Below, piece after piece: positions 1 through 64,000 of a stretch of DNA of 64,000 nucleotides. The stretch comes from an uncultured virus (IMG/VR IMGVR_UViG_3300005201_000352). Its lineage: Duplodnaviria > Heunggongvirae > Uroviricota > Caudoviricetes. The stretch is taken from IMG/VR virus record IMGVR_UViG_3300005201_000352; one strand, written 5' to 3'. Below the pieces are notes generated by a model. The model was not told where the DNA came from, made no database searches, and was given only the letters and a program-made list of their open reading frames with translations. Each line of letters starts with the position of its first letter. Position 1 is the first letter of the stretch. The translations under genes and the position numbers were made by a program.

Positions 1-130
1 AATTACAACTAACGCGGAAACAAGGCCGCCCGAACTATTCAACAAAGTTGAATTATTTAACTTCGTTGAACTAATCAACTTCGTTAAACCGGAAAATCTC
101 TCAAGAATGCGGTTTCCCGGTTTGCTGATT

Positions 131-1386
131 TTAGTCGTCAATCGCTCTTAAGTTTTGAGGAAAACCGGGCAGCTTCATCGCGTCGGCGAGAGTAGCCGCA
201 ATTGTCACCTGACCGTTTGCTATCTGCCTTTCTACATTTTCAAGCTTCCCGATAATATCTCTGCTTAAAGCCGAATTGGCGGTTGAATAGCCGACGCCGT
301 CAATTTTAAGATCAAAGGTGATAACCTCGCCTTTAAAAGTATTATTTTTTATAGCATTTAACGCGTAAATAACGCTGATATCAACACGCTTTAACATCGA
401 CGTGAGCACGGCCGAATCTGTATCGGTGTACAGTCCGTCTTCATATTGATCGGAGTCTACTCCGATAGCCCAAACATTTCTGCCGTCGGCGCGGTATTCC
501 TTCGCCTGAGAAATCGTCCCGTTGCCGCTTCCGCCCGCNNNNNNNNNNNNNNNNNNNNNNNNNNNNNNNNNNNNNNNNNNNNNNNNNNNNNNNNNNNNNN
601 NNNNNNNNNNNNNNNNNNNNNNNNNNNNNNNNNNNNNNNNNNNNNNNNNNNNNNNNNNNNNNNNNNNNNNNNNNNNNNNNNNNNNNNNNNNNNNNNNNNN
701 NNNNNNNNNNNNNNNNNNNNNNNNNNNNNCTCTCCCCAACTGTTCACGTAGTAGTCAACAATTTGCGCGTTTGGAATCACCGAAAGAATTCCCTGCACAT
801 ACCCCACTTCAAATTTTGTGATAACAGGATCGGGCACTCCTCCGATAAAACCAAAACGCGGATTGACGACGCCGTCCTCTATGGCTTTTAGCGCCGCCGC
901 AACTCCGACAAGATAGGAGCCTTCATGCTCCGCATAAGCCGCCTGCATAATATTCGGCGATTCAAGATAGTCAACGTCAACTATCAAATATTTTTGATTG
1001 GGGTTTCCCGAAGCGACAGTTTCCACTGCATCGGCCCATGAAAATCCATTAACAATAATCAGATCATAGCCCTCGTCGGTAGCCTGCCTGATATTGGGGA
1101 TGAACATACTGTCGTCCTGAGTTGCAACCCAGTCATAAGCGCCGCCCCTCTGCCGCGGATTTGCGTCCCCATAAAATTCCAGAATACCGCGCCAAGCCGC
1201 CGCGTTAAACGATTTATCGTCAACCCCCGACGCGTCGGTAAGAAGACGAACAGTCACTTCCGCAACCGAGCCCGAAGGGCGAAGGTTCCCCTCTTGATTA
1301 TCAGTGGAACTCGCATTAGATTTTCGACAGGCAATAGTAAAAAGAGAAACGATGACTAACCCTGCGAAAAAAACTTTTTTAAACAC
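131..1386 (-). CDS. BMP/PnrA-family ABC transporter substrate-binding lipoprotein (host gene, spans an N gap)
   Basis: GGAGG then GTG at 1386; lipobox-like LFTIAC; motifs GVDDKSFNAAAW, EHEGSYLVG, IGVDSDQ, LTSMLKRVD in two ORF pieces across the gap 539-729. Confidence 0.9.
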
Positions 1387-1420
1387 AGACAACCTCCATA
1401 CATTGTTCTTGTTTAGATAA

Positions 1421-1464
1421 TGGGCACACCCGGATTCGAACCAGGGACATCTTGCGTGTAAAGC
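1421..1464 (-). pseudogene. 3' half of tRNA-Val(TAC); probable prophage att core remnant
   Basis: Minus strand GCTTTACACGCAAGATGTCCCTGGTTCGAATCCGGGTGTGCCCA: anticodon loop, T arm and 3' acceptor strand, with no 5' half; lies at the host/phage boundary. Confidence 0.85.
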
Positions 1465-1610
1465 TATATGCCCGCCCTTTCTTATCTTATTATCGGATAA
1501 GGAATTACACTTATCTTCCATAGTATTGCCTAAAATCTACCATTGCTCTGATTGTATAGGCTTGACTATTTTGTATCTATTTAACACGATAAAAGCACGG
1601 AGGTCAAGCC

Positions 1611-2348
1611 TTGGAAAACGCAATTCAGAACATTTATGACGGACCAAAAAAGCCACAACGAAAACGTGAAGGTGGTCAGTTCCCTCTTGACTTCGCCTAT
1701 TCCACAGATGCTTCAGAAATAGACTCCGGCATCCGCGAAGCTATCCGCGGCGTCAAGCTGTCTATCATGGCAATGGGGATCGCCCTGTACCGCGTTGATG
1801 TCTCAGGTCTATTCATTGACTTGGGATATAAGAAATTTGGCGAGTATATCGACAAACTGGCTGAGGATACCGGAATGGCACGAACAAGCCTTTACAACTG
1901 GGAATATATTGGAGAAGCCTACATTAAAAACCGCGCTGAGCTTGATAAAATAGGTTTCTCTGATGACGACGGTCCTACGAAATTACCATATCTAAGCCGC
2001 GCTCTTGAACATCACTCGAAGCGCGAGGTTTTTAAAAATATCAAGGACATGACCAAAAGGGAGTTTGAAGAATGGTCGAGAGAACCTATTGCCAAGATCG
2101 CTAATAAATACAAAGGCGTCAAAGTCAAAGGCTCAAAGGTTTTCGTCGGCAGCACACCTCTTGTCTCCTTCGCAGACGGTATCTCTTCAAAAGAACGGAA
2201 CTATTATGAAAACATTGTCCTTGAGGCTGCAATAGCGGCGAAGAAAAACGAATTTGCCAAAATATACCGTTTCTACGATGAAGCCGAAGCCAAACGCTTC
2301 GATCGCTTCTATCAGCGAGAGCTTAAAGCTCTTAGATCAAAGAAATAA
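1611..2348 (+). CDS. Hypothetical protein resembling Borrelia plasmid partition family 49 / DUF3102-like helical proteins
   Basis: GGAGG then TTG; LYRVDVSGLFIDLGYKKFGEYI...MARTSLYNW pattern. Confidence 0.45.
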   Translation: MENAIQNIYDGPKKPQRKREGGQFPLDFAYSTDASEIDSGIREAIRGVKLSIMAMGIALYRVDVSGLFIDLGYKKFGEYIDKLAEDTGMARTSLYNWEYIGEAYIKNRAELDKIGFSDDDGPTKLPYLSRALEHHSKREVFKNIKDMTKREFEEWSREPIAKIANKYKGVKVKGSKVFVGSTPLVSFADGISSKERNYYENIVLEAAIAAKKNEFAKIYRFYDEAEAKRFDRFYQRELKALRSKK

Positions 2349-2387
2349 CTATACATATGTATAGTATATATTTTTAGGAGGCTTTAG

Positions 2388-2768
2388 ATGATAAATAGAC
2401 ATTTATGCTTAATGGTTTTTTTTATCGGTTTTGTATTTACAGCTTGCGTTGAGCCTGATCAATGCGATTGTGAACTGCCGACAAATGATACAAGCACAAA
2501 CTATATGTTGCCATACATACCTGTTGAATCAGGACTATGTGGTTCAATATGGACGCGAGATGTTAACCCGCTCAATAACATTGTCTTTTCTGCTGACGGG
2601 TATAAAGTAACTGTTATGGGCGACCTTCGTAATATAATGAGTTACGGCCTAAGACCAGATGGCACTCATTTAATTATTATTCATTCGGCTAATATGTCGT
2701 CTACAATTCCTTGGATAATTGATGGCAATACATTGACAGCAGAATACACCACATACACCAGACAGTGA
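2388..2768 (+). CDS. Lipoprotein moron (possible superinfection exclusion)
   Basis: AGGAGG SD; hydrophobic signal ending FVFTAC; opposite strand to the phage late genes. Confidence 0.6.
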   Translation: MINRHLCLMVFFIGFVFTACVEPDQCDCELPTNDTSTNYMLPYIPVESGLCGSIWTRDVNPLNNIVFSADGYKVTVMGDLRNIMSYGLRPDGTHLIIIHSANMSSTIPWIIDGNTLTAEYTTYTRQ

Positions 2769-2853
2769 AAAGTGCCGGTCTTCCCCTATTGTTTGTCGCC
2801 AAAAGGGGATTTAACCGCTTGGTCAGGGCGGCAGGCAAGACCGTTATTGCCTA

Positions 2854-2927
2854 TGGTAGGAGCGGGATTTGAACCCGCGCTTTCCAGCTTATGAGGCCGG
2901 CTGAGCTGCCGTCTGCTCTATCCTACT
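2854..2927 (-). tRNA. tRNA with CAT anticodon (Met, initiator-like features)
   Basis: Cloverleaf: GTAGGA/TCCTAC acceptor, GAGC/GCTC D stem, CCGGC-CTCATAA-GCTGG anticodon arm, GGTTCAAATCC T arm. Confidence 0.88.
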
Positions 2928-2967
2928 GTAATAATCCCTTATCCTCTCTTTTGCTACGGTCAAGCGA

Positions 2968-3372
2968 TTAATTACTCACTCCCAGAATTATTAGCGTCGT
3001 CGCCGTACTGACTGCAAGAACCGCTGAAATAATCCTCCAAAATGTCACACTCCGCGATAATTTGCGCGTAACCGTCGCCTGATCGTCTATTAAGTCCCCG
3101 AACAGCGTCGATATCTGCCTGAGTTCTTGCAATTCGCGCTCTCTCTCGTTCAATTCGTTGATTCTCTGCTGCAATTCGATCTCTCTCTCGCTGTTCGTAT
3201 TCTCCAATTCGGTCAAGTAATTCTCTCTCTCGGCGTTGATACTCTCCAATTCCGCTACTATCTCCCGTATTCGCTCTACCGATGAAGTAGGCGGCGACGA
3301 CTGCTGCGGCCATAAAGATGATGATACCGATAAGAATAATAATGCCGTTACGAGTTTGTTTATCCATCTCAT
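2968..3372 (-). CDS. Signal peptide + coiled coil + C-terminal TM protein (spanin-like partner)
   Basis: 134 aa; hydrophobic N-terminus, E/R/L heptads, C-terminal IISAVLAVSTATTLIILGV; follows the endolysin. Confidence 0.6.
   Translation of the reverse strand: MRWINKLVTALLFLSVSSSLWPQQSSPPTSSVERIREIVAELESINAERENYLTELENTNSEREIELQQRINELNERERELQELRQISTLFGDLIDDQATVTRKLSRSVTFWRIISAVLAVSTATTLIILGVSN
2972..3367 (-). CDS. N-terminal TM + coiled coil protein (i-spanin/Rz-like)
   Basis: ATG at 3367, 9 nt after GGAGGG; TM GIIILIGIIIFMAAAVVAAYFIG, charged helix, two Cys near the C-terminus. Confidence 0.6.
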   Translation of the reverse strand: MDKQTRNGIIILIGIIIFMAAAVVAAYFIGRANTGDSSGIGEYQRRERELLDRIGEYEQRERDRIAAENQRIERERARIARTQADIDAVRGLNRRSGDGYAQIIAECDILEDYFSGSCSQYGDDANNSGSE

Positions 3373-3381
3373 TCAACCCTC

Positions 3382-3891
3382 CTATGCGCTTAATTTTTCG
3401 CTTGTTAAATACATTTTAAGCAGCTGCCATCTGTCTTCACCGCCGCTAACATACGGCGTATACCAGCGCGGGCAGTCTTTTTTCTGCGCTCCGTCGAAGT
3501 GGCGATTGACATCCAGTTTTTTTCCTAACGCGCTTTGTATGTACTTCACTAAATCGCGTAACGTGTTTATTGTTTCCGAACTGAATTCTCCGTTAAGGTT
3601 CATTGGGCATACCTCAATGCCTATCGCTTCGTAATTACGCATATCTCCCGAATGCCAGCCGATCTCTCCTATGGGCAAACATTGAAGCACCTGTGTATCT
3701 TTAACGATGAAGTGTGCCGACGCTTCCACGCCTAAACCGTCAGAACCGAATTCCCACCAATCACGCGGCGTAGTTATGCGCTGTATATACGGGCCGATCC
3801 AATGGATCAATATTTGCGTAACAGGCTTAGTAAATATTTTTCCGCATCTTGCTTTCTTGCCTAAACTCAAAAAATCTTCAGTTATGTTCAT
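3382..3891 (-). CDS. Endolysin, N-acetylmuramoyl-L-alanine amidase (Amidase_2)
   Basis: ILIHW, SAHFIV, WHSG, IGIEVC, RHFD...KDCP motifs. Confidence 0.9.
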   Translation of the reverse strand: MNITEDFLSLGKKARCGKIFTKPVTQILIHWIGPYIQRITTPRDWWEFGSDGLGVEASAHFIVKDTQVLQCLPIGEIGWHSGDMRNYEAIGIEVCPMNLNGEFSSETINTLRDLVKYIQSALGKKLDVNRHFDGAQKKDCPRWYTPYVSGGEDRWQLLKMYLTSEKLSA

Positions 3892-4111
3892 TTTTTCCCT
3901 CTCCGTTTTCGGCCTGATATAATTCTGCATTGAAAAATCTGCCTTTAACGCCGTTATTGGCTACCTGCAGGCCGATATACGCGCTTACAAGCGTTACGAT
4001 TGCCGTGAGCACGGGTGTTAATGCCGCGATCCCTGTTGGCTTTAAAAAGGCCGCAGCGCCAAAGAGCGCTATTAAAATTAAACCTACTATCAAAGCCGCT
4101 GACTTACTCAT
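3878..4111 (-). CDS. Holin-like two-TM protein
   Basis: 77 aa, two hydrophobic helices, charged tail, directly upstream of the endolysin. Confidence 0.65.
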   Translation of the reverse strand: MSKSAALIVGLILIALFGAAAFLKPTGIAALTPVLTAIVTLVSAYIGLQVANNGVKGRFFNAELYQAENGEGKNEHN

Positions 4112-4123
4112 ACTCTCCTCCTT

Positions 4124-4654
4124 CTAAAAACGAAATATTCTATCTTCAATGTCTTTTTTGACCTCATCGAAGTAGTTTTGATCGACTATTTTTAAATCAA
4201 TATTTGCTTCAAGCACATCTCTCCATGCTTCTTTATTATGTAAGATAAGGTTGAATCCATACTCCCTAATTCGTCCGTTCTTTCGCATGGCGATGAGCCT
4301 TAAAAAAGCCTTCATGCGTTTAAACATTGATTGTGAATCGTTAAAGAGCATATTCTCAAGAGTTCCTTGTGAGGCTTTAGTTATAATCGCTTCCTGGTCT
4401 GTAACAATTGAGAATAGTTTTTCAATGCTGGTTTCTATTTCACCCAATTTCTCGTCAAGCGCCGTCTGCCGCTCTTTTCTTTCCTCCGCGTCTCCGGCAA
4501 GAATTTCTTCAATTGGTTTCTTTTTCTTGTGGGTGATTAAAGGTAAGAGATGCTTAATAAGCAGCTCTATGATTTTGTATATAACCATTGCCCCAAGTAC
4601 GACAACGGCTAACGGCTCATCTTTTAATTGTGCAATAAACGCAAACTCAGGCAT
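4124..4654 (-). CDS. Membrane-anchored hypothetical protein of the lysis cassette
   Basis: N-terminal TM then helical domain; next to the holin. Confidence 0.5.
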   Translation of the reverse strand: MPEFAFIAQLKDEPLAVVVLGAMVIYKIIELLIKHLLPLITHKKKKPIEEILAGDAEERKERQTALDEKLGEIETSIEKLFSIVTDQEAIITKASQGTLENMLFNDSQSMFKRMKAFLRLIAMRKNGRIREYGFNLILHNKEAWRDVLEANIDLKIVDQNYFDEVKKDIEDRIFRF

Positions 4655-5771
4655 TTGCTCCTCCCTCTTTCTGACATTTATTCAGAGCCCGCGATCTTGC
4701 GTAAAACACGCCAAGTCTTTCACGGGGAGAAATATCAGTGCGCGTATGAGTCAGGCTTAAGGCATAGGGTTCCAGATAAACAAGCTGCCCGCGCCAATAG
4801 CCCAGCCGGATAAAGAGGCCTTCTTCGCCGCCTTCGGTGTTTTCCATTCCGCCAAAAACGTAGTTTCCCAGTGACCAGAAAACCGGCTTGCCCTTAACCC
4901 ACTCAAAGCCCTGAACGATGTGGGGATGTGAACCGATAACGAGATCCGCTCCCGCGTCGATAAGGTCTGTGTAAAGCTCCCGCGTTGCGGCATCAGGGCG
5001 TGTTGACCATTCAACTCTGCCGTGGAAAAGCACTATATTGACAGGAGCGTCGTTAGGTGACATTCCGGCTTTTAATTTTTCCCTGCCGCCCCTTCCCGCG
5101 TGCAGCATACCCGCCAAATTCGGTCCCGCGGCTGCGCTTACTCCGTCCCAGCCGTTTCGTTCACGCGGGAAAGACGCAATGCCGAAGACGCGGAAAGTTT
5201 CATCTCCCTTTGAAAAAACAAAGGCCTGAGAAGCAGCGTCGTCATCGACACCCGCGCCGGCAATTCCGATGCCTGCCTTTTCCAGCCACGAAAGGCTGTC
5301 AAGAAAAGCGTCTCTGCCGTAATCCCAAACGTGGTTGTTCGCGTGAAGCACCGCGTCAATTCCCGCGTTTTTCAGAGCCTCCGCTATTTCAGGAACAAAG
5401 CGGAAGTTAAATGATTTTTGCACTCTCTCTCCGCGGCTGCTGATTACTCCCTCAAGATTTATCAGCGTAAGATCAGAAGAAGCCAGCATTTCTGCCGTTC
5501 CGCCGAAAATTCCTATCGGCCCCTCCCTGAAAAGAATTTCCGAAGCGCCGCGGTCGAGCATGGTGTCTCCTCCGACGGCGATCCATGTGACCTCAGATGT
5601 ATCGCTTAGCGGGTAACCTTCGTCTCCTAACGCAAGCCCGTCAACACGTAAAGCGATGTAAGGCGGTGCGATTTCTTCTACCGGAACAAGTTTCTCTTTA
5701 CCGGAACGACACGCTGCGAGTGTTGTGTTAGTTCGACCGGCAAGATAATGCTCTTTGGGAACTATGAACAT
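4647..5771 (-). CDS. CapA/PgsA-family metallophosphoesterase-like protein
   Basis: GGDTML, INLEG, ANNHVWDYG, HGRVEW, IGSHPH, SLGNYVF motifs. Confidence 0.9.
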   Translation of the reverse strand: MFIVPKEHYLAGRTNTTLAACRSGKEKLVPVEEIAPPYIALRVDGLALGDEGYPLSDTSEVTWIAVGGDTMLDRGASEILFREGPIGIFGGTAEMLASSDLTLINLEGVISSRGERVQKSFNFRFVPEIAEALKNAGIDAVLHANNHVWDYGRDAFLDSLSWLEKAGIGIAGAGVDDDAASQAFVFSKGDETFRVFGIASFPRERNGWDGVSAAAGPNLAGMLHAGRGGREKLKAGMSPNDAPVNIVLFHGRVEWSTRPDAATRELYTDLIDAGADLVIGSHPHIVQGFEWVKGKPVFWSLGNYVFGGMENTEGGEEGLFIRLGYWRGQLVYLEPYALSLTHTRTDISPRERLGVFYARSRALNKCQKEGGANA

Positions 5772-6184
5772 TGTAATCTCTCCACTCCGCCGAGCCTGTC
5801 CGCCTGCTTCTCAGGGTAGCGGGAGAAGTACCAGCGCTGGCGTTTTTCCTGTGTCCAGTTTTTGTGAAACAATCTGTCCCATAAATTATTGAACACCACT
5901 GAGGGTAACCCTACAACTAACAGATACAGCGGCCCCCAATACAGCGACTGGAAGCTGTGACCGTTTTCGTGCCTTATAGTAGTTTCGTTTTTTGTTTTAA
6001 CTATTATGTAGTTTCCCAGCGAAATTCCGGAAATAAATTCACTAAACCGGTTTTTAGGTTTATAAAACCAGTAAATAATTCCCGTTTGCGGCTGCATGGT
6101 CTTCGTTGCTCCTAATAGTTGAATTAGGGCTAATGCCAGTAAATGCTGAGGCAACTGCCAGACGTATAACAAAAAGTTTTTCAT
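5762..6184 (-). CDS. Small membrane protein with HExGH zincin-like motif
   Basis: WQLPQ, GISLG, RHENGHSFQS..GPLYLLVVGLPS, EKQADRLG. Confidence 0.6.
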   Translation of the reverse strand: MKNFLLYVWQLPQHLLALALIQLLGATKTMQPQTGIIYWFYKPKNRFSEFISGISLGNYIIVKTKNETTIRHENGHSFQSLYWGPLYLLVVGLPSVVFNNLWDRLFHKNWTQEKRQRWYFSRYPEKQADRLGGVERLQCS

Positions 6185-7353
6185 TTTTCCTTCTCCAGCT
6201 TTCTTTTAATAGCTCTTTCCACGTGCTTAACTTCATCAAAGGCATACTCCCTGTTCGCGTACTGGATCGTCTTCTCGTGTCCTTTGCCGAGAAATAGAAT
6301 GATATCTTTATCTTGCGCCATTTTAATAGCTTGCTTTATAGCCGCGGCTCTGTTCGGAATGACAAAAAGATTTGTATCATATTTAAATCCTTTATTAGCA
6401 GACAAGACTGTCTCTTTCATCGTTTCAACGATGTCGATTTCATACCGCGGGTCTTCATCCGTAAGAATAATAACGTCGGCAAAATCGGCCGCCGCTTCGC
6501 TTATGCCGACGCGTTTTGAAAAATGCCTTGCGCCGCCCGATCCGTAAACGACGATTAACCTGCCTCCTCTTTCGACGGCTTGATCTTTATAACCGGGCAG
6601 CACAAGCTCAAAAGCCTGTTGGGTGTGCGCGTAATCGACTATTACTTTAAATTCCTGTCCGATGTTTATTTCCTGCATCCTCCCCGCGGGGAATTTTAAC
6701 TTTTTAACCAGGCCGTACATTTCTTTAAGCTCAATTCCTAACAGCTTTGATACGGTGGTTAATGCAGCCATAAGGTTTGAGATGTTAAAATCAAACTCGC
6801 CTATAAACCGAGCTTCGGAGGATAAAACTTTTGTTAATAGCGGGTCTATCTGTTTTATGTCATACTTATAAAGCGGTTTCTTTAATATAGATTCAAAGTA
6901 ATCCAAAAAATCATTTTCAGCGTTTATAACTGCGAACGGTTCATCCTCTTTACTCATGGGTATATACTCATTAAGCATTTTAAGCAGACGGCCTTTATCA
7001 TAAACGTACCCTTTTAGAGTACGATGTACTTCAAGATGCTCCTCTTTAATGTTGAGTACCACTGCGGCATACAGGTTGACCCAATACAGGGAGTCCTGCC
7101 AGTTCGCGAGCCTTTGCGACGTGAATTCATTTATGAAATACTCGCATCCGTTTTTTTCCGCCTGCGCTAATATATCAGCTAACCCTGAAGAATTGGGAGA
7201 ATAACGTCGTTTATTTATTCCCAAACTGCCGTCAGTTGAGACATCAACCGTTGTCAATATCCCGGTTCTTTTCCCCAGCATGTTTAGAAACTGCCAAATA
7301 AGAAAACATGTGGTAGTTTTTCCGTCTGTGCCTGTAACTCCGATTAACTTCAT
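6181..7353 (-). CDS. MurE-like Mur ligase lacking the N-terminal domain
   Basis: GVTGTDGKTTT P-loop at residue 5, EHLEVH, GRMQ, VDYAHT, TDEDPR, GKGHE. Confidence 0.88.
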   Translation of the reverse strand: MKLIGVTGTDGKTTTCFLIWQFLNMLGKRTGILTTVDVSTDGSLGINKRRYSPNSSGLADILAQAEKNGCEYFINEFTSQRLANWQDSLYWVNLYAAVVLNIKEEHLEVHRTLKGYVYDKGRLLKMLNEYIPMSKEDEPFAVINAENDFLDYFESILKKPLYKYDIKQIDPLLTKVLSSEARFIGEFDFNISNLMAALTTVSKLLGIELKEMYGLVKKLKFPAGRMQEINIGQEFKVIVDYAHTQQAFELVLPGYKDQAVERGGRLIVVYGSGGARHFSKRVGISEAAADFADVIILTDEDPRYEIDIVETMKETVLSANKGFKYDTNLFVIPNRAAAIKQAIKMAQDKDIILFLGKGHEKTIQYANREYAFDEVKHVERAIKRKLEKEK

Positions 7354-7367
7354 TTTTTTCTCCTTAA

Positions 7368-7757
7368 TTATTCAGCGACGCCGGTTATATTATCTGCATC
7401 TTGAAAATATATCTGTACGCTGGTAGGCGAATAAACAGCAGTTACATATCCGAATCCACCAAATTCACGTTCGTATCCAACCCCTATATTAGAGATTATC
7501 ATCACAAAATCACCGATAACGGGGTCACAGCTACCTATTGGGCGCATAATTGTAACTGTCTGATAAGTATTATTTCCCATAATAGGCTGAAAGCCATTAC
7601 CCTGAGTGTTATGAGTACAAATAAAAAACCTTCCAAAAGATTGATAATTGAACGCTCCGATTGCGCCCGTGTTACCAGTAGCTCCGATTGCGCCCGTGTT
7701 ACCAGTAGCTCCTGTCACTCCCCTGACATTTCCCAACAAAAATTCCTGTGTCGCCAT
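7368..7757 (-). CDS. Small collagen-repeat tail-fibre-associated protein
   Basis: EFLLGNVRGVTGATGNTGAIGATGNTGAIGA; 27-bp tandem DNA repeat; same motif as in the long fibre. Confidence 0.6.
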   Translation of the reverse strand: MATQEFLLGNVRGVTGATGNTGAIGATGNTGAIGAFNYQSFGRFFICTHNTQGNGFQPIMGNNTYQTVTIMRPIGSCDPVIGDFVMIISNIGVGYEREFGGFGYVTAVYSPTSVQIYFQDADNITGVAE

Positions 7758-7767
7758 AAGCCCCTCC

Positions 7768-9081
7768 CTATATGGTTATGTGCTTAATATGCCCCGCTCT
7801 AACGGCGGGATCGCACTTTATACTCTTGCCTAATCCCTTTACGGTCAGACAAAAATTTAAATCCTCAGATAAAACATCTCCATTTGCGTATTCGATATAC
7901 CTGAAATAGGGATATTCCAACTCTTTGAATAAATCAGTTTTGATTAGCGAAATAGCCAGCCCGCCGCCGTCACATTCAAAGATTTCTTTTGGCAGTGTTC
8001 CAACAGCGTAAAAAGAAAAATGCCCGAATTCTTGTTCTGGTTTTTTGTTAAAAATTGCGATATTAGTATCAGGGCTTCCCAAAGCCATCATCGTCCACGC
8101 GAGTCTTACGTCTCCGTCCATTGCCAGCAGTCTTGCCAGTGTCTGCGGCGGCAAAGTCTGGTCGCTGTCAACGAACATCAGATAATCAAAGCCACCGTTA
8201 ACCGCGTCCTTCGCCGCAATGTTCCTTCCCTGCGCCGCGGAATATTTAGCATACGTTCTGATTTCTATTGCACAGCCTTCAGGTTTTGCCATGCCGATTA
8301 GCGATTTCCAGCACTCGGTCTCGACAAATTGCGTGTACAGAATTGCCAGTAATATTTTTACTTTGCTGGTTGCCTGTTCGCGCCAGCTTCCCGCGCAGAC
8401 GTGAAGAGCGACGGTGTCAGTCGTTATCTGGTCGTGGAAGCCTGCGAAAACGTCATGCGGGTAGATTGCTATTCCTTCCCGCAATTCTTGGTAGTCATCC
8501 AGGTATCGGAAACCGTAATCGTATGCGACATCGGCGTAAATGAACGGAGCTATAAGTTTCCCCTGTAGGACGGCCTCACACATCGTGTCACTGCAATAGT
8601 CGTACCAGTCCATACAGCTCTGCAAAAACCGATGTCTCTCCTCAGCCCCGAAAATTGCTGCTTGCAAACCGATATGGCGGGTGAACGGACGGCGATTTTC
8701 ATCCCGTAATGAACCATCCGGCGCTAAGAGTTTTTCTGCGTTTTTGCTTCTAGCAGCCTCTTCAAAGTATTCGACAGCGGTAAAAAACCTGTGGTGCAAA
8801 AAGCTATCTATTGAAACGTACAAAACAACATCACTATCTAAATAGATACCGCCTTCACTGTATACAGCCCACAGTCTGATATAATCGCTTGCCGCCGCCC
8901 ATTTCTTACGCCTAACAGCTTCATCCACGAAAGCGCATTTTCCCTCCGGAAACTTCGCTCTATCCCAGAGGATGATCTCATAATCAGGGCATTGCTCTTT
9001 CCATGACTTCATAAATCCCCGTATCCGCTCAGGTACAGGTTCGTCAGACAGCCAGCACCAATGTATTTTTTTTGGTATCAT
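7768..9081 (-). CDS. Two-domain glycosyltransferase (GT32/DxD + GT2-like)
   Basis: MIPKKIHWCW, SDYIRL, GGIYLDSDV; second domain RN..A....FDYLMFVDSD, SEDLNFC, AGH. Confidence 0.85.
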   Translation of the reverse strand: MIPKKIHWCWLSDEPVPERIRGFMKSWKEQCPDYEIILWDRAKFPEGKCAFVDEAVRRKKWAAASDYIRLWAVYSEGGIYLDSDVVLYVSIDSFLHHRFFTAVEYFEEAARSKNAEKLLAPDGSLRDENRRPFTRHIGLQAAIFGAEERHRFLQSCMDWYDYCSDTMCEAVLQGKLIAPFIYADVAYDYGFRYLDDYQELREGIAIYPHDVFAGFHDQITTDTVALHVCAGSWREQATSKVKILLAILYTQFVETECWKSLIGMAKPEGCAIEIRTYAKYSAAQGRNIAAKDAVNGGFDYLMFVDSDQTLPPQTLARLLAMDGDVRLAWTMMALGSPDTNIAIFNKKPEQEFGHFSFYAVGTLPKEIFECDGGGLAISLIKTDLFKELEYPYFRYIEYANGDVLSEDLNFCLTVKGLGKSIKCDPAVRAGHIKHITI

Positions 9082-9097
9082 GTATTCCTCCTCATTG

Positions 9098-9643
9098 TTA
9101 ATAATTTATAGTTCCTGTGGTTGGTGTAATTGATATAGATGTGTTAAAATTTGCGACTTGCGTAGAAGAACTGCTATACTGGCTTATACTAACTGTTCCG
9201 TCATTATTAAATACGGCATCCCATGTGATATTTTGCCGTATAAAATAATCAGTCATTGTTCCTCCAGAAGCAATCAAACCACAATACGATACTGTTGAAA
9301 ATCTAATTGTAAACGAGGCGAGTCCTACCGAGTTCATAAATATTTTTAAATCATCAGGCATTGCCGAAAAAGTTATTGTTGAAAGAAGACGACCCGGAGC
9401 CGCTTGTGTACCCGAGCCGCTAATAGACCATGTGCCGTCATTATTAATAGTGAAAGTTCCTAGTGCATTACCATTTAAACTCACCGTCATGTTTACGTTA
9501 GGAACTTCACCTAACCAAACTAATTTAGCTACTCCGCCGACACTGGCATACATTTTAGTGACTTTGCGGGCGACTCCACCGACGCCGATATAAAGTTTTT
9601 TTGCCTTTCTTGCGACTCCACCGACGCCGATATATGCTGCCAT
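9098..9643 (-). CDS. Putative tail fibre/receptor-binding accessory protein
   Basis: Triple YIGVGGVARK-type N-terminal repeat; coupled to the fibre gene. Confidence 0.6.
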   Translation of the reverse strand: MAAYIGVGGVARKAKKLYIGVGGVARKVTKMYASVGGVAKLVWLGEVPNVNMTVSLNGNALGTFTINNDGTWSISGSGTQAAPGRLLSTITFSAMPDDLKIFMNSVGLASFTIRFSTVSYCGLIASGGTMTDYFIRQNITWDAVFNNDGTVSISQYSSSSTQVANFNTSISITPTTGTINY

Positions 9644-12426
9644 TATATATATACCACTCTTAAAGTACCGGTCGCCAAAGCCGAGTTAGCGCCCGGGTCA
9701 GATGTTCCTGAAACAATAGTTAAATTGTTTCCAGTCGCGCCCGTGTTACCGGTGTTGCCCTTCGCTCCGGCAGAGCCATTAGTACCTGCTGCACCGGTTA
9801 CGCCCCTTATATTTCCAGCCGCGCTGCAGGCCAACGGGGATAACGTTGTTATTTTAGCAAGCCCTCCTACGGCAACAGATATTCCCCCGATTGTTAAAGA
9901 CGCCGTACCGGTATTGAGGATTAAATCACCTACCCTAGCTCCAGTCGGCGCTGTCGAAGTTGCAGCTGTTACGGAAAATATAGGATTCGCGGCGCCCAAA
10001 GCCGGCAACCCGTTTCCTGTTGGATCATCGTCGAGGCTTACATAAAGATTGCCGGAAGTATCTACTCTTGCACTGACAACGCTCGTTCCTGTCTTGCCGG
10101 TTGCTCCAATAGTCCCCGCATGAGTATGATTTGTAAAAGAAACTTCTTTAGCCGTATCCCACGCGGTAGCATTAGCCGCTGCACGTTGAATAAACAGTTT
10201 GCCGTTAGCTTTACTAACACCAATGCGAGTACGACCTCCAACATCCGTACCTGCATATCCTGAAAAATCCCACCAATTTTTATATGTGGTATCCCCATTA
10301 ACATTCTCATTGGACATGTACACTTTACTATTTGTAGACATACCCAATCCGCTTGCGTTAGGAGCTTGCGCGCCTCCACTACCTGAATAACTACCAATTA
10401 GAATGTTATGGGTATGACTCGCGGCGGCTTTCCCATTATCTGAAAGCACTCCGCCCTTTAACTGGACGTTGCCGCCTATGACCTGACCGTTACCGAGCAG
10501 GAGTTTGTCGTTGTTACCGTCACCAGCCAATCTGACGCAGATAAACACGTCGCCCGGCCGCAGAAGCTGCGTAGTATTTGTTTGGCTATAAACCAGTGCG
10601 TATAAAGTAACGGCGTTTCGGTTACCACCTCTGGTATGCCTGCCGATAATAGCGGTAGATGGGGGTATGGTTATATTCCGCCCGCCCGTTATTGCTGGTG
10701 TAGTGCCAAGCCCTGTGATTGTAGGCCAGTCGGCATTTTCGCTCAGCCACATAACGTATCCATCCGAGCCTTGAGTTTTGTCTACCGGTTGTTGCATTAT
10801 TTGATTTATAATACCGCTTGTTCTTAACTGTGACAGAACACCCTCAGAGCTGAACGTCCAGTCGCCTCTCCATTGAAGGTTGCTAGAACCTAAGTTGGCT
10901 ATTCTTGATAAATCCGCGGAAGAGTTTAAGTATTTCCATTCTCCACCGTCAATTTCTGTAGCACTTTGTATATTTTTATAAGCAGCTAAACCACGACTTT
11001 GAACGTCTTCCGCGAAACAAAGTAATGCTGCTTCTTCAACCCCTGCGCCTATGCAAAAGATCATATACCGTTGCGAGCTGGTAAACTCTGACGGCAAGCC
11101 TGCCCTTGTTTTTTCGGCGGCATCGGCACTGTTATGATATACTCTAAACATTCGTAAATCATTTGAGGCTGCTTGAACTATTTGTGATAACGTTCCTGAG
11201 CCAACTGTTAGAGTATATTCAGGGCACATTAACTGTTGAAAAGACCTAACTAATCCTATATCGGCAAGAGCATTTCCGGGCAATGTTCTGATACCTTTAG
11301 AAGAACCGTCAGACACTAAAGGCTGTCCGGCAGTTGCGGGTATGTTGGCCATTCGTGAAAACAAATTCCCAAGGTTGCCAAGAATTGTTTTTATTATTCC
11401 TCTCAACGATCTCACGCCTGTAGTCGTTATCTGCGTATTACTTGCGGCGGGTACAGAGTCTATGTTCACCGCGACGGGCAGGGTAAAGTTCCCCCCTGTA
11501 TCGCTTGCGGTTGTTGAGGTCGAGTTATCGTCGACTGTGATAGTGCGGTTAAGCGCGCTTTGTTTACTGTTAGCTAAATCATACGCCTGTTTCACCGCGT
11601 TAGGTGTAGCAGCTTGCGTTACAGATGTCGAGTTAACAGCGTCATTTAACTGTACAACACCTTTAGCTGACGTTGTCGCGTCATTTCCCTTCACGTTCTG
11701 CGCTGTCCCGCTCTTGGCGTCAACGGATAGGCCGTTGCTTGCCGTAACGCTCTGTAACGCCGTATCGGCTTTTCCCAATGATTCCTGTACCGCGCTTTCA
11801 AGATCAGTTTTCGGTATCCCGCCTTCGGGTATCTCATAACCATTTATATGTCCGACAAAAAATTCCTGCTCTCCTACCGTGTAATAGAGGTTTCCTGTTT
11901 CCTCATTATACGTCAACGGGTTAGTTCCGCCGTCAATGGTTCGCACATAAAGATCGCCGTCTTCATTCACGTATAACCCGAAAAAGCCCGGAGTGGTAAG
12001 GTTAAGACCCGGAACGCCTGTGGCTCCGGTGTTACCCGTCGGGCCTTTTACGTTCCCTATTACAAACTCCTCTCCATTAATTGTATAAGACAGTTCTCCT
12101 GTAACGGCGTTATATGATAGCGGGTTGTTTCCGTCTACTGTTTGAACATATAGATCACCGTCAGAATCAACGTACAGTCCGAAGAAACCGGGAGTGGTAA
12201 GGTTAAGTCCCGGTACGCCTGTTTCTCCGGCTGGCCCTTTTAATTTTTCTAACCATAACGGATATAATTCGGCGACAGTCCGTGTTCCATCTCCGATAAT
12301 GTTTATTGTATTATCTGGGAAATCAGGAGCCCCTTTCAAAGCGATCATTTCCCCATTACGGAGAATAACATTTAATACCGTATTATACTCATACGGATGC
12401 CACCGCTGTCCTATTATTTCGGCCAT
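9643..12426 (-). CDS. Tail fibre protein
   Basis: Fibre repeat DATTSAKGVVQL...AATPNAVKQAYDLA, HTH-type metal motifs (SHTHN, NHTHA), Gly-X-Y tracts, internal ~66-aa duplication. Confidence 0.85.
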   Translation of the reverse strand: MAEIIGQRWHPYEYNTVLNVILRNGEMIALKGAPDFPDNTINIIGDGTRTVAELYPLWLEKLKGPAGETGVPGLNLTTPGFFGLYVDSDGDLYVQTVDGNNPLSYNAVTGELSYTINGEEFVIGNVKGPTGNTGATGVPGLNLTTPGFFGLYVNEDGDLYVRTIDGGTNPLTYNEETGNLYYTVGEQEFFVGHINGYEIPEGGIPKTDLESAVQESLGKADTALQSVTASNGLSVDAKSGTAQNVKGNDATTSAKGVVQLNDAVNSTSVTQAATPNAVKQAYDLANSKQSALNRTITVDDNSTSTTASDTGGNFTLPVAVNIDSVPAASNTQITTTGVRSLRGIIKTILGNLGNLFSRMANIPATAGQPLVSDGSSKGIRTLPGNALADIGLVRSFQQLMCPEYTLTVGSGTLSQIVQAASNDLRMFRVYHNSADAAEKTRAGLPSEFTSSQRYMIFCIGAGVEEAALLCFAEDVQSRGLAAYKNIQSATEIDGGEWKYLNSSADLSRIANLGSSNLQWRGDWTFSSEGVLSQLRTSGIINQIMQQPVDKTQGSDGYVMWLSENADWPTITGLGTTPAITGGRNITIPPSTAIIGRHTRGGNRNAVTLYALVYSQTNTTQLLRPGDVFICVRLAGDGNNDKLLLGNGQVIGGNVQLKGGVLSDNGKAAASHTHNILIGSYSGSGGAQAPNASGLGMSTNSKVYMSNENVNGDTTYKNWWDFSGYAGTDVGGRTRIGVSKANGKLFIQRAAANATAWDTAKEVSFTNHTHAGTIGATGKTGTSVVSARVDTSGNLYVSLDDDPTGNGLPALGAANPIFSVTAATSTAPTGARVGDLILNTGTASLTIGGISVAVGGLAKITTLSPLACSAAGNIRGVTGAAGTNGSAGAKGNTGNTGATGNNLTIVSGTSDPGANSALATGTLRVVYI

Positions 12427-14417
12427 ATTTCGCTTTCCTTCTTTTCCCTCACATCAATAGTCGTTATTCCGGTCTGTATATCCAACTCGACGCGCAGCAC
12501 CTGACACCGTACCCTGCCTGCAAACTTCCTCTCATTAAGATTTGCTTTTTCCTCATTAATCATGGTTACATACTCGTCGATTTCATTTTTCTGAGCTATT
12601 ACAACACGCTCTCTGCCTACTCGATCTATCAGCATGATAAGCTTGTGCGGGTACTTGTCCTTCTCCTCGCCAGGTATATATATATCAATGTAAAAAATAT
12701 CGTAAACCCGTAGGTCAAACCATTTTTCTCCATACAGCTTGATATTCTTAATCAACGGGTGCCTATCTTTAAAATCCTCAAGTAATAAGCTGCTTTTTAA
12801 TTCGGCATCTTGAATATTGGCAAGTAGCGAATGAGCAGGCCATTCTTTATTTATGCGGTGAATTTCCAATATGCTACGCTGCATGGTCTTGTCAATCCAA
12901 TGGCGCCCGCTTTTCTCGCCGTAATTATAAGCATACTCAATGTCGGTATACGTGCCGTAGAGTTCAGCGTTCCAGTCAATCTCCACTTCGTCTAGGTTCT
13001 GTATCTCATGGCTTTTTATAGCGGGCAGTTCGTCACGGTTCGGGTCATCTAGCCGCGCGGTAAACTTATTTTCATATACACGAAACTGGAAACCGAGAAC
13101 ACAGCCGCTTTGCAATTGCTCTATCGCCTCATATACCGATATTGGCTTATCAAACATTATCCCGATTTCATGATCAAGCGGCGCGAGTTCATCGGTAATC
13201 TCGACAGTATCATACCGCCGCTCATCGAAAGGAAAATTAGAATACCTGTACATGACGTCTTTGATAATTTCTAGCGGAGTTGATTTGTTTATAAAAAGCC
13301 CATCCATGCGGACTTCATTTATCCCTTTCTCTCTGTCGCCTTCCTGCCTCGCCACTTGCCACGGGAGGGTTATCTCACCATTGGCCAACAGTGAGGTTAC
13401 ATCTCCTATGGGGTTTATTCTCGGTTTCCATCCGGTTTCAATATTATATACTTCAGTCCAGCCATCCACATCCTTCTGCGGCCCCATCGGATCATTCTCA
13501 TTAACCGGCAACTTGCCGCTTGTCATTTTTACTTGTATGCGGTCTACGCGGGTTATAGCGCTTGAAAACCGAAACCGGTACTGCGTCAAATACCCTGCGC
13601 TTTCTTGCGGCTCGTCCGGTTTGGCATAAATCTGTTTCCCCTGCAAACAGACACCGGGAATACCAAAACAACGCCCATATACTTCTTGCATATCTTTGTC
13701 AATCAAATTGTCGTCAATGAACGGATATTTCTCTTTCGTAAATTTTTTATCTGGTATTTTTGCCGAAAGTCGCTCACGCTTGTCTTTCAGATGAAAAGTC
13801 GCCTTATTTAACGAAACAGTTATATTTGCTATGTAATATTGAGCTAGCTTACGCTTCTGTTCTTCGTCGATCGCTCTAACATGCAGATTAAACTCATTGC
13901 CGAATAAATCTGCTATATCATCAAACTGCCCATTTGTATTCTCAATGGACACGCTTGCGCTATTGAATTTCATTTTATCGTAGGTGAAAGCATCCGCGCT
14001 TTGCTCTATTATTGGCACATTAAACATGCCTGGTCGGTACATACGCCCATCAATCAAAACAGGATTGTTATCAGTAAAGCCAATGAATGTACCGTAACGA
14101 TGAGAATAAAATAAAAACGGCGGGTAATAGTATGGGAATTTTACGTACACGACACTTCCGCCGTTCACCCATCCGCCATCATCAGCCGACAACGTTGTAC
14201 GCAGTTCTTCTAAAGTATCTACTTCCGTATACTCAATCTGATTAATGATGATATTACTGACATTGATCTGTTCGCGGGTAAAAGTATCGTCCATGAATGA
14301 TAATATTACACCTATTGCATATAGACAGTACCGCCATATTCCTGCTTCGAAGGCTGTGGGTATCGCTTTTAATAGTTTGGTATGCTCCATTTCGGCAAGG
14401 ACGGTGAGTTCTTCCAT
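12414..14417 (-). CDS. Tail tip/baseplate protein
   Basis: 667 aa beta-rich protein between the tape measure block and the fibre (synteny). Confidence 0.6.
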   Translation of the reverse strand: MEELTVLAEMEHTKLLKAIPTAFEAGIWRYCLYAIGVILSFMDDTFTREQINVSNIIINQIEYTEVDTLEELRTTLSADDGGWVNGGSVVYVKFPYYYPPFLFYSHRYGTFIGFTDNNPVLIDGRMYRPGMFNVPIIEQSADAFTYDKMKFNSASVSIENTNGQFDDIADLFGNEFNLHVRAIDEEQKRKLAQYYIANITVSLNKATFHLKDKRERLSAKIPDKKFTKEKYPFIDDNLIDKDMQEVYGRCFGIPGVCLQGKQIYAKPDEPQESAGYLTQYRFRFSSAITRVDRIQVKMTSGKLPVNENDPMGPQKDVDGWTEVYNIETGWKPRINPIGDVTSLLANGEITLPWQVARQEGDREKGINEVRMDGLFINKSTPLEIIKDVMYRYSNFPFDERRYDTVEITDELAPLDHEIGIMFDKPISVYEAIEQLQSGCVLGFQFRVYENKFTARLDDPNRDELPAIKSHEIQNLDEVEIDWNAELYGTYTDIEYAYNYGEKSGRHWIDKTMQRSILEIHRINKEWPAHSLLANIQDAELKSSLLLEDFKDRHPLIKNIKLYGEKWFDLRVYDIFYIDIYIPGEEKDKYPHKLIMLIDRVGRERVVIAQKNEIDEYVTMINEEKANLNERKFAGRVRCQVLRVELDIQTGITTIDVREKKESEIWPK

Positions 14418-14420
14418 TTT

Positions 14421-15494
14421 TTACCCCACACGCCACAGACGCGCATAACCGCTTGATGTGTTTTTTGGCGGGTTTCCACGATTACCGTTATAGCCATCGT
14501 TACCACCCATGCCACCGTTACCACCAATTCCGCTCCCGCCGTTGTCGCCAGAGGTACCGCCACTGGCTCTAATAACCGTGTTACCACTGCCACCGTTACC
14601 GCCAATACCGCCAATACCGCCAATACCGCCTAAATTTACGATTCCGCCAATGCAGCTTTCTATTCCGCCACCGCCGCCGCCACCGCCGCCGCCACCGCCG
14701 CCGTTTGGATTGGGACTAGAAATATAACCACCGTTACCACCATTACCACCGTTACCACCATTACCACCGTCAGCACCAACACTGATTCGTACTTTTCCCC
14801 CAAGGTGAGAGAATACGCCAGTGATTCCCGTTGGAACGGAACCATCAGAGCCATTGTTTCCGGGAGCACCGTCAATACCACTGCTACCGTGATTACCACC
14901 GTTACCACCGTTACCACCAGCACCACCTCTACCTCCTCTCAGCCCATAACGGTACACCCCTGGCGCAAGATCGATTTCAGTATCTACTATCTGCTCACTC
15001 GGTGAACTATACGCGCTAACTCCAGTAGGAGGCGAACTGAAATCTTGCTTGGTATTCACCATAGACATCGCGTTGTAATTGTCGAGAATCACCTTGCCGT
15101 TGTACTGGCTGTCTGTATAAAAGAATTTCGCTATTGCTCTGTCATTGCCATTATACCAGCTGCCCTTCGCCGCGCTCCATACCGGAGCAGTATTGTCGAA
15201 CTTGAATCCAACATTGACTCCGTCTATTACTTCCGCGTATATGTAATTATTGCCGTTATGTGCCGGGGTAGTTAGCGTTCCTGATATTGTATCATTGCCA
15301 GGTCCTACTTCGTAAAACGCGCCGTTCATTTCAAACCGGCTCCCTGCTACAATTTCAGGTTCTCCAGTGTTGTCTATATTGGCCAGTTCAATGCAAATAA
15401 ACCCGCCGCCCTGTCTCGTTGTTCTTAAAATAAATTTATGCCAATCCTCAAGATTTGCTTGATTTACATTCGGTTCTAGAATTTTTACCGCCAT
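14421..15494 (-). CDS. Glycine-rich tail protein
   Basis: GGNGGN repeats and poly-Gly in the C-terminal half; tail module. Confidence 0.6.
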   Translation of the reverse strand: MAVKILEPNVNQANLEDWHKFILRTTRQGGGFICIELANIDNTGEPEIVAGSRFEMNGAFYEVGPGNDTISGTLTTPAHNGNNYIYAEVIDGVNVGFKFDNTAPVWSAAKGSWYNGNDRAIAKFFYTDSQYNGKVILDNYNAMSMVNTKQDFSSPPTGVSAYSSPSEQIVDTEIDLAPGVYRYGLRGGRGGAGGNGGNGGNHGSSGIDGAPGNNGSDGSVPTGITGVFSHLGGKVRISVGADGGNGGNGGNGGNGGYISSPNPNGGGGGGGGGGGGGIESCIGGIVNLGGIGGIGGIGGNGGSGNTVIRASGGTSGDNGGSGIGGNGGMGGNDGYNGNRGNPPKNTSSGYARLWRVG

Positions 15495-16190
15495 TTACCT
15501 TGCCTCTCTCCATGACAATGATCCACCATAAAAAAAACCGCTCTCATTCCGTTTCGGAAACGAAGTCTCTTTAATATCGAGCACCGCATACATCGGCGGA
15601 AACTCTTCCCGTGCCTGAGGGTACGGGTCTATGATATGCGGGGTAACATTCTGAACCGCTTTTATGTACTCTTTGATTAAACTTTGTTCTTCCAATGCCA
15701 GGCGATTGTAATTTACGGCGAAACTTTCAAGGGCAACGCGCTTCATGCCAAACACTTGGCCGCCGAATGACCGTGACGCTTCACTGTTAAGCGCAATACC
15801 CGTTTCCGGTTCCACGGCGAATCTCGGCAATTCGGTTTTATGTCCTAAATATAAATGCCCCAGATATAACGGGTCATCACTCTCTAGTTCAAGAATAAAA
15901 TAATCACTGTAAATGATTTCTTCAAAGTCACGTATCGTAATCAATCCCTTTGCTATATTTCCCTCGAAAATACCTTCCCTTGTTTCCAGCCGATAACAAT
16001 ATGCATTGGTGTATCCAAGACAAAGGGAATCTATTGTGACTATTTCATCGCCGCGTATTGTTACGTTCTCCTCTAAAAAATCAGCCCGTAATTTCAGCAT
16101 AGGATCGTAGACATTATATATCGACGAGCCAACCGCAAGCGGCGAATGATTTGTGAAAGCTGCTTTTTCGTTCCGGTAGTAAACATTCAC
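15495..16190 (-). CDS. Distal-tail-like protein
   Basis: Directly after tape measure; YLGHLYLG motif; synteny. Confidence 0.5.
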   Translation of the reverse strand: MNVYYRNEKAAFTNHSPLAVGSSIYNVYDPMLKLRADFLEENVTIRGDEIVTIDSLCLGYTNAYCYRLETREGIFEGNIAKGLITIRDFEEIIYSDYFILELESDDPLYLGHLYLGHKTELPRFAVEPETGIALNSEASRSFGGQVFGMKRVALESFAVNYNRLALEEQSLIKEYIKAVQNVTPHIIDPYPQAREEFPPMYAVLDIKETSFPKRNESGFFYGGSLSWREAR

Positions 16191-18559
16191 TTCAATGCCC
16201 TCGCTTTTATGGTATAGAAACCATCATTCACAAGATCGACCGTGCTTTTGGCGATCTCGCGAGTGTCCATCATGACAACGATGGTGGCCGTTACGGGACC
16301 GTTATTTGATGTAAGTTGCCCGGCAATACGATCTTGCTGGCTCCGGTTAAGGATAAGCTCACCTGAATTTACCATTGCCGGCACTTTGTCTCCAACGTAG
16401 CTGTTTCCGGGCACAATGCCACCGGTTGCGAACTGAGGAGGTTTCGGTGGATTTGCGGCGAGAAGGCCGATCTGTACTGCGGTAGCCGCTCCTGAAATCC
16501 CAGCGAGGATGATATTATAAGGCGGTGGCGCAGACGCAAGAGCCTGCAAGACCGCCATAATTCCGGCGTTTGCTGCACTAATCATTTTATTATTGAATTC
16601 CTGCACAGCCAAGTCATACTCAATTTTTGCCTTTTCCTTAGCTGCCTGTTCGGCAGCCTGTTTAGCCTGCTCATCATATTCATCATTTATGCGCTGCTCT
16701 TCAAGGCGTCGTTGCGCTTGATATATTAAAATTTCATCCCCAGTACGCTTGGCTGCCTCAAGCTGCGCTTCCAAACTTTCTTCATTATTTGCAACAGCAA
16801 ATCCGTTTGCAATGAGTGCTGCTTCACGGGCTTTTTCAATATTTTCAAGGGTTACTTCCAATGCTTTTTCAATTATAGCTATTTGTTCTTCAGCGTGTTT
16901 ACGGCTTATCTCTAACAAGCTATTTGATATATTATCATAAGCACCTATAACGGCTTCACCTAATTGTAATGTTTGTGAATAGATTTCTGAAAAGAAACCT
17001 TCTTTCAGATCCTTTTCTGCTTCTTCTCTAACCTTCTTCATGCCGGCAGTTATCCTATCAAAATTATCAAGTATGGCTTCTCGCTCCTCATCTGATGCGT
17101 TGATAAATGCTTCTGACTCTTCAATCGCTTTCCACGCGCGTTCGCGTTGAATATCTATTAATTCATTTTCCAGTTCAATTGCTTTGTTTATTGCAAAAAC
17201 ACGCTCTGCTTCCGATTTGGCAGACGCAGCCTTAGTTCTCCACATGTCAATTTCTTGTCGCCGTAGCTCATCGCCTTGATCTAGTAAAATCGCGTCTATA
17301 TTTTTCTGATATTCTTTCGCTTTTGCAATTTCTTGGTTTAGCCTAACCAGTTCCGCGGTTTCATCCCTGAGCCTAATTGTCTCGCCTGTAGTTAGTTTGT
17401 ATTGGGTAACAATTGATTCCAAGTCAGAATATTTTTGCTCAAGCGCCGCATGGATTTGTCTTTCCATTTCTTCTTCATTTATAAGCCCCGCTTCTCTTGC
17501 GTCGCGCGCTCTGCGTACAGCCTGTTCGTATTTTTCGATAGCCGTTAAACGGGCTTCGGTAATTTTTTCCTGATCGGTTATTTCACTTTCTTTCAGTCTT
17601 TCTTGTAATGCTATCCGCTCAGCTATTCTTTCATTAAATCTTTGATTATAAACACTACCTTGAATTTCTCCTTCCTGTCCCAGTGCTAACAATTCCGCTG
17701 TTTTATTTATATAATTATTAAGCGCGGAAACTGCAGCCTCGTCTCTTTCTTGCTGGGACATTGCTCCTTGGGCTTTTTGGTATTCTATCGCCTTGAGTGT
17801 TTGCATATATTCATTTTCAATTTCCTGTAATTTACTCAAACTTTCAACATTGGCATTCCCAGTTTGTTCCAGAAGATTATTAAGTTTTTCTTGTGCTCTT
17901 ATTAAATCTGCTTCCAATCCGGCAAGGTCTCTATCTCTAATTCTTATTGCCTCTCTTAATGTACGACCGTATGCTTTAGCAACATTTTCATTTATCTCAG
18001 CAATTCTTCTTTCAATCGCCTCAACGTCAGTTCTTGCATTATTGAGTTCGCTTGCAAGATTCTCGCCTATAACACCATAATTTTCATCGCGAATGCGTTT
18101 TAATGCCGCTCTTAATTCATTAGTCTGCCGAACACTTCTTGCAGCTTTTTCAATGAGATTAGCAAACCAATCAGTAACCGGCTTTGTTGCCGCAGTAAAG
18201 CTTGCCCCTAGTGATGACTTGAGATCAGAAATGCCTTTAGCGAATTTTTCATTTGCCATAAACGCATTACCAATTGCGCTTCCTAATCCTTGTATTGCTT
18301 TTATTCCTACTGTTATGCCAATTATTGCAGGAGATAGTTTTGTCGCAATACTTCTACCCATTTTCGCTGCGCTCGTTTCTACTTGATCAAAGCCCTGCTT
18401 CATACCGCCTGCAAAACCCTTCCCTGCTGTCTGTCCTTGCGCTTTCATCTTCGCAGCAAGTGCGTCCATTTTCTTTTGAGCTTCCAGAGCGTCTTTTTCC
18501 ATCTGCGTAAGTTTAAGACGTAATTCAGCTTCTATCGATCCGGCATCTTCCGCAGCCAT
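16187..18559 (-). CDS. Tail tape measure protein
   Basis: 790 aa helical; N-terminal DAGSIEAELRL, C-terminal FATGGIVPG...GDKVPAMVNSGELILN. Confidence 0.88.
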   Translation of the reverse strand: MAAEDAGSIEAELRLKLTQMEKDALEAQKKMDALAAKMKAQGQTAGKGFAGGMKQGFDQVETSAAKMGRSIATKLSPAIIGITVGIKAIQGLGSAIGNAFMANEKFAKGISDLKSSLGASFTAATKPVTDWFANLIEKAARSVRQTNELRAALKRIRDENYGVIGENLASELNNARTDVEAIERRIAEINENVAKAYGRTLREAIRIRDRDLAGLEADLIRAQEKLNNLLEQTGNANVESLSKLQEIENEYMQTLKAIEYQKAQGAMSQQERDEAAVSALNNYINKTAELLALGQEGEIQGSVYNQRFNERIAERIALQERLKESEITDQEKITEARLTAIEKYEQAVRRARDAREAGLINEEEMERQIHAALEQKYSDLESIVTQYKLTTGETIRLRDETAELVRLNQEIAKAKEYQKNIDAILLDQGDELRRQEIDMWRTKAASAKSEAERVFAINKAIELENELIDIQRERAWKAIEESEAFINASDEEREAILDNFDRITAGMKKVREEAEKDLKEGFFSEIYSQTLQLGEAVIGAYDNISNSLLEISRKHAEEQIAIIEKALEVTLENIEKAREAALIANGFAVANNEESLEAQLEAAKRTGDEILIYQAQRRLEEQRINDEYDEQAKQAAEQAAKEKAKIEYDLAVQEFNNKMISAANAGIMAVLQALASAPPPYNIILAGISGAATAVQIGLLAANPPKPPQFATGGIVPGNSYVGDKVPAMVNSGELILNRSQQDRIAGQLTSNNGPVTATIVVMMDTREIAKSTVDLVNDGFYTIKARALK

Positions 18560-19290
18560 TATTTACCCCTACTTTTCATACGCTTAACTTCTTCTTCACT
18601 TCCCAACCACGTTGCATAGTCGTCTATGTTCTGGCGGTCGCCGTCCGTGAACAGTCCGGGAACGAAGTCCGAAGGCTTGCCACTATACAGTTTGGCTTTG
18701 GTATACGCGACAAGTAACTTCTCTCTGGTGATTTTCTTTATATCCGATATGTCTGCGCCAAGAGCGACATTGGTCAGCACAACCATCGTGTCATCGGGCA
18801 AGACATATCCACAAAACAGCTCAAGCCTGTCCCTTTCAAGTTGCAATTCTCTCTTTGTCGCTTCGTTTTTTACTTCCTTGAGTTTCTCATCGAATGCTTC
18901 AAGCTCTTTTTTGTTATTCGCAAGCACATTGTCTTTATCGTGTATTGATTTTGAGAGTTCTTCAAATGTGGGACGGTTGAGGGTTGCTTTACAACATTCT
19001 TCTTGAACATTCAAAATATCGATCATCTGCTGTCGAGTGAGTTTTTTGTCTTTTTTCTGTTGATCGATTATAGCATAGAGTTTATCGACATCGGGTAATT
19101 GAGTTGATCTAGGATAACGGACTTCTACTAATATCTCCGCGCCCCGAAATGGTATCAACAGCCATTCGTACAATGCTCCCATAATTTCAGGTAACGGGTG
19201 ATACCCTACAAGAGTGAGTTTCTTGTCAGGGCGGATCGTGCGGCGGTCAAGAGCTTTCTCAACCGCCGTTTCGATTAACTTCTCAAACAA
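18559..19290 (-). CDS. Putative tail assembly chaperone
   Basis: Between the tail tube and tape measure genes (synteny only). Confidence 0.5.
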   Translation of the reverse strand: MFEKLIETAVEKALDRRTIRPDKKLTLVGYHPLPEIMGALYEWLLIPFRGAEILVEVRYPRSTQLPDVDKLYAIIDQQKKDKKLTRQQMIDILNVQEECCKATLNRPTFEELSKSIHDKDNVLANNKKELEAFDEKLKEVKNEATKRELQLERDRLELFCGYVLPDDTMVVLTNVALGADISDIKKITREKLLVAYTKAKLYSGKPSDFVPGLFTDGDRQNIDDYATWLGSEEEVKRMKSRGK

Positions 19291-20274
19291 TTACGCAGCC
19301 TCCCAATCGTCAACAATAACGCCGCTCATTTGAAGCGCGTCCCATTGTGCTTGAGTGAAATCACTCTCCCTCGGCGAAGCGTGCTGTTTGCCATCTTCTC
19401 CAGTGTAATCCGCAGCAGTCAGAGTGTATTCAGAATCGCTATGACTGCCGGCGCCACCTGAACGCTGCTGCTTGCCAACACAGCCAATGTACATACGCTC
19501 ACGAATAAATGCTTCGTCGCCTTCGGTACTGTTGTTCTTATCGAATATTTCCGAGTAAGTAAACACATCCACGCGCCCATTCTCACTATTGTCTCCTGGT
19601 GTAGGAGGCTCATAAATTTCAGGGGTGCTTACAGTACCGTCAATCCATCTGCCGCCATTTATCATTTGTTTTGCCATGCGCGAACTCAGGCGGTCGGCGA
19701 GAACAATCTTCGTGCCCGTGCGTTTCCCGGGAGAGGTGAATTTTACCGGTACTCCTCTCGGCGAGTCGTTCTCGATTACTTTGTCCTCAGTCCATTGCTC
19801 GGTCTCGGCCGCGCTTTTTAGATCTCCGTCAAACGACGCCCAAATGAAACAGCCCTTGCCTTCGTTATGCCGGCAATTACCGAAATGCAAAGCCGCGGCC
19901 AAGTCGCCATAAATCTGAACCCATTTCACGGCTGGATTTGTCGGAGTAAGCTTGAGTCGTCCTGTTTCGTCATCAACACCAAATGTACAGCCGGTAAAGC
20001 CTGCGGCATTGAGAGCTCCTGCGGCATGAACCGGGATAAGTTCATCGGGATCAGTGTCGCTGAAATCAACTTCCTGCGTCTGCACTTCGCCGTTGCCGAT
20101 TTTAAGTTTGATGATTCCCGTTTTATTTACCGGATCAAGCGCTTCTTCGATGTTAATTATTCCGGCAAATCCGAGCAGATAACCCTGTATATAGGGAGAT
20201 TTACCCCCAGGGTTCTGCCTCACCATAAGCCATTTTGTTTCAAACAGCTCGTAAAGTTTTCGTGTCGTGATCAT
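19291..20274 (-). CDS. Putative major tail tube protein
   Basis: 327 aa beta-rich protein after the neck genes (synteny). Confidence 0.55.
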   Translation of the reverse strand: MITTRKLYELFETKWLMVRQNPGGKSPYIQGYLLGFAGIINIEEALDPVNKTGIIKLKIGNGEVQTQEVDFSDTDPDELIPVHAAGALNAAGFTGCTFGVDDETGRLKLTPTNPAVKWVQIYGDLAAALHFGNCRHNEGKGCFIWASFDGDLKSAAETEQWTEDKVIENDSPRGVPVKFTSPGKRTGTKIVLADRLSSRMAKQMINGGRWIDGTVSTPEIYEPPTPGDNSENGRVDVFTYSEIFDKNNSTEGDEAFIRERMYIGCVGKQQRSGGAGSHSDSEYTLTAADYTGEDGKQHASPRESDFTQAQWDALQMSGVIVDDWEAA

Positions 20275-20283
20275 TTTATCTCC

Positions 20284-20634
20284 TCACATAATTATTGGTA
20301 TGTAGAAATCCCTGCTCATCGCAAGGGTATTATCGCCTTCATCAACATATGGCCCCAGCCATGCACCCGTGCTTTTGGCCGTCACCTTTTTTCCTTCCGC
20401 TTCCAATGGTTCTTTCAGTAACTTGGTAAGTTCTTGGAGAATATACTTCTCCAAAACATCTTGAGCCCCAATAGCCCCATGCACGATTATTTGGAACAGC
20501 TTCCTGTCGCCTCCGGCAATTGGTTTCACCACAACATACGGCGCCGCAGGGCGGTTAAAACTATCGCCAAAAAGAAAAACATTTTTAATGTTGCCGGAGG
20601 TAAGCCGATTAATAATTGCGGTGTTATATGTCAT
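20284..20634 (-). CDS. Tail terminator-like protein
   Basis: 116 aa, APYVVV motif, position. Confidence 0.55.
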   Translation of the reverse strand: MTYNTAIINRLTSGNIKNVFLFGDSFNRPAAPYVVVKPIAGGDRKLFQIIVHGAIGAQDVLEKYILQELTKLLKEPLEAEGKKVTAKSTGAWLGPYVDEGDNTLAMSRDFYIPIIM

Positions 20635-20636
20635 AG

Positions 20637-20957
20637 TTAGCCTCCTCCAAAGAACTTACGAGCTACGGAAAAGAAATCAGAACGCAAACCTTCAATCGTT
20701 GGCTTCAAGATCGCATACTTTCCGTCGTGTGCGGTCTCAAGATGTTTCCCGTATTCAACACGGTGCATTAGCCGGACGCCTAACGACTCACCGTCGTCAA
20801 TAACCTTTCCCTTAAGCAGCTTCCGCGCGTCTCCGGTACGGTCTGTCCAAGGAGCGTTTGCTTTGGCAATTTGTTCAGCCTCAGCCGCGTACTTGGCACA
20901 TGCCGTATCCATGAACCTTACCAACAGCCGTCCCACCGCCGCTTGTACATCTGCCAT
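20637..20957 (-). CDS. HK97 gp10-like neck protein
   Basis: AKANAPWTDRTGDAR, VEYGKHLE, YAILKPTI. Confidence 0.8.
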   Translation of the reverse strand: MADVQAAVGRLLVRFMDTACAKYAAEAEQIAKANAPWTDRTGDARKLLKGKVIDDGESLGVRLMHRVEYGKHLETAHDGKYAILKPTIEGLRSDFFSVARKFFGGG

Positions 20958-21316
20958 TACTTCACCTCTGTAAGAGGCGCCTGTGTGCAAGCCTCATTCG
21001 GACGCGACACTACACCAACGGTGTACTTCTTGCCCTTCCATTCCAACTCGTCTCCCTGCTCGATATTCGCGTCATATCTTGCAAGTACAAACGGACTGGT
21101 ATCAATCGCCAAACCTCCTTCCCACTGCATACCCGCCCATACGCCGCCAGACTGGTAACTCACTCGACACCATACATTACCTGTCGTTGTCTCGCCAGTC
21201 GGTATAAGCTGTCCGCGCCCGTTATCAGCTTTTTCATGGCGTGTTATTATGCCGATGTCGTCGTCAACAAGAATGATCTTCTCAACGCCACGGCGCATTT
21301 GGTCAAGTTTGCTCAT
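20957..21316 (-). CDS. Head closure/head-tail adaptor-like protein
   Basis: DNGRG, IEQGDELEWKGKKYTV; position. Confidence 0.6.
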   Translation of the reverse strand: MSKLDQMRRGVEKIILVDDDIGIITRHEKADNGRGQLIPTGETTTGNVWCRVSYQSGGVWAGMQWEGGLAIDTSPFVLARYDANIEQGDELEWKGKKYTVGVVSRPNEACTQAPLTEVK

Positions 21317-21794
21317 AGTCCTCGATGACCCCGCCCACCAGACGCCGTTTCGTGTCCAGTATAAGTCCGCTGTTCATTCCGGCTTCCTTCGCTTCCTCCT
21401 CAAGTAAAATGTTACGGAGAGTTTTGTAATACTCTACAACCTCACTCAAGGAAGGGAAGCTCATCGACTGACTACCTGCGTTCCCGGAAGTTATGTAATC
21501 TGTTGGGTCAATCCGTGCAATTAAGTCATCAATGAGTTTAATTGATGCACTAAGCCGGCTGTACTTTTCAAGTAACAGGCGGATATAAGCATCGCCGAAT
21601 TTCAGGCTATATAACCGCCACTCTACGCCATCAAAAAACCAGTACTCGCCGTCTCCTGATGTATATGCGGTATTCTTTAACGCGTTTTCAGATAACAATT
21701 CTTCCACATAGACAAAATCGCCCGTAACCGGATCGCCGATACTGCGGCGTATCTGAAACACTTCTTTTAGCCAATCGGGGGTTTCTATTTCCAT
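21303..21794 (-). CDS. Head-tail connector-like protein
   Basis: IRRSIGD motif; position after the capsid gene. Confidence 0.5.
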   Translation of the reverse strand: MEIETPDWLKEVFQIRRSIGDPVTGDFVYVEELLSENALKNTAYTSGDGEYWFFDGVEWRLYSLKFGDAYIRLLLEKYSRLSASIKLIDDLIARIDPTDYITSGNAGSQSMSFPSLSEVVEYYKTLRNILLEEEAKEAGMNSGLILDTKRRLVGGVIEDYEQT

Positions 21795-21796
21795 TT

Positions 21797-22264
21797 TTAG
21801 TCTTTAACCTTAAACGAAATACCCGTAACGCCTTCAACAATTTCCGCATAATTGGTTTCAATAATGATTTTTGCGTGTGGGTGGTAGTTCTTTTGCAACC
21901 ATTCATTGAGGGGTTTACAAAGAGCTGTAAATTCGTCTATTGGTCGCGCGACCTGATCCCCCTTCAAGGAACACTTAGCAGTCTCAAAAGGAACGCCATA
22001 ATCAACACAAACACGATGTTCAATTCGACATCCACGGGCTTTTTCCCAGCCTGGCATGAAGAACACAAGGTCTACATCGGCGATGGCCTCAAGGCTTTTC
22101 GCCAAGTATTTAAGCGGAACATTTCCCTGATCTGTAAAGTCCGAGAAAACCGTATCAACAACTTCATAGCCTTTCGCCTCAAGCTGCTTGATGGTTTCTT
22201 CTCGCTCTGCTCTGATCTGTTCTTCGATCTTGCCATTCATTGGCTGTGATATCATCGCTTTCAT
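21797..22264 (-). CDS. DUF4406-like (nucleoside deoxyribosyltransferase fold) protein
   Basis: ISQPMNG, YLAKSLEAIADVD, GWEKARGCRIEH. Confidence 0.75.
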   Translation of the reverse strand: MKAMISQPMNGKIEEQIRAEREETIKQLEAKGYEVVDTVFSDFTDQGNVPLKYLAKSLEAIADVDLVFFMPGWEKARGCRIEHRVCVDYGVPFETAKCSLKGDQVARPIDEFTALCKPLNEWLQKNYHPHAKIIIETNYAEIVEGVTGISFKVKD

Positions 22265-22364
22265 AAATCCTTCCTGCTTTGTCATCAAAAATGTTCGCTG
22301 TAATTCCTTAACCCATGTAGAATTACAGCGTTGTTTCGTGCAATTTTGTAACACAAAATGTTAA

Positions 22365-22384
22365 GGCGGAGATTGCTCCCCGCC
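22365..22384 (-). terminator. Hairpin after the major capsid gene
   Basis: GGCGGGGA-GCAA-TCTCCGCC then TTAACATTTT (weak U tract). Confidence 0.55.
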
Positions 22385-22391
22385 CTGTCGT

Positions 22392-23585
22392 TTAACTGAA
22401 CGTCGGTAAAGTTACCTCGATAACCGAACCATAAGCTGTACCGCTTTCAACAACTGGAAGAACCCAGTTGTTGAAATTACCGCGTATTCTGTGCCACGCT
22501 CTATGCTCAGAGCTGAGACCCAATACATCACCTTGACCAAGTTCCATAGTCTCAGTGCGTTTGGTGAACCGATAGCCGCCAAATACATCAACTTTGACGT
22601 AAATATATACTTTGCCCTGCGGAACGCCCGGGTATGACAGCTTTTCTTTGCCATAGTCCAAATTGTGGTTAAGTCCGCACCCGTAAGGAATAATTCCGTC
22701 AATGGGAAGCGCGGCGGCAACCTGCTGGATACCACCGACACCCGCCAATGCTCCGTTCACGATTGGCAGAATATCGACTTGATCCATCGGGTTTACAAGT
22801 AAATAAATCTCGTGCCGAATGAGTCCGACTTCCCTATTGAGCGGCTTGTTAATCAATTTTAACGCTTTTCTGATACCTGCTTTTAAAGTGTTGTACAACT
22901 GGAGATCGTAAGTTGCTCCGGAAGCGTTTGCGGCCTGCTGATGTGAGGAGGTAAATGTCGTGCCCAAAATCGCGCCCAGCGAATCTTTATTCTTTTCGTC
23001 AGCCAGGATACGAGCCGCGCTTTCGATAATCTTCTCCGTCTTGTGGAAGGGGTTTAATACGAGTTGGCGTATTGTGGTCTTATCTCCAAACCCTCTTATC
23101 TTGAGAGTTACGGGAGTATCCACCGGCAGCGAGGATTTCATAAGCGGAACGGTATCACCTGAGCCTTCGATATCCTCTTCTTTGCCGACATACGGCAATA
23201 CATCGCGAAGATTGAAAGTTTCAGGCAGACTTTCGTCCACTACTTCCTTGAACAGTACAGGAGTATAATCCACATACTCGTCCGCTTGGCGCACGAGGTC
23301 GATTGTGTAAATTCCTGCAAGGGCTTTGATTGTTGCCATATCGTAGCCGGTCTCAGCGTTCAAGAAAGTTCTCGCCTTGTCTTCAAGTGCCTTTCTTTCT
23401 TGGAGGAGTTTCTCTCTCCCTGCGCTGTTCAGCCACTTCTCACCGACAACCTTGATCGTTTCACTATATGCTACAGCCGATTCAGTACTTGTCAGATTCT
23501 CCGAAGCCTTGCCATTATAAATGCGGATATTCCGCACCTTGCCGACAAGTTCTTTTCTCATGGTTTCTGCGTTTAACAGTTTCAT
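22392..23585 (-). CDS. Major capsid protein
   Basis: 397 aa, AAGGAG SD, after the scaffold and decoration genes, followed by a hairpin. Confidence 0.75.
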   Translation of the reverse strand: MKLLNAETMRKELVGKVRNIRIYNGKASENLTSTESAVAYSETIKVVGEKWLNSAGREKLLQERKALEDKARTFLNAETGYDMATIKALAGIYTIDLVRQADEYVDYTPVLFKEVVDESLPETFNLRDVLPYVGKEEDIEGSGDTVPLMKSSLPVDTPVTLKIRGFGDKTTIRQLVLNPFHKTEKIIESAARILADEKNKDSLGAILGTTFTSSHQQAANASGATYDLQLYNTLKAGIRKALKLINKPLNREVGLIRHEIYLLVNPMDQVDILPIVNGALAGVGGIQQVAAALPIDGIIPYGCGLNHNLDYGKEKLSYPGVPQGKVYIYVKVDVFGGYRFTKRTETMELGQGDVLGLSSEHRAWHRIRGNFNNWVLPVVESGTAYGSVIEVTLPTFS

Positions 23586-23597
23586 TCTTTTTTCTCC

Positions 23598-24084
23598 TTA
23601 TCTCGTAACAGCGATGTCGAAGGTGTCAGCACCAACGGCCACTACAGTTCCAAGCAACGTGTTGCTCGATGATGTAGCGGATAACGCTCCAGCAGACGTG
23701 ATATACACATCACCTCCAATTGCCGCCGCAGGCAGATCGACTTTAGCAGCCTGAAAAACCGCGATCTGTTTCCCAACGTCCACGCTCCCGGAAGCACCGA
23801 TTGCGGTATCATAGTCGGAAAACCCTACAAGGCTCCCGAAAACGCAAATCTCGCCCTTCGTTTTGGCTGCGGGGAAGGCGGCTACTTTGATANNNNNNNN
23901 NNNNNNNNNNNNNNNNNNNNNNNNNNNNNNNNNNNNNNNNNNNNNNNNNNNNNNNNNNNNNNNNNNNNNNNNNNNNNNNNNNNNNNNNNNNNNNNNNNNN
24001 NNNNNNNNNNNNNNNNNNNNNNNNNNNNNNNNNNNNTACTTTGATATGGTCAGAGACCGGTTTTTTACCAAATAATTTAGCCAT
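23598..24084 (-). CDS. Capsid decoration/cement protein (DUF2190-like), about 110 aa once the spurious gap is closed
   Basis: TACTTTGATA on both sides of the gap; merging gives MAKLFGKKPVSDHIKVAAFPAAK...GGDVYIT...NTLLGTVV. Confidence 0.65.
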
Positions 24085-24087
24085 TGA

Positions 24088-24686
24088 TTAAACCTCCCTG
24101 AAAGCATTTTCGACTTTCTTAATCAACGACCCGTCCTCTTTGGCCTGGACGTTGGTTGTGGGATCCGCTTGCTTTGACCTCAAAGAGATCATTATCTGAT
24201 CTTTCTTGAGTTCCTCTACGGAGTTTTTGAGCTTTGTGCCGCGTAAACCTTTGAGCTTATCCCGCGCGTACAGATACATGGGGTTGTCAACCTCTGTACC
24301 GTCCGCGTTCTTGAGTTTTTTGCCTCCGGCAAGTTCGTTTGCAGCAACTTCAACGACAGATTCGCCGACCTCTTCCAGTTGCTTGAGGGTTTCTTCCACT
24401 TTCTCGATGATTTCTTTCACCGGGGTTTCGGGGGGAAGTTCGAGAACTTCAAGAATGTCTTCTTTCAGTTCCTCTGCCTGTTCGTCCTCGTTCTTGCGAA
24501 GTTTATTCTCAAGACCGACGGCTGCGGCGATTTCTTCAAGCGTTATCGAGTTATTTGCAATAGCCGCTTTTAGAGCCGCGATAATTTCGTCTTTATTCAT
24601 ACCGTTTTTCTCCTTGGTATTTTTGGTTTTTTGCGCGATTGCGTTGAGAACCCGTCCGGCAAGCGCCTTGTCAGAAGTCGATTGCA
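24088..24686 (-). CDS. C-terminal (scaffold) part of the split protease-scaffold gene; internal start at 24600
   Basis: Acidic helical sequence; starts inside the att repeat (QSTS-DKAL); AAGGAG 9 nt before ATG 24600. Confidence 0.8.
24672..24686. repeat. Satellite att core, left copy CAGAAGTCGATTGCA
   Basis: Identical to 36407-36421. Confidence 0.95.
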
Positions 24687-25127
24687 CTATTTTTTATAAT
24701 TCCTTATGGGATATGGCTTTACGGTGTACCTATTATACGGTTTCTACAAATAACCCATAGAATAGGCATAAAAGCGGCATAAAATAGGCAGGGTAAGCCA
24801 GCCTTGCGGCAGGGCAAGCCCTCTTTGCCGTTGCCCCGGAATGGCGGGGCTTCTCGCGCGGCGGCGGCTCGCGGCATGGCAGGGAGCGATTGAACCTCAT
24901 GAAAGGGTCGGGCTGTTTATCAGATATAAACCAATACAACCTATACAACCCATACAATCTAGGCAAACACCCCGAATTTCGCGCAAGAAAGCCTCTTGGT
25001 GCGGTTTTGTGTCTAAATAAATAAAAGGGTAATTACAGATTATAAAACGTGATAGCGCGGCTTTAATGAGCAAATAAAGGCATTTTGAAATAACTCAGAG
25101 ATTAACGCTTTATAAAAATAAAAACCC

Positions 25128-25156
25128 TTGACAATTTGTTGTTTTTATACCACAAT
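25128..25156 (+). promoter_or_regulatory. Sigma70-like promoter of the TA operon
   Basis: TTGACA-17-CACAAT, ATG 6 nt downstream. Confidence 0.65.
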
Positions 25157-25162
25157 GTAATT

Positions 25163-25456
25163 ATGAAAATTAAAGAGGATGAGGCTTTTACAAAATGGTT
25201 TAAGAAACTGAGGGATGATCGAGCTAAGCATAAGATCAGGGCGCGGATTAGGCGGCTTAAAGAAGGCAACCCCGGAAACGTTGAGCCGGTAGGGGAAGGG
25301 GTATCAGAAATGAAAATTGATTATGGTCAAGGCTATAGGGTGTATTACTTGGATACAGGCAAAGAGATCATTATTTTGCTTTGCGGCGGTGATACAAAAA
25401 AGACACAACAGGCAGATATTGAAAATGCCAAAAAGATTGCCAGAGATTACAAATAG
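25163..25456 (+). CDS. RelE/ParE-family toxin (addiction module killer protein)
   Basis: FTKWFKKLRD..AKHKIRARIRRL..GNPG.VEPVGEGVSEMKIDYGQGYRVYY, LLCGGD. Confidence 0.92.
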   Translation: MKIKEDEAFTKWFKKLRDDRAKHKIRARIRRLKEGNPGNVEPVGEGVSEMKIDYGQGYRVYYLDTGKEIIILLCGGDTKKTQQADIENAKKIARDYK

Positions 25457-25464
25457 GGGGAATT

Positions 25465-25779
25465 ATGAAAACTAAGATTAACGAATTAAAAGATTGGGAC
25501 TTTGTTGAAGACATTAAAACTAAGGAAGATGTGATCGGTCTGTTAGAGGCAACTCTTGAATTAGCCATACAGGAAAATGATCCAGCGTTTTTATTTAAAG
25601 CAATTGGAGACATAGCAAAATCGGAAGGCATGGAACAACTGTCTAAAGAACTTAACCTTGATCGGTCTAGTTTATACCGTTCTTTTTCTCCAAAGGGAAA
25701 CCCGTCTTTTTTTACTGTTGCTAAGGTTTTAAATTATTTAGGATTACAACTAAGCGTGAAGCAAAAAGTACCAGCCTAG
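25465..25779 (+). CDS. HTH addiction module antidote (antitoxin)
   Basis: AIGDIAKSEGMEQLS...RSSLYRSFSPKGNPSFFTVAKVL. Confidence 0.92.
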   Translation: MKTKINELKDWDFVEDIKTKEDVIGLLEATLELAIQENDPAFLFKAIGDIAKSEGMEQLSKELNLDRSSLYRSFSPKGNPSFFTVAKVLNYLGLQLSVKQKVPA

Positions 25780-25796
25780 ACCGTTTCCAAAATGTC

Positions 25797-27056
25797 TTAA
25801 TATCTCCCGTGGAAAAATCCTCTTGCGTCATCGTCAAGAACTGTCATAACAGATTCAAGGTCTTCGGTAGCATACCGACACGCCGCGATAGCATCATCTT
25901 TGAACTTTACAGGTTCGTCTAACAGGTTGCCATCGCGATCTTCTCTCCACTTGTAAGAATTAACCTCTGAAACAAGTCCGGGGCAGGCAAGCGGATCAAT
26001 GTACCATGTCCCTCTGTTAAGCAATGAGATTTGTTCCTTTACGCTGTCCTTGCCCTTCTTCGCTCCTTCTATCCTGTACCCTTCCTGTTGCCATTGTTTA
26101 ATGCTCTTAGGCTCCGCGCTGTCCGCTATACATTTTTGTTTTTTACTTAGAATACCCTGATTTTCATTCTCAGCTATTATCTCATCGTTTGTCATGTGCC
26201 TGACATACAATTCACTGAATGAATATTTATCGCCGTCCTTTAACCCTATAAGTTCTATAGCGTTGTAATGGTTAAAGCCAAAATCTTGACCTGCTATTAT
26301 TTGATCAAAATCTTCCGGGCTATATGGACACGCTTGAATTTTTATGTTTCTAAAAACAAGGTTTCCCACGCTTCCCCATTTTCCCAAAGCGTAAATATCG
26401 TAATAAACCCTGTCTTGAAATTTCAACGCCTCTAATTTTTCTTTGTATTCACTGTCTAAAAATCTGTTGTCAATATATGTACTCTCATGGATTGTGGCTT
26501 TTTCTTTCTCTGTCTGGTTGTCAAAAAATCTTTTTTTTATCCAGTGGGTATCGCTTACGGGATTAAATAATAAGGTTATCTGAAATGGCACCTTTGCCTG
26601 TCCTCTTAACCTTAAATTCAACTGGTTAAATTCTTGCTCCGTGATCTCGGTCGCTTCTTCAATGAGTATGTCTGTCAATACTCCATTTTCAAACGTGATG
26701 GATTTTACTTTTTCAATATCATCTAACCCTAAATATTTGATCTGGTTGCCGTTGTGAATACAAGTCATAGTTCGGCTTGTTTTATTTTCACTTACGACTG
26801 GTTGTAGGTTCCACTGGTTTATAATTTTTCGTATTAACTGAATACAGCTAATACTAAGCGTTCTCTCTACCTTCCTGACAATAATATAATTATGCCCCGG
26901 CTCCGCTATGAATCGGTAAACGACCCGGCGATGTGCGTCTTCACTCTTGCCTGACCCTGCGCCTCCCTTGCAAATTATATAAGGTTTTCTGTCTTTCCAT
27001 AACGGTAAAAAATTATCATTGATCCACGCCGGGAGGGTTGAAAAATCAATCTCCAT
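25797..27056 (-). CDS. terL: Satellite terminase large subunit, PBSX family
   Basis: KGGAGSGKS, GLDDIEKVKS, IEEATE, FNP, STYIDN.FL, YALGKWG, GQDFGFN, ADSAEPKSI, DDAIAACRYA. Confidence 0.93.
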   Translation of the reverse strand: MEIDFSTLPAWINDNFLPLWKDRKPYIICKGGAGSGKSEDAHRRVVYRFIAEPGHNYIIVRKVERTLSISCIQLIRKIINQWNLQPVVSENKTSRTMTCIHNGNQIKYLGLDDIEKVKSITFENGVLTDILIEEATEITEQEFNQLNLRLRGQAKVPFQITLLFNPVSDTHWIKKRFFDNQTEKEKATIHESTYIDNRFLDSEYKEKLEALKFQDRVYYDIYALGKWGSVGNLVFRNIKIQACPYSPEDFDQIIAGQDFGFNHYNAIELIGLKDGDKYSFSELYVRHMTNDEIIAENENQGILSKKQKCIADSAEPKSIKQWQQEGYRIEGAKKGKDSVKEQISLLNRGTWYIDPLACPGLVSEVNSYKWREDRDGNLLDEPVKFKDDAIAACRYATEDLESVMTVLDDDARGFFHGRY

Positions 27057-27447
27057 CGGCGAACTCTTGCGGTAGCCCTATAGATATTTTCATATCGCCT
27101 TTCATTAACTGCTCTGTTTTATCTACCCACCCGATACATGGTTGTTTAAGTTTGAACTGTGCGAAGCTCGGCGGTATATCTCCTAACAGGGTATTTCTTT
27201 CAATGTAGTCTTCTTGTTTTTCGTGGATCCTCTGTATTAAATCAGAAAAATATTCGCCAAGCGGTTTGCTTTTAGCGTTTAATTTTGTGTCGTTAGCCCA
27301 TTCATAAATTCTCTGTTTAGCTATTTTGTGTTTAACACAAAATCCACAGACCGATGGATAGTTCTCTTTCTCAAGGTACTCTTCAAGTTCTGCTAAAAGC
27401 CTTAACCTTTCTTCTTGAGTATATTTTATCGGTTTCCCTACTTTCAA
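27046..27447 (-). CDS. terS: Satellite terminase small subunit (P22/Sf6 gp3-like)
   Basis: GKPIKY, PSVCGFC...IYEWA, AQFKLKQ..GWVDKTE; overlaps the terL start. Confidence 0.75.
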   Translation of the reverse strand: MKVGKPIKYTQEERLRLLAELEEYLEKENYPSVCGFCVKHKIAKQRIYEWANDTKLNAKSKPLGEYFSDLIQRIHEKQEDYIERNTLLGDIPPSFAQFKLKQPCIGWVDKTEQLMKGDMKISIGLPQEFADGD

Positions 27448-27559
27448 GATAACCTTCCCATAGTCCGCTTACCCTTAGAGAGAAGTTTAAAAATCCCGTT
27501 TTAAGCGTCTTGTCAGCCGTAGATAGCAGATTACCGCATACAGCCGAAACGCTCCAGTT

Positions 27560-27760
27560 TTACAAGACCCTTTTCTTTTCTTCCTCGGCGGTCAGCTTTG
27601 CAATGTACTCAATCGTGTTGAGATCGCCGTCTAACGCCCTGCCGATTAAACGCTGGCAGATACCTTCAAGATTTGTAACCCTTGAACCGTCCTCAAGTTC
27701 ACACTCGGCTTTATTAAGCTCGATTTTCATCTGTGCGGCGATCTCGGTCTTTAGGCTCAT
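27560..27760 (-). CDS. 66-aa protein resembling the core of the helper small terminase
   Basis: LEDGSRVTNLEGICQRLIGRALDGDLNTIEYI vs helper LENGSVEIISAKEAVVRKLINLAVAEGSFPAIKYL. Confidence 0.55.
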   Translation of the reverse strand: MSLKTEIAAQMKIELNKAECELEDGSRVTNLEGICQRLIGRALDGDLNTIEYIAKLTAEEEKKRVL

Positions 27761-27858
27761 GTGCTGCTCTCGGTTTTGCTTCCGCTACTGCCGCTCCCGC
27801 GCGACCAACCGCTCACCGGTCTGACTGACCCATCGGGTCTCCTGATAGTTCTATACAT
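27757..27858 (-). CDS. 33-aa R/G/S-rich peptide (not in the ORF track)
   Basis: AGGAGGG SD; MYRTIRRPDGSVRPVSGWSRGSGSSGSKTESST; ATGA overlap with the next gene. Confidence 0.6.
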   Translation of the reverse strand: MYRTIRRPDGSVRPVSGWSRGSGSSGSKTESST

Positions 27859-27883
27859 AATTTTACCCTCCTAAAAAATAATA

Positions 27884-28141
27884 TCATGGCTTTATTGCCC
27901 TTTCAAGGTCTTCAATCCTAATAAAAAAATCTTCAACAGGTTTTAACCCCATTTTATCCAACCAGTCATCTCTCTCTTTATTTGTATCAAACACCACTGA
28001 AAAAAAGTAACCTGAACACATCTCGTCTTTAAATTCCTGTTTACGTATATCGTCAAATTTAGCTACCTCTTTTTCTGATTCTTTCTCTAGCTCTTCAAGG
28101 GCTTCAACTCCCTTTTTTTCTTTTTGTAGTTTCCTTACCAT
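27884..28141 (-). CDS. Hypothetical protein coupled to the PP-loop gene
   Basis: 85 aa, YFFSVVFDTNKERDDWL; overlaps the upstream stop. Confidence 0.6.
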   Translation of the reverse strand: MVRKLQKEKKGVEALEELEKESEKEVAKFDDIRKQEFKDEMCSGYFFSVVFDTNKERDDWLDKMGLKPVEDFFIRIEDLERAIKP

Positions 28142-28902
28142 GTTTTACACATCTCCTTTTTCATTGCATATTTTCCAAACTGGGTGATTCTTTGCTTATG
28201 CCATTTTGTGTGAACCTTAAATCTTCTCAATCCCTGAGAGCCTATCAATGGGAACCAGTGACAGATCATTTTATAAGTTTCTGGACAATGCTCTTTTATT
28301 AAATTGATATTCCATGCTCTAGGTGATTCGAAACTTAACCCCCACAAACTATATTCAATAGGCAATAAACAATTATGTTTTTCAAGTATATCCTGTATGT
28401 CTTTCACTTGGAATGATGCAATAGGATAAAATTTGTTTCCATGAGAGCAACCGCATTTTGATAAATGCTGGTAACGCCTGATACCGTCCGTGTATCTTAA
28501 ACCTAAATGAAAAATAACATCTCCACCAACAGTGTCTGATAAAAATTTGTCAAACCGCTCTTTGGTGTGATCTTCTAAAACAGTGCCTATTCTGTTTCTG
28601 AATTTTTCCCTTGCCTTGACAGGATACTGATATAAGGCATTATCCAATTTTTCAGAAAATAATGTGCTGGGGAATTGATAGATTTTAACATTAAAATATT
28701 TCTCAAACCAGTCTATATAATTTTTAACCATAGGGAGGTCTTTAATAAAATAGTGGTAGACTAGAATGGGTTTAATTCCGTACTCTTTTAATCTTAAATA
28801 ACTGGCAACAGAATCGGCACCGCAAGAAAAATGAAGTATATTTGTCTTGTCTTTTAATGAACCAACTTTGCTCTGAAAGTCTCTCTCAATCTGTTCATTC
28901 AT
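28135..28902 (-). CDS. PAPS-reductase-like / PP-loop (adenine nucleotide alpha hydrolase) protein
   Basis: ILHFSCGADS PP-loop, GLRYTDGIRR, FYPIASF, LPIEYSLWGLSFE. Confidence 0.75.
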   Translation of the reverse strand: MNEQIERDFQSKVGSLKDKTNILHFSCGADSVASYLRLKEYGIKPILVYHYFIKDLPMVKNYIDWFEKYFNVKIYQFPSTLFSEKLDNALYQYPVKAREKFRNRIGTVLEDHTKERFDKFLSDTVGGDVIFHLGLRYTDGIRRYQHLSKCGCSHGNKFYPIASFQVKDIQDILEKHNCLLPIEYSLWGLSFESPRAWNINLIKEHCPETYKMICHWFPLIGSQGLRRFKVHTKWHKQRITQFGKYAMKKEMCKTW

Positions 28903-28908
28903 TATTAT

Positions 28909-28937
28909 ATTGTACCGCCTTTTATATATCTTGTCAA
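28909..28937 (-). promoter_or_regulatory. Sigma70-like promoter of the satellite packaging operon
   Basis: TTGACA-17-TACAAT, ATG 6 nt downstream. Confidence 0.7.
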
Positions 28938-29146
28938 GTGCAAACTTGCCCCTTTAAATCCCTCTGTAAAGAACATAACGCGCAACTGTCAATAATTACA
29001 TGATCATCATCGGTAACGCATTTTTTATTATCACATACAAAATAACATTTAATATGTTTCATTTTAGCATACCTTCTTGCACGATGGACAGTAGCAAATA
29101 CTTTATTACCTTTTCTATTTCTTATATCAAAAAAAATGTACATCAA
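28934..29146 (-). CDS. Hypothetical Cys-containing protein
   Basis: 70 aa, AGGGGG SD, co-oriented. Confidence 0.45.
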   Translation of the reverse strand: MMYIFFDIRNRKGNKVFATVHRARRYAKMKHIKCYFVCDNKKCVTDDDHVIIDSCALCSLQRDLKGQVCT

Positions 29147-29161
29147 AACCCCCTTTTAATC

Positions 29162-29671
29162 CTAATTGCAATATGGATCTCTGCCGGGAAAAATTGTGAT
29201 ACATTCATAGTAAAGAACACCATCGCAAACAAAATCACTGCCCGGGGGATTATTATTACGTCCCCCTAATATCTCCCCAAAACTCTTATAATAAGAACCA
29301 TCAGGATATACAAATTTATGATCCCGCTCTCTAGGGTTTATATATATAAACATTCCATAAAACGGATGACCCAATACATTAAATATTTCATTGACTATAT
29401 AATCCCTTACCGCAACCCTTACAGGTTCATTGGTAAAATACCCCGGCGCGTTGCCCGGTGTAATTTCGTTCAAATGTGCATGATCAAGCCCGGCTTTGAA
29501 CGAAGGACGCCACCCGGAATGTTTAGATAAATCTAACTCCGTAAATCCTGTTTGCGGCGCGTTTAGACGTACATAAACACGATAATTATCACCGAGGATT
29601 GTATATTCAAATTTTCTGAATTGTTCCCCCTCCATCTGTGAAAAATGTTGATCTAATTCTGATAATCTCAT
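29162..29671 (-). CDS. Hypothetical protein
   Basis: 169 aa, AGGAGG SD. Confidence 0.6.
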   Translation of the reverse strand: MRLSELDQHFSQMEGEQFRKFEYTILGDNYRVYVRLNAPQTGFTELDLSKHSGWRPSFKAGLDHAHLNEITPGNAPGYFTNEPVRVAVRDYIVNEIFNVLGHPFYGMFIYINPRERDHKFVYPDGSYYKSFGEILGGRNNNPPGSDFVCDGVLYYECITIFPGRDPYCN

Positions 29672-29845
29672 TCTCTCTCCTCCTGTTTCAATTGTTTATT
29701 TCCCCCTAACGGTATTTTGTGGGTTGTCTCAATGGTGTAGTCAAGCGTTTTTTTTCTCAGGCGATAAGAAAAATGTAATGCGACCGTATTCAACAGACGC
29801 AAATATAGCGGCTATCCATGCTTTCAGTTTTTCGTCAAGCTCCAA
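29668..29845 (-). pseudogene. Frameshifted paralogue of helper small gene 37765-37935
   Basis: GGAGG-7-TTG; MELDEKLKAWIAAIFASVEYGRITFFLSPEKK, then an A8 tract (29748-29755); with A7 it continues TLDYTIETTHK to an ATGA-coupled stop. Confidence 0.8.
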
Positions 29846-30380
29846 TTTTCCGCCTCCGTCTTAACGCCTGTTTGTGCTTTACTATGGCTATACCTGTCAT
29901 CGTGTAATCGGGATCGGTAAATCTCAATTCCAATTTCGTTAGCATTACTTGATCCGCTTTTGAAACTATGCCTAAATTTTCAAGTGTGCAATTATTTTTA
30001 TTGCCGTCAAGAAAAATAACGATTTGCCCCGGAGGTACTTTCCCGTTGACCTGCTCCCATAAATACGTGTGTTTGTTTCTCCATTTGCCGCTTTCGTCTT
30101 TTATTTTAATATAGCCATTCTTGTTTACGCGCTCAGTAAAAACCGGGTAAGGATCGTATTTCCCCCGTCCCTTAATAATTTTGTAATACCGCCTTAATGA
30201 TTTTACGCTTTGCCTTGTCATGTTAAAATTAAACCGCGTGTTTAACATTTCGCATAACTCGGTATCTGAATAATCGGCGGCCTTTGCCTTTATGAAGTCT
30301 ATAACTTCCTGGCTGTAGGTTTTTTCCCTGCCTTTCCTGCATATTCGCGGATCGTTTTTTTCAAACTTACTCATCGTCAA
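29835..30380 (-). CDS. HNH endonuclease (HNH_3-like)
   Basis: GYIKIK, KHTYLWEQVNGKVP, FLDGNKNNCTLENL. Confidence 0.85.
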   Translation of the reverse strand: MTMSKFEKNDPRICRKGREKTYSQEVIDFIKAKAADYSDTELCEMLNTRFNFNMTRQSVKSLRRYYKIIKGRGKYDPYPVFTERVNKNGYIKIKDESGKWRNKHTYLWEQVNGKVPPGQIVIFLDGNKNNCTLENLGIVSKADQVMLTKLELRFTDPDYTMTGIAIVKHKQALRRRRKIGA

Positions 30381-30675
30381 TGTCCCGGTTTAAAAGTGAT
30401 TTTTTCTTGCCTATTTTTTCCGGCGGCGGCAATGGTTTTTTAATGACTTCCGGGCTGTTTGGCAGTAACGGCAGATCGCCCATTGAAGGAAGCCCGTAAA
30501 TCTCCGCGCATTTTGCGATCAATGCCCCGTTTTTAACCGCTATTATTGCAAGGCCGCTAAACGCCTCGGATCGCCGTATCTCTTGATCCAGTTCATCGCC
30601 TTTCAGATCGTCATCGTTCAGTTTTTCCATAAGCTCAAATAAATGATTCTGTAAGTCCGTCAGTTTGTTTTTCAT
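30367..30675 (-). CDS. HNH-associated small helical protein (paralogue 1)
   Basis: MKNKLTDLQNHLFELMEKLNDDDLKGDELDQEIRR. Confidence 0.75.
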   Translation of the reverse strand: MKNKLTDLQNHLFELMEKLNDDDLKGDELDQEIRRSEAFSGLAIIAVKNGALIAKCAEIYGLPSMGDLPLLPNSPEVIKKPLPPPEKIGKKKSLLNRDIDDE

Positions 30676-31036
30676 GCCTTCCCCCTGTTAAATAATTCCA
30701 TGTCATTCATGGAGTAGCCCTCATCACGTAACGCATTGTCTAGCTCTGTCCAGTCTTTAGCAACCACGCACAACGCGCCGTTTTTCTCGGCTTCGTCTAA
30801 AAACTCTTTTTGCTCTTTGGACAGCCTCCGCCCTTCGGAGCTTTACATTCGACAAATAACGCCCTGCCATCAGGCAGCACCCCTATAATGTCCGATGATC
30901 CCACTTTGCCAAAGTGCATGAAATGACCGCTTGCCATTCTTACGCACCCGGTAGAATTTCGCCAATGGTAGATTTGCCTTGCCCTCAGATAGCTTAAACA
31001 CCCTTCAAGTACCATGCTCTCAGGCGTTTTTTTCAT
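30672..31036 (-). pseudogene. VRR-NUC nuclease with a 1-nt deletion near 30828
   Basis: GSSDIIG, FVECKAPKG; the expected RLSKEQKEFLDEAEKNGALCVVA continues in another frame to an ATGA-coupled stop. Confidence 0.8.
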
Positions 31037-31087
31037 TGTGCCATACCCTCCCTAAAAATTAAAAATAAAAAAAAAAAAGCCAATCGA

Positions 31088-31113
31088 CCGTTTGTGCTGA
31101 AAAGCACAAACGG
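31088..31113. repeat. Perfect hairpin CCGTTTGTGCT-GAAA-AGCACAAACGG
   Basis: 11-bp stem downstream of the rep gene, near an A-rich tract. Confidence 0.8.
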
Positions 31114-31236
31114 AATGTTTATTTTTATGTGCTATGCACATTTCTTATGTGTCTTATAAATTCGCCTCGCTCCGCTCGCTATAACCACCACCACTTACAA
31201 ACCACCACTAATATAATGTGTCTTTATAATGTGTAT

Positions 31237-31809
31237 TTATATGTGCTGGTTTCCTGCACAATCATNNNNNNNNNNNNNNNNNNNNNNNNNNNNNNNNNNN
31301 NNNNNNNNNNNNNNNNNNNNNNNNNNNNNNNNNNNNNNNNNNNNNNNNNNNNNNNNNNNNNNNNNNNNNNNNNNNNNNNNNNNNNNNNNNNNNNNNNNNN
31401 NNNNNNNNNNNNNNNNNNNNNNNNNNNNNNNNNNNNNNNNNNNNNNNNNNNNNNNNNNNNNNNNNNNNNNNNNNNNNNNNNNNNNNNNNNNNNNNNNNNN
31501 NNNNTGTGTTGGTTTCCTGCACAATACCGGGTCTTCGTATACCGTATATTTGGTTTCCCGCCTCTTGTTTCCCCCCTGCTCTTTTACCACATACCCCGCT
31601 TTTATTAGTTCGTTTAACGCCGCCTCCGTTGCATACCGACCGCTTGCGCTACGTGCGAATAAATCCCTTAAATGCAACTCCCATTGATCCGGTAATGACA
31701 GGCAATAAGCCAATAGACCTTTTGCCGCCCAAGACAATTCACAGTCTTGTATTGGCTCATTGTCCATTTGGAAAAATTCATCTTTGCGGTTCTTGCGCTT
31801 GATTATCAT
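31237..31809 (-). CDS. Satellite replication initiator (winged-helix), 3' end in an N gap
   Basis: LSWAAKGLLAYCLSLPDQW...GRYATEAALNELIKAGYV. Confidence 0.75.
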   Translation of the reverse strand: MIIKRKNRKDEFFQMDNEPIQDCELSWAAKGLLAYCLSLPDQWELHLRDLFARSASGRYATEAALNELIKAGYVVKEQGGNKRRETKYTVYEDPVLCRKPTXXXXXXXXXXXXXXXXXXXXXXXXXXXXXXXXXXXXXXXXXXXXXXXXXXXXXXXXXXXXXXXXXXXXXXXXXXXXXXXXXDCAGNQHI

Positions 31810-31815
31810 ACCGGT

Positions 31816-32067
31816 TTATGCCATGCTGTTTAGAATTTTATCCGCCGCTTCCCCTGCATCGTGATCCGATAACGCCCTGTTTCTGAAAGCGTAAGCCTCA
31901 AGATCGCATCGCCTGAAATACATCTTTTTTCCGCCCGGCTTGTATGCCGTTAGTTTTTTGGCATGAACCAACTGGTAAATAAAGCCCGGTTTAAGTTTCA
32001 AAAATGCCGCCGCTTCGTCTACGCCAAGCGGTTCTTCATGAATCTGGTTCTCAATCTGGTCTTTCAC
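31816..32067 (-). CDS. Excisionase-like HTH_17 protein
   Basis: LGVDEAAAFLKLKPGFIYQLV...YKPGGKKMYFRRCDL. Confidence 0.85.
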   Translation of the reverse strand: MKDQIENQIHEEPLGVDEAAAFLKLKPGFIYQLVHAKKLTAYKPGGKKMYFRRCDLEAYAFRNRALSDHDAGEAADKILNSMA

Positions 32068-32085
32068 ATAATCCTCCTATGTTTA

Positions 32086-32388
32086 TTATTCTTTTAATGC
32101 AACTACAAGAGACGAATTCAGACGCGATTTTAACGCCCCGGAAGGACGGAAGAAAATAACGCGCTTCTTCGGAACATTCACGCGCTCCATAGTTTTTGGG
32201 TTGTGCCGGGTTTGGGCTTTTCGTTCCCTTTGCGTAAATGTACCAAAGCCCCGAAGCTCTATAGTCTGTCCCTCGATGAGCGCGGCGGCCATGCTGTCAA
32301 TAACCAGCGCCGTAATTTTTTGCGCTTCTTTAATCCCTGCCTTGATCAGTATTTTGTTAATACTGGACCGGGTGAATTTGTCTTTCAT
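32086..32388 (-). CDS. HU/IHF-family DNA-bending protein
   Basis: IELRGFGTF..RERKA..RHNPKTMERVNVP....FRPSGALK. Confidence 0.92.
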   Translation of the reverse strand: MKDKFTRSSINKILIKAGIKEAQKITALVIDSMAAALIEGQTIELRGFGTFTQRERKAQTRHNPKTMERVNVPKKRVIFFRPSGALKSRLNSSLVVALKE

Positions 32389-32594
32389 TTTTCCGGCTTG
32401 CTCCCTATCAAAATTATGCTTGCGTTCAACTGGTAACGCGCCTTTGGATTGTCCGGGTTGATAATTTTTCCGTTTCCGTAAAATCCGCAACTTCCAGTAG
32501 AAAAGTTTTTTGGCATGGCGTGGATTGTTCCCCATTGCTTGCCGTTGTGCATTATTTCAAGCGTCAAGAATTCCGGGGCTTTTTCGTCTGTCAT
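32385..32594 (-). CDS. Small conserved-looking hypothetical protein
   Basis: PKNFSTGSCGFYGNGK...YQ......IGSK; coupled stops and starts. Confidence 0.55.
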   Translation of the reverse strand: MTDEKAPEFLTLEIMHNGKQWGTIHAMPKNFSTGSCGFYGNGKIINPDNPKARYQLNASIILIGSKPEK

Positions 32595-32821
32595 GGTTTT
32601 ACCTCCATTGTTGATTCGCGTATGTTTATATATACGCTCTCGCCTTCCATGTTCTTGTATTCAAGGTTGTTTCCCTTGTTATAGCCGCCTATTGATCCCC
32701 ATGCGTCAACCAGCGAAAAGCCCTCGGCGTTTAACAGTGCATCCAGTTTTTGGGTGATAGGGGACATAACATCAATGACTGATTTATTAACAGTTCCCTG
32801 TTCGTTTTTCTCTTGGTTCAT
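32591..32821 (-). CDS. Hypothetical protein
   Basis: 76 aa, ATGA-coupled on both sides. Confidence 0.5.
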   Translation of the reverse strand: MNQEKNEQGTVNKSVIDVMSPITQKLDALLNAEGFSLVDAWGSIGGYNKGNNLEYKNMEGESVYINIRESTMEVKP

Positions 32822-33054
32822 GCTTGCACCTTCCTGTAAATGCTTCTGTGTTTGTTTATACAGCTAACTTTTCTAGTGCCGTATGAATTCCGATAGTCCC
32901 TCATTCGGCGCATTGTTACGTCCGGCAGTGTCCATTTTGCCACCTCGTAGACTTTTTTAACCATGTTGTATAACTGCCACCCGGTGAATTCCGCGCCCAT
33001 CGGCAGACCGTCAATGACGGATCGTACCGCCTCAGTTAAATTCTTGTACTTCAT
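32818..33054 (-). CDS. Small basic, possibly winged-helix protein
   Basis: 78 aa, FTGWQL...DVTMRRMRDYR; coupled. Confidence 0.5.
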   Translation of the reverse strand: MKYKNLTEAVRSVIDGLPMGAEFTGWQLYNMVKKVYEVAKWTLPDVTMRRMRDYRNSYGTRKVSCINKHRSIYRKVQA

Positions 33055-33788
33055 TTTACACCTCCCATAAATATTTTCTTCTTATCCTTATATCTGAGAT
33101 CGCCTTTTACCTCTTTCTTTATTCTGTTGCTCATTGCTAGAGTAAGACGCGCCATTATTAAAAATGTTTTAGTAGTTTCTATATCATCATATTTACAACC
33201 CATCTTGCTCATCATTATCAATTCAGAATTTTTAACACATAATAAATTGTCAAGATTAAAATCCTGTTTGTTACCATTTGCAAATAGTATCAAATATCCA
33301 TTTGGAACCTTGCCGTTTTTCTGCTCCCATAAATATCTATGCTTTGTAACATAATCCTTTCTTGGGTTTCCTGTATTACTAACCCTTATATATATTTCTA
33401 CACCCTTTTTTACTTCCCTTCCTATTTTGCTTTTGTATATTTTTATTTTATATTTGCTTGCATAAACCCCAATAGTATCTTTACTTTTATTGGTTTTATA
33501 GTATTCATTAAATTTTTTTGTTATATCATCAATAGTGTTATTTATTGCCAGTTGTCTTATATATTCAATTTTATCTGGTGTGAAAAAATAATTTTTTCTT
33601 TTACACATTATACCAACTTTTATATTTCTATATTTTGCATGATCTCTTATTTGATCCAGTTTTAAGACAGTATTAAACTGTTTATTAAATGCGTCTGTTA
33701 AGCCTCTATAATCATAGAGATTTGAATTTGCTTTTAACCAATTCAACATATCCTGTGAAAATAAAAACCTAACAGACGTTTTTTTCAC
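33051..33788 (-). CDS. HNH endonuclease (HNH_3-like) with duplicated N-terminal helical repeat
   Basis: KHRYLWEQKNGKVP, FANGNKQDFNLDNL; AT-rich. Confidence 0.85.
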   Translation of the reverse strand: MKKTSVRFLFSQDMLNWLKANSNLYDYRGLTDAFNKQFNTVLKLDQIRDHAKYRNIKVGIMCKRKNYFFTPDKIEYIRQLAINNTIDDITKKFNEYYKTNKSKDTIGVYASKYKIKIYKSKIGREVKKGVEIYIRVSNTGNPRKDYVTKHRYLWEQKNGKVPNGYLILFANGNKQDFNLDNLLCVKNSELIMMSKMGCKYDDIETTKTFLIMARLTLAMSNRIKKEVKGDLRYKDKKKIFMGGVK

Positions 33789-34087
33789 ACCTTGCCTCTT
33801 CTATTCCCTGGGATAGCAAGCAGGCTCTTTCTTTCTTTGTCCAAAATAAATGTTTCTGCTTCACTCTTTGGAAGTAATGGAACCTCATCATTTACAGGTA
33901 TTCCATAGAGGGTATCAACACACTTGATCATCAATGCGCCGTTTGCAACCGCTGTTTTTGCAAGTTCATTTATTGAGGCCGCTCTCTCTATCTCTTCTTT
34001 GAGTGCTTCCCCTTTTAAGTTATCATCATTTATTTTTTCAATCATTGAAAATAAATGATTCTGTAAATCTGATAATCTGTTTTTCAT
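33785..34087 (-). CDS. HNH-associated small helical protein (paralogue 2)
   Basis: MKNRLSDLQNHLFSMIEKINDDNLKGEALKEEIER. Confidence 0.75.
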   Translation of the reverse strand: MKNRLSDLQNHLFSMIEKINDDNLKGEALKEEIERAASINELAKTAVANGALMIKCVDTLYGIPVNDEVPLLPKSEAETFILDKERKSLLAIPGNRRGKV

Positions 34088-34302
34088 ATTTCACACCCCC
34101 CGTTAATCATTTCCAATCTTGCCTTTGATGTTTCAATGAAATGGATTGCTAACCCGTTAAATAACAGGGCATTCTGCAAAACTGCTTCTAGTTCCGCTCC
34201 CTGTAACCTGTTGTCTTCTAATCTGTGGATGTAATCCCAAAGACCCCTCTGTAAGTCTGCCAGTCTGATAGTGTTTGTGTTCAATAGTTCCCTACTGTTC
34301 AT
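34084..34302 (-). CDS. Diverged paralogue 3 of the same family
   Basis: RLADLQRGLWDYIHRLEDNRLQGAELE; GGAGG SD. Confidence 0.6.
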   Translation of the reverse strand: MNSRELLNTNTIRLADLQRGLWDYIHRLEDNRLQGAELEAVLQNALLFNGLAIHFIETSKARLEMINGGCEI

Positions 34303-34366
34303 ACCACCCTCCTGTGGTTGCCTTAGCAACCTGTTAATTTATTTAAGGCTCAAGCCTTATAATATA

Positions 34367-34516
34367 ATTATGCCCCTAGTAGGTGCATTTTGTCAATAGA
34401 TATAATAAAAAAAAATCAAAAAAAATAAAGATTTTTTCTGGTTCTGCCTTACATCTGTATAGTAAAATGCCCCTAGTAGTGGTATTTATTGACTTTTTAT
34501 AGAGCTATGGTATATT
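34367..34516. promoter_or_regulatory. Divergent promoters with two operator-like repeats
   Basis: Leftward TTGACA-18-CATAAT; rightward TTGACT-16-TATATT; ATGCCCCTAGTAG at 34370 and 34467. Confidence 0.65.
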
Positions 34517-34522
34517 AAGGGT

Positions 34523-34792
34523 ATGGGAAACAAGACCGATAATAAAAGTATGAAGGTAGAGCAAGGTGAATATTTTACCGTTGCCGATATGTCTAAAGAG
34601 CTTAATGAGTCTTTAGAAACAATTAAATCACGTATTAAGCGATTAGGTAAAAAGCCCCTTGCAAGAGATGCCCTCTACGAAAAATCGGTATTGGATGCTC
34701 TGAGAAATACGCCGGGTAAGGGTCGCCCCAAAAAAGCCCCGGAAAAACCCGTTGCTAAAAAAACACCCGCCGCTAAAAAGACCAAGAAATAA
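34523..34792 (+). CDS. HTH DNA-binding protein, candidate satellite repressor
   Basis: YFTVADMSKELNESLETIKSRIKR, GRPKK and a basic tail; divergent from the main operon. Confidence 0.6.
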   Translation: MGNKTDNKSMKVEQGEYFTVADMSKELNESLETIKSRIKRLGKKPLARDALYEKSVLDALRNTPGKGRPKKAPEKPVAKKTPAAKKTKK

Positions 34793-34833
34793 ATACTTAT
34801 AAAACATATAAAGTTTTATGCCGATATAAAAGC

Positions 34834-35064
34834 ATGAAGAAACTTATTGATAGACAAAACCGCCTATTTGAAATGTTAGAAAAAATTACGGATGATAATC
34901 TAACAGGCGAAGCACTGGATCAGGAAATCAAGCGGGTTAGAAAATTGGTTCAAGCAGAAAAAAAAGAAATTGCCAAAGATAGTAAAGTACATAATGCAAT
35001 AAAACCCCAAACAACCACCGATAAAAAACCGCCCCGGAAAAAACAAGGCAAGGTTAAAAAATGA
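34834..35064 (+). CDS. Truncated paralogue 4 of the HNH-associated family with a basic tail
   Basis: KLIDRQNRLFEMLEKITDDNLTGEALDQEIKR. Confidence 0.65.
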   Translation: MKKLIDRQNRLFEMLEKITDDNLTGEALDQEIKRVRKLVQAEKKEIAKDSKVHNAIKPQTTTDKKPPRKKQGKVKK

Positions 35065-35186
35065 CGGGAGAATTCGCCGCTCTCCAAAAAAAATATTTAG
35101 AAAAAATAGAGGAATACGCCGCGAAACGGTCTATAAGCATTGAACAGGCAAGGGCGGAATTAAGCGCGGCGGGAATTAACCTGTAA
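35061..35186 (+). CDS. 41-aa hypothetical peptide
   Basis: ATGA-coupled; MTGEFAALQKKYLEKIEEYAAKRSISIEQARAELSAAGINL. Confidence 0.4.
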   Translation: MTGEFAALQKKYLEKIEEYAAKRSISIEQARAELSAAGINL

Positions 35187-35195
35187 GCCCCGTAC

Positions 35196-36242
35196 TCAAT
35201 TTACTTTTAGCTCAGGCAATGCGTTGACCGCTTCCCTCTTCATTTTGTCGGTCGCTTTGGCGTAGACTTGCGTTGTCTTTACGTCCGTGTGTCCCATTAG
35301 TTTAGAAAGCGTGTAAATATCTACTCCGTTTTCAAGAGACATAACCGCGAAGGTATGCCGCGCCGTGTGCCAAGAAGCAATTTTTTTTATACCGGCTGTT
35401 TTACAAATATCTTTTATAGTCTTGTTATTCCATCGGCTTATCGTTGGGAATATTTTGTCGGCGTGGTTATGGATTTTCCCATCGTTTATTAGCTTCCATG
35501 CCGTATCATTTAACGGAATGTAAACTATATTTTTTGTTTTTGTTTGTTTCATAATTAGCTGTAACGGGTTATATTGAATATGTCCCCATTCAAGAGACCT
35601 TAAATCTGATATTCTTAATCCGGTATTGCACCCGAATAAAAAAGCCCGTCTAACCGTTTCGACCGTTTTATATTTTGTTTTCATCAATGCTATACGTTGC
35701 AGTTCATCGGCATTTAAGAATATTTTGTTTGGATCGTTTCGTTTTATCTTTTTTATTCCAAGAGTTGGATCCGTTGCTATAAGGTGTTCCCGCATTGCCA
35801 ATTTTAGCGCGTGGCGGATTTGCGCCTCATAGGTTGATGCGGTTGTCGGTTTAACACAGTTGGTTGTTAAATATTCCTGATATTTTATAAGCCATGCGGT
35901 TGTTACCTGCTTTAGCTGGATAACCGCGCCGCCCGGAAAGTTCTTTAAATAATGCAGTGAACTTGTTATAATATTTTGTACTGCCGGGGCTCCTTTGGCT
36001 TTTATTTTTTCCAAGTAGGAATAAAGACTGATATTGCCGCCGACCGGATCGGTTATTCCCCATGCGCTGGTTAAGATTTGCAATTCTCTTTTTGCCCGGC
36101 AAATTTCCGCAACCTTTAGAATTTCCTTGTTTGTTTCTTTGTCGGTCGATAACGAAATTTTAAGGGCTTCCCATTTTCTTGCTCCGTTGTGATAAATGTC
36201 CAAGTATAGCCGCCTGTTTTTCGTGCGGATTTTTACGCTCAT
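35196..36242 (-). CDS. int: Tyrosine integrase of the satellite
   Basis: Arm-binding N-terminus LYLDIYHNG; GLRISD, KTK, HTARHTF, LMGH, TQVY catalytic set. Confidence 0.95.
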   Translation of the reverse strand: MSVKIRTKNRRLYLDIYHNGARKWEALKISLSTDKETNKEILKVAEICRAKRELQILTSAWGITDPVGGNISLYSYLEKIKAKGAPAVQNIITSSLHYLKNFPGGAVIQLKQVTTAWLIKYQEYLTTNCVKPTTASTYEAQIRHALKLAMREHLIATDPTLGIKKIKRNDPNKIFLNADELQRIALMKTKYKTVETVRRAFLFGCNTGLRISDLRSLEWGHIQYNPLQLIMKQTKTKNIVYIPLNDTAWKLINDGKIHNHADKIFPTISRWNNKTIKDICKTAGIKKIASWHTARHTFAVMSLENGVDIYTLSKLMGHTDVKTTQVYAKATDKMKREAVNALPELKVN

Positions 36243-36406
36243 AAAAGTTCCTTATGCCATATAGTTTTTTGTTTCTACAAATAGGTATTGAGAAACAACA
36301 AAAAACATAAAGCAATATAAAATATAATCAAATAAACTACTTATATTATAATACATAATAATACAATGTAAACTAAAATAAAATATAATAAAAAATAATT
36401 CGATAG

Positions 36407-36421
36407 CAGAAGTCGATTGCA
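36407..36421. repeat. Satellite att core, right copy CAGAAGTCGATTGCA
   Basis: Identical to 24672-24686; 165 bp from the integrase start. Confidence 0.95.
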
Positions 36422-37142
36422 GGTTTACCGCCGCCTTCCGAAACACTTTGCCATTTTTTACAAGCTCTTCACTTTCGCTTTCCATATCGACAGCGCCCTT
36501 TTCAATGAGCGCCATGATTGCCGCTTCATCAGCAGAATTGCCGACTTTTACTTCCATCGCACCTTGCGGGACAAGATCGTTTCTTGGTCTGCCAAGTTCT
36601 TTGGTAATGTAAACTTTGCCGTCGTTTCCCCTAACAGGTTCTGCTTCGGTAACGATTGATAATTCAGGAATACCGGCTTTAAACGACCTTATAAGAGCAG
36701 CATTTGAACCGTTCCAGCCCTCCGGCGGAACCATAATGCGGAAGTAACACACTCCTTCTTTCTCGCTCTGCATTTGGAGTTCACCGCCAATAGTGTAAAA
36801 ATCATCGCCTTGAGTCTCGTGTCCGTCTTTGCTTCCCGGTATTGGATACTGTTTCAGATAATCCAGTAAAGACTGGAAATATTCATGTGTGTATATCCCA
36901 CCTGCTCCCTCAGTGGGGACTTGGACGGCTTCCACAAACTCATACGCGCCTTCGGCTTTGATTGCGTCAAGAGCTTTCTGCGGTATGAGTACCGGGATTT
37001 TTTCCGGCACTGGAAGATCGGGCGTTGCTTTATTTTTCAGGCGTAGACGCGTTGACTGGTTATACAGTTTCCGTACTACCACCGCCGCCTCCGTTTGCCG
37101 CTTCTGCTTCTTTGATCTTGATAGCGGCGATAAGATCAGCAT
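36407..37142 (-). CDS. N-terminal (prohead protease) part of the split protease-scaffold gene; start uncertain
   Basis: YTHEYF...PGSKDGH, ELSIV, NDLVPQGA resemble prohead protease His/Ser/acid motifs; reads ...VNLQSTS into att, then AT-rich nonsense. Confidence 0.75.
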
Positions 37143-37647
37143 CGTTCACAAATGACATGATGGTTTCAGTGGTGATATTTAACGTGCCGGCATAGGCTTC
37201 AAGTTCTTCATGGGTCATTTCTTCCAGTAATTTCTTGTTTTCGGTCTGTTCAGAACCACCATTCTTCTGTAACTCGGCTTCGCTCAATTTCTCCTCTGCC
37301 TCCCGGATGGCGGCGATAATGTCCGCGTCCTTCATTCCCATGAATCCGATTACACCTGTTTGGACATTAAGCTTCTTGGCATATTCAATAAGCTCTTTGC
37401 GGCTCATCTGCTCTAGTTTCAGGGTTTCCGTACTACCACCGCCGCCTGTCGCAGGGTTAACAACCTCTTCTTTGACAGGATTATTTTCCTGCTCCTTCTC
37501 TGGTTTCTCTGCTTTCTTTTCGGCAGTGTTCAAAAGCTCGATTTTCTCAGCGCCGTAGCATTCGCCGTTCTGATAGGCGAAAGCTAAAGCCTGAGCCATG
37601 TTCTGGAACTCCTGTTTCTTTTTGCCGTTGATTATTATTGTTACCAT
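37060..37647 (-). CDS. Head-region protein with two HeH/Rho-N-like repeats, possibly the true N-terminus of the protease
   Basis: LEQMSRKELIEYAKKLNV and LEEMTHEELEAYAGTLNI; GGGGSTET twice; GGAGG SD. Confidence 0.65.
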   Translation of the reverse strand: MVTIIINGKKKQEFQNMAQALAFAYQNGECYGAEKIELLNTAEKKAEKPEKEQENNPVKEEVVNPATGGGGSTETLKLEQMSRKELIEYAKKLNVQTGVIGFMGMKDADIIAAIREAEEKLSEAELQKNGGSEQTENKKLLEEMTHEELEAYAGTLNITTETIMSFVNDADLIAAIKIKEAEAANGGGGGSTETV

Positions 37648-37674
37648 TTTTCCTCCCTAATTAATTTTAGACAC

Positions 37675-37711
37675 AAAAAAAGGCGCACCTATCCCGAAAG
37701 ATGATGCGCCT
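37675..37711 (-). terminator. Intrinsic terminator upstream of the head operon
   Basis: AGGCGCATCATC-TTTCGG-GATAGGTGCGCC followed by T7. Confidence 0.8.
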
Positions 37712-37738
37712 CTGTATCTCAGTCAGCGTTATATTTTG

Positions 37739-37768
37739 ATTTTAAGGCTAAATTCTAATTTCTGTCAA
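37739..37768 (-). promoter_or_regulatory. Candidate promoter just upstream of the terminator
   Basis: TTGACA-18-TAAAAT. Confidence 0.5.
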
Positions 37769-37935
37769 GCGCTTTTTTGAGATTTTTGTTGCTCGTCGAT
37801 CATTAGTTTTCCTGTAGTCTCAACTGAATAGTCAAGTGTCTTTTTCTCAGGAGACAGCTTGAATGTTATCTGCCCGTACTTGACATCCTTGAAGATAGCG
37901 GCTATCTCAGCCAACAGCCTCTCGTTTAACTCCAT
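37765..37935 (-). CDS. 56-aa protein, weakly YezD/DUF2292-like (not in the ORF track)
   Basis: GGAGGGG SD; MELNERLLAEIAAIFKDVKYGQITFKLSPEKKTLDYSVETTGKLMIDEQQKSQKSA; paralogue in the satellite. Confidence 0.8.
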   Translation of the reverse strand: MELNERLLAEIAAIFKDVKYGQITFKLSPEKKTLDYSVETTGKLMIDEQQKSQKSA

Positions 37936-38107
37936 CGTCCCCTCCGATGATTAAATCCTTGTATCCCAAGCGGAACAAGATTACGGCACACCACCGCAAT
38001 CTTGTCAGAATTGGGCTACCTAACATGACGCGCAAGAGCCGCCTGCTATTGTCGTCTACTGTTTTCCTTACGCTCTTGCGGAGCTGTTTGTCTCTTTTAG
38101 TACTCAT
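37907..38107 (-). CDS. Small basic hypothetical protein
   Basis: 66 aa, TAATG-coupled to the upstream gene. Confidence 0.5.
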   Translation of the reverse strand: MSTKRDKQLRKSVRKTVDDNSRRLLRVMLGSPILTRLRWCAVILFRLGYKDLIIGGDDGVKREAVG

Positions 38108-39378
38108 TATAAACCTCCATGCGCTTTATCAATCCTTGCCAAAAAATCCTTCTGCTCTTGCGTCCCCTCAATCGCCTCCAAGTCCTCTTTCATTTCTTCG
38201 CGTAACGATGCTAGTATTTCTTCATCTGTTTTTAATCTCGGGACAAGCTGGCACATACAATTAGGATGAAGTGGGCAGTCAATGGGGTTGCCGTCTTTGT
38301 CAACCATATTGTCAACATCATAAGGACTGCCTAGAGCCAGCTCCTCACAACGGCACGACCATGAATCACGCCCTCGATCCATTACCCAGTCTACTAGCCC
38401 ACTGGATATATCGCTGTTTCTAGCTATCTCCTTTTGTTCATCAGATAGAAAATTTCCCATCTCAGTACGCGCAATTCGTATAGCCCTGTAATCCAGCCCT
38501 GCCTTACCCAGCCTGGTTGCATACTGCCTCACTGCGTCCGGTAATCGTGGAGTGCCGCGCTTCGTTGTCTCAGCCATTTTCTGCCTGACCCAATCCTGCG
38601 CGTCTGGCTGTCTGAGCAACGCTCTTGCGGCGTCGCTCCCCGGTTGTAAGCCTCCGTGATCCTTGAGGTACTCACGCGCCCACGCCTCTTTGCGTCCAGC
38701 CTCGGTGTTCGGGAACATTCCCATCCAGCGTCCCACTACCCGCTCACCACCGTCTTTGTAGTTGATGTACGTCTCAAGGTCACTACTAATTTGCTTCACG
38801 TTCCGCCCTGCCGCCCTGCCTCCGCGTATCACGTCAAAGACAGCTTTCTCTTGTTCCTCTACGGCTTTCCACACCTGCGATGACAAGTCGGCGCGTTTGC
38901 GGAACTGGTACTCAAGCGGGAGGTCGTCCCACACTATCTTCCCTGTCTGCGGGTCGCGGTGGTAAGAAGCAAGACCGCTTGTGCCATAGCCCCAACCGCG
39001 CCCCTTGGTCTTGATTATCTTTCCAACCGGCTCTCTCGCGTTTTCTAACCTTCGCTGTCTCGCGTTCTCTTGCGATTCGGGTCTGTGGTGCAGAGTAACA
39101 CCCAGCTTCTCGGCAAGGGAAGCCTCCATGTCGTCTTGGAGTTTCCTTGCCGCTTCGACGGGCTTCGCGGCTTCTTCCAGAATAATCGCTGTTATATCGT
39201 GCGCCAATTTCTCTACGGGAAACACAATGCTTCTTGTCTCGGCAAATTCCTTAACAAGAGGCAAGACACATTCCCTTGTTTTAGCTCTTATTTTTCTTGC
39301 TGCTTCTAACTCTGCCCTTTCTGTTAGGCTTGAAAGTTCTCTTTGTTTCTTAAAATACTCTTGGCGCGTTATTTCCAT
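38107..39378 (-). CDS. Head morphogenesis / minor capsid protein (SPP1 gp7, Mu F-like)
   Basis: RAIRIARTEM, CRCEELA, PLHPNCMC. Confidence 0.85.
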   Translation of the reverse strand: MEITRQEYFKKQRELSSLTERAELEAARKIRAKTRECVLPLVKEFAETRSIVFPVEKLAHDITAIILEEAAKPVEAARKLQDDMEASLAEKLGVTLHHRPESQENARQRRLENAREPVGKIIKTKGRGWGYGTSGLASYHRDPQTGKIVWDDLPLEYQFRKRADLSSQVWKAVEEQEKAVFDVIRGGRAAGRNVKQISSDLETYINYKDGGERVVGRWMGMFPNTEAGRKEAWAREYLKDHGGLQPGSDAARALLRQPDAQDWVRQKMAETTKRGTPRLPDAVRQYATRLGKAGLDYRAIRIARTEMGNFLSDEQKEIARNSDISSGLVDWVMDRGRDSWSCRCEELALGSPYDVDNMVDKDGNPIDCPLHPNCMCQLVPRLKTDEEILASLREEMKEDLEAIEGTQEQKDFLARIDKAHGGL

Positions 39379-39902
39379 AATTTTTTCTTATGTGTATTGC
39401 TACGCGAAACAGGAACAGTTAAAGCCATCTCTGGAGGCCAACCAGAATTAAAACGTCTGGTTAGTGTTGCATGATTTATTCCCGTCTCATCTCTCCACTC
39501 TGCAATAGTTTGTTTTTTGCCAAACGCAATAATATACCTGTTATCTCTTTTATTATTAAGCTGCCTTTTTATAGTAACCCAACGGCAATTCGACGGTTCA
39601 TAATTACCATCATTGTTAATACGGTCAATAGTCAAGTCATCAGCATAACCATTTTCCATAGCCCATTTATAGAATTGCTCAAAACTGTCTATCCATTCTC
39701 TGCAAACTGTAATTCCACGACCACCATATCTTTCATAACAATCTGATTCCGTGTTATGGCAACGGCGTATCATTATTAGTTTATAGCCCTTATGGGTACG
39801 CAATTTATTAAAACGTAAATATTCATCATGGCTATCAAACCATTGTATTACGTGCCTTAACGCATCTTTATAACCAACGGTATATCTTAGGTCAATAATC
39901 AT
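39369..39902 (-). CDS. HNH homing endonuclease-like protein
   Basis: RYGGRGITVCREW, LTIDRINNDGNYEPSNCRW; AT-rich insert. Confidence 0.85.
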   Translation of the reverse strand: MIIDLRYTVGYKDALRHVIQWFDSHDEYLRFNKLRTHKGYKLIMIRRCHNTESDCYERYGGRGITVCREWIDSFEQFYKWAMENGYADDLTIDRINNDGNYEPSNCRWVTIKRQLNNKRDNRYIIAFGKKQTIAEWRDETGINHATLTRRFNSGWPPEMALTVPVSRSNTHKKKLWK

Positions 39903-39909
39903 CGCTCTT

Positions 39910-41337
39910 CTAAAACGCCCCCATCCCGCCCGTGTCAAAAGCAGGTTGACCTACTTTGGAAGCGTGATCAATTATCATCCGATCCATTCCCGCCATGAAG
40001 TGCGCCGCGTCCTCTGCCGGGAACTCAGGGTACAGCTTCTTTGTAAGCCAGAATGCCCCTTCCGGCGAAATTGCCCCATTGTTCATCAGCGGCACGATTG
40101 CTGAGGAGTAAGCGCCCATAACCTGAGCCTTCTCCATCTCAGACAGCATTGACATATTGCCCCACTGGACGGACACCTGCGGCGGCTGTGTGAACCGCAT
40201 ATACGCAAGTATCGTAAGCGACTGATTCACAATGTCCTGTGTTGCTTTGGTCAGTTCACGACGCAAGCCGCCGATATAATCGAGTACCAGTAACTTGTCA
40301 GTATCCGTTGACGCGTGGTTGCCTGTTGCAAGAGCGCCAAAGAACAATTCCGGTACACCGCTTCCCTTGATAATCTTCAACTCCTTGTCCTTGAGAGCTA
40401 CCGTATGCTGGGATGTCGCATCACTGGTGAGCGCGGCAAATGATGTGCTCTCGCCTTCAAGGTTGACGAAAAACCGATGCCCGAACGGATCAAACTGTAC
40501 GCTTTTAGGATCAGTTCCCGGCGGCGTGTTGTTTCTTACCCATGTTCCGACATCCTTAACCTGTTGAATAATCTTGGGGTCAAAATCTGAAAGTATCTCA
40601 TCGCGTTTATACTCGATGTCATGCGATGTTTTAAGATGTCTCAGTACTTTGCCAAAGACACTATTGCCGCGCCATTCACCTTCAAAACAGTTATGTCCGA
40701 AGGGAACCGGCATAAAGCCAAACGGGTTTTTATACTGAATGATTTTATTGTTTGTGCCGCCTCTCCATTCCTCTGTGATTAGCGTGCGTGTTATGTGCCT
40801 TATACGATTAGTAAAGTCGATATTCGTCTTGTCTTTATTATACTCAATCTGTTCATCAATCCACAGTTCGTTGATTTCTCCAGTGTCAAGGTCATAGATT
40901 ATTGATGTAATACTTCCATCGGGGATCGCTTCCCAGACAAGGCGGTGCAGCTTGTCGCTCCATTTCGCCCATCTCCACGCTGTGCCGTTGACAAGCATTG
41001 TGCAGACCAGCACAGGAAACTCGTCCATTACCAGCGGCATAATTTCTTTGATAAGCCTATCATCCTGCCCTTGATCGGGTATGATACCGGGGATACCGGT
41101 CATGTTCCTCGGCACGTCTACCATACCGGTTGCGAAATACGAAGACAGATTAAACTCCTGAGCTGAGCCTTTGTAGATACCTTTGAGTAAATCATCGTTC
41201 GCGGCAAGCTCGCGCATTTGGCGTTTCTTTGTCGTTATACCAACCTGCTGTTTGGACAAGTCCCTGTCGGTGGTCTTTGTCCAGAAGTCGGCAAACTTAA
41301 TCTGCGCGTTCTTTAGTTTCTCTTTTAATACCGTCAT
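39910..41337 (-). CDS. Portal protein
   Basis: 475 aa directly after TerL; SGVPELFFG...GNHAS motif. Confidence 0.8.
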   Translation of the reverse strand: MTVLKEKLKNAQIKFADFWTKTTDRDLSKQQVGITTKKRQMRELAANDDLLKGIYKGSAQEFNLSSYFATGMVDVPRNMTGIPGIIPDQGQDDRLIKEIMPLVMDEFPVLVCTMLVNGTAWRWAKWSDKLHRLVWEAIPDGSITSIIYDLDTGEINELWIDEQIEYNKDKTNIDFTNRIRHITRTLITEEWRGGTNNKIIQYKNPFGFMPVPFGHNCFEGEWRGNSVFGKVLRHLKTSHDIEYKRDEILSDFDPKIIQQVKDVGTWVRNNTPPGTDPKSVQFDPFGHRFFVNLEGESTSFAALTSDATSQHTVALKDKELKIIKGSGVPELFFGALATGNHASTDTDKLLVLDYIGGLRRELTKATQDIVNQSLTILAYMRFTQPPQVSVQWGNMSMLSEMEKAQVMGAYSSAIVPLMNNGAISPEGAFWLTKKLYPEFPAEDAAHFMAGMDRMIIDHASKVGQPAFDTGGMGAF

Positions 41338-42825
41338 CTATCCCCTCCCGTGGAAGAATCCCCTTGCTATATCGTCAATCATGCTATCTGATGTAATCAT
41401 AATATAACCTGCGCTCAGATTATCTACTTGGTCATCATGCTTCCCATTTGGAAACGCCGCTATTTCGGCTATCCAATCATGTACCCAAGACGCGTTCTCA
41501 AGAATATGAACATTACCGGCGGCAAAAATTGCCTCAAGCGGATACGCTCGAATAACTTTATCGCGCGAGATTTCTATTGGTTCTACTATTTTATACCCTT
41601 TAAGTATATTTTGCATAGTTACAATTGCGTCTTTTGCGTCAATTGTGTTTTCAACACCTGTCTTTATATATTGTCCATCCATCCTAGATATTCGCTCAAT
41701 TTCTGCATCTCTTTCCGGGGCAGCTTTCCTAAACCGCTGTACGTCTTTAATCCAAACGTGCGGCACTGCTCCGGCAAATTCAATCCCCATCAATGTTCCG
41801 CTGGTATAATCAGGATCAGATTTGGTTCTTTCGGCAGCTGTGTGGGCAAGATCCCAAACCCTAACATACGGAATTGGGGGATACTCATCTAATGATTTAT
41901 GCCGCTGGATATGCTCAGTATTAAGCAAATTACCACCTTTAATTACCGGGTTGCACTGTAATAAAGACGCTGTTCCGTACTCTCCCAATGTCGCTCTTTG
42001 TTCATTGTACCAAGAAGGTGTAAACCGCTCAGGAAATAATACTCCGGAAGGATAGTCGCTTGAAAATGCCGGTAACTGGATTATCTCAAACTTTGGAAAA
42101 TCTGCATTGGTTTTCATTTCCTCTTCGATGCGCCCGATAATATCGTCAGTATGCCACCGCGTTGCTAAAATGATTGATATGCTAACTGGCGCTCTTCTGG
42201 TCATGAAGTTATCGGTGAACGCTTCCCAAGTCTTTTCTCTCATGGTTTCACTTTCCGCGTCCTCTCTACTGCCACAAAAATCATCTAAAATACCAAGATG
42301 ATACCCTTGCCCGGCAATAGACGATAACAATGCTCCTGCATAGCACTCTCCATAATGGTCAAGTATTCGCCAGTTCTTAACCGAAGATGAATTATGATTT
42401 ACATATATTCCCGGAAATAATTCTTGATATAACTCACCATTGATTAAATCACGAGCTGCCCTAGACATCCCCTCAACAAGGCTTTCTGTATGGCCGCTTA
42501 ATAATACCTTTGCCTCTGGGAATAATCCCAAAAAATGCGGCGGTAATTTTCTTGAAATTATTTCACTTTTACCATGCCGGTATGGTAAAGTTACAATTAA
42601 AAAACTACTAATGCCTTGACTATATTTCTCTATGGCTTTATCAATTTCAGAACATATTACCCGGATATGATAACCAATAATATAGTCTTCGTTTTGATTA
42701 TTCCATACATATTTAATAAAATTAAGGTGTTTCGATTGAGCTTTCAACCGCCTTAACTCTTTAAGCAGTTCAAGTTTCTTGGTTGTGTCCTTCAGTTTCT
42801 TTGAGTTCTTTTTCATACTTCTCAA
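41338..42825 (-). CDS. terL: Helper terminase large subunit (Terminase_6-like)
   Basis: LPYRHGKS, GILDD, TRWHTDDIIGR, WDLA, DK..RA, FPNGKHDDQVD. Confidence 0.92.
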   Translation of the reverse strand: MRSMKKNSKKLKDTTKKLELLKELRRLKAQSKHLNFIKYVWNNQNEDYIIGYHIRVICSEIDKAIEKYSQGISSFLIVTLPYRHGKSEIISRKLPPHFLGLFPEAKVLLSGHTESLVEGMSRAARDLINGELYQELFPGIYVNHNSSSVKNWRILDHYGECYAGALLSSIAGQGYHLGILDDFCGSREDAESETMREKTWEAFTDNFMTRRAPVSISIILATRWHTDDIIGRIEEEMKTNADFPKFEIIQLPAFSSDYPSGVLFPERFTPSWYNEQRATLGEYGTASLLQCNPVIKGGNLLNTEHIQRHKSLDEYPPIPYVRVWDLAHTAAERTKSDPDYTSGTLMGIEFAGAVPHVWIKDVQRFRKAAPERDAEIERISRMDGQYIKTGVENTIDAKDAIVTMQNILKGYKIVEPIEISRDKVIRAYPLEAIFAAGNVHILENASWVHDWIAEIAAFPNGKHDDQVDNLSAGYIMITSDSMIDDIARGFFHGRG

Positions 42826-43144
42826 TCAACTTCTGCCTTTCATCAAGCGATAATTCCTCTTCTTCTTTATCTCGCAAGTCAATGGTTTGCCGCGGCGACC
42901 CATCTAATCTGTCCATCAAGTATTTAATTGCCGGAAAACTACCTTCTGCTACAGCAAGGTTAATGAGCTTCCTTACAACCGCTTCCTTCGCAGAAATGAT
43001 TTCTACTGAACCATTTTCGAGCTTATTAGTGACGTTTTTTTTACCTAGTTCCGCAAGAATTACATCGGTAAAAGTCTCCCCTTTCTTTGGTCTGCCGGCT
43101 CGATTGATATTCTGTGGATTGTCTCTAAAGCCTCCTCCGCGCAC
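42770..43144 (-). CDS. terS: Helper terminase small subunit (DUF5681-like)
   Basis: NPQNINRAGRPKK, AIKYLMDRLDGSPRQ; overlaps terL. Confidence 0.75.
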   Translation of the reverse strand: MRGGGFRDNPQNINRAGRPKKGETFTDVILAELGKKNVTNKLENGSVEIISAKEAVVRKLINLAVAEGSFPAIKYLMDRLDGSPRQTIDLRDKEEEELSLDERQKLIEKYEKELKETEGHNQET

Positions 43145-43786
43145 TTAAATACTGATCTCCTGTTGTTTTTCAAGGGCATATTGCTCCAAATAGTGTCCGA
43201 AGAAGCCATCCCTTGTTCCTGCCTCCTGCTCATAAAGAGCCAGCTTTTCTGTAAAATCTGTTATGTCTTGCTCGGAAACTGGGATGGCAAATGACCTGAA
43301 CTTTGCCTTCTTCATAGCATTTTGCTGAGGAGAAAGGTCACCCTGCTCTGAAAAAACATTGCCAGAGAAGTCAATATACGAGTCATTGAATGACATCTCA
43401 GAAAGGTTAATTTCCATGCCCTCAGTAAACTCTGCCAGACCTCCTTGAGTTATAACCCCATAAGTGGAGTTCGCCTGTAACAGCTTTTCCATCGCTTCTG
43501 TAGCGTCTTTGGCAGAAATATATACCACTGGAAACTCTGCCGGTAATTTATAGCCTTCATCTTCAAGGAGTTTAAGTATGCTTATTCTGCCATGGCCATC
43601 AAGGCAATAGTTGATGTCGCCATCTTTCCAAATATAAAAAGGAAATGAAAACCCAACTTCCAAGATGTAATTTTTAAGCCTTTCAATATCTACTTTTGAC
43701 CTTTTTTTCAGATTGCCCTGAAACTCTACAATACCGCTTAACGGAAGGCTGTCTTTTGTTTTGCAGGTGATTCTAACTTCGCCCAT
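43145..43786 (-). CDS. ParB/Srx-like N-terminal domain protein
   Basis: FQGNLKKRS, GFSFPFYIW, LDGHGR. Confidence 0.8.
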   Translation of the reverse strand: MGEVRITCKTKDSLPLSGIVEFQGNLKKRSKVDIERLKNYILEVGFSFPFYIWKDGDINYCLDGHGRISILKLLEDEGYKLPAEFPVVYISAKDATEAMEKLLQANSTYGVITQGGLAEFTEGMEINLSEMSFNDSYIDFSGNVFSEQGDLSPQQNAMKKAKFRSFAIPVSEQDITDFTEKLALYEQEAGTRDGFFGHYLEQYALEKQQEISI

Positions 43787-45170
43787 ATAATGCCTCCAAA
43801 ACTTCCTGATGCCTATTGAGTCTTACGATTTCCTCTGTGTTATATGGCATATTGAACTCTCGCTCTATTGAAGCCCTTGCTTCTTCTTCGGGAATTTCTG
43901 CTATTTTCTTTGCCTCTATGTACCAAAAGAACCCCGCTTTTTTGTACTCGATTACCTCAAGTCCGTGGTCTACGGCAAGCCTTTTTGCCTGTTCATCTGT
44001 ATGGCTCATCTGAAAGAACCAATGCCCTTTATAAAACTTGCCGGTAAAATTGTCTTTATCTAAGAATTCAAGAGTTAAAGGATATCTTTTTTTGAGATTA
44101 GCACTTTTACTAATTTTCTTGCTCTCGACTGCTACAACCCTATGCCCAGAGAACAATACCTTGCCACCCATTTTGCAAAAGATATTCAGGCAATTCACTA
44201 CATCGCTTTCGGCTTCTTTGGTTATGACTGAATTGAGAACATAATCTGCCATTGTTATATCAAACTTGCCCTTTTTTAATTCGTGTACGAGTTCATCTAC
44301 CATAAGGTGAGTTGCCTCAATGTTTAATGCCTTTCCGCCCTTTTTTACAAAGAACTCCATCCCATGCGCGTCAAACCCTGCCTTCTTGAGTTCTCTAATA
44401 TAGTCACCTCTTCCGCATCCAAAGTCTAGAAATCTTTTTTCCGGCTGAGCCTTTAACCACGGCACTATTTTATTCTCATAAGTTGGCGCGCGGTTTTCTT
44501 TTACTGATTTTGGGTCTTTTGAAAGTCTCAGCGGTTGAGCATAAGTCTGTACAAATGGGTCTCTTTTGATATTATCATAATTGAACTCGCCATATTGGTT
44601 GTTTAAGAACGATAGGTAAAGCTCCTCTTTTTCATCCTCGATGTAATATACTCTGCATGGGAAATTGAGCATATAACAAGATAAGGCGTATTGAGCAGCG
44701 TGAATAACCTTGCCGCTTTGCATTGCTACACATGACCCCCACGGTCCGTATTTAAGCAGCATTTTTGATATTTCCAGTCTTAATTGCGCCCCGGAAGCCT
44801 TTTTATCTCCGGCGATAACCTTTTTATCAACATACCCAAGCTGATTTGATTTCTCAACAAATGCGTTCTCATCGCCGGTGTCCATATCTGTCCCGTTATG
44901 TAACTGGTTAAACATCATTTCGTCATAGGTGTTTACGTTTTCTACCAAAAGATAAGCCGGAGAATATTTAATGCCGATTTCCAATAAGGCTTTTGTTCTT
45001 TGGTGTCCTGCAACTATTGTATCCTTGCGGATAATCACAGGTTTAACAATGCCTAATTTCTGAACAGAAACTTTAAGAAGCTCCAACTTTTCATCTGATA
45101 TTTTACGCGGGTTATACGGCGCCGGTTTTATCGTTGTAATATCATGCTCTAGGACGAATTGTCCATCCAT
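43773..45170 (-). CDS. ParB N-terminal domain fused to a SAM-dependent methyltransferase
   Basis: PAPYNPRKIS, IVAGHQR; FLDFGCGRG, YVLNSV. Confidence 0.85.
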   Translation of the reverse strand: MDGQFVLEHDITTIKPAPYNPRKISDEKLELLKVSVQKLGIVKPVIIRKDTIVAGHQRTKALLEIGIKYSPAYLLVENVNTYDEMMFNQLHNGTDMDTGDENAFVEKSNQLGYVDKKVIAGDKKASGAQLRLEISKMLLKYGPWGSCVAMQSGKVIHAAQYALSCYMLNFPCRVYYIEDEKEELYLSFLNNQYGEFNYDNIKRDPFVQTYAQPLRLSKDPKSVKENRAPTYENKIVPWLKAQPEKRFLDFGCGRGDYIRELKKAGFDAHGMEFFVKKGGKALNIEATHLMVDELVHELKKGKFDITMADYVLNSVITKEAESDVVNCLNIFCKMGGKVLFSGHRVVAVESKKISKSANLKKRYPLTLEFLDKDNFTGKFYKGHWFFQMSHTDEQAKRLAVDHGLEVIEYKKAGFFWYIEAKKIAEIPEEEARASIEREFNMPYNTEEIVRLNRHQEVLEALYGRS

Positions 45171-45835
45171 ATTCCTTCCCCTCCAAACATCGAGTTAATG
45201 AACCCAAATAATCCATTGTTTAACTTGCCATATTCTATAAGAACCCACTCAAGCAGGCTCGCTTCTTCTTCTGTTAACGTGATTACAATCTTCCCTATTA
45301 TGAAAACGGTGCTTTTATTCCTTTCCTTGACAATTTCTGCGCCGGTTTTTTCGTTTTCGCCAAGCTCTACCTTTGGCACTTCTATCTTAAACGAACCATA
45401 GTCAATTGTTACATCTCCGCTATAGGACATTTTCCCTGTTGGAAGCGAAAAATTAGACATATCAATGCCTGAACCCCCGATAAACTCAAGGACAGACTCA
45501 TAAGTCATTTCACCGTATTTGCAGTTTTCATAGAGGAGCTTCTTCTTTGCCTCGATTTCGTCATCAGCGAAAACCTCCACAACCGGCACTAAAGGAATAT
45601 TTATACCTTCACTCTCAAGATACTTAAATGCCTCAAGCCTGCCATGCCCGTCTATACAATAACTAATCCCATTGTTCTTCCAAATGTAAAATGGGAACGT
45701 AATTCCAAGTTTGGTTATCGAGGCGGCTAATTTTTTAATGTCCCTTGAGCTTCTTCTTTTGAGGTTTCCCTGAAAAGGCACAATTTCCCTATAGTCGATG
45801 CGTTCATCGACATCACAGGTAATATTTAATTCCAA
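45149..45835 (-). CDS. ParB/Srx-like protein, paralogue of 43145-43786
   Basis: FQGNLKRRS, GITFPFYIW, IDGHGR. Confidence 0.8.
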   Translation of the reverse strand: MELNITCDVDERIDYREIVPFQGNLKRRSSRDIKKLAASITKLGITFPFYIWKNNGISYCIDGHGRLEAFKYLESEGINIPLVPVVEVFADDEIEAKKKLLYENCKYGEMTYESVLEFIGGSGIDMSNFSLPTGKMSYSGDVTIDYGSFKIEVPKVELGENEKTGAEIVKERNKSTVFIIGKIVITLTEEEASLLEWVLIEYGKLNNGLFGFINSMFGGEGIWMDNSS

Positions 45836-46052
45836 TATCCCCTCCGAGATTTATATTAAGTATTAGCACACCTTTGAAAAATGTCAAGTGTTAATTAATT
45901 TCTGTTTTTTACCAGTCAAATATTGGATTCTTTCTAATATATGATCCCGCTCAAGCCTTTTCTGTAAATACTCTCTGGCTTCTGTCGCTTTTTGCCTTAA
46001 ATATTCGCGGCGACCTTCGCTTTTTTCTTGAATAGTCATATAATCCTCCTGA

Positions 46053-46625
46053 TTAAAATAATTCTTGCTGGTCTTTTTTCTCGGTAAATAACCCTTCCTG
46101 GCGTTTCGCAGTAAGCCAAGCCGCGAATTGGAAATTGCGGCAGGTCGTATACTCAAGACCGAGATGTGAGTATTTTTCCTTTGCCACCTTGTCATCAAAG
46201 AAGAGTTCTTCGGCATCAGTTATGATGATTTCATCGCCGGTATAAAGCATTTTCCTGGCGCAAGCCCCTTTCTTCTCGATAACAGGCAGATGCAGATTAG
46301 TTGTCCGCAGGAAATTATGCAACCCGATATGAGCATAATCCCTAGGGTCTTGCGGATTTTCCATAACCGCCCAATTAAAACCTATTTGGCTATGATAAGA
46401 ATAAGGTTTGGAAACTCCGCAAATATATAACACCTGCCCTTCCTTAAAAGGTAATTCTACATCTTTGTTCACCGGCATATTTTTGGGCTGAAAAATGTCT
46501 GGGTAAGACTTCCCTTTCAAACACTGGAAACAATGCTTCGTGTCATCAAACCCGTTTACCTCTTTCCCCCAAAAATATTGAAACCCTTTAAGCTCTTTTG
46601 CCTTGCTTACGATTTGTATTTTCAT
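46053..46625 (-). CDS. Hypothetical Cys/His protein, paralogue A
   Basis: FDDTKHCFQCLKGK, YICGV, LYTGD, YTTCRNFQF. Confidence 0.7.
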   Translation of the reverse strand: MKIQIVSKAKELKGFQYFWGKEVNGFDDTKHCFQCLKGKSYPDIFQPKNMPVNKDVELPFKEGQVLYICGVSKPYSYHSQIGFNWAVMENPQDPRDYAHIGLHNFLRTTNLHLPVIEKKGACARKMLYTGDEIIITDAEELFFDDKVAKEKYSHLGLEYTTCRNFQFAAWLTAKRQEGLFTEKKDQQELF

Positions 46626-46879
46626 ACCGTTATCCTTGTAACATCCGGTCCGAAATTATCTTGAAGGTACGCATTAAGCTCATCGAGTTTTTCAAACCAA
46701 TTGATTATGACTTTGCTTTTCGGCAGCCTTTTCCCATTCCACCATGAAAAGAACACTGAATAGCTTTTGCCGTTTTTTGAAACCCCATAAATCCTTTTTT
46801 GTTCGGTTTTCTTTTTCATCTTCAACTCCTTCGGTTGCCTCAGTAACCCATTTAATTTTTTATAAGATTTATTTATCAT
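46622..46879 (-). CDS. Hypothetical protein (start may be 46819)
   Basis: Downstream of TTGATA-17-TATAAT (46891-46919). Confidence 0.5.
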   Translation of the reverse strand: MINKSYKKLNGLLRQPKELKMKKKTEQKRIYGVSKNGKSYSVFFSWWNGKRLPKSKVIINWFEKLDELNAYLQDNFGPDVTRITV

Positions 46880-47016
46880 CTTATATTTATATTATAGCGT
46901 ATAAGTAAATATATATCAATAGTTTTTAGAAAATATTTTATCTTTTTTTGAAAATATTTTTTTGTTTTACTTAACATTTGTTTACTTTTTTGTAATTGCG
47001 CGTAACGGTTAATTTT

Positions 47017-47036
47017 CTATCCAAACGATTGGATAG
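47017..47036. promoter_or_regulatory. Palindromic operator-like site (second copy at 47842-47857)
   Basis: CTATCCAA-ACGA-TTGGATAG; ATCCAA-CCAG-TTGGAT. Confidence 0.55.
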
Positions 47037-47044
47037 ATTTTTTA

Positions 47045-47311
47045 TTAACGAATTATTGCTTTACCCCAATATTTATTTACTACGGAATTTGTAACAGCAT
47101 TTACAAATCTTTCTTTCTCTTCTCCTTCAAGCTTATATAAAGAAATAACTTTAAGCGCGGTTTTAGATGAAATTACTTGACCTCCTCCAATAAGGCTAAT
47201 TACTGCATTCGATAACCCGAGCTTATTAGCCATATCTTCAATCGACTCATCGTTCATGAAACGCAGCTCTCTGAGTATACGCCCAACTTCTGATATGTCT
47301 CCTTTTTTCAT
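47045..47311 (-). CDS. XRE-like HTH regulator
   Basis: VGRILRELR...EDMANKLGLSNAVISLI. Confidence 0.75.
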   Translation of the reverse strand: MKKGDISEVGRILRELRFMNDESIEDMANKLGLSNAVISLIGGGQVISSKTALKVISLYKLEGEEKERFVNAVTNSVVNKYWGKAIIR

Positions 47312-47775
47312 TCTGTCCCTTCTCTCAGTTTCCTGATTTTATCGCCGCGGAAATACTGAACTCCAAATTGAAAACATCGACAAGTAAGATATTCCTTGCC
47401 ATAATTAGGATATAATTCCCTTGCGTCCTTATCATCAAAGCAATATTTTTCAGCGTCCTTGACGATTAAAATATCACCTGTATAAAGCTCTAGCCTCGCT
47501 TCCGCTCCTGATTTTCCAACAACTGCAAGGTGCATATTGTTATTATAATTAAAAGGAAATGCTACCCCGCAAATATAAAACGGCTTGCCGTTTGCAAGTG
47601 GTAATACTATATCTGTGTTTGTTGGCATTGCTGAGTTAAACTTTTCCTGCGGCCATTTCCCTTTTAGACATTTTGCGCAATGGTTTTTATCATCAAATGC
47701 CTCAACATACTTAGCCCATGTGTATTGGCTAAATCCCGTCAATATGCTTTTTTTGCTCTCAATCCTTATAATCAT
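47308..47775 (-). CDS. Hypothetical Cys/His protein, paralogue B
   Basis: FDDKNHCAKCLKGK, YICGV, LYTGD, YLTCRCFQF. Confidence 0.7.
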   Translation of the reverse strand: MIIRIESKKSILTGFSQYTWAKYVEAFDDKNHCAKCLKGKWPQEKFNSAMPTNTDIVLPLANGKPFYICGVAFPFNYNNNMHLAVVGKSGAEARLELYTGDILIVKDAEKYCFDDKDARELYPNYGKEYLTCRCFQFGVQYFRGDKIRKLREGTE

Positions 47776-50279
47776 TTACATCCTCCTGTTATAATAATAC
47801 ATGGTAATCAAATAATTACCAATATATTAAACTTAGCCTAGATCCAACCAGTTGGATAGATTTTTCATTCTTACCGTGGAGCAAATCCCTGTTCTTCGAG
47901 TCATTGCTGTAGTTGAAAAAGCGCATAGAGCATTTTCTTGGCTTCTGTTTCATTAGCCGCAAACGGCTCCACTCTTTCCATAAAAGCCCTATTGCACATA
48001 AGAGCAAGCATCGCGGCATCATCCTCATGAAGTTTTATTGTTATCTTTTTCATCGCTTCCCCCTGAATGGAATTATTCTCCTTGTTGTCGCTTGGACCAG
48101 TCAATAGCCGCAACTGCTACGCGGTAAGGCAGAGCCCCAGCGATTGCGTCATACACCTCTTCTTCTGTATACCCTTCACGCAATAGATCATCGCGAACTG
48201 CGCAAATTGGTATGCCAATTTTTTCCTGTAGTCCTTCTTTTTCGATAATTTCTCTTGCTTTCATAATGTCTCCTGTTAATCTTCCCAAGGAAAAATACCA
48301 AGGGTCTCTAAATATATTTCGGCTTCGCCAGCATCTGCCGCCCAACCGTTACTCACGATGTGTCCTAGAAAATCATAACCTTCGTAAACACCAATGCTCG
48401 ACATATAGTCTGTCATTTCCTCTCTGGTAGTAGGTTTATTCATCATCGTCCTCTTCTTTTTCAATGACGCCTTCTTCAATGAGAAAATCGTAGAAGTCGT
48501 CATTCAATAATCCGGCCCCGTGAAAGTTTAATAGCAAATCGACAGCCTCGGTACTGCCAAGGTCAATCAACGCCTGATACATTTCTTTTTTCTTGTCTGT
48601 CATTTTACACTCCTTATGGATAAAACTCCTCTTCGGTACAGAGCTTCAATCTCTCGCAGTACAAGCGTACAAGCGTTTCTCTGATTTCAGCTCTCGCCTC
48701 GGCAACTCCGTCAGTAGCAAACCCTATTACGGTCGGCGAAGGATTAAGTTTTTCGATCAACTCGACAATGGAGCCGTCTACAAAATCCCATTTTTCGAAT
48801 TTTCTTTTTTCTTCGATCCTGTCTTCGGTTCCAAACACACTGTCTTCAAGCCTGTTCTTTTCGGCACACTCGCTGCATACGTCTTCGTCGTCCGATACTG
48901 TCCAACCGGCACATTCGTTACAGAAAATACCTCCGCATTGAGGACATTCATTGCCATCGTTTTCTGTTTCTACTGTGGGGTCAAGGTTTATTTCCTTGCC
49001 GCATTTTTCACACCTAAACATCGTCTTCGTCCTCCTCTTCGTCTTCTTCGCTGTTTTTGGGATACAAAATATCCGCCGTGTCCTTTAACGTGTCCCAAGT
49101 TACTCCCCAACTGGCATCATGGTGATCCGATACTTCCTCCAAAACGTGCATTTTCTGCTCATCGGTTAATTCAGGACGCGCGTCATTCACGTCATCGACA
49201 GACCAAATAATTGCTATCTCTCTGGCAGGGTTGAAAAACCGCAGCATAGAACTGTTTTTTAATCGCGGACATTCAAGGCTGTCTTTTATTGGTGAGCAAT
49301 TCGTTGACGCATTGCACTCTCCGTCCGGCGCGTGTTGGCATTTAATTTCACTCATTTTATCCTCCTCAGTGTTTCCACTATTGCAGGATCACCCGCTCTA
49401 AAGCCACGGAAACCGGACTTTAAGTACATCAATTCGTCTATCGCTCCATCGGTGTCCTTATAGAATAATCTCCGCTTACCGTCCAAATCCCCCGAAGCCA
49501 GCAACCGATCCACAACCTCTTCCGCTCCATTCGTTATTGTCATGGTAGGATCGGATTCATCGAAAAGGTCTGCGATGTAAAGAACCTCGTCGGTCTTTGA
49601 TACGATTTCAAAATTAACTTTGTTTCTCATACTATTACTGCCTCCCTCCGTTTTACGATCCGCGACGGATACCGGCAATTCTCACGGTATACTCTACGGT
49701 TTTCTTTCGCGGCGGCTAAAGTATCATGCGCTGTTTCGTACTCCCATCCCTGTCCATAATTGACGTGAAGTTCAAAGATGTCTTTGGTTTTTCTCACATA
49801 TTTCATACTAAGCCTCGTAATTCTGTATTGATCTTCACAAGCATTCCGCCGGTTTCGGAGTCAAATGAAAGCCCGGCATCGTCAAGCATCGCAGAAATCC
49901 GGATCACTTGCGCCTGTATTACTTCCTCATTCCTCTTGTATTCCCGGACAACATCCCGGAGGCGGTTAATCTCTCTCTGGCACTCACGGGTACGATCTTC
50001 CTCTTTAGCGATTTCTCTTTTTAGTCGTTCAATTTCTTCTGTGGTATTTAGCAAAGCGACACAGTAGCTTCCATAATAAACCGCAGTTATAACAACTCAT
50101 GTTTCTCCTCCTCGTGGAAAACCAGCCTGAAATAAACATCTTTATTATCATCCCTATATTCTTTTGAACAGGAAAAATCAGAACACCTAAGTCCCAATTC
50201 TTGAAAGATACAGAGATCGCACTTGTCAATTTTTTTACTCTTGGCTACTATCGCCTTCAAAGCTCTGTTTGTAGGTATG

Positions 50280-50483
50280 TCAATCATTTTGCGCCTCCGT
50301 TACACGCTTATTCCATGCTTTGATTGCTTCGCTTTCCTCGTTTTTATAACCGCTCTCTGCGCCGCATTTCGCACATTGCACAAAGTACCAGCCTGTACTT
50401 CCGTGATAACACGGCGTATCGTCAAACTTTATTACACCTTCCATGCCGCAGAACGGACAAGGTTTTAATTTTGGTTCGGGCAT
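50280..50483 (-). CDS. Lar-like restriction alleviation protein
   Basis: LKPCPFCG...VQCAKCGA...EAIKAWNKR. Confidence 0.8.
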   Translation of the reverse strand: MPEPKLKPCPFCGMEGVIKFDDTPCYHGSTGWYFVQCAKCGAESGYKNEESEAIKAWNKRVTEAQND

Positions 50484-50678
50484 AATTCTTTATCCACTCC
50501 CATTATATGCAATTTGAATAAATACAACGGACAATCACTGCACGGTGGTTTTTGTTTCTGGAATCTCATGTAGTCATCTTCTATCATTCGACAGTAATAG
50601 TTTTTGTCCCACACTACATCAGAGCAAAAATCTTCAATGTCTTTTCCTGAAACCTGATGTTTCTCAAATCTGGGATCG

Positions 50679-51038
50679 TTATTTTCCTGTGCCATTGTTT
50701 GTCTCCTTTGGCGGCAATAATCGCCTGCCGCAATGCGGGCAAAACTTCGATACCAGCATACCTGTATAGCCGTCACATTTAGGACATAATAATCCCGTAT
50801 CACGTTCATTAACATTCCACCGCAGCGGCTCGCCAAAATCACGCTCCCACTTTTCGTTTAATGCTTGGGTGACAAACTGAAACAATTCAGCGTTGAAAGC
50901 ATCAGCTTCCTCAGGGGTATAAAATTGTATGTGGTTAATCACGTTAACCCATATTCTGTGTCCCAAATCTACCGCTCCAAATTGGTTACACGTAAACGGC
51001 GGCTTTAATATCTCTTTAAGGGTTGCTGCCGGTTTCAT
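50679..51038 (-). CDS. Hypothetical protein with C-terminal zinc ribbon, paralogue of 63058-63583
   Basis: LKPPFTC, CPKC, FCPHCGRRL. Confidence 0.7.
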   Translation of the reverse strand: MKPAATLKEILKPPFTCNQFGAVDLGHRIWVNVINHIQFYTPEEADAFNAELFQFVTQALNEKWERDFGEPLRWNVNERDTGLLCPKCDGYTGMLVSKFCPHCGRRLLPPKETNNGTGK

Positions 51039-51393
51039 TCTGTCCTATCCTCCTGTCCAAATACTCGATTATCTGCACCGCTACGGCGGCTACTTGTACG
51101 AGCTCCTCGCGCTGTTTTTCCGGTTCGGTTTCCAGAAAGGCCTCTAAAAACTCTTCCGCAAGAATGTTATACCAACAACCATTATCCTTACCCCTGGCCA
51201 GATCGTTTTCATTCCTGATAATTTCCAAATTTGTTTTGCACCTTGCATAATCAAAACCGGCATATAGCATAGGAGGATTTTGCTCGCCCCATTTCTCATT
51301 CTGCCGCTTTCTTTCAGCGCAGATCTCGGTAAAGATTTTGTATCTCTTCTTTACTTCTTCTGGAAACAAAGGGATCGTTATTGTTTGTATCAT
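51016..51393 (-). CDS. MazG-like nucleotide pyrophosphohydrolase-fold protein
   Basis: ERKRQNEKWGEQ, ILAEEFLEA, EELVQVAAVA. Confidence 0.65.
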   Translation of the reverse strand: MIQTITIPLFPEEVKKRYKIFTEICAERKRQNEKWGEQNPPMLYAGFDYARCKTNLEIIRNENDLARGKDNGCWYNILAEEFLEAFLETEPEKQREELVQVAAVAVQIIEYLDRRIGQNETGSNP

Positions 51394-52398
51394 TCCGTCT
51401 CCACGCCGCCGCCGGTAAGCCTGAACACCCGACCCGCCGCTAAGAAAAAAATCGCTGGTTTCGTTTAACGTTCCTCCTGTGAAAATTTCGGTTTCCTATC
51501 AAGTCGTTGGCAAGCTCTCAAGTATTTTCTGGCTGCTGATCCTTCGGGCATCCCGTCGCCTTGACCCCATTCGTATTCAAGCAAGTCAAGGGTATCGTTC
51601 AAACTGTAAATCACCTTTTGAGCGTCCTCGACCCACTCCAGTAATTTCTTCGCCATTTCTTCTCCGTTAAAATGCCTAAATCCTCTGATTTTCCTGTTCA
51701 TAGTTCCTCCTCAACGTCATCGTCATATTCAGCGATTATTTCGCATTCCGTGTTGTAGGCATTGGGGCAATCATAGCCGGTAACACCGCAGATGTGATTG
51801 TCGTCAAAAGTAAGTTCAGCGTAACCGCACATTACGTCATCTCTCGTTTTGACACCTCGATTTTCAACGTGCCGCACTTGGGGCAGGCGTAAACACACAC
51901 CGCTTTATTTTTAATAAAAAGACAAAACAACTGAGCAATATCTGCCATCGTCTTTCTTGCCGTCTCTGGTCTAATAAAATCCTCGCCTTCATAACCGCAT
52001 ACGCACTTCATAAAACTAACTCCCATGCTCCTATTCGAGCGTTTTCTAATTTTGCGTTTAGATTTTTACACATCGTAATTGCGTCAACAAAACGCAGCCG
52101 CCAGCCTGATTCAATCGGTTCGTCTACACTCGGAATATAAATATTCCACTTATAACCGATTTGCTTTTCTACGATTTCACCATAGCAACCGCTTGGATAA
52201 TTTATTTGCCAAAGTTTCATTCTTTTACCTCCGCGTTAAGACATTTATCGCAGCGTTTTATTTCGCCCTGCCTGTCATCGCCCAAATACTTTTGGAAAAA
52301 ACGGCAATACCGGAAATGATCCTGTACAAGATCGCCGTACTGTTTTTGGCATTTTCCGCAAGTTAATTCTTCGCACTCAATCTCAATCGCTATCTTTC

Positions 52399-52776
52399 TC
52401 ATGCCTTCCCCCTCATGCTTTCCAGTGTTTCCTCAAGAACATCAGCCATTGGGCCGCGATTCTTGCCTTTAAATATTTCCCTTGCCTCGCGTATAAATTT
52501 TTCACATGCTTCTTCGTCTCTTTCAGGTAACGGTTCGGGCAGGGCTTCGGGTTTTGGCATTATGCATAAAATTTCGTCCATGTATTTTTCAAACTCCGCA
52601 GGGCAGGGAGCTTTATTCCACACGCGGGAAAACCGTTTCGGCAATATCTCAGCCGCCGCCTTGTAAAATTCCGCGCTATACCCGTCAAGATAAGCCGCTA
52701 CCGCGTCAAGTACCACGCCTGTGTATTTTTCGCCGTAATAGTTTTCAAAAAACGTTAAAAGCTGTTTTAAAGTCAT
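52399..52776 (-). CDS. Putative helicase-loader/replication accessory protein
   Basis: Coupled downstream of the initiator; APCPAEF...ALPEP pattern. Confidence 0.45.
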   Translation of the reverse strand: MTLKQLLTFFENYYGEKYTGVVLDAVAAYLDGYSAEFYKAAAEILPKRFSRVWNKAPCPAEFEKYMDEILCIMPKPEALPEPLPERDEEACEKFIREAREIFKGKNRGPMADVLEETLESMRGKA

Positions 52777-53840
52777 TGGAACAACCCCCGTATAATTTCC
52801 TGCAATTCGGGCGTTACGTTATTTTCCGGCAGGGAATCTATAACCAGTTCCCAAATCCACGGCGTTATTAAGGCTCTCGGCGTAAAAACCACTTTGCCTT
52901 TTAATTTGCCGTTTGTCATAACCTTGAAATGCTCAAGAATGTTTTGCAGAAAATCGGCCGTCATTTCCGGCGCGATGTTTGAACACCGAATGACAAGCGT
53001 TTTTAGGTGCTTCATTTCCCGCGCCGTTGTTTCTCTGTCCTGATAAAGCATTGCTTTGGTTTTTTCGCATGATTCAAAACAGGCTTTCGCGGCGTGAAAC
53101 AATACCAGTTCTTTGTCTGATAATTCCTGTTTTTTCTTGGGTGGTGAACGCGCTACTGAATTTTTATGTAAAACCATAGCTGTTTCTGGTTCAGCGGCGT
53201 TAGCCGCTGGAAAAGACTGCGGATTAGGCGGGTCTTGGTCAGGATCAGGTTCGTGTTTGGATTGTTTGTCGGGCGGTTCGTCAGAACCGCATGAATATTT
53301 TTTAGTATTATTTAGTTTAGTATTCTCTAGTATAGTTTGCGGATTATTGTCTCCAAATTCTGTATTTTCGTATACAGAAACCCCGCCCAACTCGCTTTCT
53401 GTGGGGTTATTGTATTCATTTCCGTTGCTTCCACATACAATAACTCTTTTTTCAAATTTTTCTCTTATCTCATCAATGGTTATTATCTGATTATTCCGTC
53501 TTTCATAGGCATCTTTTATTGATTCAAGAAAAGCCTCGCAAGCGATAACTTTATGCTCTTCCCATAGCTTTTTATCAAGTTTTCCGGTTTTAACCATAAG
53601 CTCAATCATGGCTATACCTCTTTCTTCATCCGGCAAGCCTATTTCTGCAAAAAAATTAAGTTTGTCATCTTCCTCTTTTATGCAGTAATAATGATCCGGC
53701 GTTAAGGCAAGAAACCTCATTAGGTTGGTAAAAAATCCTATCCCTTCAAGTCCGTATTTACTCTGTAAAATATTTAACGTTTTTCCCCTTTTTGCATAAA
53801 ATGGGAAATAGTCTACGTCACGTCTTGCCGGTCTCCCCAT
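52773..53840 (-). CDS. Replication initiator-like protein (DUF4373 / Lin1244-type N-terminus)
   Basis: MGRP...VDYFPF...LQSKYGLEG. Confidence 0.75.
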   Translation of the reverse strand: MGRPARRDVDYFPFYAKRGKTLNILQSKYGLEGIGFFTNLMRFLALTPDHYYCIKEEDDKLNFFAEIGLPDEERGIAMIELMVKTGKLDKKLWEEHKVIACEAFLESIKDAYERRNNQIITIDEIREKFEKRVIVCGSNGNEYNNPTESELGGVSVYENTEFGDNNPQTILENTKLNNTKKYSCGSDEPPDKQSKHEPDPDQDPPNPQSFPAANAAEPETAMVLHKNSVARSPPKKKQELSDKELVLFHAAKACFESCEKTKAMLYQDRETTAREMKHLKTLVIRCSNIAPEMTADFLQNILEHFKVMTNGKLKGKVVFTPRALITPWIWELVIDSLPENNVTPELQEIIRGLFQ

Positions 53841-54398
53841 TTAATTCCCCCTCCCATGTTCTCTATGCCATTTTTTATGGCAACTTTCACAAAGTGTAAT
53901 TCCATTGTTTATATCTATTCTTAATTCTGGATATTTTGAAAAAGACTTTACATGGTGAGCGTTTATTTTTTCCTTTTTGCCACAATTTTGGCAGGTGAAA
54001 TTATCCCTAAAATAAACACTCAGTCTCCAATGTCTATAATCCTCAGACGCTCTTATTTTGATATTTAATGGAGTTATACCGCCTTTCCAATTGCCGCTTA
54101 ATTCTCCGCCTTTACCATGTGTCCACCATATAAACCCCATTATTTTTTTAGATATTTGATAATTTCCCTTTTCGTTTACACTAATAAGCCTGTATTTCAT
54201 AAGTGTATTTAAGGCATTTTTTATCTCTGTCACATTAAAGCCAACTTCCTTACATATTGTTTGAATATCTGCTCTGTATACGCCATGTATACTTGTATGG
54301 TCGTTAGTTAATAAATATAAAAGCAATAATTGGTCGTTTGGGCAAAAATCATAAAACTTAAATTCATCCCATATTGCGGTTTTTATCTTTCTATACAT
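53841..54398 (-). CDS. Chimera of a replication-initiator-like N-terminus and an HNH endonuclease
   Basis: YRKIKTAIWD...LYLLTN.HT...GVY; NWKGG, RDNFTCQNCG, AHH, NGITLCESCH. Confidence 0.8.
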   Translation of the reverse strand: MYRKIKTAIWDEFKFYDFCPNDQLLLLYLLTNDHTSIHGVYRADIQTICKEVGFNVTEIKNALNTLMKYRLISVNEKGNYQISKKIMGFIWWTHGKGGELSGNWKGGITPLNIKIRASEDYRHWRLSVYFRDNFTCQNCGKKEKINAHHVKSFSKYPELRIDINNGITLCESCHKKWHREHGRGN

Positions 54399-54488
54399 CC
54401 TCTTTTCTCCCAAATCCAAAAAATAAACCCGTCTATGAAGGGTGCGACAGCCGATTATGCCGCCCACACATAGCAGGCGGCAAGCAGT

Positions 54489-54752
54489 CTACAAACGGTT
54501 GTCGGGAACGGTTAAATTCTCCCCGCCCGGCTTTTCGCCCTGCACGCTGGACGGCGTTATTCCCTCGCCGACGATCTCGATACGTCCCTGATCATACCAA
54601 CCGTTGCCGTTGTCTTCGCGCTTGTTGTCCTTGACTTTGGCTGTTAAAAACAGAGTGTCGCACCCGTACAGGTGTTTTGCCCTCGCGGTGATAACGCCCT
54701 CAAAGCCTGTCACTTTGTCTTTCCCCAGTTTTCCCAATACTTCTTCTTCCAT
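54489..54752 (-). CDS. Conserved phage hypothetical protein
   Basis: KDKVTGFEGVITAR...YGC...WYDQGRI. Confidence 0.6.
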   Translation of the reverse strand: MEEEVLGKLGKDKVTGFEGVITARAKHLYGCDTLFLTAKVKDNKREDNGNGWYDQGRIEIVGEGITPSSVQGEKPGGENLTVPDNRL

Positions 54753-54971
54753 GATCTTATCCTCCGTAATTTATTTAACCGCCCATACGGGCAGGCTTTA
54801 CTGTTTTATCAGGCATTTTTACTCTCTTGCTTTTTATCTTCCCCATACACTTATCGCACCTGTAAAATTCATTGTCAGGTGCAAAGTATAGATCAGCATG
54901 GTATTTGGAGCAGTAGAACAGGTCTCCGTTGCCGGAGATGTATTTACAGTTATTGCAGAATTGGCTGATCG

Positions 54972-55934
54972 TCAAAATAACCCCTTCTCATTCGCTATCC
55001 TCTGTTCCGCTATTTTTATATATTCCGGGTTTAACTCGCAGCCGATGTATTTCCGCAAATTCTTTATCGCTACCAGAGCGGTAGTCCCGCTTCCCATAAA
55101 CGGATCAAGCACAATTCCATTTTCAGGGCAACCGCTTAAAATACAGGGAAGTATCAATTTTTCAGGAAAGACGGCAAAATGAGCACCGTTAAATGGCTTG
55201 TTGTTTACTACCCATACATCTCGCTTGTTTCTTTCCGGTCTAAAATCATAAGCATTTCCAGATTTTGTCCGATAAAAAACATCGGGGTTTTCCGTGTATT
55301 TTTTCCCACCATAACGAGGTAATTTTTTTTCAATCTGAATACGTTTTACAGAGCTTTCAGCTACCGGCTCTTTTATTGCGTTGCTATCAAAATAGTATCT
55401 TGCCGACTTGCTTAATAAAAGAATATACTCATGCGATTTTGTACATCTGTCGGTTACGCTTTCTGGCATTGCGTTAGGCTTGTGCCAGATAATAGACTGC
55501 CGGAGATACCAGCCGTCATCGCGGAGTGCGAAGGCTAACATCCAGGGTATGCCGATTAAGTCTTTATTCTTTATGCCGGGCGTTTTGCATTCCAGTGTCG
55601 CTGTCGCGCCAAGCATACCCTTGTTTGTTCCCTGCTTGTATAATTTGGCGTTTTCAGGGTAATTTGCAGCACCCTTGCCGCTTCCGGCATAGATGTCTCC
55701 TATGTTGATCCAAGCCGTGCCATTGTCGCTTAATACACGTTTTACTTCACGAAAAACATCAATGAGTTTTTGTATATACTCCTGCGGCGTTTCTTCTAAT
55801 CCTATTTGTCCATTACAATTATAATCACGTAAATTATAGTAAGGCGGCGAAGTAACGCAGCAGTTCACATAATTATCAGGGAGCGTTTTTAGCGTTTCAA
55901 TGCAGTTTCCCTGGATAATGGTATTTACAAGCAT
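54972..55934 (-). CDS. DNA methyltransferase, N4C/N6A beta class
   Basis: TSPPY, IIWHKPN, HFAVFP, LDPFMGSGTT. Confidence 0.93.
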   Translation of the reverse strand: MLVNTIIQGNCIETLKTLPDNYVNCCVTSPPYYNLRDYNCNGQIGLEETPQEYIQKLIDVFREVKRVLSDNGTAWINIGDIYAGSGKGAANYPENAKLYKQGTNKGMLGATATLECKTPGIKNKDLIGIPWMLAFALRDDGWYLRQSIIWHKPNAMPESVTDRCTKSHEYILLLSKSARYYFDSNAIKEPVAESSVKRIQIEKKLPRYGGKKYTENPDVFYRTKSGNAYDFRPERNKRDVWVVNNKPFNGAHFAVFPEKLILPCILSGCPENGIVLDPFMGSGTTALVAIKNLRKYIGCELNPEYIKIAEQRIANEKGLF

Positions 55935-56248
55935 TTATCTATCTCACCGCTTGTAACGTGAAGGCTTGCCGTAACCGACTTTCCGCATTTACAGATATTG
56001 CCGCCTTCAAAGTGTTCGGTTTTCTCTACGCCCATTGAACCTTCAAGCATTTGCATAATGCCGCCTAAAACTTCCTTGTACGGTTTCAAAACAACCTGTA
56101 CCTGTTCACCGCATTCGGGGCAGTTTACATAACTTTCCATTGGTTTAGTTTCTCTCATAGTTCACCTCCGGCAATAACCGTTTCAGGTTCTTTTTCAGGT
56201 GTACTTTTGTAAAGGTTTCCAGTGTGTACATATTGCCTTTTGTTTTAG

Positions 56249-57010
56249 TCATGCGACACCTCCAAATAAAAATTCTTTATTTGCCGATAGAGGCTTTATT
56301 TCTTTTTCAAAACCCGCGATGTATTCTTTCTTAATCTCGAAGCCGTATGCTTTTCTCCCTAGTTGTTCGGCGGCAAGTAAAGTAACGCCGCTTCCGGCAC
56401 ATGGATCAATTACAACATCGCCAGCGTCTGTAAATGTTTCAATTAAAAACTTTAATAATCGAATTGGTTTTTGTGTCGGGTGAATTTTTGGAGTTTCATT
56501 GTCTCTCTCCATAGGCACGCAATTAAAAACCATTCTCCCGTGATTGATAAATTTTGGCAGTTTGTCGCGATAAAAAAGAATAGCGTATTCAGAATTTCCG
56601 ACTATCCGCATATTTGCTTTTAATACCTGCGGGGAATAATTTTTATAGAAAACTAGATTTATATAATTCTTAAAATTATGCTTTTTCGCTTCCTCTATTA
56701 AAGCCCATTGCTGGTCAAAAGCACAGAATACTATCATACAACCCGCTGAATTTGTCTGTTTCGGCTCAGGTTTTACCAGCTTGTTGCAGAAATGAAAATA
56801 TTCAGGTATTCTAAAATCCTTGTCGGTATCAAAAAACTGCTTTCCAGCTAATTTACTTTGACCGTTTTTCATATCGCCGTTTTCGTACCACTGCGGATTG
56901 CTTCCATAGGCGTTATTGCCGACATTATAGGGTATATCAGCAATGACTAATTGCGCTTTAGGGATATTATATCTCTTGTAATTTTGAAAATGGTCGTGTA
57001 TTAAAGTCAA
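56249..57010 (-). CDS. DNA methyltransferase, beta class
   Basis: ADIPY, HPTQKP, IDPCAGSG. Confidence 0.9.
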   Translation of the reverse strand: MTLIHDHFQNYKRYNIPKAQLVIADIPYNVGNNAYGSNPQWYENGDMKNGQSKLAGKQFFDTDKDFRIPEYFHFCNKLVKPEPKQTNSAGCMIVFCAFDQQWALIEEAKKHNFKNYINLVFYKNYSPQVLKANMRIVGNSEYAILFYRDKLPKFINHGRMVFNCVPMERDNETPKIHPTQKPIRLLKFLIETFTDAGDVVIDPCAGSGVTLLAAEQLGRKAYGFEIKKEYIAGFEKEIKPLSANKEFLFGGVA

Positions 57011-57453
57011 TATGAAATGCCCCTTTATTTTTTCTCCAATACGATATTTTTATCCGTTGGTTTATCTCCCTCTACGGTATTTATGAGCTTTACCAATTCC
57101 GTTTTTTGCCGTTTCAGTACGGTCTGTTCGCGTTCTAATTCACGAAATTTATATTTGTTATGCCCTAATTCATCATTAATGTTCCTAATTTCCAGTCTTA
57201 GGTATTCAATAATTCTATCGTATGCTTCCTTTTTAATGTTCATACACCCTCCTACCAGATAGTTCCCCACCACTGCGCTATTTCGTCATCGGCACATTCT
57301 TTGCAAAAAGTACCAATCTGATTATTTCCCCAATACTCGTCATCTTCATAGAGATTTTTTCCACAACTATCACAGGTCATTCTAACCTCCCTTTTATCCT
57401 CTTGTTCATCTTCCATAATGTCATCGTTATCCAAATCATCATAAGCCATATTT

Positions 57454-57894
57454 TCACCCCGCAATCTTCATGCTGTTTTTCTCCAACTGATCCAGTATCT
57501 CGTTAAACTTTTTGGTATTAACTCCGGCTTGGATCATCTCCGCTATTAGCCTGTCTATTGTTTCCATGCGCTCTTTCTTTGTATAGTCTCTCCATGACTT
57601 AAGTCTGTAGTCTTCGCGCCCTTCGGGGCAGGGAGTGCCGTCAATGTTGACAAGGTTGCAAAACTTCTCCATTCCCGCGCCCAAAAAAAGTTTAATCAAT
57701 GCTCTGAAGTGTTCAAAACTTCGCGCTTTGTATGAATGACAGCCGCTTGACCAATAGACTTGTAAAAGACTATGCCAAGTCTTATTTTGCGCCGCCGTCC
57801 CCTCCGCCGCTGGCTCGCAGTTATAATAACAGCCGGTCTTAGGATCATCTCCGTTGCAGGTGAATTGACCGGGGGCTGTTATTAAGATTTTCAT
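57454..57894 (-). CDS. NinB-like protein
   Basis: TAAQNKTWH...SWRDYTKKERMETIDRLI. Confidence 0.45.
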   Translation of the reverse strand: MKILITAPGQFTCNGDDPKTGCYYNCEPAAEGTAAQNKTWHSLLQVYWSSGCHSYKARSFEHFRALIKLFLGAGMEKFCNLVNIDGTPCPEGREDYRLKSWRDYTKKERMETIDRLIAEMIQAGVNTKKFNEILDQLEKNSMKIAG

Positions 57895-58478
57895 TGTTCG
57901 TCTATACGCCCAACTTTTTCCGGCATAAAGGATAGTGCGCCTAAAACTCCGTCAACATATTTACCGCCATGTAATTCAATAAGCGTTTCTGCGGAAAGCT
58001 GTTTTGTGTTCGGGATGTATTTCAAACTCCCTCCCTTTATGCGATTTCTCAAGTAGGTATCCGAACATTGCAAGTATCTTGCGGCAGTCGCTAACGAAAC
58101 AGGTTCATTGTATATCTCTACAGCCGTTATAACTTCGTATAGAGACGTATAATACCCTCTCCTGTGTTTTTGCATATATTTTATAAACCTGTTAAAAATA
58201 TCCCAAGATATTTTTCCTTGCAGAAAGCGTTTGTCAACATCCCAAAACTCAATTTCATGGTGTATTTTGTATCCAACCGCTTCCCTTACGTCTTCGTCCA
58301 GCCCCGCATAGATTCTATCTTCTCTTTCATATACTGTTGCCCACGGTACAAGTCCGAATGTTTCTATACTGGCGATTGGCTGCTCTGCGATTTCAACGGC
58401 AAAATCATCATCGTCTTCCGCATTTAATTTTTTACGAAACAGATCAATAATTTCGTTTATTGTTACTGTTATTGTCAT
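57891..58478 (-). CDS. Hypothetical protein with C-terminal HTH
   Basis: VSLATAARYLQCSDTYLRNRIKGGSL. Confidence 0.55.
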   Translation of the reverse strand: MTITVTINEIIDLFRKKLNAEDDDDFAVEIAEQPIASIETFGLVPWATVYEREDRIYAGLDEDVREAVGYKIHHEIEFWDVDKRFLQGKISWDIFNRFIKYMQKHRRGYYTSLYEVITAVEIYNEPVSLATAARYLQCSDTYLRNRIKGGSLKYIPNTKQLSAETLIELHGGKYVDGVLGALSFMPEKVGRIDEQ

Positions 58479-58494
58479 GTATTCGCCTCCTTAT

Positions 58495-58899
58495 TTACCA
58501 AGCAACTCCGGGAGTGAAACCATTATCGGAATTGTGGTTGCTGTTTGAATTCCCATTTGAATTACCGCCATTGGAATTCCCGTTGCCTAAAAGCTGTACG
58601 CTGTTGGCGTTAATCACTACCTTTGACCTGTTCTGCCCGTCCTGTTGCCAGTGGTCTTGCCTTAATTCTCCGCTGATTGCCACCTGCTTGCCTTTTACAA
58701 GGTACTGGTGAAGAGTTTCAGCCTGTTTGCCGAACAGGGTAATGTCAAAAAAGTTTGCCACATCCTCCCACCCGTCGCCCTGTTTCTTTCGATAATTTAC
58801 GGCTATTGAAAAATTGCTAACCGCAAATCCGCTTGACGTTGTTTTCAATTCAGCGTCTCTTGTCAATCTTCCTACCAAAACTACACAGTTGGTATCCAT
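58495..58899 (-). CDS. ssb: Single-stranded DNA-binding protein
   Basis: VVLVGRLTRDAEL, FSIAVN, YLVKGKQVAISGEL. Confidence 0.95.
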   Translation of the reverse strand: MDTNCVVLVGRLTRDAELKTTSSGFAVSNFSIAVNYRKKQGDGWEDVANFFDITLFGKQAETLHQYLVKGKQVAISGELRQDHWQQDGQNRSKVVINANSVQLLGNGNSNGGNSNGNSNSNHNSDNGFTPGVAW

Positions 58900-58909
58900 T
58901 CTTTTCCTC

Positions 58910-60004
58910 CTAAAATATTTCTATTTCTCCGCTTTTCGCGGTATTGCCCTTGTTTTCATTCCACGGAATGTCATCAATGAATTCAGCTGTTTCCTTCGTA
59001 GTATTGGTTTCTTCCGGGACAGTCGTAGTCTTTACAGAGGGGGCAGTCGCCGGGGCATCCCCGAAAGGGATCGGCTTATTCTCCGCCTCTCTTTTTGCCA
59101 GATCGTTTTTCAGCCTTAAATACTGGTTTTTAAGCACTTGCAAATTTGCCGCTCCGCTTGCAATGGCTTTTTCCTTTTCTTTTTCGCTGTCGGTAAAATA
59201 AGGGTAATGATCGGGGTTCGCTGTAAAGAGAATGGCTTTAATCGCGCCTAAAAGAGACTGCTGGTCATTCGGTATATTTTCAGTCTTTTTAGTTTCCGGG
59301 GTTACGTTTCTTTCGTGGGGTGTATTTCCGTCAGGTTCGCTATGATCATCCCCGTTGCCATTAGGTCCAAGATCGTCTAAATCCTGCGTGAAAATATCGC
59401 TTGCCGCAGTTGCGGTGATTGTCGCGTCCACGTAAGCGCGTTTCTTGCTTATTTTAAGCACTGTGTTATAGCAGTCGGCAATGTCGGTATTTTCTATTTT
59501 TCCTACTTTCTGTTCGGTTATAGCTGGATCATCTTCGTCAAATTTAGCACCGCAACCGCCTTTTTTCCCGTAACAAATCCACCCGCCGCCGTATTCCTTT
59601 TTTCCGGCAATGATTGTTTCCATGCCGCATTTCGGGCATTTTCTGCCCGCGTTTCTCCACCGGTATTTGCTTTCCATTGTGGAAGCTGAACCAACACCCT
59701 CGGCAATCTTATTTCCCGATTCAATGTGGAATACCTTGCAATGAGTAAGTACCTCCCTGTGTCCGTTTGGCAGTTCTTTTATTTCCTGCGTAAAATCGGG
59801 GCGTAGGCGGAACATGAACATTAGTTTATCCGCTCCGGGCTTTAGCAGATTCTTTTTTTCATCACCCGGAAAACTTTTACCGTAATGTGTTCCTTCCTGC
59901 ATTAAATCGCGCATGAGGCTTTGAACCTTAGTCACTTGGGATTTTACTTCGACTACCGATAATTCGCGCTGGTTTTCAATAACCGCAACCTCATTTTCAC
60001 TCAT
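58910..60004 (-). CDS. Putative single-strand annealing/recombination protein
   Basis: Between the gp157-like and ssb genes; LLKPGADKL, NTVLKISKKRAYVDA, FTQDLDD, acidic DDIPW tail. Confidence 0.55.
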   Translation of the reverse strand: MSENEVAVIENQRELSVVEVKSQVTKVQSLMRDLMQEGTHYGKSFPGDEKKNLLKPGADKLMFMFRLRPDFTQEIKELPNGHREVLTHCKVFHIESGNKIAEGVGSASTMESKYRWRNAGRKCPKCGMETIIAGKKEYGGGWICYGKKGGCGAKFDEDDPAITEQKVGKIENTDIADCYNTVLKISKKRAYVDATITATAASDIFTQDLDDLGPNGNGDDHSEPDGNTPHERNVTPETKKTENIPNDQQSLLGAIKAILFTANPDHYPYFTDSEKEKEKAIASGAANLQVLKNQYLRLKNDLAKREAENKPIPFGDAPATAPSVKTTTVPEETNTTKETAEFIDDIPWNENKGNTAKSGEIEIF

Positions 60005-60511
60005 AGTTTCTCTCCTTCTCTTTATTTTCAGTTGCTAGACAGTTGTTTTTGTTTTAGTTTTGCTCTTTTTAGCTTTCATAAATCTTCCCCCTCGCTTTTT
60101 ATTTTTTCTGCTCCCATAAAATTGATATTAGTTTTACCACCTGTCAAAAGCTCTCCAGTTAATAATTCGTATGCCCGATCCGATACCTCAACAATTTCTG
60201 TGTAGTAATAGTCCTTATATACATCAACACCGCATTGACCGTACCCATGTAAAATAAAACGTATCTTTTTCATTCTTCCCCCTCCGGCATTTCAAAGTAT
60301 TCAAACGGCACATTGCAAAACATAAGCATTGCGTTGTTTTGGAAGTGAATGTAAAGCACGTTGTCAGTGCCGATTGTTATGTTTTCGATGATTGATGTAA
60401 TAGCAAAGGTTTCTCTAACATAAGAAAAATCATCGCCGGTTTCAAATACCCTGCTTCCTTCAATCGGACAATAGACGATTGCGCTTTTTTTCTTTTTCAT
60501 ATTCTCCTCCA

Positions 60512-61147
60512 TTACCTTATATAAAGAGCCTCTCCGCCTAAATACGTGACACCTGTTAATTCATGTTCGCCGTTTTGATCACGGTAGAACAGTTTCCCCT
60601 TAACAAGCTGATCTTCATCTGAGTTCTTTTCATACAGCCTGCCGTTTTCTATCGCTTCTTTTATTTTGGATTTATTTATATCTCTTGTGAGATATTCAAC
60701 CGGAATATTGTCAGGATTGAAAAAGCCTTTTACTGTGTCTAAACTTTTCTGTGTTGCTTGCCAGTTTGCAGTGAACAGGTCAGTTTTTATTGTTTTCTTT
60801 CCTACTTTTTCCATGAGATAGGCAAGCAAGCCCTTAACTCTGTTCGCTTCGTTTTCCCTTGCCTTCGCTCTTTTTTGCAGCCTGTCCATTTCCGCTTTCA
60901 TCGCGCTTTTTTCCGCTTCGGCGATCTCGGCTTGAAGTTTCAGGTTTTTGAAAACCTTACAGATACCGTCCATTTTGTCTTTAATGTCATGACCAATCTT
61001 GTCGATCTGTTCAGATATAAAAGATTTTTCGTCTTCGGTTAATTCTCTGGTCTCGCCAGTGTCAGGATCGGTCAATTCGTTGATCAAGGACACCAGCGCG
61101 TCCCATTCGCCGCCTAACTGGTAGGCGGTCATTCGTTTTTCAGCCAT
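60512..61147 (-). CDS. Siphovirus Gp157-family protein
   Basis: AEMDRLQKRAKAREN, KTIKTDLFT, INKSKIKEAI. Confidence 0.85.
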   Translation of the reverse strand: MAEKRMTAYQLGGEWDALVSLINELTDPDTGETRELTEDEKSFISEQIDKIGHDIKDKMDGICKVFKNLKLQAEIAEAEKSAMKAEMDRLQKRAKARENEANRVKGLLAYLMEKVGKKTIKTDLFTANWQATQKSLDTVKGFFNPDNIPVEYLTRDINKSKIKEAIENGRLYEKNSDEDQLVKGKLFYRDQNGEHELTGVTYLGGEALYIR

Positions 61148-61841
61148 TTTGCACCTCCTTCACCTCAGCTTCTATGCACCCTTTTAGTCTTGTCAGTGAA
61201 TCTTCCCCGTTGTTTCCTATCGACTCATCATAAAAAGCGGCGCACACAAACATTTTTTCCATGCAAGGGTGATATTGATAAGGGTTAGAGTATTTTTTGC
61301 AAAAGCGGCAATATTTACAATTGCCTTCATGATTTATTTCAACTATAACTTTCATTTTACCTCCGCTATTATTTGTTCTAATAAACTTGATCGCGTTTCT
61401 CTCAACGAGCCGTTAATTTGATCAATGCGCTCTAAAATTTCTTTAAACAACCTGTTCGTTTTTTCTATTTCTTTTTCCAGTTCACTCATTTTTCAATCCT
61501 CTCTATTGCCAGCGTTTCAATTTCTTCAACCGCCTTATCGGTTAATACTTCAATGATTGATTCTCCGCAGTGGAGAATATCAATGTCATCAATAGTCGCA
61601 CCTTCGCCGGGATAACCGGGATCGCCGTTTCTCATGTGCATCTTTCCTTCGTATCCCGGCTGATAATCGCCTGTAACCGTGAGATCAACGCCGTTGTAAT
61701 TAACTGTCGCTGTCATTTTCAACCTCCTTCACTTCCATAAACGCAAGCGGACACCTGTTCAGCCAGACCATAAGCTCAAACCTTATGCCGTCTTTTTCGT
61801 CTTTTTCTGTTACCAAATCTCTAAGCAACATATCAGCCTCC

Positions 61842-62168
61842 TTAAAGCCTTGTATTCATGCCGGTCGCCAGAGTAAAAAACTCTTGCAGTTGGTCAAACA
61901 TTAAATCTTTATGTTCCTTTACAACTTCGTTTTTGCCGCCAGTGATTTTTCCGGTGTTGATGTTTATTTTTTCCGTTGTAACATACCTAAATTCCATGTC
62001 GTAAAGATCAAGTCCGTTCAGCGTTACCGACAGGTAGTTTGCCTTTGATCTGTTTCTGCCAATTCTCATGCTCAAAGAGTTTTTTCCGCCTAATAAGTTT
62101 TTTGCGCCTGTCATCGCTATAAACTTGTTGCCGCCTAACTGGTCTAAAATTGTTTGCGCTATTGTCAT
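61842..62168 (-). CDS. Conserved phage hypothetical protein
   Basis: AQTILDQLGGNKFIAMTGAK...DLYDMEF...FTLATG. Confidence 0.65.
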   Translation of the reverse strand: MTIAQTILDQLGGNKFIAMTGAKNLLGGKNSLSMRIGRNRSKANYLSVTLNGLDLYDMEFRYVTTEKININTGKITGGKNEVVKEHKDLMFDQLQEFFTLATGMNTRL

Positions 62169-62179
62169 TTTGATCCTCC

Positions 62180-62920
62180 TTATACTGTGGCGAACCTCGC
62201 CATTGCGTTTTGCATAATACAGTGAGCTTCAAACATTCCGCGCACCTTAAAACCTGCCGGTATAAATCCGCTTCTTGCCATAAGATCACTCAGCCTGTTC
62301 AATCTTTCTTCATGCTCTAATTCTTTTGTCAGCTTTTTGTTCTCCTCGACCAGTGGATAGAGGATATTTACCTCAGCCATTATCTTCCGCTCTTCCGCTG
62401 TTATCGGTCTCGCTACATAGACTTCTTTCATCGGCTTGGTCTTGTTAAGCCATTTCTGGTCAAAGATTTTCTCAAGCGGAACGAGATCAAACTTTTTGGT
62501 TGCAAAAAAGTCTTCGATTTCAATTTGTTTGTGTTTTTGCTGTTTCTCCACATAAACCTTAACTGCGTTGTCAACAATTCCAGATGCTTCTTTGATTACC
62601 TTGCGAATCTGTTTGATGTTCTCGTCAATGTTTTGCAGGGGTTTCTCATAAGCTTTTTTCAATATCGCGTACTGGTCTGCGATATTCTTTTCTGCCTTGT
62701 TTAATTCTGCCCTGTCTTTTTTTGCGACATCCTCAAGCGGGACATAATTCGGCTCAAGGTATTTGCGGTACGCATCATCTGCGTCTTGCATACTTGCCTG
62801 AATAGACCTTACAGCGTCCTTATGTGCAACCACTACACGCTGAAAGGTATTCTCCAAGTCCTTCTCGCTGATTTCGCTGATTTCTAGATCGGCGATAACC
62901 ATTGGTACTGCTTCATTCAT
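62180..62920 (-). CDS. DUF1351-like protein
   Basis: AKKDRAELNK...KKAYEKP...KIFDQKWLNKT. Confidence 0.7.
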   Translation of the reverse strand: MNEAVPMVIADLEISEISEKDLENTFQRVVVAHKDAVRSIQASMQDADDAYRKYLEPNYVPLEDVAKKDRAELNKAEKNIADQYAILKKAYEKPLQNIDENIKQIRKVIKEASGIVDNAVKVYVEKQQKHKQIEIEDFFATKKFDLVPLEKIFDQKWLNKTKPMKEVYVARPITAEERKIMAEVNILYPLVEENKKLTKELEHEERLNRLSDLMARSGFIPAGFKVRGMFEAHCIMQNAMARFATV

Positions 62921-63057
62921 CTTTCTTCTCCTCCTTTTTCTTTGGTTTAATACGACATTTCATACACTCGGCATACGGACAAATAGTCCACGGTGTATGG
63001 GTTTGGGGACATTCTAAACTCTGACACAATATGCCTGTATTTATCATTTTAATTTCC

Positions 63058-63583
63058 TCAACCATTTTGCACCTCCTTTGGCGGAAATAACCGCCTGCCG
63101 CATGATGGGCAGTATTTATAATTTTCCCAATCTGGNNNNNNNNNNNNNNNNNNNNNNNNNNNNNNNNNNNNNNNNNNNNNNNNNNNNNNNNNNNNNNNNN
63201 NNNNNNNNNNNNNNNNNNNNNNNNNNNNNNNNNNNNNNNNNNNNNNNNNNNNNNNNNNNNNNNNNNNNNNNNNNNNNNNNNNNNNNNNNNAATCCTTCAC
63301 AAAATCTGTACTCGATCCGGCAGTGAGGGCAGTTCACGCTATCATAATGATCTATGTCATCTAACCACCATCTTTCCGGCTCGGTAAAATCGCGCTCCCA
63401 TTTTTCGTTGAGAGCTTGAGTTACAAACCGGAATAATTCAGTTTCTATAAAACCGGCTTCTTTACGCGGTATAGATTTGTTATGATTAATCACGTTAACC
63501 CATATCATCTGTCCTAAATGTACGGCTCCAAACTTACTGCAAGTAAATGGCGGCTTTAATAATTTTTTAAGGGTTTTTGTCAT
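63058..63583 (-). CDS. Paralogue of 50679-51038 (spans an N gap)
   Basis: LKPPFTC..FGAV.LG..IWVNVINH, FVTQALNEKWERDF, YCPSCGRRL. Confidence 0.7.
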
Positions 63584-64000
63584 TTTAAGCCGCCTTATCT
63601 TCATCAAGCCGCAGAGTAACAGCATCATAAACCTCAATGATTCTTTCATACTTGATAAGATGTGTTGATGTCTGTATCGCGGCGAAAAGATTTTTATAGT
63701 AGTTGTATCCGCGCTCTATATTGAGTAACCAGTTTTTCTTTCCGCGTTCGGAATTAAGATAATCGATTACTTTCTGTACCCGCTTTTCTAAAATGTTCAT
63801 AAATTCTCCACACTTACAGCAAAATCAGAAGCCGCTTTTGAAATCTCGTATAGCCGGTTGTATTCTTCCTCTGCCGCTTTACACACAGGAAGGCGTAACG
63901 GATAGTCATCTTGTTCTGGCACTAAAAGAATTTTTCCAAACGCAGAACATCTAACTTCAATATTCCTCTCATCATGCGGATATTTGTATTGCATACAGAT

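Follow-up and report, generated by a model that had tools for sequence, protein, structure and literature searches.

A full-length dual-coding membrane-protein pair ends the lysis cassette of a Treponema prophage and probably serves the spanin step without a lipoprotein

Introduction

In phage lambda, Rz1 is encoded within Rz and has its own internal start, and the lysis gene S has two starts that lie a few nucleotides apart behind one ribosome-binding region, giving the two products S105 and S107 in a set ratio. In phiX174, gene E lies within gene D as an overprinted gene, with one DNA read in two frames. Overprinted cases are said, in the view of Rancurel et al. (cited in PMC6139136), to consist usually of a short and often disordered novel protein inside a longer gene. 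To our knowledge, the described spanins all need an outer-membrane anchor.

In some 70% of embedded spanins, the start of the o-spanin falls at 0.4-0.5 of the i-spanin length, and a co-extensive partner is absent from the described spanin classes (PMC6139136). The periplasmic domain of lambda Rz1 is short and largely unstructured, that of the u-spanin T1 gp11 is predicted to be beta-rich, and the lipobox consensus is [LVI][ASTVI][GAS]C (PMC6139136). The literature that we searched on spanins together with Treponema or spirochetes held nothing relevant to Treponema phages, and a 2018 spanin survey and a 2025 lytic-protein survey contain no word beginning 'spirochaet'. The passage of spirochaete phages through the outer membrane is not described in the literature searched.

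Here we analyze a gene pair in a 64,000-nucleotide stretch of DNA from an uncultured virus (IMG/VR IMGVR_UViG_3300005201_000352), which we refer to in its entirety as the window. The pair encodes two proteins, A and B, in two overlapping frames of one strand. We propose, with somewhat better than even confidence drawn from comparative sequence analysis, that this is a dual-coded lysis-protein pair that ends the lysis cassette of a Treponema prophage and probably carries out the spanin step without a lipoprotein.

The pair resembles lambda Rz/Rz1 in standing last in the lysis cassette, after the endolysin (PMC6139136). As with the i-spanin of that system, B is predicted to be a type II protein of the inner membrane whose periplasmic domain is long and helical, and its partner A, like Rz1 within Rz, uses the +1 frame of that DNA. 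Unlike in the embedded two-component spanins, however, the second frame is co-extensive with the first, and the pair has no conserved periplasmic Cys. A differs from Rz1 in that it is as long as B, is helical where Rz1 is short and Pro-rich, lacks a conserved Cys in a lipobox, has a hydrophobic helix at its C-terminus, and shares one Shine-Dalgarno (SD) sequence with its partner, Rz1 having a start of its own. In outline A resembles the u-spanin T1 gp11, having a predicted signal peptide and a C-terminal hydrophobic helix. The u-spanin signal is nevertheless an outer-membrane lipoprotein signal with a lipobox, of which A has none in the window or in 16 of 50 relatives, and A, unlike T1 gp11, is modeled by AF2 as one long helix and is always accompanied by the overlapping B.

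Two close starts behind one ribosome-binding region of one lysis gene recall the lambda S105/S107 dual start; the holin starts, however, are in frame and their products differ by two residues, whereas the A and B starts are out of frame and the two sequences are unrelated. As in phiX174 E/D overprinting, selection maintains two frames of one DNA stretch. Unlike in the usual overprinted genes, the overlap involves two structured membrane proteins of equal length, runs from start to stop, and comes with conserved topogenic segments and heptad-sized indels.

Results

Two co-extensive frames at the end of a lysis gene run

Frame A (2968..3372, minus strand) runs from an ATG at 3372 to a TAA at 2968-2970 and encodes 134 aa. 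Frame B (2972..3367, minus strand) runs from an ATG at 3367 to a TAA at 2972-2974, so that the two stop codons are 4 nt apart, and encodes 131 aa; an alternative in-frame start, TTG 3376, would add 3 codons (134 aa). Common to both frames is the SD sequence AGGAGGG (3377..3383, minus strand; its GGAGGG is 3377-3382), which overlaps the TAG stop codon (3382-3384) of the amidase gene upstream and is separated by spacers of 5 nt from the A ATG and 10 nt from the B ATG. A preliminary description, made from the sequence of the window alone, had reported the SD, both ATG codons and the 4-nt distance between the stops, and every detail that it had observed was correct. In the window's own assembly, frame B was called as a gene (P0001).

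The wider window is a prophage in which the pair ends a tail-to-lysis gene run. Genes for a tail fibre (9643-12426), a tape measure (16187-18559), a large terminase (25797-27056) and an integrase (35196-36242) are present, and a second set of head and packaging genes lies beyond the integrase, with a terminase at 41338-42825. Directly upstream of the pair is the endolysin, an N-acetylmuramoyl-L-alanine amidase (3382..3930, minus strand) that matches Pfam Amidase_2 (E 1.9e-13; 51.3 bits vs a cut-off of 26) and PHROG endolysin families (best E 1.2e-15). Upstream of the endolysin, an ORF of 77 aa (3878..4111, minus strand) encodes a holin-like small membrane protein with two hydrophobic segments and a charged C-terminus; it has no Pfam match above the cut-off and none among PHROG families, and close relatives precede the endolysin likewise in two related loci (L001 and L002). 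The next ORF upstream (4124..4654, minus strand; 176 aa) encodes a hydrophobic segment at the N-terminus and a helical region that is charged; it is without a significant match to a Pfam or PHROG family. On its other side the A/B pair, the last gene of the late/lysis run, is followed 41 nt downstream by a tRNA-Met gene (CAT; 2854..2927, minus strand) that marks the end of that run. We found no att repeats matching this tRNA within positions 1-40000.

Both frames stay open in related loci

Viral, metagenome and genome collections yielded 17 distinct related loci, with ~36-57% protein identity to the window; a further locus, L007, duplicates L006, and L017, L020 and L021 lie on contigs already represented by L002, L016 and L001, respectively. 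The preliminary description had raised the prospect of homologues that keep only one frame open. In 16 of the 17 loci, however, neither frame is interrupted anywhere in the gene (up to the contig end in L002, L009, L010 and L015), and this includes L019, a member of a distant subgroup. The exception is L018, which comes from a Treponema sp. MAG and has host genes alongside; its indels switch the frame twice, interrupting A and B at identical places, and it has the look of a decayed copy. Gene callers annotate one frame or the other at each locus, never both.

Profile searches at E<=1e-3 retrieved 66 proteins for B and, for A, 43 representatives of 50%-identity clusters. Searches of GenBank phages by tblastn returned no match to A or to B; of two profile searches of genome contigs the first gave no match and the second only L018, and a profile of the distant B subgroup found none among viral contigs. 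In the ESM Atlas, whose results we treat as leads only, the nearest cluster to A is mostly Spirochaetota (score 0.94), and no cluster scored above 0.82 for B. A BFVD fold search, which is uninformative for single long helices, gave 0 matches for B and 5 for A, all at E>5. The Treponema origin of L018 and the Spirochaetota cluster of A accord with the spirochaete host suggested in the preliminary description.

Two open frames are not expected by chance. The window has 67 ORFs of 100 aa or more, and the A/B gene alone among them has a second same-strand frame that is open over 99% of its length, the next best value being 60%. The third same-strand frame contains 13 stops in the window and 12-23 per locus (216 in total over 13 loci), scattered over the full length, which means that GA-rich composition (T 21-29%) does not by itself keep frames open; this answers an earlier caveat that such a sequence can leave a shadow frame free of stops. 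In a permutation test, one protein was kept while its synonymous codons were shuffled within the gene, with 2,000 trials per locus. The proportion of trials in which the other frame stayed open was 0-0.12 with B kept and 0-0.041 with A kept (12 loci; L009, which contains N, was omitted), and the corresponding values for L019 were 0.06 and 0.001. With the general codon usage of the window, the other frame would be expected to contain 5.8-12.5 stops, and no more than 0.05% of trials leave it open.

Selection acts on both frames

Mean pairwise protein identity across the 12 complete loci was 0.515 for A and 0.432 for B. In a permutation comparison the B frame was 0.434 identical, against 0.233 ± 0.005 expected if only A were selected and its synonymous codons permuted, and the converse test gave 0.498 for the A frame vs 0.263 ± 0.006 if only B were selected. 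The conservation of each frame lies ~40 sd above the level imposed by the other. This test presumes saturated synonymous sites, for which the neighboring endolysin genes of the same locus pairs provide a check. Third positions were 0.28-0.42 identical in the endolysins, compared with 0.50-0.66 in frame A and 0.59-0.80 in frame B. Identical residues were encoded by the same codon in 62-72% of cases in A and 67-82% in B, against 33-67% in the endolysins, an imperfect control in that the endolysins are more diverged (17-31% identity) than the pair.

Pairwise differences at codon positions 1, 2 and 3 were 0.365, 0.297 and 0.457 for A, and 0.451, 0.369 and 0.338 for B. The codon-phase profile resembles that of ordinary coding for A and is inverted for B, which indicates that A is the more constrained frame, though its third positions are far from free. 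Synonymous codon-usage scores (0.043 ± 0.026 for long ORFs, -0.039 to 0.046 for A and -0.028 to 0.098 for B) are too weak in this genome to show which frame is the older. Both frames are open in diverged relatives, and both are selected there beyond what either imposes on the other, as in a dual-coding gene. From these alignments we consider the stretch 2968-3376 (minus strand) almost certainly to be truly dual-coding.

Both start codons are conserved behind one SD

The single SD that the preliminary description had assigned to both frames recurs across the family: of the loci that extend to the 5' end, all 17 have an SD-like motif at a distance of 4-12 nt from each of the two starts. The arrangement of the starts varies. 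In seven loci B starts first, in ATGAATG or ATGGATG, and A follows after 4 nt; six have ATGTG, in which the A ATG is followed 2 nt later by a B GTG; three, window included, have ATGNNATG, with A first and B 5 nt later; and one locus has a fourth layout with a 7-nt offset. A is the +1 frame of B in every layout. Unless both starts were used, their joint survival through these changes of layout would be hard to explain.

Protein A is hydrophobic at both ends

Signal-peptide and transmembrane (TM) calls for the proteins rest on Kyte-Doolittle (KD) windows and inspection rather than on a trained predictor, and for A they cover 50 family members, 6 of 56 having been dropped for atypical length. A is 131-141 aa long (12 complete loci). 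It begins with a hydrophobic, signal-peptide-like segment (residues 1-22; codons 3307..3372, minus strand) whose best 10-12-mer has a KD value of 2.1-2.7 in the window and reaches at least 2 in 49 of the 50 members. Some ten polar residues separate this segment from a long helix in which hydrophobic residues recur at heptad spacing. AF2 places helices at residues 2-20 and 31-133 (mean pLDDT 87), and LFG-x-LIDDQA is a conserved motif. A predicted C-terminal hydrophobic anchor (residues 114-132; codons 2977..3033, minus strand) has a 19-mer KD of 2.28 in the window, and a 17-mer of at least 1.5 is found in 46 of 50 members. One product had been described beforehand as having a signal peptide, a coiled coil and a C-terminal TM segment, and the hydrophobicity of A at both ends is in keeping with this. 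Basic residues average 3.3 in the 12 residues before the anchor and 1.0 after it, in a tail of ~3 residues, a charge distribution that is unusual for a stop-transfer anchor.

By inspection, the end of the N-terminal segment usually resembles a signal-peptidase I site, as in LFA-Q, SFS-Q or LWA-Q. The product was also said to be Cys-less and not a lipoprotein; indeed, A of the window is without any Cys, and Cys is missing from the first 32 residues in 16 of the 50 members. Where a Cys is present it seldom fits a lipobox, and by inspection only L016 (LVSC) fits [LVI][ASTVI][GAS]C. Matches of A were limited to non-specific coiled-coil hits. Residues with T-initial codons (Leu, Phe, Ser, Tyr, Cys and Trp) abound in its hydrophobic N-terminus, and these are what the NTN codons of the B TM segment, whose start occupies the same DNA, yield in the +1 frame.

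Protein B resembles an i-spanin in its predicted topology

The B N-terminal TM segment (codons 3290..3346, minus strand, by KD scan) has a best 19-mer KD of 2.98 in the window and of 2.4-3.2 in 12 of 12 loci. AF2 models B as helices at residues 3-32 and 37-127 (mean pLDDT 79), with a dip in pLDDT near residues 95-100. The hydrophobic N-terminal segment and the long modeled helix fit the N-terminal TM and coiled coil previously ascribed to this product. After the TM segment come a conserved FIGRAN-like stretch and an Arg/Glu-rich helix with RERELL-x-RIGEYEQRE; after the dip, at DRRSG, come a short conserved helix (IL-x-DYF) and a polar tail. The C-terminus of B is never hydrophobic (KD -0.74 to 0.51; 12 loci). 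Its tail, which shares its DNA with the A anchor, is rich in Asn, Asp, Ser and Gly, whose codons accommodate that anchor. So each end of the gene appears, from its composition, to have a leading frame around which the other fits.

Where the central helix is lengthened in either frame, the alignments show 7 or 14 extra residues, which is what one would expect were helical register important. The soluble domains of A and B have no charge complementarity, both being mildly acidic.

The pair follows endolysins of four families

Fifteen loci have 500 nt or more of upstream sequence, and in 8 of them the gene directly before the pair encodes a peptidoglycan hydrolase that passes its Pfam cut-off. 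The hydrolases belong to four families: Amidase_2 (the window, L013 and L018), CHAP (L001), Peptidase_M15_4 (L002) and Peptidase_C39_2 (L005, L010 and L019). No endolysin family was recognized directly upstream in the other 7 of the 15, one of which, L004, has a sub-threshold CHAP match there. A linkage that outlasts exchange of the endolysin module is typical of lysis-cassette partners, and a place directly after the endolysin is the one that spanin genes occupy.

Matches of B to known families are few and weak. At E<=0.01, phrog_312 ('Rz-like spanin') is matched by 6 of 19 B members, the best value being 1.6e-5, and at E<=1e-3 by 4 of 60; every best family among the weak B matches bears the name 'Rz-like spanin'. 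For the B of the window itself no spanin family reaches E<=0.01, the remaining 56 of the 60 further members match none at E<=1e-3, and no Pfam family passes its cut-off for B. These spanin matches span the TM segment and the low-complexity Arg/Glu helix, and may reflect composition only.

Set beside the features that define i-spanins, B has the N-terminal TM domain of a type II protein (by KD and AF2, with predicted orientation), a mostly alpha-helical or coiled-coil periplasmic domain (by AF2 and the 7- or 14-residue indels) and a place in the lysis cassette adjoining the endolysin (Amidase_2 in the window; 8 of 15 loci). A lacks the lipoprotein signal and lipobox Cys of an o-spanin, and it is modeled with a long helix (31-133) in place of the short, largely unstructured periplasmic domain. 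Nor does A have the outer-membrane lipoprotein signal that accompanies the C-terminal TM domain of a u-spanin: its lipobox is absent or not conserved, though the hydrophobic helix is found in 46 of 50 members. By hydropathy, no outer-membrane anchor is evident in A or B. Both products look as if anchored in the inner membrane, B as a type II and A as a type I protein. A cleavable signal with a C-terminal hydrophobic helix makes an inner-membrane type I protein by standard rules, and A and B may therefore sit in the same membrane, unlike the known spanins, which bridge the envelope.

Discussion

A role of the pair in lysis is likely. That it performs the outer-membrane, or spanin, step is our best single guess, to which position and anatomy give slightly better than even chances. 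We use 'spanin' here in a functional sense and not for family membership, for what would be a variant of the overlapping two-component spanin theme.

In the mechanism that we propose, ribosomes would load at the one SD overlapping the endolysin stop codon, as the anatomy of the locus suggests, and would start at either of two codons that are 5 nt apart and in different frames. One mRNA would in this way give two unrelated proteins in a fixed ratio. B would be an i-spanin-like type II inner-membrane protein, with an N-terminal TM segment and a periplasmic helix of ~90 residues, rich in Arg and Glu, that could hinge at the conserved DRRSG. A would be exported by a signal peptide that has no conserved lipobox, and would consist of a heptad coiled coil of ~85 residues and a C-terminal hydrophobic helix. 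We infer that both proteins are translated, bind each other and disrupt the outer membrane. Acting jointly after the holin and the endolysin, they would bring about the last step of lysis, the removal of the spirochaete outer membrane, as a lipoprotein-free equivalent of a two-component spanin.

A more specific version of this proposal, which we hold to be unlikely, is a new class of spanin free of lipid anchors, in which one DNA stretch specifies, residue for residue, the two parallel strands of a heteromeric, helical rod that crosses the periplasm. The B TM segment would lie in the inner membrane, A would be freed by signal peptidase and aligned in register along B, and the Ser/Thr-rich hydrophobic helix of A would insert into the outer membrane. 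The bias of basic residues around the A anchor (3.3 before vs 1.0 after) and the heptad-sized indels in both frames are compatible with such a rod. If it exists, the end-to-end overlap and the out-of-frame dual start would lock the length, heptad register and stoichiometry of the partners.

Other readings of the locus differ in how much of this they accept. Both proteins might be made and yet regulate or assist an earlier step of lysis, whether by antiholin-like timing of the holin or by release or activation of the endolysin. We rate this as unlikely. The inner-membrane-anchored appearance of both products, with no outer-membrane anchor, would suit such a role, as would the resemblance of two starts behind one ribosome site to the lambda S dual-start motif and the presence in the cassette of another gene for a TM and coiled-coil protein (4124-4654); however, we know of no antiholin with periplasmic helices of ~90 residues. 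The family matches of B, though weak, are only to Rz-like spanins, and the last-gene position after the endolysin is the usual spanin position (PMC6139136). It is very unlikely that the pair encodes envelope proteins with a function other than lysis, made from the prophage end for lysogenic conversion or superinfection exclusion. In the window the pair does close the late/lysis run, with a tRNA gene shortly beyond it, and integrase genes occur within ~2 kb of it in L004, L006 and L008. Accessory genes are often found at such places. Yet pair and endolysin share a strand, the SD of the pair overlaps the stop codon of the endolysin gene, the link persists across four endolysin families, and we found no promoter-like site between endolysin and pair.

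Two further readings would do without two separately translated genes. That one frame codes and the other is a stop-free shadow, arising from purine-rich composition or shared ancestry, is highly improbable. The GA-rich central region, a codon-phase pattern that is ordinary in A only, and the single frame per locus given by gene callers would all agree with a shadow, but the third frame has 12-23 stops in every locus, permutation leaves the other frame open with a probability of at most 0.12 per locus in both directions (13 loci), and both starts are within SD reach in 17 of 17 loci. Moreover, hydrophobic anchors occur at fixed places in both frames, the conservation of each frame is ~40 sd above what the other imposes, and the third positions of A have an identity of 0.50-0.66 vs 0.28-0.42 in neighboring genes. 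Programmed ribosomal frameshifting could join the frames, for instance the N-terminal TM segment of B to the C-terminal anchor of A; with both frames open throughout, any shift would produce a full-length chimera, and the indels of L018 create exactly such chimeric ORFs. We nonetheless consider frameshifting extremely improbable, as each frame has its own conserved start and its own stop, which makes it unneeded, and L018 adjoins host genes and has the look of a decayed copy.

Read as a dual-coded, spanin-like pair, the locus is a concrete and genetically testable candidate for breakage of the spirochaete outer membrane, and one that escapes the rules by which spanins are searched for, namely a lipobox and a type II partner. 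Full-length dual coding is also seen here in an unusually clean natural form, persisting down to ~35-40% protein identity. In this respect the locus bears on the origin of overprinted genes, on the proteins that gene callers miss, and on how the ratio of two partners may be set by the choice of start codon.

Downstream of and antisense to the overlapping pair

The gene immediately 3' of the overlapping pair encodes mutually related, secreted-looking proteins in four of the related loci (L003:4412-4609, L005:1264-1623, L006:3379-3834 and L009:485-811; coordinates are local to each locus). Each has a hydrophobic N-terminus that carries no lipobox, and an HPPG/HPPW motif is conserved among all four; the L005 and L006 proteins both end in YHLRC. 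The downstream protein could be a third envelope component. The window has no counterpart of this gene.

Reading the opposite strand of the pair, we found one antisense frame that is stop-free across the pair in two related loci (L011:1990-2376 and L013:1483-1890). L008, L014 and the window each have an antisense frame with just one or two stops. Because the open or nearly open antisense frame is not the same one from locus to locus, and because the remaining loci contain more stops, this openness is probably a composition effect.

Genomic setting in the window

An integrase gene (35196-36242) sits between two differing large-terminase genes (25797-27056 and 41338-42825), an arrangement which suggests that the window contains two adjoining regions of phage origin. 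A search of window positions 1-40000 for att repeats that match the tRNA-Met gave none. Runs of N, representing masked or unresolved sequence, occur at 539-729, 23893-24036, 31266-31504 and 63136-63290, and four ORFs are interrupted by them.

The stretch that separates the tail genes from the lysis cassette (4647-9081) carries four large ORFs of 374, 140, 390 and 437 aa that are atypical as phage genes and may be envelope-modifying accessory genes; only the 437-aa ORF matched a PHROG, a family of unknown function. Collagen-like repeats are present at 7656-7721, within a small ORF (7368-7757), and also in the tail-fibre gene (9643-12426). Gly-rich repeats with a 9-nt period occupy 14475-14954 within ORF 14421-15494. 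Past the tRNA, a 126-aa ORF on the plus strand (2388-2768) begins with a lipoprotein-like signal (FTAC); it is outside the lysis cassette and on the strand opposite to it.

A broken copy of the pair

In L018, a contig titled 'MAG: Treponema sp.', an Amidase_2 gene is followed by a homologous pair (1059-1432) and then by a host-like gene on the opposite strand. Two frame switches break both frames of this pair at identical points, creating chimeric A/B ORFs. The locus has the appearance of a decayed lysis cassette, whose pair provides a natural control for the fate of both frames in the absence of selection.

Follow-up and report, generated by a model that had tools for sequence, protein, structure and literature searches.

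The 64,000-nucleotide stretch of viral DNA that was analysed (the window) carries, in a late gene of a siphovirus-like prophage, a site-specific integrative element of ~11.7 kb that encodes an integrase, lies between two 15-bp direct repeats and splits the gene, and excision at the repeat cores would recreate a normal open reading frame. The probable reading is that a PICI-like phage satellite, or something derived from one very recently, was placed by its own tyrosine recombinase in the linker between the protease and scaffold-like domains encoded by the prohead protease/scaffold gene, in a prophage of a Treponema-like spirochaete. The insertion, its exact ends, the ORF recreated by core excision in silico, a second helper/element pair and a helper-type tail on the element's large terminase (TerL) can be read directly in the sequences, and the satellite reading is strengthened by the last two of these, the second pair (contig L050) having its element at the same site.

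The repeat, CAGAAGTCGATTGCA, occurs as exactly two copies on the plus strand of the whole window, at 24672..24686 (attR core) and 36407..36421 (attL core), where 100 shuffles gave an expectation of 0. Read on the minus (coding) strand, each copy is tg caa tcg act tct g, and the phase is identical in the two. The translation of the upstream half ends ...KAAVNLQSTS before the insert, that of the downstream half resumes after it as QSTSDKALAGRVLN..., and deletion of the insert and one repeat in silico yields the joined peptide ...KAAVNLQSTSDKALAGRVLN..., with AACCTGCAATCGACTTCTGACAAG as the predicted attB (excised) junction. In the IMG/VR contig L001 the gene is a single uninterrupted 416-aa ORF reading ...AVNLQSASDKALAGRVLN..., with which the left flank of the attL core and the right flank of the attR core both align, and the DNA alignment of the window with L001 has the classic attL/attR/attB pattern. 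Among 72 homologues of the interrupted gene (E≤1e-5), the predicted joined peptide is found verbatim in three (P0146, P0158 and P0189); a strict junction pattern is present in 63, a diverged read-through in seven, and in two the linker is absent but the gene is still one ORF; a split at the junction point occurs in no member of the set. The exact repeat at 24672 and 36407, its common codon phase and the rejoining of the gene on excision, as given in a preliminary description of this DNA, were thus all borne out, and the homologues do read through this point without interruption. Each end of the element also has one minus-strand copy of the motif ATTTGTAGAAA (36272..36282 at the left end; 24741..24751 at the right), which has no other copy in the window; the left-end copy, a candidate arm site or P_int operator, is kept upstream of int in L047-L050.

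The upstream half of the target gene (36408..37142, minus strand) holds the whole protease domain of a helper prohead protease/scaffold-like protein, and the chimeric ORF that begins there continues to 36252. The downstream half (24088..24687, minus strand) has a GTG pseudo-start at the core edge, is charged and scaffold-like, shares 59% identity with the C-terminal half of the L001 ORF and is helical in a predicted model. In the predicted model of an intact homologue, the N-terminal domain has the HK97/T4 gp21/herpes assemblin prohead protease fold, with the T4 gp21 and herpesvirus prohead proteases as its nearest structures, and is followed by a scaffold-like half that is helical, with the att site in the linker between the two. 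Across 47 sequences, the residues H89, S143 and D170 (numbered as in L001) do not vary. Judged by predicted fold, the gene is a protease plus scaffold-like fusion, as had been proposed.

Several other helper genes could be placed on the minus strand. The helper TerL (41338..42825) belongs to the Terminase_6N/6C families, and the portal gene (39910..41337) was assigned from its position after TerL and a feature match (atlas feature score 0.98 to Portal/Phage_portal_3 clusters, 25 of 30 matches), together with a weak Pfam Phage_portal_3 match (E 0.062). The probable major capsid gene (22392..23585) was assigned by position; family searches gave no match for its product, which is 65% identical to an L001 ORF that comes after a head-decoration homologue. 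Tail, lysis, head and early genes complete the prophage context, with a chromosomal Bmp/PnrA-like gene on the flank. The element integrase has 753 homologues, and the named ones come from Treponema sp. or from MAGs with Spirochaet- names. The host is probably a Treponema-like spirochaete, in agreement with the earlier suggestion, which the integrase relatives and the Bmp/PnrA-like flank support. The record resembles a metagenome-type assembly.

At the upstream end of the element, a tyrosine integrase gene (35196..36242, minus strand; Pfam Phage_integrase, Phage_int_SAM_5 and Arm-DNA-bind_5) points inward, co-oriented with the interrupted late gene. No terminator-like site was found from 36421 to the start of int, and two were found after it. 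A putative divergent switch consists of two small leftward genes on its repressor side (89 and 76 aa; 34523..35064, plus strand) and an AT-rich control region (34330..34522) with the promoter-like sequences TTGACA-18-CATAAT (34396-34367, minus) and TTGACT-16-TATATT (34489-34516, plus), which are consensus matches only. The 89-aa protein has weak HTH matches, and the L050 element holds two copies of it, at 56-64% identity. A cassette of a phrog_2044-like small protein and an HNH_3 endonuclease is duplicated (family D1; 33051..34087 and 29835..30675, both minus strand), and between its copies lie genes for an HU/IHF-type DNA-binding protein (32086..32535, minus; Pfam Bac_DNA_binding, E 2.3e-20) and for an HTH_17 protein that is an excisionase/AlpA-like candidate (31816..32067, minus; Pfam HTH_17, E 1.2e-10; phrog_66 excisionase). 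The HTH_17 gene is kept in L048, L049, L050, L099, L103 and L104, and lies 0.6-0.9 kb from int in L048, L099, L103 and L104, as against ~4 kb, behind the divergent switch, here. It is followed by a replication-initiator gene, rep (31237..31815, minus), which is interrupted by the single N run inside the element (31266-31504). The N-terminal 101 aa of Rep match phrog_4707/428/270 (replication initiation protein, DnaD-like loader), of the winged-helix initiator type, and 21-bp iteron-like direct repeats lie around the N run (31242-31262 and 31505-31525). Neither a primase nor an SSB match was found in the element, in which part of the rep gene is masked by N. A VRR-NUC nuclease gene (30675..31036, minus) is frameshifted relative to L050 and L103, the latter of which has VRR_NUC.

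The remainder of the minus-strand genes include a pair encoding a PAPS-reductase-like protein (255 aa) and an 85-aa protein (27884..28902; phrog_424/2302), which has a promoter-like site at 28937-28909 and is conserved across the element family (68-72% and 49-69% identity, respectively, in L103/L104). A weak TerS-like gene (27046..27447; GP3_package, E 9.5e-5, under Pfam's cut-off; phrog_606, E 2.7e-4) lies directly upstream of, and overlaps, a full-length terL of the Terminase_3 family (25797..27056; Pfam E 3.7e-46). At the right end, convergent with terL, is a plus-strand pair for a HigB/Gp49-like toxin and an HI1420-type antidote (25136..25779; Pfam Gp49 and dnstrm_HI1420; phrog_3445 toxin). 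The genes for Int, HTH_17, Rep, TerS-like protein and TerL share the minus strand with the helper late genes. Among the 23 element ORFs there were no matches to capsid, portal, tail or connector families, as the preliminary description had stated for the first three; the ORFs left without assignment are all ≤169 aa, and m169 gave no usable atlas match. The gene set listed in that description holds clearly for Int, the HTH_17 (Xis/AlpA-like) protein, HU, the toxin-antidote pair and TerL, and for Rep on the strength of its N-terminal PHROG matches, whereas the TerS assignment is weak.

With TVLDDDARGFFHGRY as the C-terminus of the element TerL and SMIDDIARGFFHGRG as that of the helper TerL, the element tail (..TVLDDDARGFFHGRY; 25800..25841, minus strand) matches the helper tail (..IDDIARGFFHGRG; 41341-41379, minus strand) through ARGFFHGR. 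The two proteins belong to different families, and the tail is their sole BLASTP similarity (10/14 identical, E 4e-4). In six frames RGFFHGR is present at just these two TerL tails, and it is missing from all 18 IMG/VR relatives of the element TerL (64-73% identity), of which those with full-length ORFs (L002, L003, L005 and L018) have 404-415 aa. The packaging modules that hold the closest of these relatives are ordinary phage ones, in which portal and head genes follow. In the element, the helper-type tail reaches precisely to the stop codon of a TerL that is full-length and otherwise foreign. An aromatic-aromatic-x-G tail was found in 7 of 120 homologues of the helper TerL, all within the closest (72-75% identity); because tail classes vary among close TerL homologues, these data suggest that tail swapping may be general. 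In model phages the TerL C-terminal region binds the portal, and by analogy the borrowed tail may allow the element TerL to bind the helper portal. The several helper mimics noted earlier come down to this tail and two short decayed DNA relics, with no match between element and helper proteins at E≤1e-3. One relic (29741..29860, minus) is a copy of a helper 56-aa late ORF (37765-37935) in which CTG replaces ATG and an A-run is frameshifted; the other (27503..27553, minus) is non-coding and looks like the attB region of an unsplit target gene (81% over 52 bp by blastn; local score 31 versus 12.9 ± 1.3, maximum 18, in 200 shuffles).

Relatives of the element show how far this arrangement extends. 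In L050, a diverged helper (TerL 75%, portal 70% and N-terminal half of the protease gene 81% identity) is paired with an element relative that begins directly after ...KAAVN (Int 61%, shared small genes 35-88%), and the alignment is continuous at 76% across this left junction. In L103 and L104 (Treponema and Spirochaetia genomes), the order Int-HTH_17-helicase-VRR_NUC-PAPS-like (68-72%)-85 aa is found beside chromosomal genes; a helicase is also present in L099 and L049, with none in the window element. L049 has TerS (DUF5681)-TerL, two reverse ORFs, then right-end-like followed by left-end-like sequence, and Int, which is attP order. L155 is a 12.2-kb circle with a 99-bp terminal overlap that encodes Int, a replisome organiser, PAPS_reduct, Mom, a TerS-like ORF and TerL, with no capsid or portal match. 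Because L050, L103 and L104 end short of the place expected for TerS/TerL, the complete terminase-only late module is seen only in the window and in the more distant L155 and L049.

We propose that, with the element in place, the helper would yield at best a protease domain cut from its C-terminal half, and that proper proheads could then not be built. Once the helper is induced, its late transcription could read into int, because no terminator-like site separates int from the interrupted gene, and Int and the HTH_17 protein would excise the element and repair the helper gene. Replication of the element would be driven by the Rep/iteron module, while its TerS-like/TerL pair would recognise element DNA and dock on the helper portal via the borrowed tail. 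Element DNA would then enter heads made by the helper; as a capsid-size gene was not seen, it would probably do so as headful multimers. By this scheme helper head maturation would be blocked until excision, and induction would be coupled to release.

The insert might instead be a decaying temperate-phage remnant or worn-out island that is no longer excised or packaged and has merely inactivated the prophage. A temperate phage reduced by deletion would look similar, the relatives of the module from the PAPS-like gene to TerL belong to complete phages in which portal and head genes follow, and signs of decay are present in the VRR-NUC frameshift, the lack of the helicase found in relatives and the two pseudogenic helper-like relics. 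We nevertheless judge this unlikely: Int, the HTH_17 protein, TerS-like protein, TerL and the toxin-antidote pair are intact ORFs, the att cores are perfect, structural genes are likewise absent from other small elements of the kind, and the helper-type tail ends precisely at the stop codon of a full-length TerL that is otherwise foreign. In addition, a diverged relative holds the identical site in a diverged helper, which indicates that the association has persisted through much divergence.

More improbable still is that the element serves as a regulatory switch, i.e. a removable head-gene lock of the active-lysogeny kind, or as an anti-phage island based on HigBA and nucleases, with the terminase as cargo. 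The gene is rebuilt on excision, as in known gene-interrupting prophage switches, and the toxin-antidote pair and two HNH_3 nucleases would suit a defence role, but a lock would have no need of TerS/TerL or of a Rep/iteron module, the TerL tail match indicates use of the helper head, and the helper-embedded elements described in the published account are satellites (PMC10111431). That two molecules were fused during assembly, at the shared 15-mer or across the N run, is scarcely credible. The N run does lie inside the element and the assembly has a metagenome-type look, but both junctions are in continuous sequence whose flanks match one uninterrupted gene elsewhere, the independent L050 assembly has a homologous left junction with 76% identity through it, and the N run is bordered by the 21-bp repeats and has same-family genes on both sides, in the order of L050, L103 and L104.

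The satellite reading has consequences beyond this prophage. Helper-embedded satellites have so far been described, in the text of the published account, from one integrase clade of Enterobacterales (PMC10111431), and an independent Treponema-like case with an unrelated integrase in an equivalent type of gene would make head-gene locking a convergent strategy. A full-text literature search found no description of a phage satellite in spirochaetes, and the element would be a candidate for one. New here is a satellite TerL that carries the tail of a helper TerL from another family. The tail match offers a testable hypothesis for the fitting of a foreign packaging motor to a portal and a natural experiment on the residues that determine which TerL pairs with which portal, and it is the more useful part of these findings. 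We suggest tentatively, at a little short of even chances, that one lineage of spirochaete satellites arrived at helper-embedding independently of the HE-PICIs of Enterobacterales and hijacks proheads by motor replacement, with a complete foreign terminase that a grafted ~12-residue helper TerL tail fits to the helper portal; if true, satellites exploit exchangeable TerL C-terminal 'portal address labels'.

Elements of this scheme are familiar from other systems. In SaPI/PICI hijacking, a satellite TerS pairs with the helper TerL and redirects packaging to satellite DNA; as read here, the element likewise would turn packaging specificity toward its own DNA in helper heads, but it brings a whole heterologous terminase, apparently adapted to the helper at the TerL C-terminus. 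Prophages that interrupt genes as switches (active lysogeny) include skin, SPbeta and the Listeria comK phage. In those cases too the interrupted gene is rebuilt through site-specific excision, at a defined time, whereas here the interrupted gene belongs to another phage and the insert resembles that phage's parasite. PICIs in the SatelliteFinder sense, according to the text of PMC10085698, have Int, a regulator (AlpA/MerR/Stl), pri-rep and terS, have no tail or holin genes and typically lack other structural genes; terL serves there as a marker of cfPICIs. Compared with this description, Int, the HTH_17 protein and a repressor-like switch are present, Rep has no pri-rep match, terS is weak and terL is present. 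The cfPICIs (de Sousa et al. 2023) encode their own capsid, portal and head-tail adaptor/connector, and tails are the only parts they steal (PMC10085698); the element resembles them, as described there, in having terL besides terS. We rejected a cfPICI assignment, since terL was the only such gene found, with no capsid, portal or connector match in the 23 element ORFs.

The closest parallel is with the helper-embedded PICIs (HE-PICIs) of Enterobacterales (Tommasini, Mageeney and Williams 2023; PMC10111431), the founding case of which is 11capE of E. coli NRG857c, compared here as L157. In the parts of that account on which this comparison draws, one of 14 HE-PICI sites is in the cognate of the protease/scaffold gene (C:CLP_protease:110), and the earlier suggestion of a distinct satellite type, which itself allowed that such satellites are described in other bacteria, was thus overstated. 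As in HE-PICIs so described, the element is ~11 kb long, lies co-oriented inside a prophage late gene that is restored on excision, and has Int at the upstream end pointing inward, an HTH_17/AlpA-type gene, variable genes that include HNH_3, late-type genes last and reverse-oriented accessory/defence genes at the far end. A co-oriented motif pair also surrounds the attP centre, 81 bp upstream and 132 bp downstream in HE-PICIs and ~67/137 bp here, although the motifs differ in sequence (TGTATTGC there, ATTTGTAGAAA here). Membership of the single HE-PICI integrase clade of 11capE relatives is contradicted by pairwise identity (20% over 220 aa with 11capE Int, pairwise E 4e-6) and by different N-terminal domains (Arm-DNA-bind_5/SAM_5 here, Arm-DNA-bind_3/SAM_3 in 11capE). 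The probable host is a spirochaete rather than a member of the Enterobacterales, and neither 'spirochaet' nor 'Treponema' occurs in the main text of PMC10111431. The HTH_17 gene is adjacent to int in the HE-PICI integration zone and ~4 kb from it here, the replication zone has primase/SSB/DUF5906 in the HE-PICIs described and a winged-helix Rep initiator with iteron-like repeats here, and the late zone, unlike theirs, consists of TerS-like protein and TerL alone, of a foreign family and with a helper-type tail. The concept is thus known from HE-PICIs, and on sequence comparison the element described here is a new lineage, an independent variant in which an unrelated integrase goes with a late module of terminase genes only.

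The perfect, in-phase 15-bp repeat of the preliminary description was borne out: the 15-mer CAGAAGTCGATTGCA is present in exactly two copies in the 64-kb window (24672–24686 and 36407–36421; none expected by shuffling), and both halves of the interrupted gene lie in one frame on the minus strand, which holds all long genes around the insert. On this strand, the upstream copy (attL) ends the ORF half ...VFRKAAVNLQSTS and the downstream copy (attR) opens ...QSTSDKALAGRVLNAIAQ... in identical phase, and the predicted empty-site (attB) junction reads ...GTAAACCTGCAATCGACTTCTGACAAGGCG.... Past the junction, the chimeric upstream ORF has 55 more codons within the AT-rich insert, and 7 nt separate its stop from the integrase ATG. 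One of the four N runs of the window (31266–31504) lies inside the insert. An intact counterpart is found in the IMG/VR contig L001, whose single 416-aa ORF aligns with the upstream half at 79% and with the downstream half at 59%, and is uninterrupted across the junction (...AVNLQSASDKALAGRVLN...); in a three-way DNA alignment, the sequence left of attL and that right of attR adjoin in L001 around TGCAATCTGCTTCTG. With the intact target protein as query, 72 homologues were obtained at E≤1e-5, mostly 400–447 aa long. The strict junction pattern is present in 63 of them, seven exhibit a diverged read-through, two lack the linker but keep a single ORF, and three (P0146, P0158 and P0189) contain verbatim the exact predicted joined peptide AAVNLQSTSDKALAGRVLN. 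Together with the continuous ORF of L001, these peptides uphold the claim that excision would restore the gene. The same homologues bear on the possibility that related phages simply encode the two halves as separate genes: none of the 72 is split at this point, and the insertion is therefore real. A search of genome contigs with the upstream (N-terminal) half gave 81 pattern matches, none of which was confirmed. The protease/scaffold-like homologues P0185 and P0186 naturally lack the att-bearing linker, and phages with a protein of this type would be immune to integration there.

The surrounding phage is a prophage, with tail, tape-measure and endolysin genes at 3.4–22 kb, head and packaging genes at 22–43 kb, and ParB-methylase, Rep, SSB and Gam genes at 43–63 kb; a Bmp/PnrA-like lipoprotein gene occupies the left end of the window. 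Because its probable major capsid protein had no match among named phages, this helper has no named relative. The interrupted gene is preceded by genes for a TerS-like protein (DUF5681), TerL, the portal (atlas score of 0.98 to portal clusters), an HNH endonuclease and an SPP1-gp7-like minor head protein, and it is followed by a head-decoration homologue, as seen in L001, and by the probable major capsid protein. The intact target protein gave no match in Pfam, PHROGs or PDB sequences, and the lead to its function came from a fold search. Since two methods and gene position concur, though the fold score is moderate, the earlier assignment of the gene as a protease with a scaffold-like domain is supported, and the att site is within the linker helix that follows the protease domain. 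The HNH gene (phrog_3377, 39369–39938), which lies between the portal and minor head genes, is 45% identical to a gene in the related element of contig L050. In addition, L050 (12040–12249) and a helper early-region gene of the window (57626–57835) have 210 bp in common at 74%, a sign that helper and element lineages have exchanged genes.

The element (24687–36406) is read on the minus strand beginning with a tyrosine integrase gene. At 36240–36254, an AAGGA lies in the 7 nt between the stop codon of the chimeric ORF and the integrase ATG, and no terminator-like site was found between the helper late gene and int; this tight coupling may be a matter of chance, as the chimeric ORF of L050 ends just past the junction. 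The integrase gene is followed by two small genes on the opposite strand, by an AT-rich control region that contains facing promoter-like sites, and then by small ORFs. A phrog_2044-like plus HNH_3 cassette is present twice (30518–30675 versus 33930–34087; 30034–30074 versus 33304–33344), as it is in the L050 element, and resembles a mobile or domain-shuffling module such as the "Bro zone" of PICIs. An HU gene precedes an HTH_17 gene. The N-terminal 101 aa of the Rep initiator match phage replication-initiator families and have no similarity to the helicase of the related locus L104 or to the DUF6291 protein of L050. The N run lies inside the Rep gene, bracketed by 21-bp direct repeats that are 95% alike (31242–31262 and 31505–31525), and this stretch may contain iterons. 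The VRR-NUC gene is frameshifted at ~30820–30840 relative to L050 and locus L103, where the protein is 121 aa long, leaving 79 aa plus an out-of-frame C-terminal part; this represents either a genuine pseudogene or an assembly error. Between it and a PAPS-reductase-like gene is m169, encoding a 169-aa protein with no usable match in the protein atlas, and the PAPS-reductase-like gene and a gene for an 85-aa protein lie upstream of the gene for a TerS-like protein. The full-length Terminase_3 TerL is a clear match, and a HigB/HigA-like pair is convergent with it. No element ORF matched capsid, portal, connector or tail families. Thus, the gene inventory of the preliminary description stands for Int, Xis (the HTH_17 protein, an excisionase/AlpA-like candidate), HU, Rep, the divergent switch, the toxin–antitoxin pair, TerL and the unmatched capsid, portal and tail functions, and its TerS is a weak match. 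The motif ATTTGTAGAAA has two copies only in the window, one within each element end, and is conserved ahead of int in four related loci.

Homologues of the integrase were numerous (753 at E≤1e-20), those that are named being from Treponema sp. MAGs; single-sequence scans of viral contigs with the Int, PAPS-like and TerS-like proteins found no relatives. Four metagenome loci (L047–L050) encode Int at 61–64% identity. In L050, which has a helper related to that of the window (TerL 75%, portal 70%, minor head 63%, N-terminal half of the target 81%), an element with a 61% identical Int and several small genes in common begins directly after ...KAAVN, and the contig stops 10.2 kb into it. Locus L049 has the order TerS (DUF5681)–TerL, two reverse ORFs, right-end-like sequence, left-end-like sequence and Int, with a different core; this attP order suggests a circle or a tandem. 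Locus L047 looks chromosomal. At greater distance (Int 46–49%), the Treponema MAG locus L103 and the Spirochaetia locus L104 carry Int–HTH_17–helicase–VRR_NUC–PAPS-like (68–72%)–85-aa genes adjoining housekeeping genes; both contigs stop ~0.2–0.6 kb past the 85-aa gene, just short of the expected terminase, which suggests a repeat common with another phage in those genomes. Phage embedding of the integrases at 45–49% identity was rejected, as the flanks examined consist of chromosomal genes. The IMG/VR contig L155 (12,341 bp) has an exact 99-bp terminal overlap, which points to a 12.2-kb circle; it encodes Int (38%), HTH_17, a replisome organiser, PAPS_reduct, two ParB-like proteins, Mom, a TerS-like ORF and a TerL that is 46% identical to helper TerL, with no capsid or portal match. 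A further contig, L065, is of the same type. Judging by these relatives, small integrase elements with a terminase and without structural genes are recurrent in this host group; the complete late end of the close family is seen in the window only.

The annotated relatives of the element TerL (18 in IMG/VR, 64–73% identity) lie in ordinary PAPS–ParB–TerS–TerL–portal–minor-head modules; the terminase module of the element therefore derives from a lineage of complete phages that is unrelated to the helper terminase. When element and helper DNA were compared, the two TerL genes matched over 34 bp at their 3′ ends, where the element protein ends ...TVLDDDARGFFHGRY and the helper protein ...SMIDDIARGFFHGRG. 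This tail is the sole significant BLASTP similarity between the two (10 of 14 residues identical, E 4e-4), and RGFFHGR occurs, in all six frames of the window, in the two TerL tails only. None of the 18 relatives has the helper-type tail; ten end in ...LDV(I/L), ...LDLC or ...LDAL, where the extra residues of the element protein start. Among 120 helper-TerL homologues (P0198–P0317), the C-terminal 10–15 residues form discrete classes (..FFHGRG, ..ELYKW/SLYTW, ..PLMGV, ..SSRIVY, ..YEGGN..YR) independent of overall identity: P0198, for all its 93% identity to helper TerL, has a different tail, and the aromatic-aromatic-x-G tail is found in seven homologues, all in the closest group. The TerL of the L049 element ends ...ESRFFFGS and has no BLASTP similarity to helper TerL. 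By analogy with model phages, in which TerL binds the portal through this region, we infer that the element tail may be a grafted portal-docking label. Several helper-TerL homologues are 615–829 aa long and contain intein-type Pfam domains (PF14528, PF05204), and a 488-aa ORF in contig L007 (10001–11467) diverges past residue 393, with 95 residues extra relative to other element-TerL relatives.

Two further helper-like traces are non-coding or decayed. Upstream of the TerS-like gene, ~70 bp of non-coding sequence are similar to the uninterrupted attB region (score 31 versus 12.9 ± 1.3 for shuffles); the relic (27503–27553, minus strand), located between that gene and a doubtful plus-strand ORF, is alike on both sides of the core, contains stop codons and is nearer to L001 than to the helper of the window. 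It may have been left behind by late-gene capture, or it may represent a secondary site. The segment 29741–29860 is a decayed copy of a helper 56-aa late ORF (37765–37935; homologue in L001), in which CTG replaces the ATG and an A run carries a frameshift. General mimicry of helper proteins was rejected, as none of 24 element proteins matched helper DNA by tblastn at E≤1e-3; of the "several helper mimics" proposed earlier, the TerL tail and these two relics remain. As judged from sequence, a satellite is the best explanation of the element and a fairly probable one, weakened by the signs of decay.

Helper-embedded satellites are already known as HE-PICIs, of which 491 were reported, distributed over 14 sites that lie within nine lambda-type late genes and include a protease/scaffold-gene site (Tommasini, Mageeney, Williams 2023, PMC10111431); the main text of that paper makes no mention of spirochaetes. 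Titles in the literature on phage satellites and Treponema included nothing on such an element, and a listing for satellites and large terminase nothing on a tail graft. The paired ATTTGTAGAAA is similar to a paired attP motif described in HE-PICIs. Rfam had no matches over 24000–37200 at E≤0.1, and the element thus lacks a C4/isrK-type immunity RNA as found in some HE-PICIs. In the cfPICIs, terL accompanies capsid, portal and connector genes as a marker (de Sousa et al. 2023, PMC10085698); the window element is without the latter three. The founding HE-PICI 11capE, for which excision upon helper induction was demonstrated (PMC10111431), was found in NC_017634 with a split capsid gene, Int, AlpA, primase, SSB, capsid and decoration genes of its own, and reverse defence genes. 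Its layout parallels that of the window element, but the two integrases are 20% identical over 220 aa, with different N-terminal domains. Because the concept of a helper-embedded satellite is established, the "distinct satellite type" suggested earlier is better viewed as a variant than as a new kind, one made noteworthy by its independent integrase lineage, its probable spirochaete host, its terminase-only late module and, above all, its helper-type TerL tail.

Follow-up and report, generated by a model that had tools for sequence, protein, structure and literature searches.

The window analysed here, a stretch of 64,000 nucleotides from an uncultured virus, hosts an integrative island inserted in a head gene of a complete prophage. 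The island encodes a terminase large subunit (TerL) of a family different from that of the prophage TerL, and the two proteins share a terminal peptide. The reading we regard as probable is that of a helper-embedded satellite, whose foreign terminase has a flexible tail matched to the helper portal and would use it for docking and packaging. Judged by the names of homologues only, the host of the prophage in the window was probably a termite-gut spirochaete.

The island and the interrupted head gene

The island is flanked by 15-bp direct repeats (Table 1) and differs in GC content from the surrounding DNA (38.3% vs 45.3% and 43.8% in the flanks). The helper shares synteny with L268, a viral contig of 50 kb (TerL, portal and capsid are 69%, 61% and 63.5% identical, respectively). 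L268 lacks the island, and features a single intact gene encoding a 438-aa protein at the site where, in the window, two fragments are separated by 11.7 kb. The tract 37070-36408 matches residues 6-226 of this protein at 70%, the tract 24729-24133 residues 214-426 at 51%. Removal in silico of 11,735 bp generates a single open frame of 439 aa, which has 60.6% identity with the L268 protein across 436 aa. The insertion is thus located in a late (morphogenesis) gene of the prophage, between direct repeats, as required of the sites of the helper-embedded islands known as HE-PICIs. The orientation also agrees with that of HE-PICIs, as the minus strand encodes the interrupted head gene and, in the island, the integrase, TerS and TerL. 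With its head gene interrupted, the helper may be non-viable as long as the island stays in place.

Table 1. Features of the island and of the helper prophage in the window
Feature	Position	Strand	Remarks
Helper major capsid protein candidate, 397 aa	22392-23585	-	by position; 63.5% identity with the 402-aa ORF of L268 at the counterpart site
Head gene, C-terminal fragment (scaffold-like, charged, helical)	24088-24729	-	
att core, left copy, 15-bp direct repeat CAGAAGTCGATTGCA	24672-24686	.	exact repeat
Integrative island	about 24687-36406	-	11,735 bp including a single core copy
HigB-like toxin (Gp49) and antidote pair, island left end	25136-25779	+	phrog_3445/phrog_4268; Pfam Gp49, dnstrm_HI1420
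Satellite TerL tail, ..DDDARGFFHGRY	25797-25837	-	last 13 codons and stop
Satellite TerL (P0001)	25797-27056	-	419 aa, PBSX/Terminase_3 type, ends VLDDDARGFFHGRY
Putative island TerS, 133 aa	27046-27447	-	by position and size; overlaps TerL start
HTH_17 protein	31816-32067	-	Pfam HTH_17, 1.2e-10
Tyrosine integrase, 348 aa, island right end	35196-36242	-	Pfam Phage_integrase, Phage_int_SAM_5, Arm-DNA-bind_5; PHROG integrase
Head gene, N-terminal fragment	36252-37142	-	runs about 52 codons into island DNA
att core, right copy, 15 bp	36407-36421	.	exact repeat
Helper minor head protein, SPP1 gp7-like	38107-39378	-	PHROG head morphogenesis/minor head; syntenic in L268
Helper portal, 475 aa	39910-41337	-	Foldseek, AF2 model; starts one base past TerL stop
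Helper TerL tail, ..DDIARGFFHGRG	41338-41378	-	end of the P0002 ORF
Helper TerL (P0002)	41338-42825	-	495 aa, Terminase_6 type, ends MIDDIARGFFHGRG
Helper TerS-like ORF (DUF5681)	42770-43144	-	67% identical to the ORF before TerL in L268

Capsid, portal, tail or lysis genes could not be recognised by Pfam and PHROG among the 26 ORFs of the island. Twelve of the 26, all of at most 169 aa, have no family match; only TerL and the integrase exceed 255 aa, and matches to structural families are zero. Besides the genes in Table 1, the island features DnaD/replication-initiator-like, HU and PAPS-reductase-like genes and two pairs formed by HNH and phrog_2044 genes. By family, the HTH_17 protein would act as an excisionase/AlpA-like regulator. 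The putative TerS matches GP3_package weakly (E 9.5e-5, below the Pfam cutoff), and is not similar to the helper TerS-like ORF by BLASTP. Frames are tightly packed and open, and the integrase is intact. Integrase, regulators, replication and packaging genes, lack of structural and lysis genes and a size of 11.7 kb agree with the general picture of phage satellites, which are about 10-15 kb long. The lack of structural genes and the site of insertion suggest that the island would depend on a helper phage and be mobilised by it. A look for public sequencing runs holding 33000-42000, whose reads might skip the island, listed none. Known defence systems were not detected in the island by PADLOC, and a single-protein search of IMG/VR with the integrase identified zero relatives.

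On the helper side, the portal has zero matches in Pfam or PHROG, and was recognised by fold. Its AF2 model has a pLDDT of 82.6, and among the Foldseek matches listed the top ones are solved portal or portal-vertex entries (phiCD508, E 4.5e-20, SaPI1/80alpha, T7, SPP1 and lambda), the best having TM 0.64/0.68. Some homologues of the protein carry PF06381, and one is named portal. The capsid candidate 22392-23585 has no family match. The alternative of two prophages, one of them spanning 3.4-36.2 kb and owning the PBSX-type TerL, was discarded: a portal would be missing from it, the upstream part would be devoid of capsid and tail genes, and in L268 the two parts form one phage. The labels satellite and helper given in the first-pass annotation are therefore supported, as a discrete integrase island lies within the head gene of a prophage owning the other TerL and the portal.

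Two terminases and their common end

The satellite TerL matches in Pfam Terminase_3 (3.7e-46, 157.7 bits, cutoff 23.2) and Terminase_3C (1.1e-12, 49.0 bits, cutoff 26.7), and is a terminase large subunit also by PHROG match; the helper TerL is made of Terminase_6N and Terminase_6C domains. The assignment of the two bodies to different subfamilies, made in the first-pass annotation, is in line with these results, and the GGAGSGKS (satellite) and PYRHGKS (helper) motifs it had listed are both present. Compared by BLASTP, the two proteins have a single significant segment in common, the final 14 residues (10/14 identical, E 4e-4), all the remaining segments having E values of at least 18. The pattern is that of low body identity and a terminal spike, as had been anticipated for dissimilar TerLs carrying the same terminal peptide. 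Both ends include the acidic-aromatic peptide DD.ARGFFHGR. The similarity extends to DNA, 29/34 positions being matched between 25804-25837 and 41345-41378, and the flanks on both sides are dissimilar. According to a binomial estimate, the chance of finding at least 29/34 matches is 3.8e-13 per alignment, and about 0.0015 across all offset pairs in the window. The same codon is used at 7/10 identical residues; three synonymous differences and two replacements distinguish the two tracts.

The pair of 34-bp repeats constitutes repeat family D7. The two copies were considered as att sites and discarded, since the integrase would be placed in the middle of the element; the junctions are the repeats at 24672-24686 and 36407-36421.

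All the 56 columns invariant in a 31-sequence family alignment are conserved in the satellite TerL. The protein has what we take to be the catalytic residues, i.e. the Walker A GGAGSGKS, the acidic pair after Walker B and the nuclease aspartates. Its AF2 model (mean pLDDT 88.5) is confident to about residue 403, and pLDDT falls below 50 only at residues 404-419. A folded body up to about residue 403, followed by a flexible tail of about 16 residues, is thus predicted.

The common end might have arisen neutrally and be irrelevant to docking, if a short event of gene conversion or illegitimate recombination had copied about 34 bp between terminase genes located 15.5 kb apart in one genome. The confinement of the 29/34 identity to a short patch with unlike flanks, the sharing of codons at 7/10 identical residues and the presence of two co-resident and co-oriented terminase genes would all fit such an event. 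We hold it to be quite unlikely, as very recent copying is disfavoured by the three synonymous differences and the two replacements and, as detailed below, TerLs from other samples that are closest to the satellite protein already have this tail class, five more tail types are common to both TerL families, and tail type tracks portal family in ordinary phages.

Tail diversity and portal families

TerLs of both families feature a conserved body followed by a hypervariable C-terminal tail; in PBSX-type proteins the body is conserved up to ..CRYAxE. The FFHGR tail is found in 1/103 PBSX-family tails, that of the window. A tail common across PBSX TerLs, which would have spoken against the first-pass proposal, was thus not observed. 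Tails of the same class, formed by an acidic run and FFFG[RA], are found on the four TerLs closest to that of the satellite, which come from other samples and have 74-77% identity with it; this class is therefore older than the satellite-helper pairing. Other Terminase_6 tails of the same class fit the motif [LI]AFFHG[RSN]G, and the exact ARGFFHGR sequence (8/8) is common only to the co-resident TerL pair. The search for TerLs ending in ARGFFHGR, suggested in the first-pass annotation, identified no further case: the back-translated peptide has 11 matches in IMG/VR, and 0/11 are at a TerL end.

Matches to a Terminase_6-family tail scoring above all the 1,030 best scores of shuffled controls were found for 6/103 PBSX-family tails, and the window pair has the highest cross-family score (43). 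Besides that of the window, five tail types are common to both TerL families. Besides the satellite TerL, five PBSX-family proteins have Terminase_6-like tails; they are encoded by contigs of 1.3-3 kb, and could be those of ordinary phages. Tails may also differ between closely related proteins: P0122 has 93% identity with the helper TerL, yet ends with the different tail GITVKEIPVFGI.

A plausible second case, island-like in gene content, is L173. Its TerL is 81% identical to the satellite TerL, and has a tail, SSVGSAKIVY, identical (10/10) to the end of the Terminase_6-family protein P0157. A portal is absent within 6.5 kb after this TerL, and the HNH, phrog_2044 and TA families of the island are present there. 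The VGSA[KR]IVY motif followed by a stop codon has 0 matches in IMG/VR. A second TerL gene at a distance above 1.5 kb was observed in 0/391 fetched loci, and a Terminase_6-family gene was not found in G001 or in five viral records hosting PBSX-type relatives; the window provides the only co-resident satellite-helper pair found. Close relatives are few among the matches listed in metagenome and genome scans made with the family alignment.

Relatives of the satellite TerL at 57-73% identity are ordinary terminases of whole phages, with the portal directly downstream. The idea that the PBSX-type clade is satellite-specific was abandoned, as the phages G224, G002/L012, L353 and L357-L364 each encode a portal. 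Such kinship would suit an island derived from another prophage, which had entered the present one and been deprived of its structural genes, with TerL surviving as a relic. We deem this very unlikely: open frames are closely packed in a compact island, its 15-bp repeats are precise and its integrase is intact, its TerL keeps all the invariant residues, a tail identical to that of the carrier's TerL is unexpected in a decaying relic, and in L173 a comparable set of genes is again found with no portal.

Tail types are common to the two TerL scaffolds, and go with the family of the portal rather than with that of the terminase. Tails fitting GV.T..L.G[VI]/..LR[IV] accompany phrog_145 portals (37-42% identical) on PBSX-type and Terminase_6-type TerLs alike; with phrog_146 portals (25-31% identical) cross-family tails are only loosely alike. 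The cross-family tail score is 3.33 within the same portal cluster vs -0.41 between different clusters (p 0.024 in a permutation ignoring relatedness). In 284 TerL-portal pairs the corresponding values are 3.49 and 0.97, and 0/2000 label permutations reach the observed difference (p = 0.0005, relatedness among sequences being ignored here too). In the latter test the first downstream ORF of at least 380 aa was taken as the portal; portal identity was checked by PHROG in 10 representatives and, for the window portal alone, by fold.

The correlation suggests that tail sequence is specific to portal type. Since the TerL tail coding sequence adjoins the portal gene, module exchange would carry both together, and linkage could partly be behind the covariation. 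Covariation across two TerL families is what a portal-docking code predicts. As for the tail serving as a barcode of satellite-helper pairs, it does predict the portal type, but is not by itself the mark of a satellite, because PBSX-type TerLs of ordinary phages share Terminase_6 tail types given portals of the same family. A graft of the helper's tail onto a foreign motor by the satellite is too simple a picture, because the four nearest relatives already have the same tail class. A co-fold of two helper-portal copies and satellite TerL residues 375-419, with controls absent, had a score of 0.00, and argues neither for nor against binding.

The tail might be functional and contact something other than the portal, such as an adaptor, the capsid vertex or a scaffold inherited with the portal, or may regulate TerL itself by autoinhibition or oligomerisation. 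The comparative signal is covariation with the portal gene cluster only, in which linked neighbouring head genes are not separated from the portal, and would fit this case too. A partner of this kind is nonetheless unlikely. In P22, T3, lambda and SPP1, the site by which TerL binds the portal was located at its very C-terminal end by deletions and peptides (PMC5290284, PMC13595956, PMC5389665), and removal of C-terminal residues from the P22 TerL abolishes binding to the procapsid portal (PMC5290284). Moreover, the satellite has its own TerS, unrelated to that of the helper, and a contact with TerS would therefore need no mimicry of the helper.

Known satellites and the meaning of a shared tail

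To our knowledge, satellites hijack packaging in two ways, either by a small terminase which re-aims the helper motor, or by bringing a whole capsid. Classical PICIs and SaPIs encoding a small terminase supply, as far as is known, TerS alone, and use the TerL of the helper. The island resembles them as a capsid-less element that would turn helper packaging to its own DNA, but supplies its own TerL of another family, so that the point of contact with the helper would shift from TerS-TerL to TerL-portal.

HE-PICIs (Tommasini, Mageeney & Williams 2023, PMC10111431), in the available part of their description, have Gram-negative lambdoid helpers, 14-15 mapped sites and integrases of one clade. In both HE-PICIs and the island, expression of the interrupted gene as a whole would require excision of the satellite, and the element has an integrase along with a protein of the AlpA/HTH type and a zone for replication. 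The island differs because its relatives bear the names of termite-gut spirochaetes, its target is a scaffold-like head gene, its integrase has Bacteroidota-style arm/SAM_5 domains, and heterologous TerS and TerL with a helper-matched tail are added, a trait not described for HE-PICIs in the same part of PMC10111431. In cf-PICIs packaging enzymes are similarly satellite-encoded, but capsid and portal are encoded too, only tails being taken from the helper, as stated in 10.1101/2022.09.08.507074; no ORF of the island is fit for a portal or capsid protein, and an own set of capsid, portal and head-tail connector is lacking. PLE, the satellite of vibriophage ICP1, also targets helper DNA packaging for its own benefit and depends on ICP1 factors for packaging; an own TerL with a mimicked tail is not described in the part of 10.1101/2024.04.22.590561 available. 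The tails of P22 gp2, lambda gpA, T3 gp19 and SPP1 G2P are likewise short, charged and hydrophobic C-terminal peptides that follow the nuclease domain, but their sequences are dissimilar; the window tail is predicted to be flexible. What is new compared to these tails is the same tail on two unrelated TerL scaffolds in one satellite-helper pair.

If the island is a helper-embedded satellite as proposed, induction would lead to its excision, which would restore the head gene of the helper, and procapsids would be made by the latter. The satellite terminase would recognise satellite DNA via its own TerS, and TerL would dock on the helper portal (39910-41337) by the matched tail. Competition with the helper TerL would result in helper capsids filled with satellite DNA.

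Tentatively, and with slightly more doubt than belief, the last 10-20 residues of TerL may be regarded as a portable address code for the portal, the same few codes being written on unrelated scaffolds and exchanged far faster than the enzyme bodies. Satellites bringing a whole foreign terminase would remain infectious by tuning the code to the portal of the current helper. In the window a capsid-less island brings a whole motor, and apart from a peptide of about 10 residues no adaptation to the helper is visible. The window also takes the configuration of helper-embedded satellites past enterobacterial lambdoid phages. If the peptide is a portal address, the window would be a natural experiment on the TerL-portal interface, the hypervariability of terminase C-termini would be explained, and a sequence rule to match satellites and helpers in uncultured communities would be at hand. 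Were the address-code reading true, satellites, helpers and portals could be paired from metagenome sequence, and packaging motors could perhaps be retargeted.

Matching ends on terminases of different families

The first-pass annotation held that the large terminase (TerL) of a satellite ends in the same peptide as the dissimilar TerL of its helper, and this is confirmed; the proposed satellite is an integrated island, and the helper is the prophage around it. BLASTP aligns the satellite protein (419 aa, C-terminus VLDDDARGFFHGRY) and the helper protein (495 aa, C-terminus MIDDIARGFFHGRG) over the last 14 residues only (10/14, E 4e-4), every other segment giving E values of at least 18. The bodies belong to different Pfam families, Terminase_3/Terminase_3C (PBSX type) in the satellite and Terminase_6N/6C in the helper. 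The encoding DNA is equal at 29/34 positions (25804-25837 vs 41345-41378), both flanks are devoid of similarity, and the same codon is found at 7 of the 10 identical tail residues. The chance of such a match is 3.8e-13 per alignment, or about 0.0015 across all offset pairs in the window. Sequence and model suggest a functional satellite TerL: it has all 56 invariant columns of a 31-member family alignment, and its AF2 model has a mean pLDDT of 88.5, the sole segment below 50 being residues 404-419, the shared tail.

Among the best 120 relatives of the satellite TerL, conservation of the body runs through ..DDAIAACRYAxE and then gives way to hypervariable sequence. Tails are definable in 103 of these sequences, query included, the other 17 being fragments, intein forms or proteins with long extensions. 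A tail common to PBSX-type TerLs at large, which would have spoken against mimicry, is not observed: FFHGR ends the window protein only (1/103), and the tail is not a family trait. Similarly, 120/121 helper-family sequences feature a conserved ..HDDQVDNLSAGY followed by a variable tail. One of these, P0122, has the tail ..GITVKEIPVFGI despite 93% identity to the helper TerL; a tail can therefore change while the body does not. Among 2.9 million IMG/VR contigs there are 11 occurrences of back-translated ARGFFHGR, none of them at the end of a TerL. Many relatives in both families are 550-830 aa long and host intein/LAGLIDADG domains (PF14890, PF14528, PF05204; e.g. P0029, P0040, P0049, P0055, P0062, P0108; P0133, P0158, P0170-P0203 and others). 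At one locus (L353:10001-12273) the TerL frame is split among three ORFs that overlap around an insert of this kind.

The island and its helper prophage

The organization of the region is reported in the table.

Features of the helper prophage and the island, in minus-strand order (descending coordinates)
Feature	Coordinates	Strand	Remarks
Early and replication genes	64-46 kb		SSB, two DNA methylases, Gp157
Three successive ParB-N-like ORFs	43145-45835	minus	directly before TerS-like gene; one fused to methyltransferase domain
Helper TerS-like ORF	42770-43144	minus	
Helper TerL	41338-42825	minus	Terminase_6 type
475-aa ORF	39910-41337	minus	begins one base after TerL
Helper HNH endonuclease	39369-39938	minus	phrog_3377, 3.6e-51; between portal and minor head genes
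Minor head protein	38107-39378	minus	followed by low-GC stretch
Head gene, N-terminal half	37070-36408	minus	L268 residues 6-226 (70%)
15-bp repeat, right copy	36407-36421		
Read-on of N-terminal half	36252-36406	minus	~52 hydrophobic codons, island DNA
13-nt repeat, right copy	36271-36283		136 nt from core
Tyrosine integrase	35196-36242		right end of island
Divergent small ORFs, HTH_17 protein			island
HU protein, DnaD/replication-initiator-like protein			island
Two phrog_2044/HNH (phrog_1891) pairs	33051-34087; 29835-30675	minus	island; phrog_2044 gene precedes HNH
DNA repeat within the pairs	33930-34087; 30518-30675		70% identical
PAPS-reductase-like protein			island
Putative TerS			island; 133 aa, overlaps TerL start; weak GP3_package match
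Satellite TerL	25797-27056	minus	island; PBSX type
HigB/HigA-like pair			island; opposite strand to TerL
13-nt repeat, left copy	24740-24752		68 nt from core
15-bp repeat, left copy	24672-24686		
Head gene, C-terminal half	24729-24133	minus	L268 residues 214-426 (51%); GTG exactly at junction (24687)
Cement-like, capsid, connector, tape-measure, tail-fibre, amidase genes	as far as 3.4 kb		
PGA_cap (CapA-like, 6.3e-58), Mur ligase M+C (CapB-like), DXD glycosyltransferase	4647-9081	minus	between tail-fibre gene and amidase
tRNA-Met	2854-2927	minus	
Bmp-family lipoprotein gene			after tRNA-Met

The 475-aa ORF has no match in Pfam or PHROG, and its AF2 model (pLDDT 82.6) matches solved portals (phiCD508, E 4.5e-20; 80alpha/SaPI1, T7, SPP1 and lambda). 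No helper integrase is seen within the window. The prophage-host boundary is likely at the tRNA-Met beside the lysis end, and the Bmp-family gene beyond looks like host DNA. From homologue names, the host may be guessed to be a spirochaete (Treponema, Termitinemataceae, Spirochaetia). The three ORFs close to the amidase gene are possibly phage-borne poly-gamma-glutamate or surface-modification cargo.

L268, a 50-kb IMG/VR phage contig lacking the island, is syntenic with the helper from the ParB-like genes through the connector genes (identity: TerL 69%, portal 61%, capsid 63.5%). It keeps the ParB-N-like trio and lacks the HNH gene at the portal/minor-head position. Between minor-head and cement/capsid genes L268 has one 438-aa gene, which is split in the window. 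In-silico removal of the 11,735 bp between the two copies of a 15-bp exact direct repeat, CAGAAGTCGATTGCA, yields a single open 439-aa frame, 60.6% identical to the L268 protein across 436 aa. Island and interrupted gene are co-oriented, and GC content is 38.3% in the island, 45.3% and 43.8% in the flanks. None of the 26 island ORFs matches capsid, portal, tail or lysis families, 12 lack any family match, and only TerL and integrase exceed 255 aa. The putative island TerS has no similarity to the helper ORF upstream of TerL, so that the island would supply its own DNA-recognition subunit. Because the layout matches the configuration described for helper-embedded PICIs of enterobacterial lambdoid prophages (PMC10111431), the labels satellite and helper are well founded; excision and mobilisation are presumed.

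Of the interrupted head gene, the N-terminal part reads on into island DNA and the C-terminal part has a GTG at the junction, and thus separate production of the two parts might continue with the island integrated. A 13-nt exact repeat inside the island ends, GTTTCTACAAATA, is possibly an arm-type integrase site, or may be due to chance.

Tail type and portal family

A first set comprised 79 TerL genes at loci of the two families, of which 69 have a downstream ORF of at least 380 aa; these downstream (portal) ORFs were clustered at no less than 30% identity across at least 200 aa. Window-type portals (27-61% identity to the 475-aa ORF) accompany tails that pair an acidic run with a basic or aromatic terminus. 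In a second cluster, tails are ..GV.T..L.G[VI] in Terminase_6-type TerLs and ..GVTTVQLR[IV], ..RVIIGRHTGI or ..TVMIGDYAV in PBSX-type ones; the portals share 37-42% identity across TerL families, and 6/6 tested are phrog_145. The tail of P0122 is of this class, a natural tail swap. A third cluster (4/4 tested are phrog_146) features ..[SA]LY..[WDY] (Terminase_6) and ..S[IM]LDV[IL] (PBSX) tails, but across families the portals share only 25-31% identity and the tails are loosely alike.

Tail type tracks the portal across TerL families. The cross-family tail score is 3.33 for the same portal cluster (126 pairs) vs -0.41 for different ones (394 pairs), with a label-permutation p of 0.024 (10 x 52 dereplicated tails) that ignores relatedness. 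A larger test covers all loci (284 TerL-portal pairs, 8 duplicate loci skipped), taking TerL matches of at least 150 bits with a complete end and, as portal, the first ORF of at least 380 aa within 4.5 kb downstream. Scores are 3.49 (421 pairs) vs 0.97 (11,047 pairs), a difference attained in 0/2000 permutations, which again ignore relatedness. The best cross-family match falls within the same portal cluster for 14/67 tails vs 6.9 expected, and another shared tail type, ..LGL/..GGI, is added. As the tail is encoded beside the portal gene, joint transfer of the two could add to this covariation. The satellite tail, unlike those of phage TerLs, has no linked portal gene.

The last nine residues of every PBSX-family tail have also been scored against all Terminase_6-family tails, with shuffled tails as control. 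The mean best score is at the null level (15.4 vs 15.5), and 6/103 tails exceed the control maximum (31, of 1,030 shuffled best scores). The cross-family signal is a few striking matches, not a general likeness.

Tails scoring above the control maximum
PBSX family	Terminase_6 family	Score	End
P0001 (satellite TerL)	P0002 (helper TerL)	43	ARGFFHGR
P0057	P0157	42	SVGSAKIVY
P0009	P0148	42	SVGSARIVY
P0045	P0135	39	ALYEW
P0010	P0161	37	SWAPV.GI
P0066	P0197	33	SVG.ADI.Y

Origin of the satellite tail and its proposed docking on the portal

A body-only tree (FastTree, midpoint root) was built from 49 PBSX-family proteins; of the best 70, it takes in those with a definable tail and a length of 395-440 aa. 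A basal grade keeps stable ..S.LDV[IL] tails, and a derived subclade switches tail type on nearly every short branch. The window protein groups with P0003 (tail ..TDEEKFFFFGRI) as its sister; P0004, P0005 and P0007 (..FFFGA/R, WFFGAA) come next, with P0009 nested among them. The FF.G tails of these neighbours indicate that the acidic + FF.G class, which is also that of helper-family P0123-P0129 (..[LI]AFFHG[RSN]G), predates the present pairing. A plain graft of the helper tail onto the satellite motor is thus an oversimplification: the class is older, but exact ARGFFHGR is common only to the co-resident pair. The latter fits tuning to the present helper, via selection or a short, then retained, conversion patch.

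A satellite-specific clade is ruled out, since relatives 57-73% identical to the satellite TerL are ordinary phage terminases with a portal downstream. These include a prophage within a 3-Mb genome (G224), G002/L012, L348-L352, L357-L364 and L353, a 49-kb record rated complete and lacking a Terminase_6 gene. L173, with a TerL 81% identical to that of the satellite, is a second island-like case, as judged from gene content. Its end, SSVGSAKIVY, equals that of P0157 over 10 residues; no portal-sized ORF is found in the 6.5 kb after TerL, where phrog_1891 HNH and phrog_2044 genes and the toxin-antidote families of the window island are located. The HNH/phrog_2044 pair (L173:1987-3385), found twice in the window island, is suggestive of a mobile or duplicated cassette.

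A docking role of the tail relies on the comparative pattern, the predicted flexibility and published work. P22 TerL lacking residues 483-499 loses procapsid portal binding (PMC5290284), reviews describe the TerLs of T3, lambda, SPP1 and P22 as binding the portal via charged and hydrophobic C-termini (PMC13595956, PMC5389665), and the HK97 motor makes asymmetric contact with the portal clip, the tail lacking atomic detail (PMC10359639). A neutral conversion patch, a non-portal partner or a decayed second prophage jointly take about a third of the probability; the tail-matched comparison of co-resident satellite and helper comprises one pair. Docking of the island motor on the helper portal through the tail is the best-supported reading. 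After induction the island would excise, restoring the head gene; the helper would supply procapsids, island TerS and TerL would package island DNA, and the foreign motor, docked by its tail, would compete with the helper TerL for the helper portal.

Satellites embedded in their helpers are already known, as is portal binding by TerL C-termini. In the openly accessible full texts searched, neither a satellite TerL mimicking the helper C-terminus nor cross-family TerL tail codes are described. The novelty would lie in a capsid-less satellite equipped with an entire heterologous terminase whose tail is matched to the helper.
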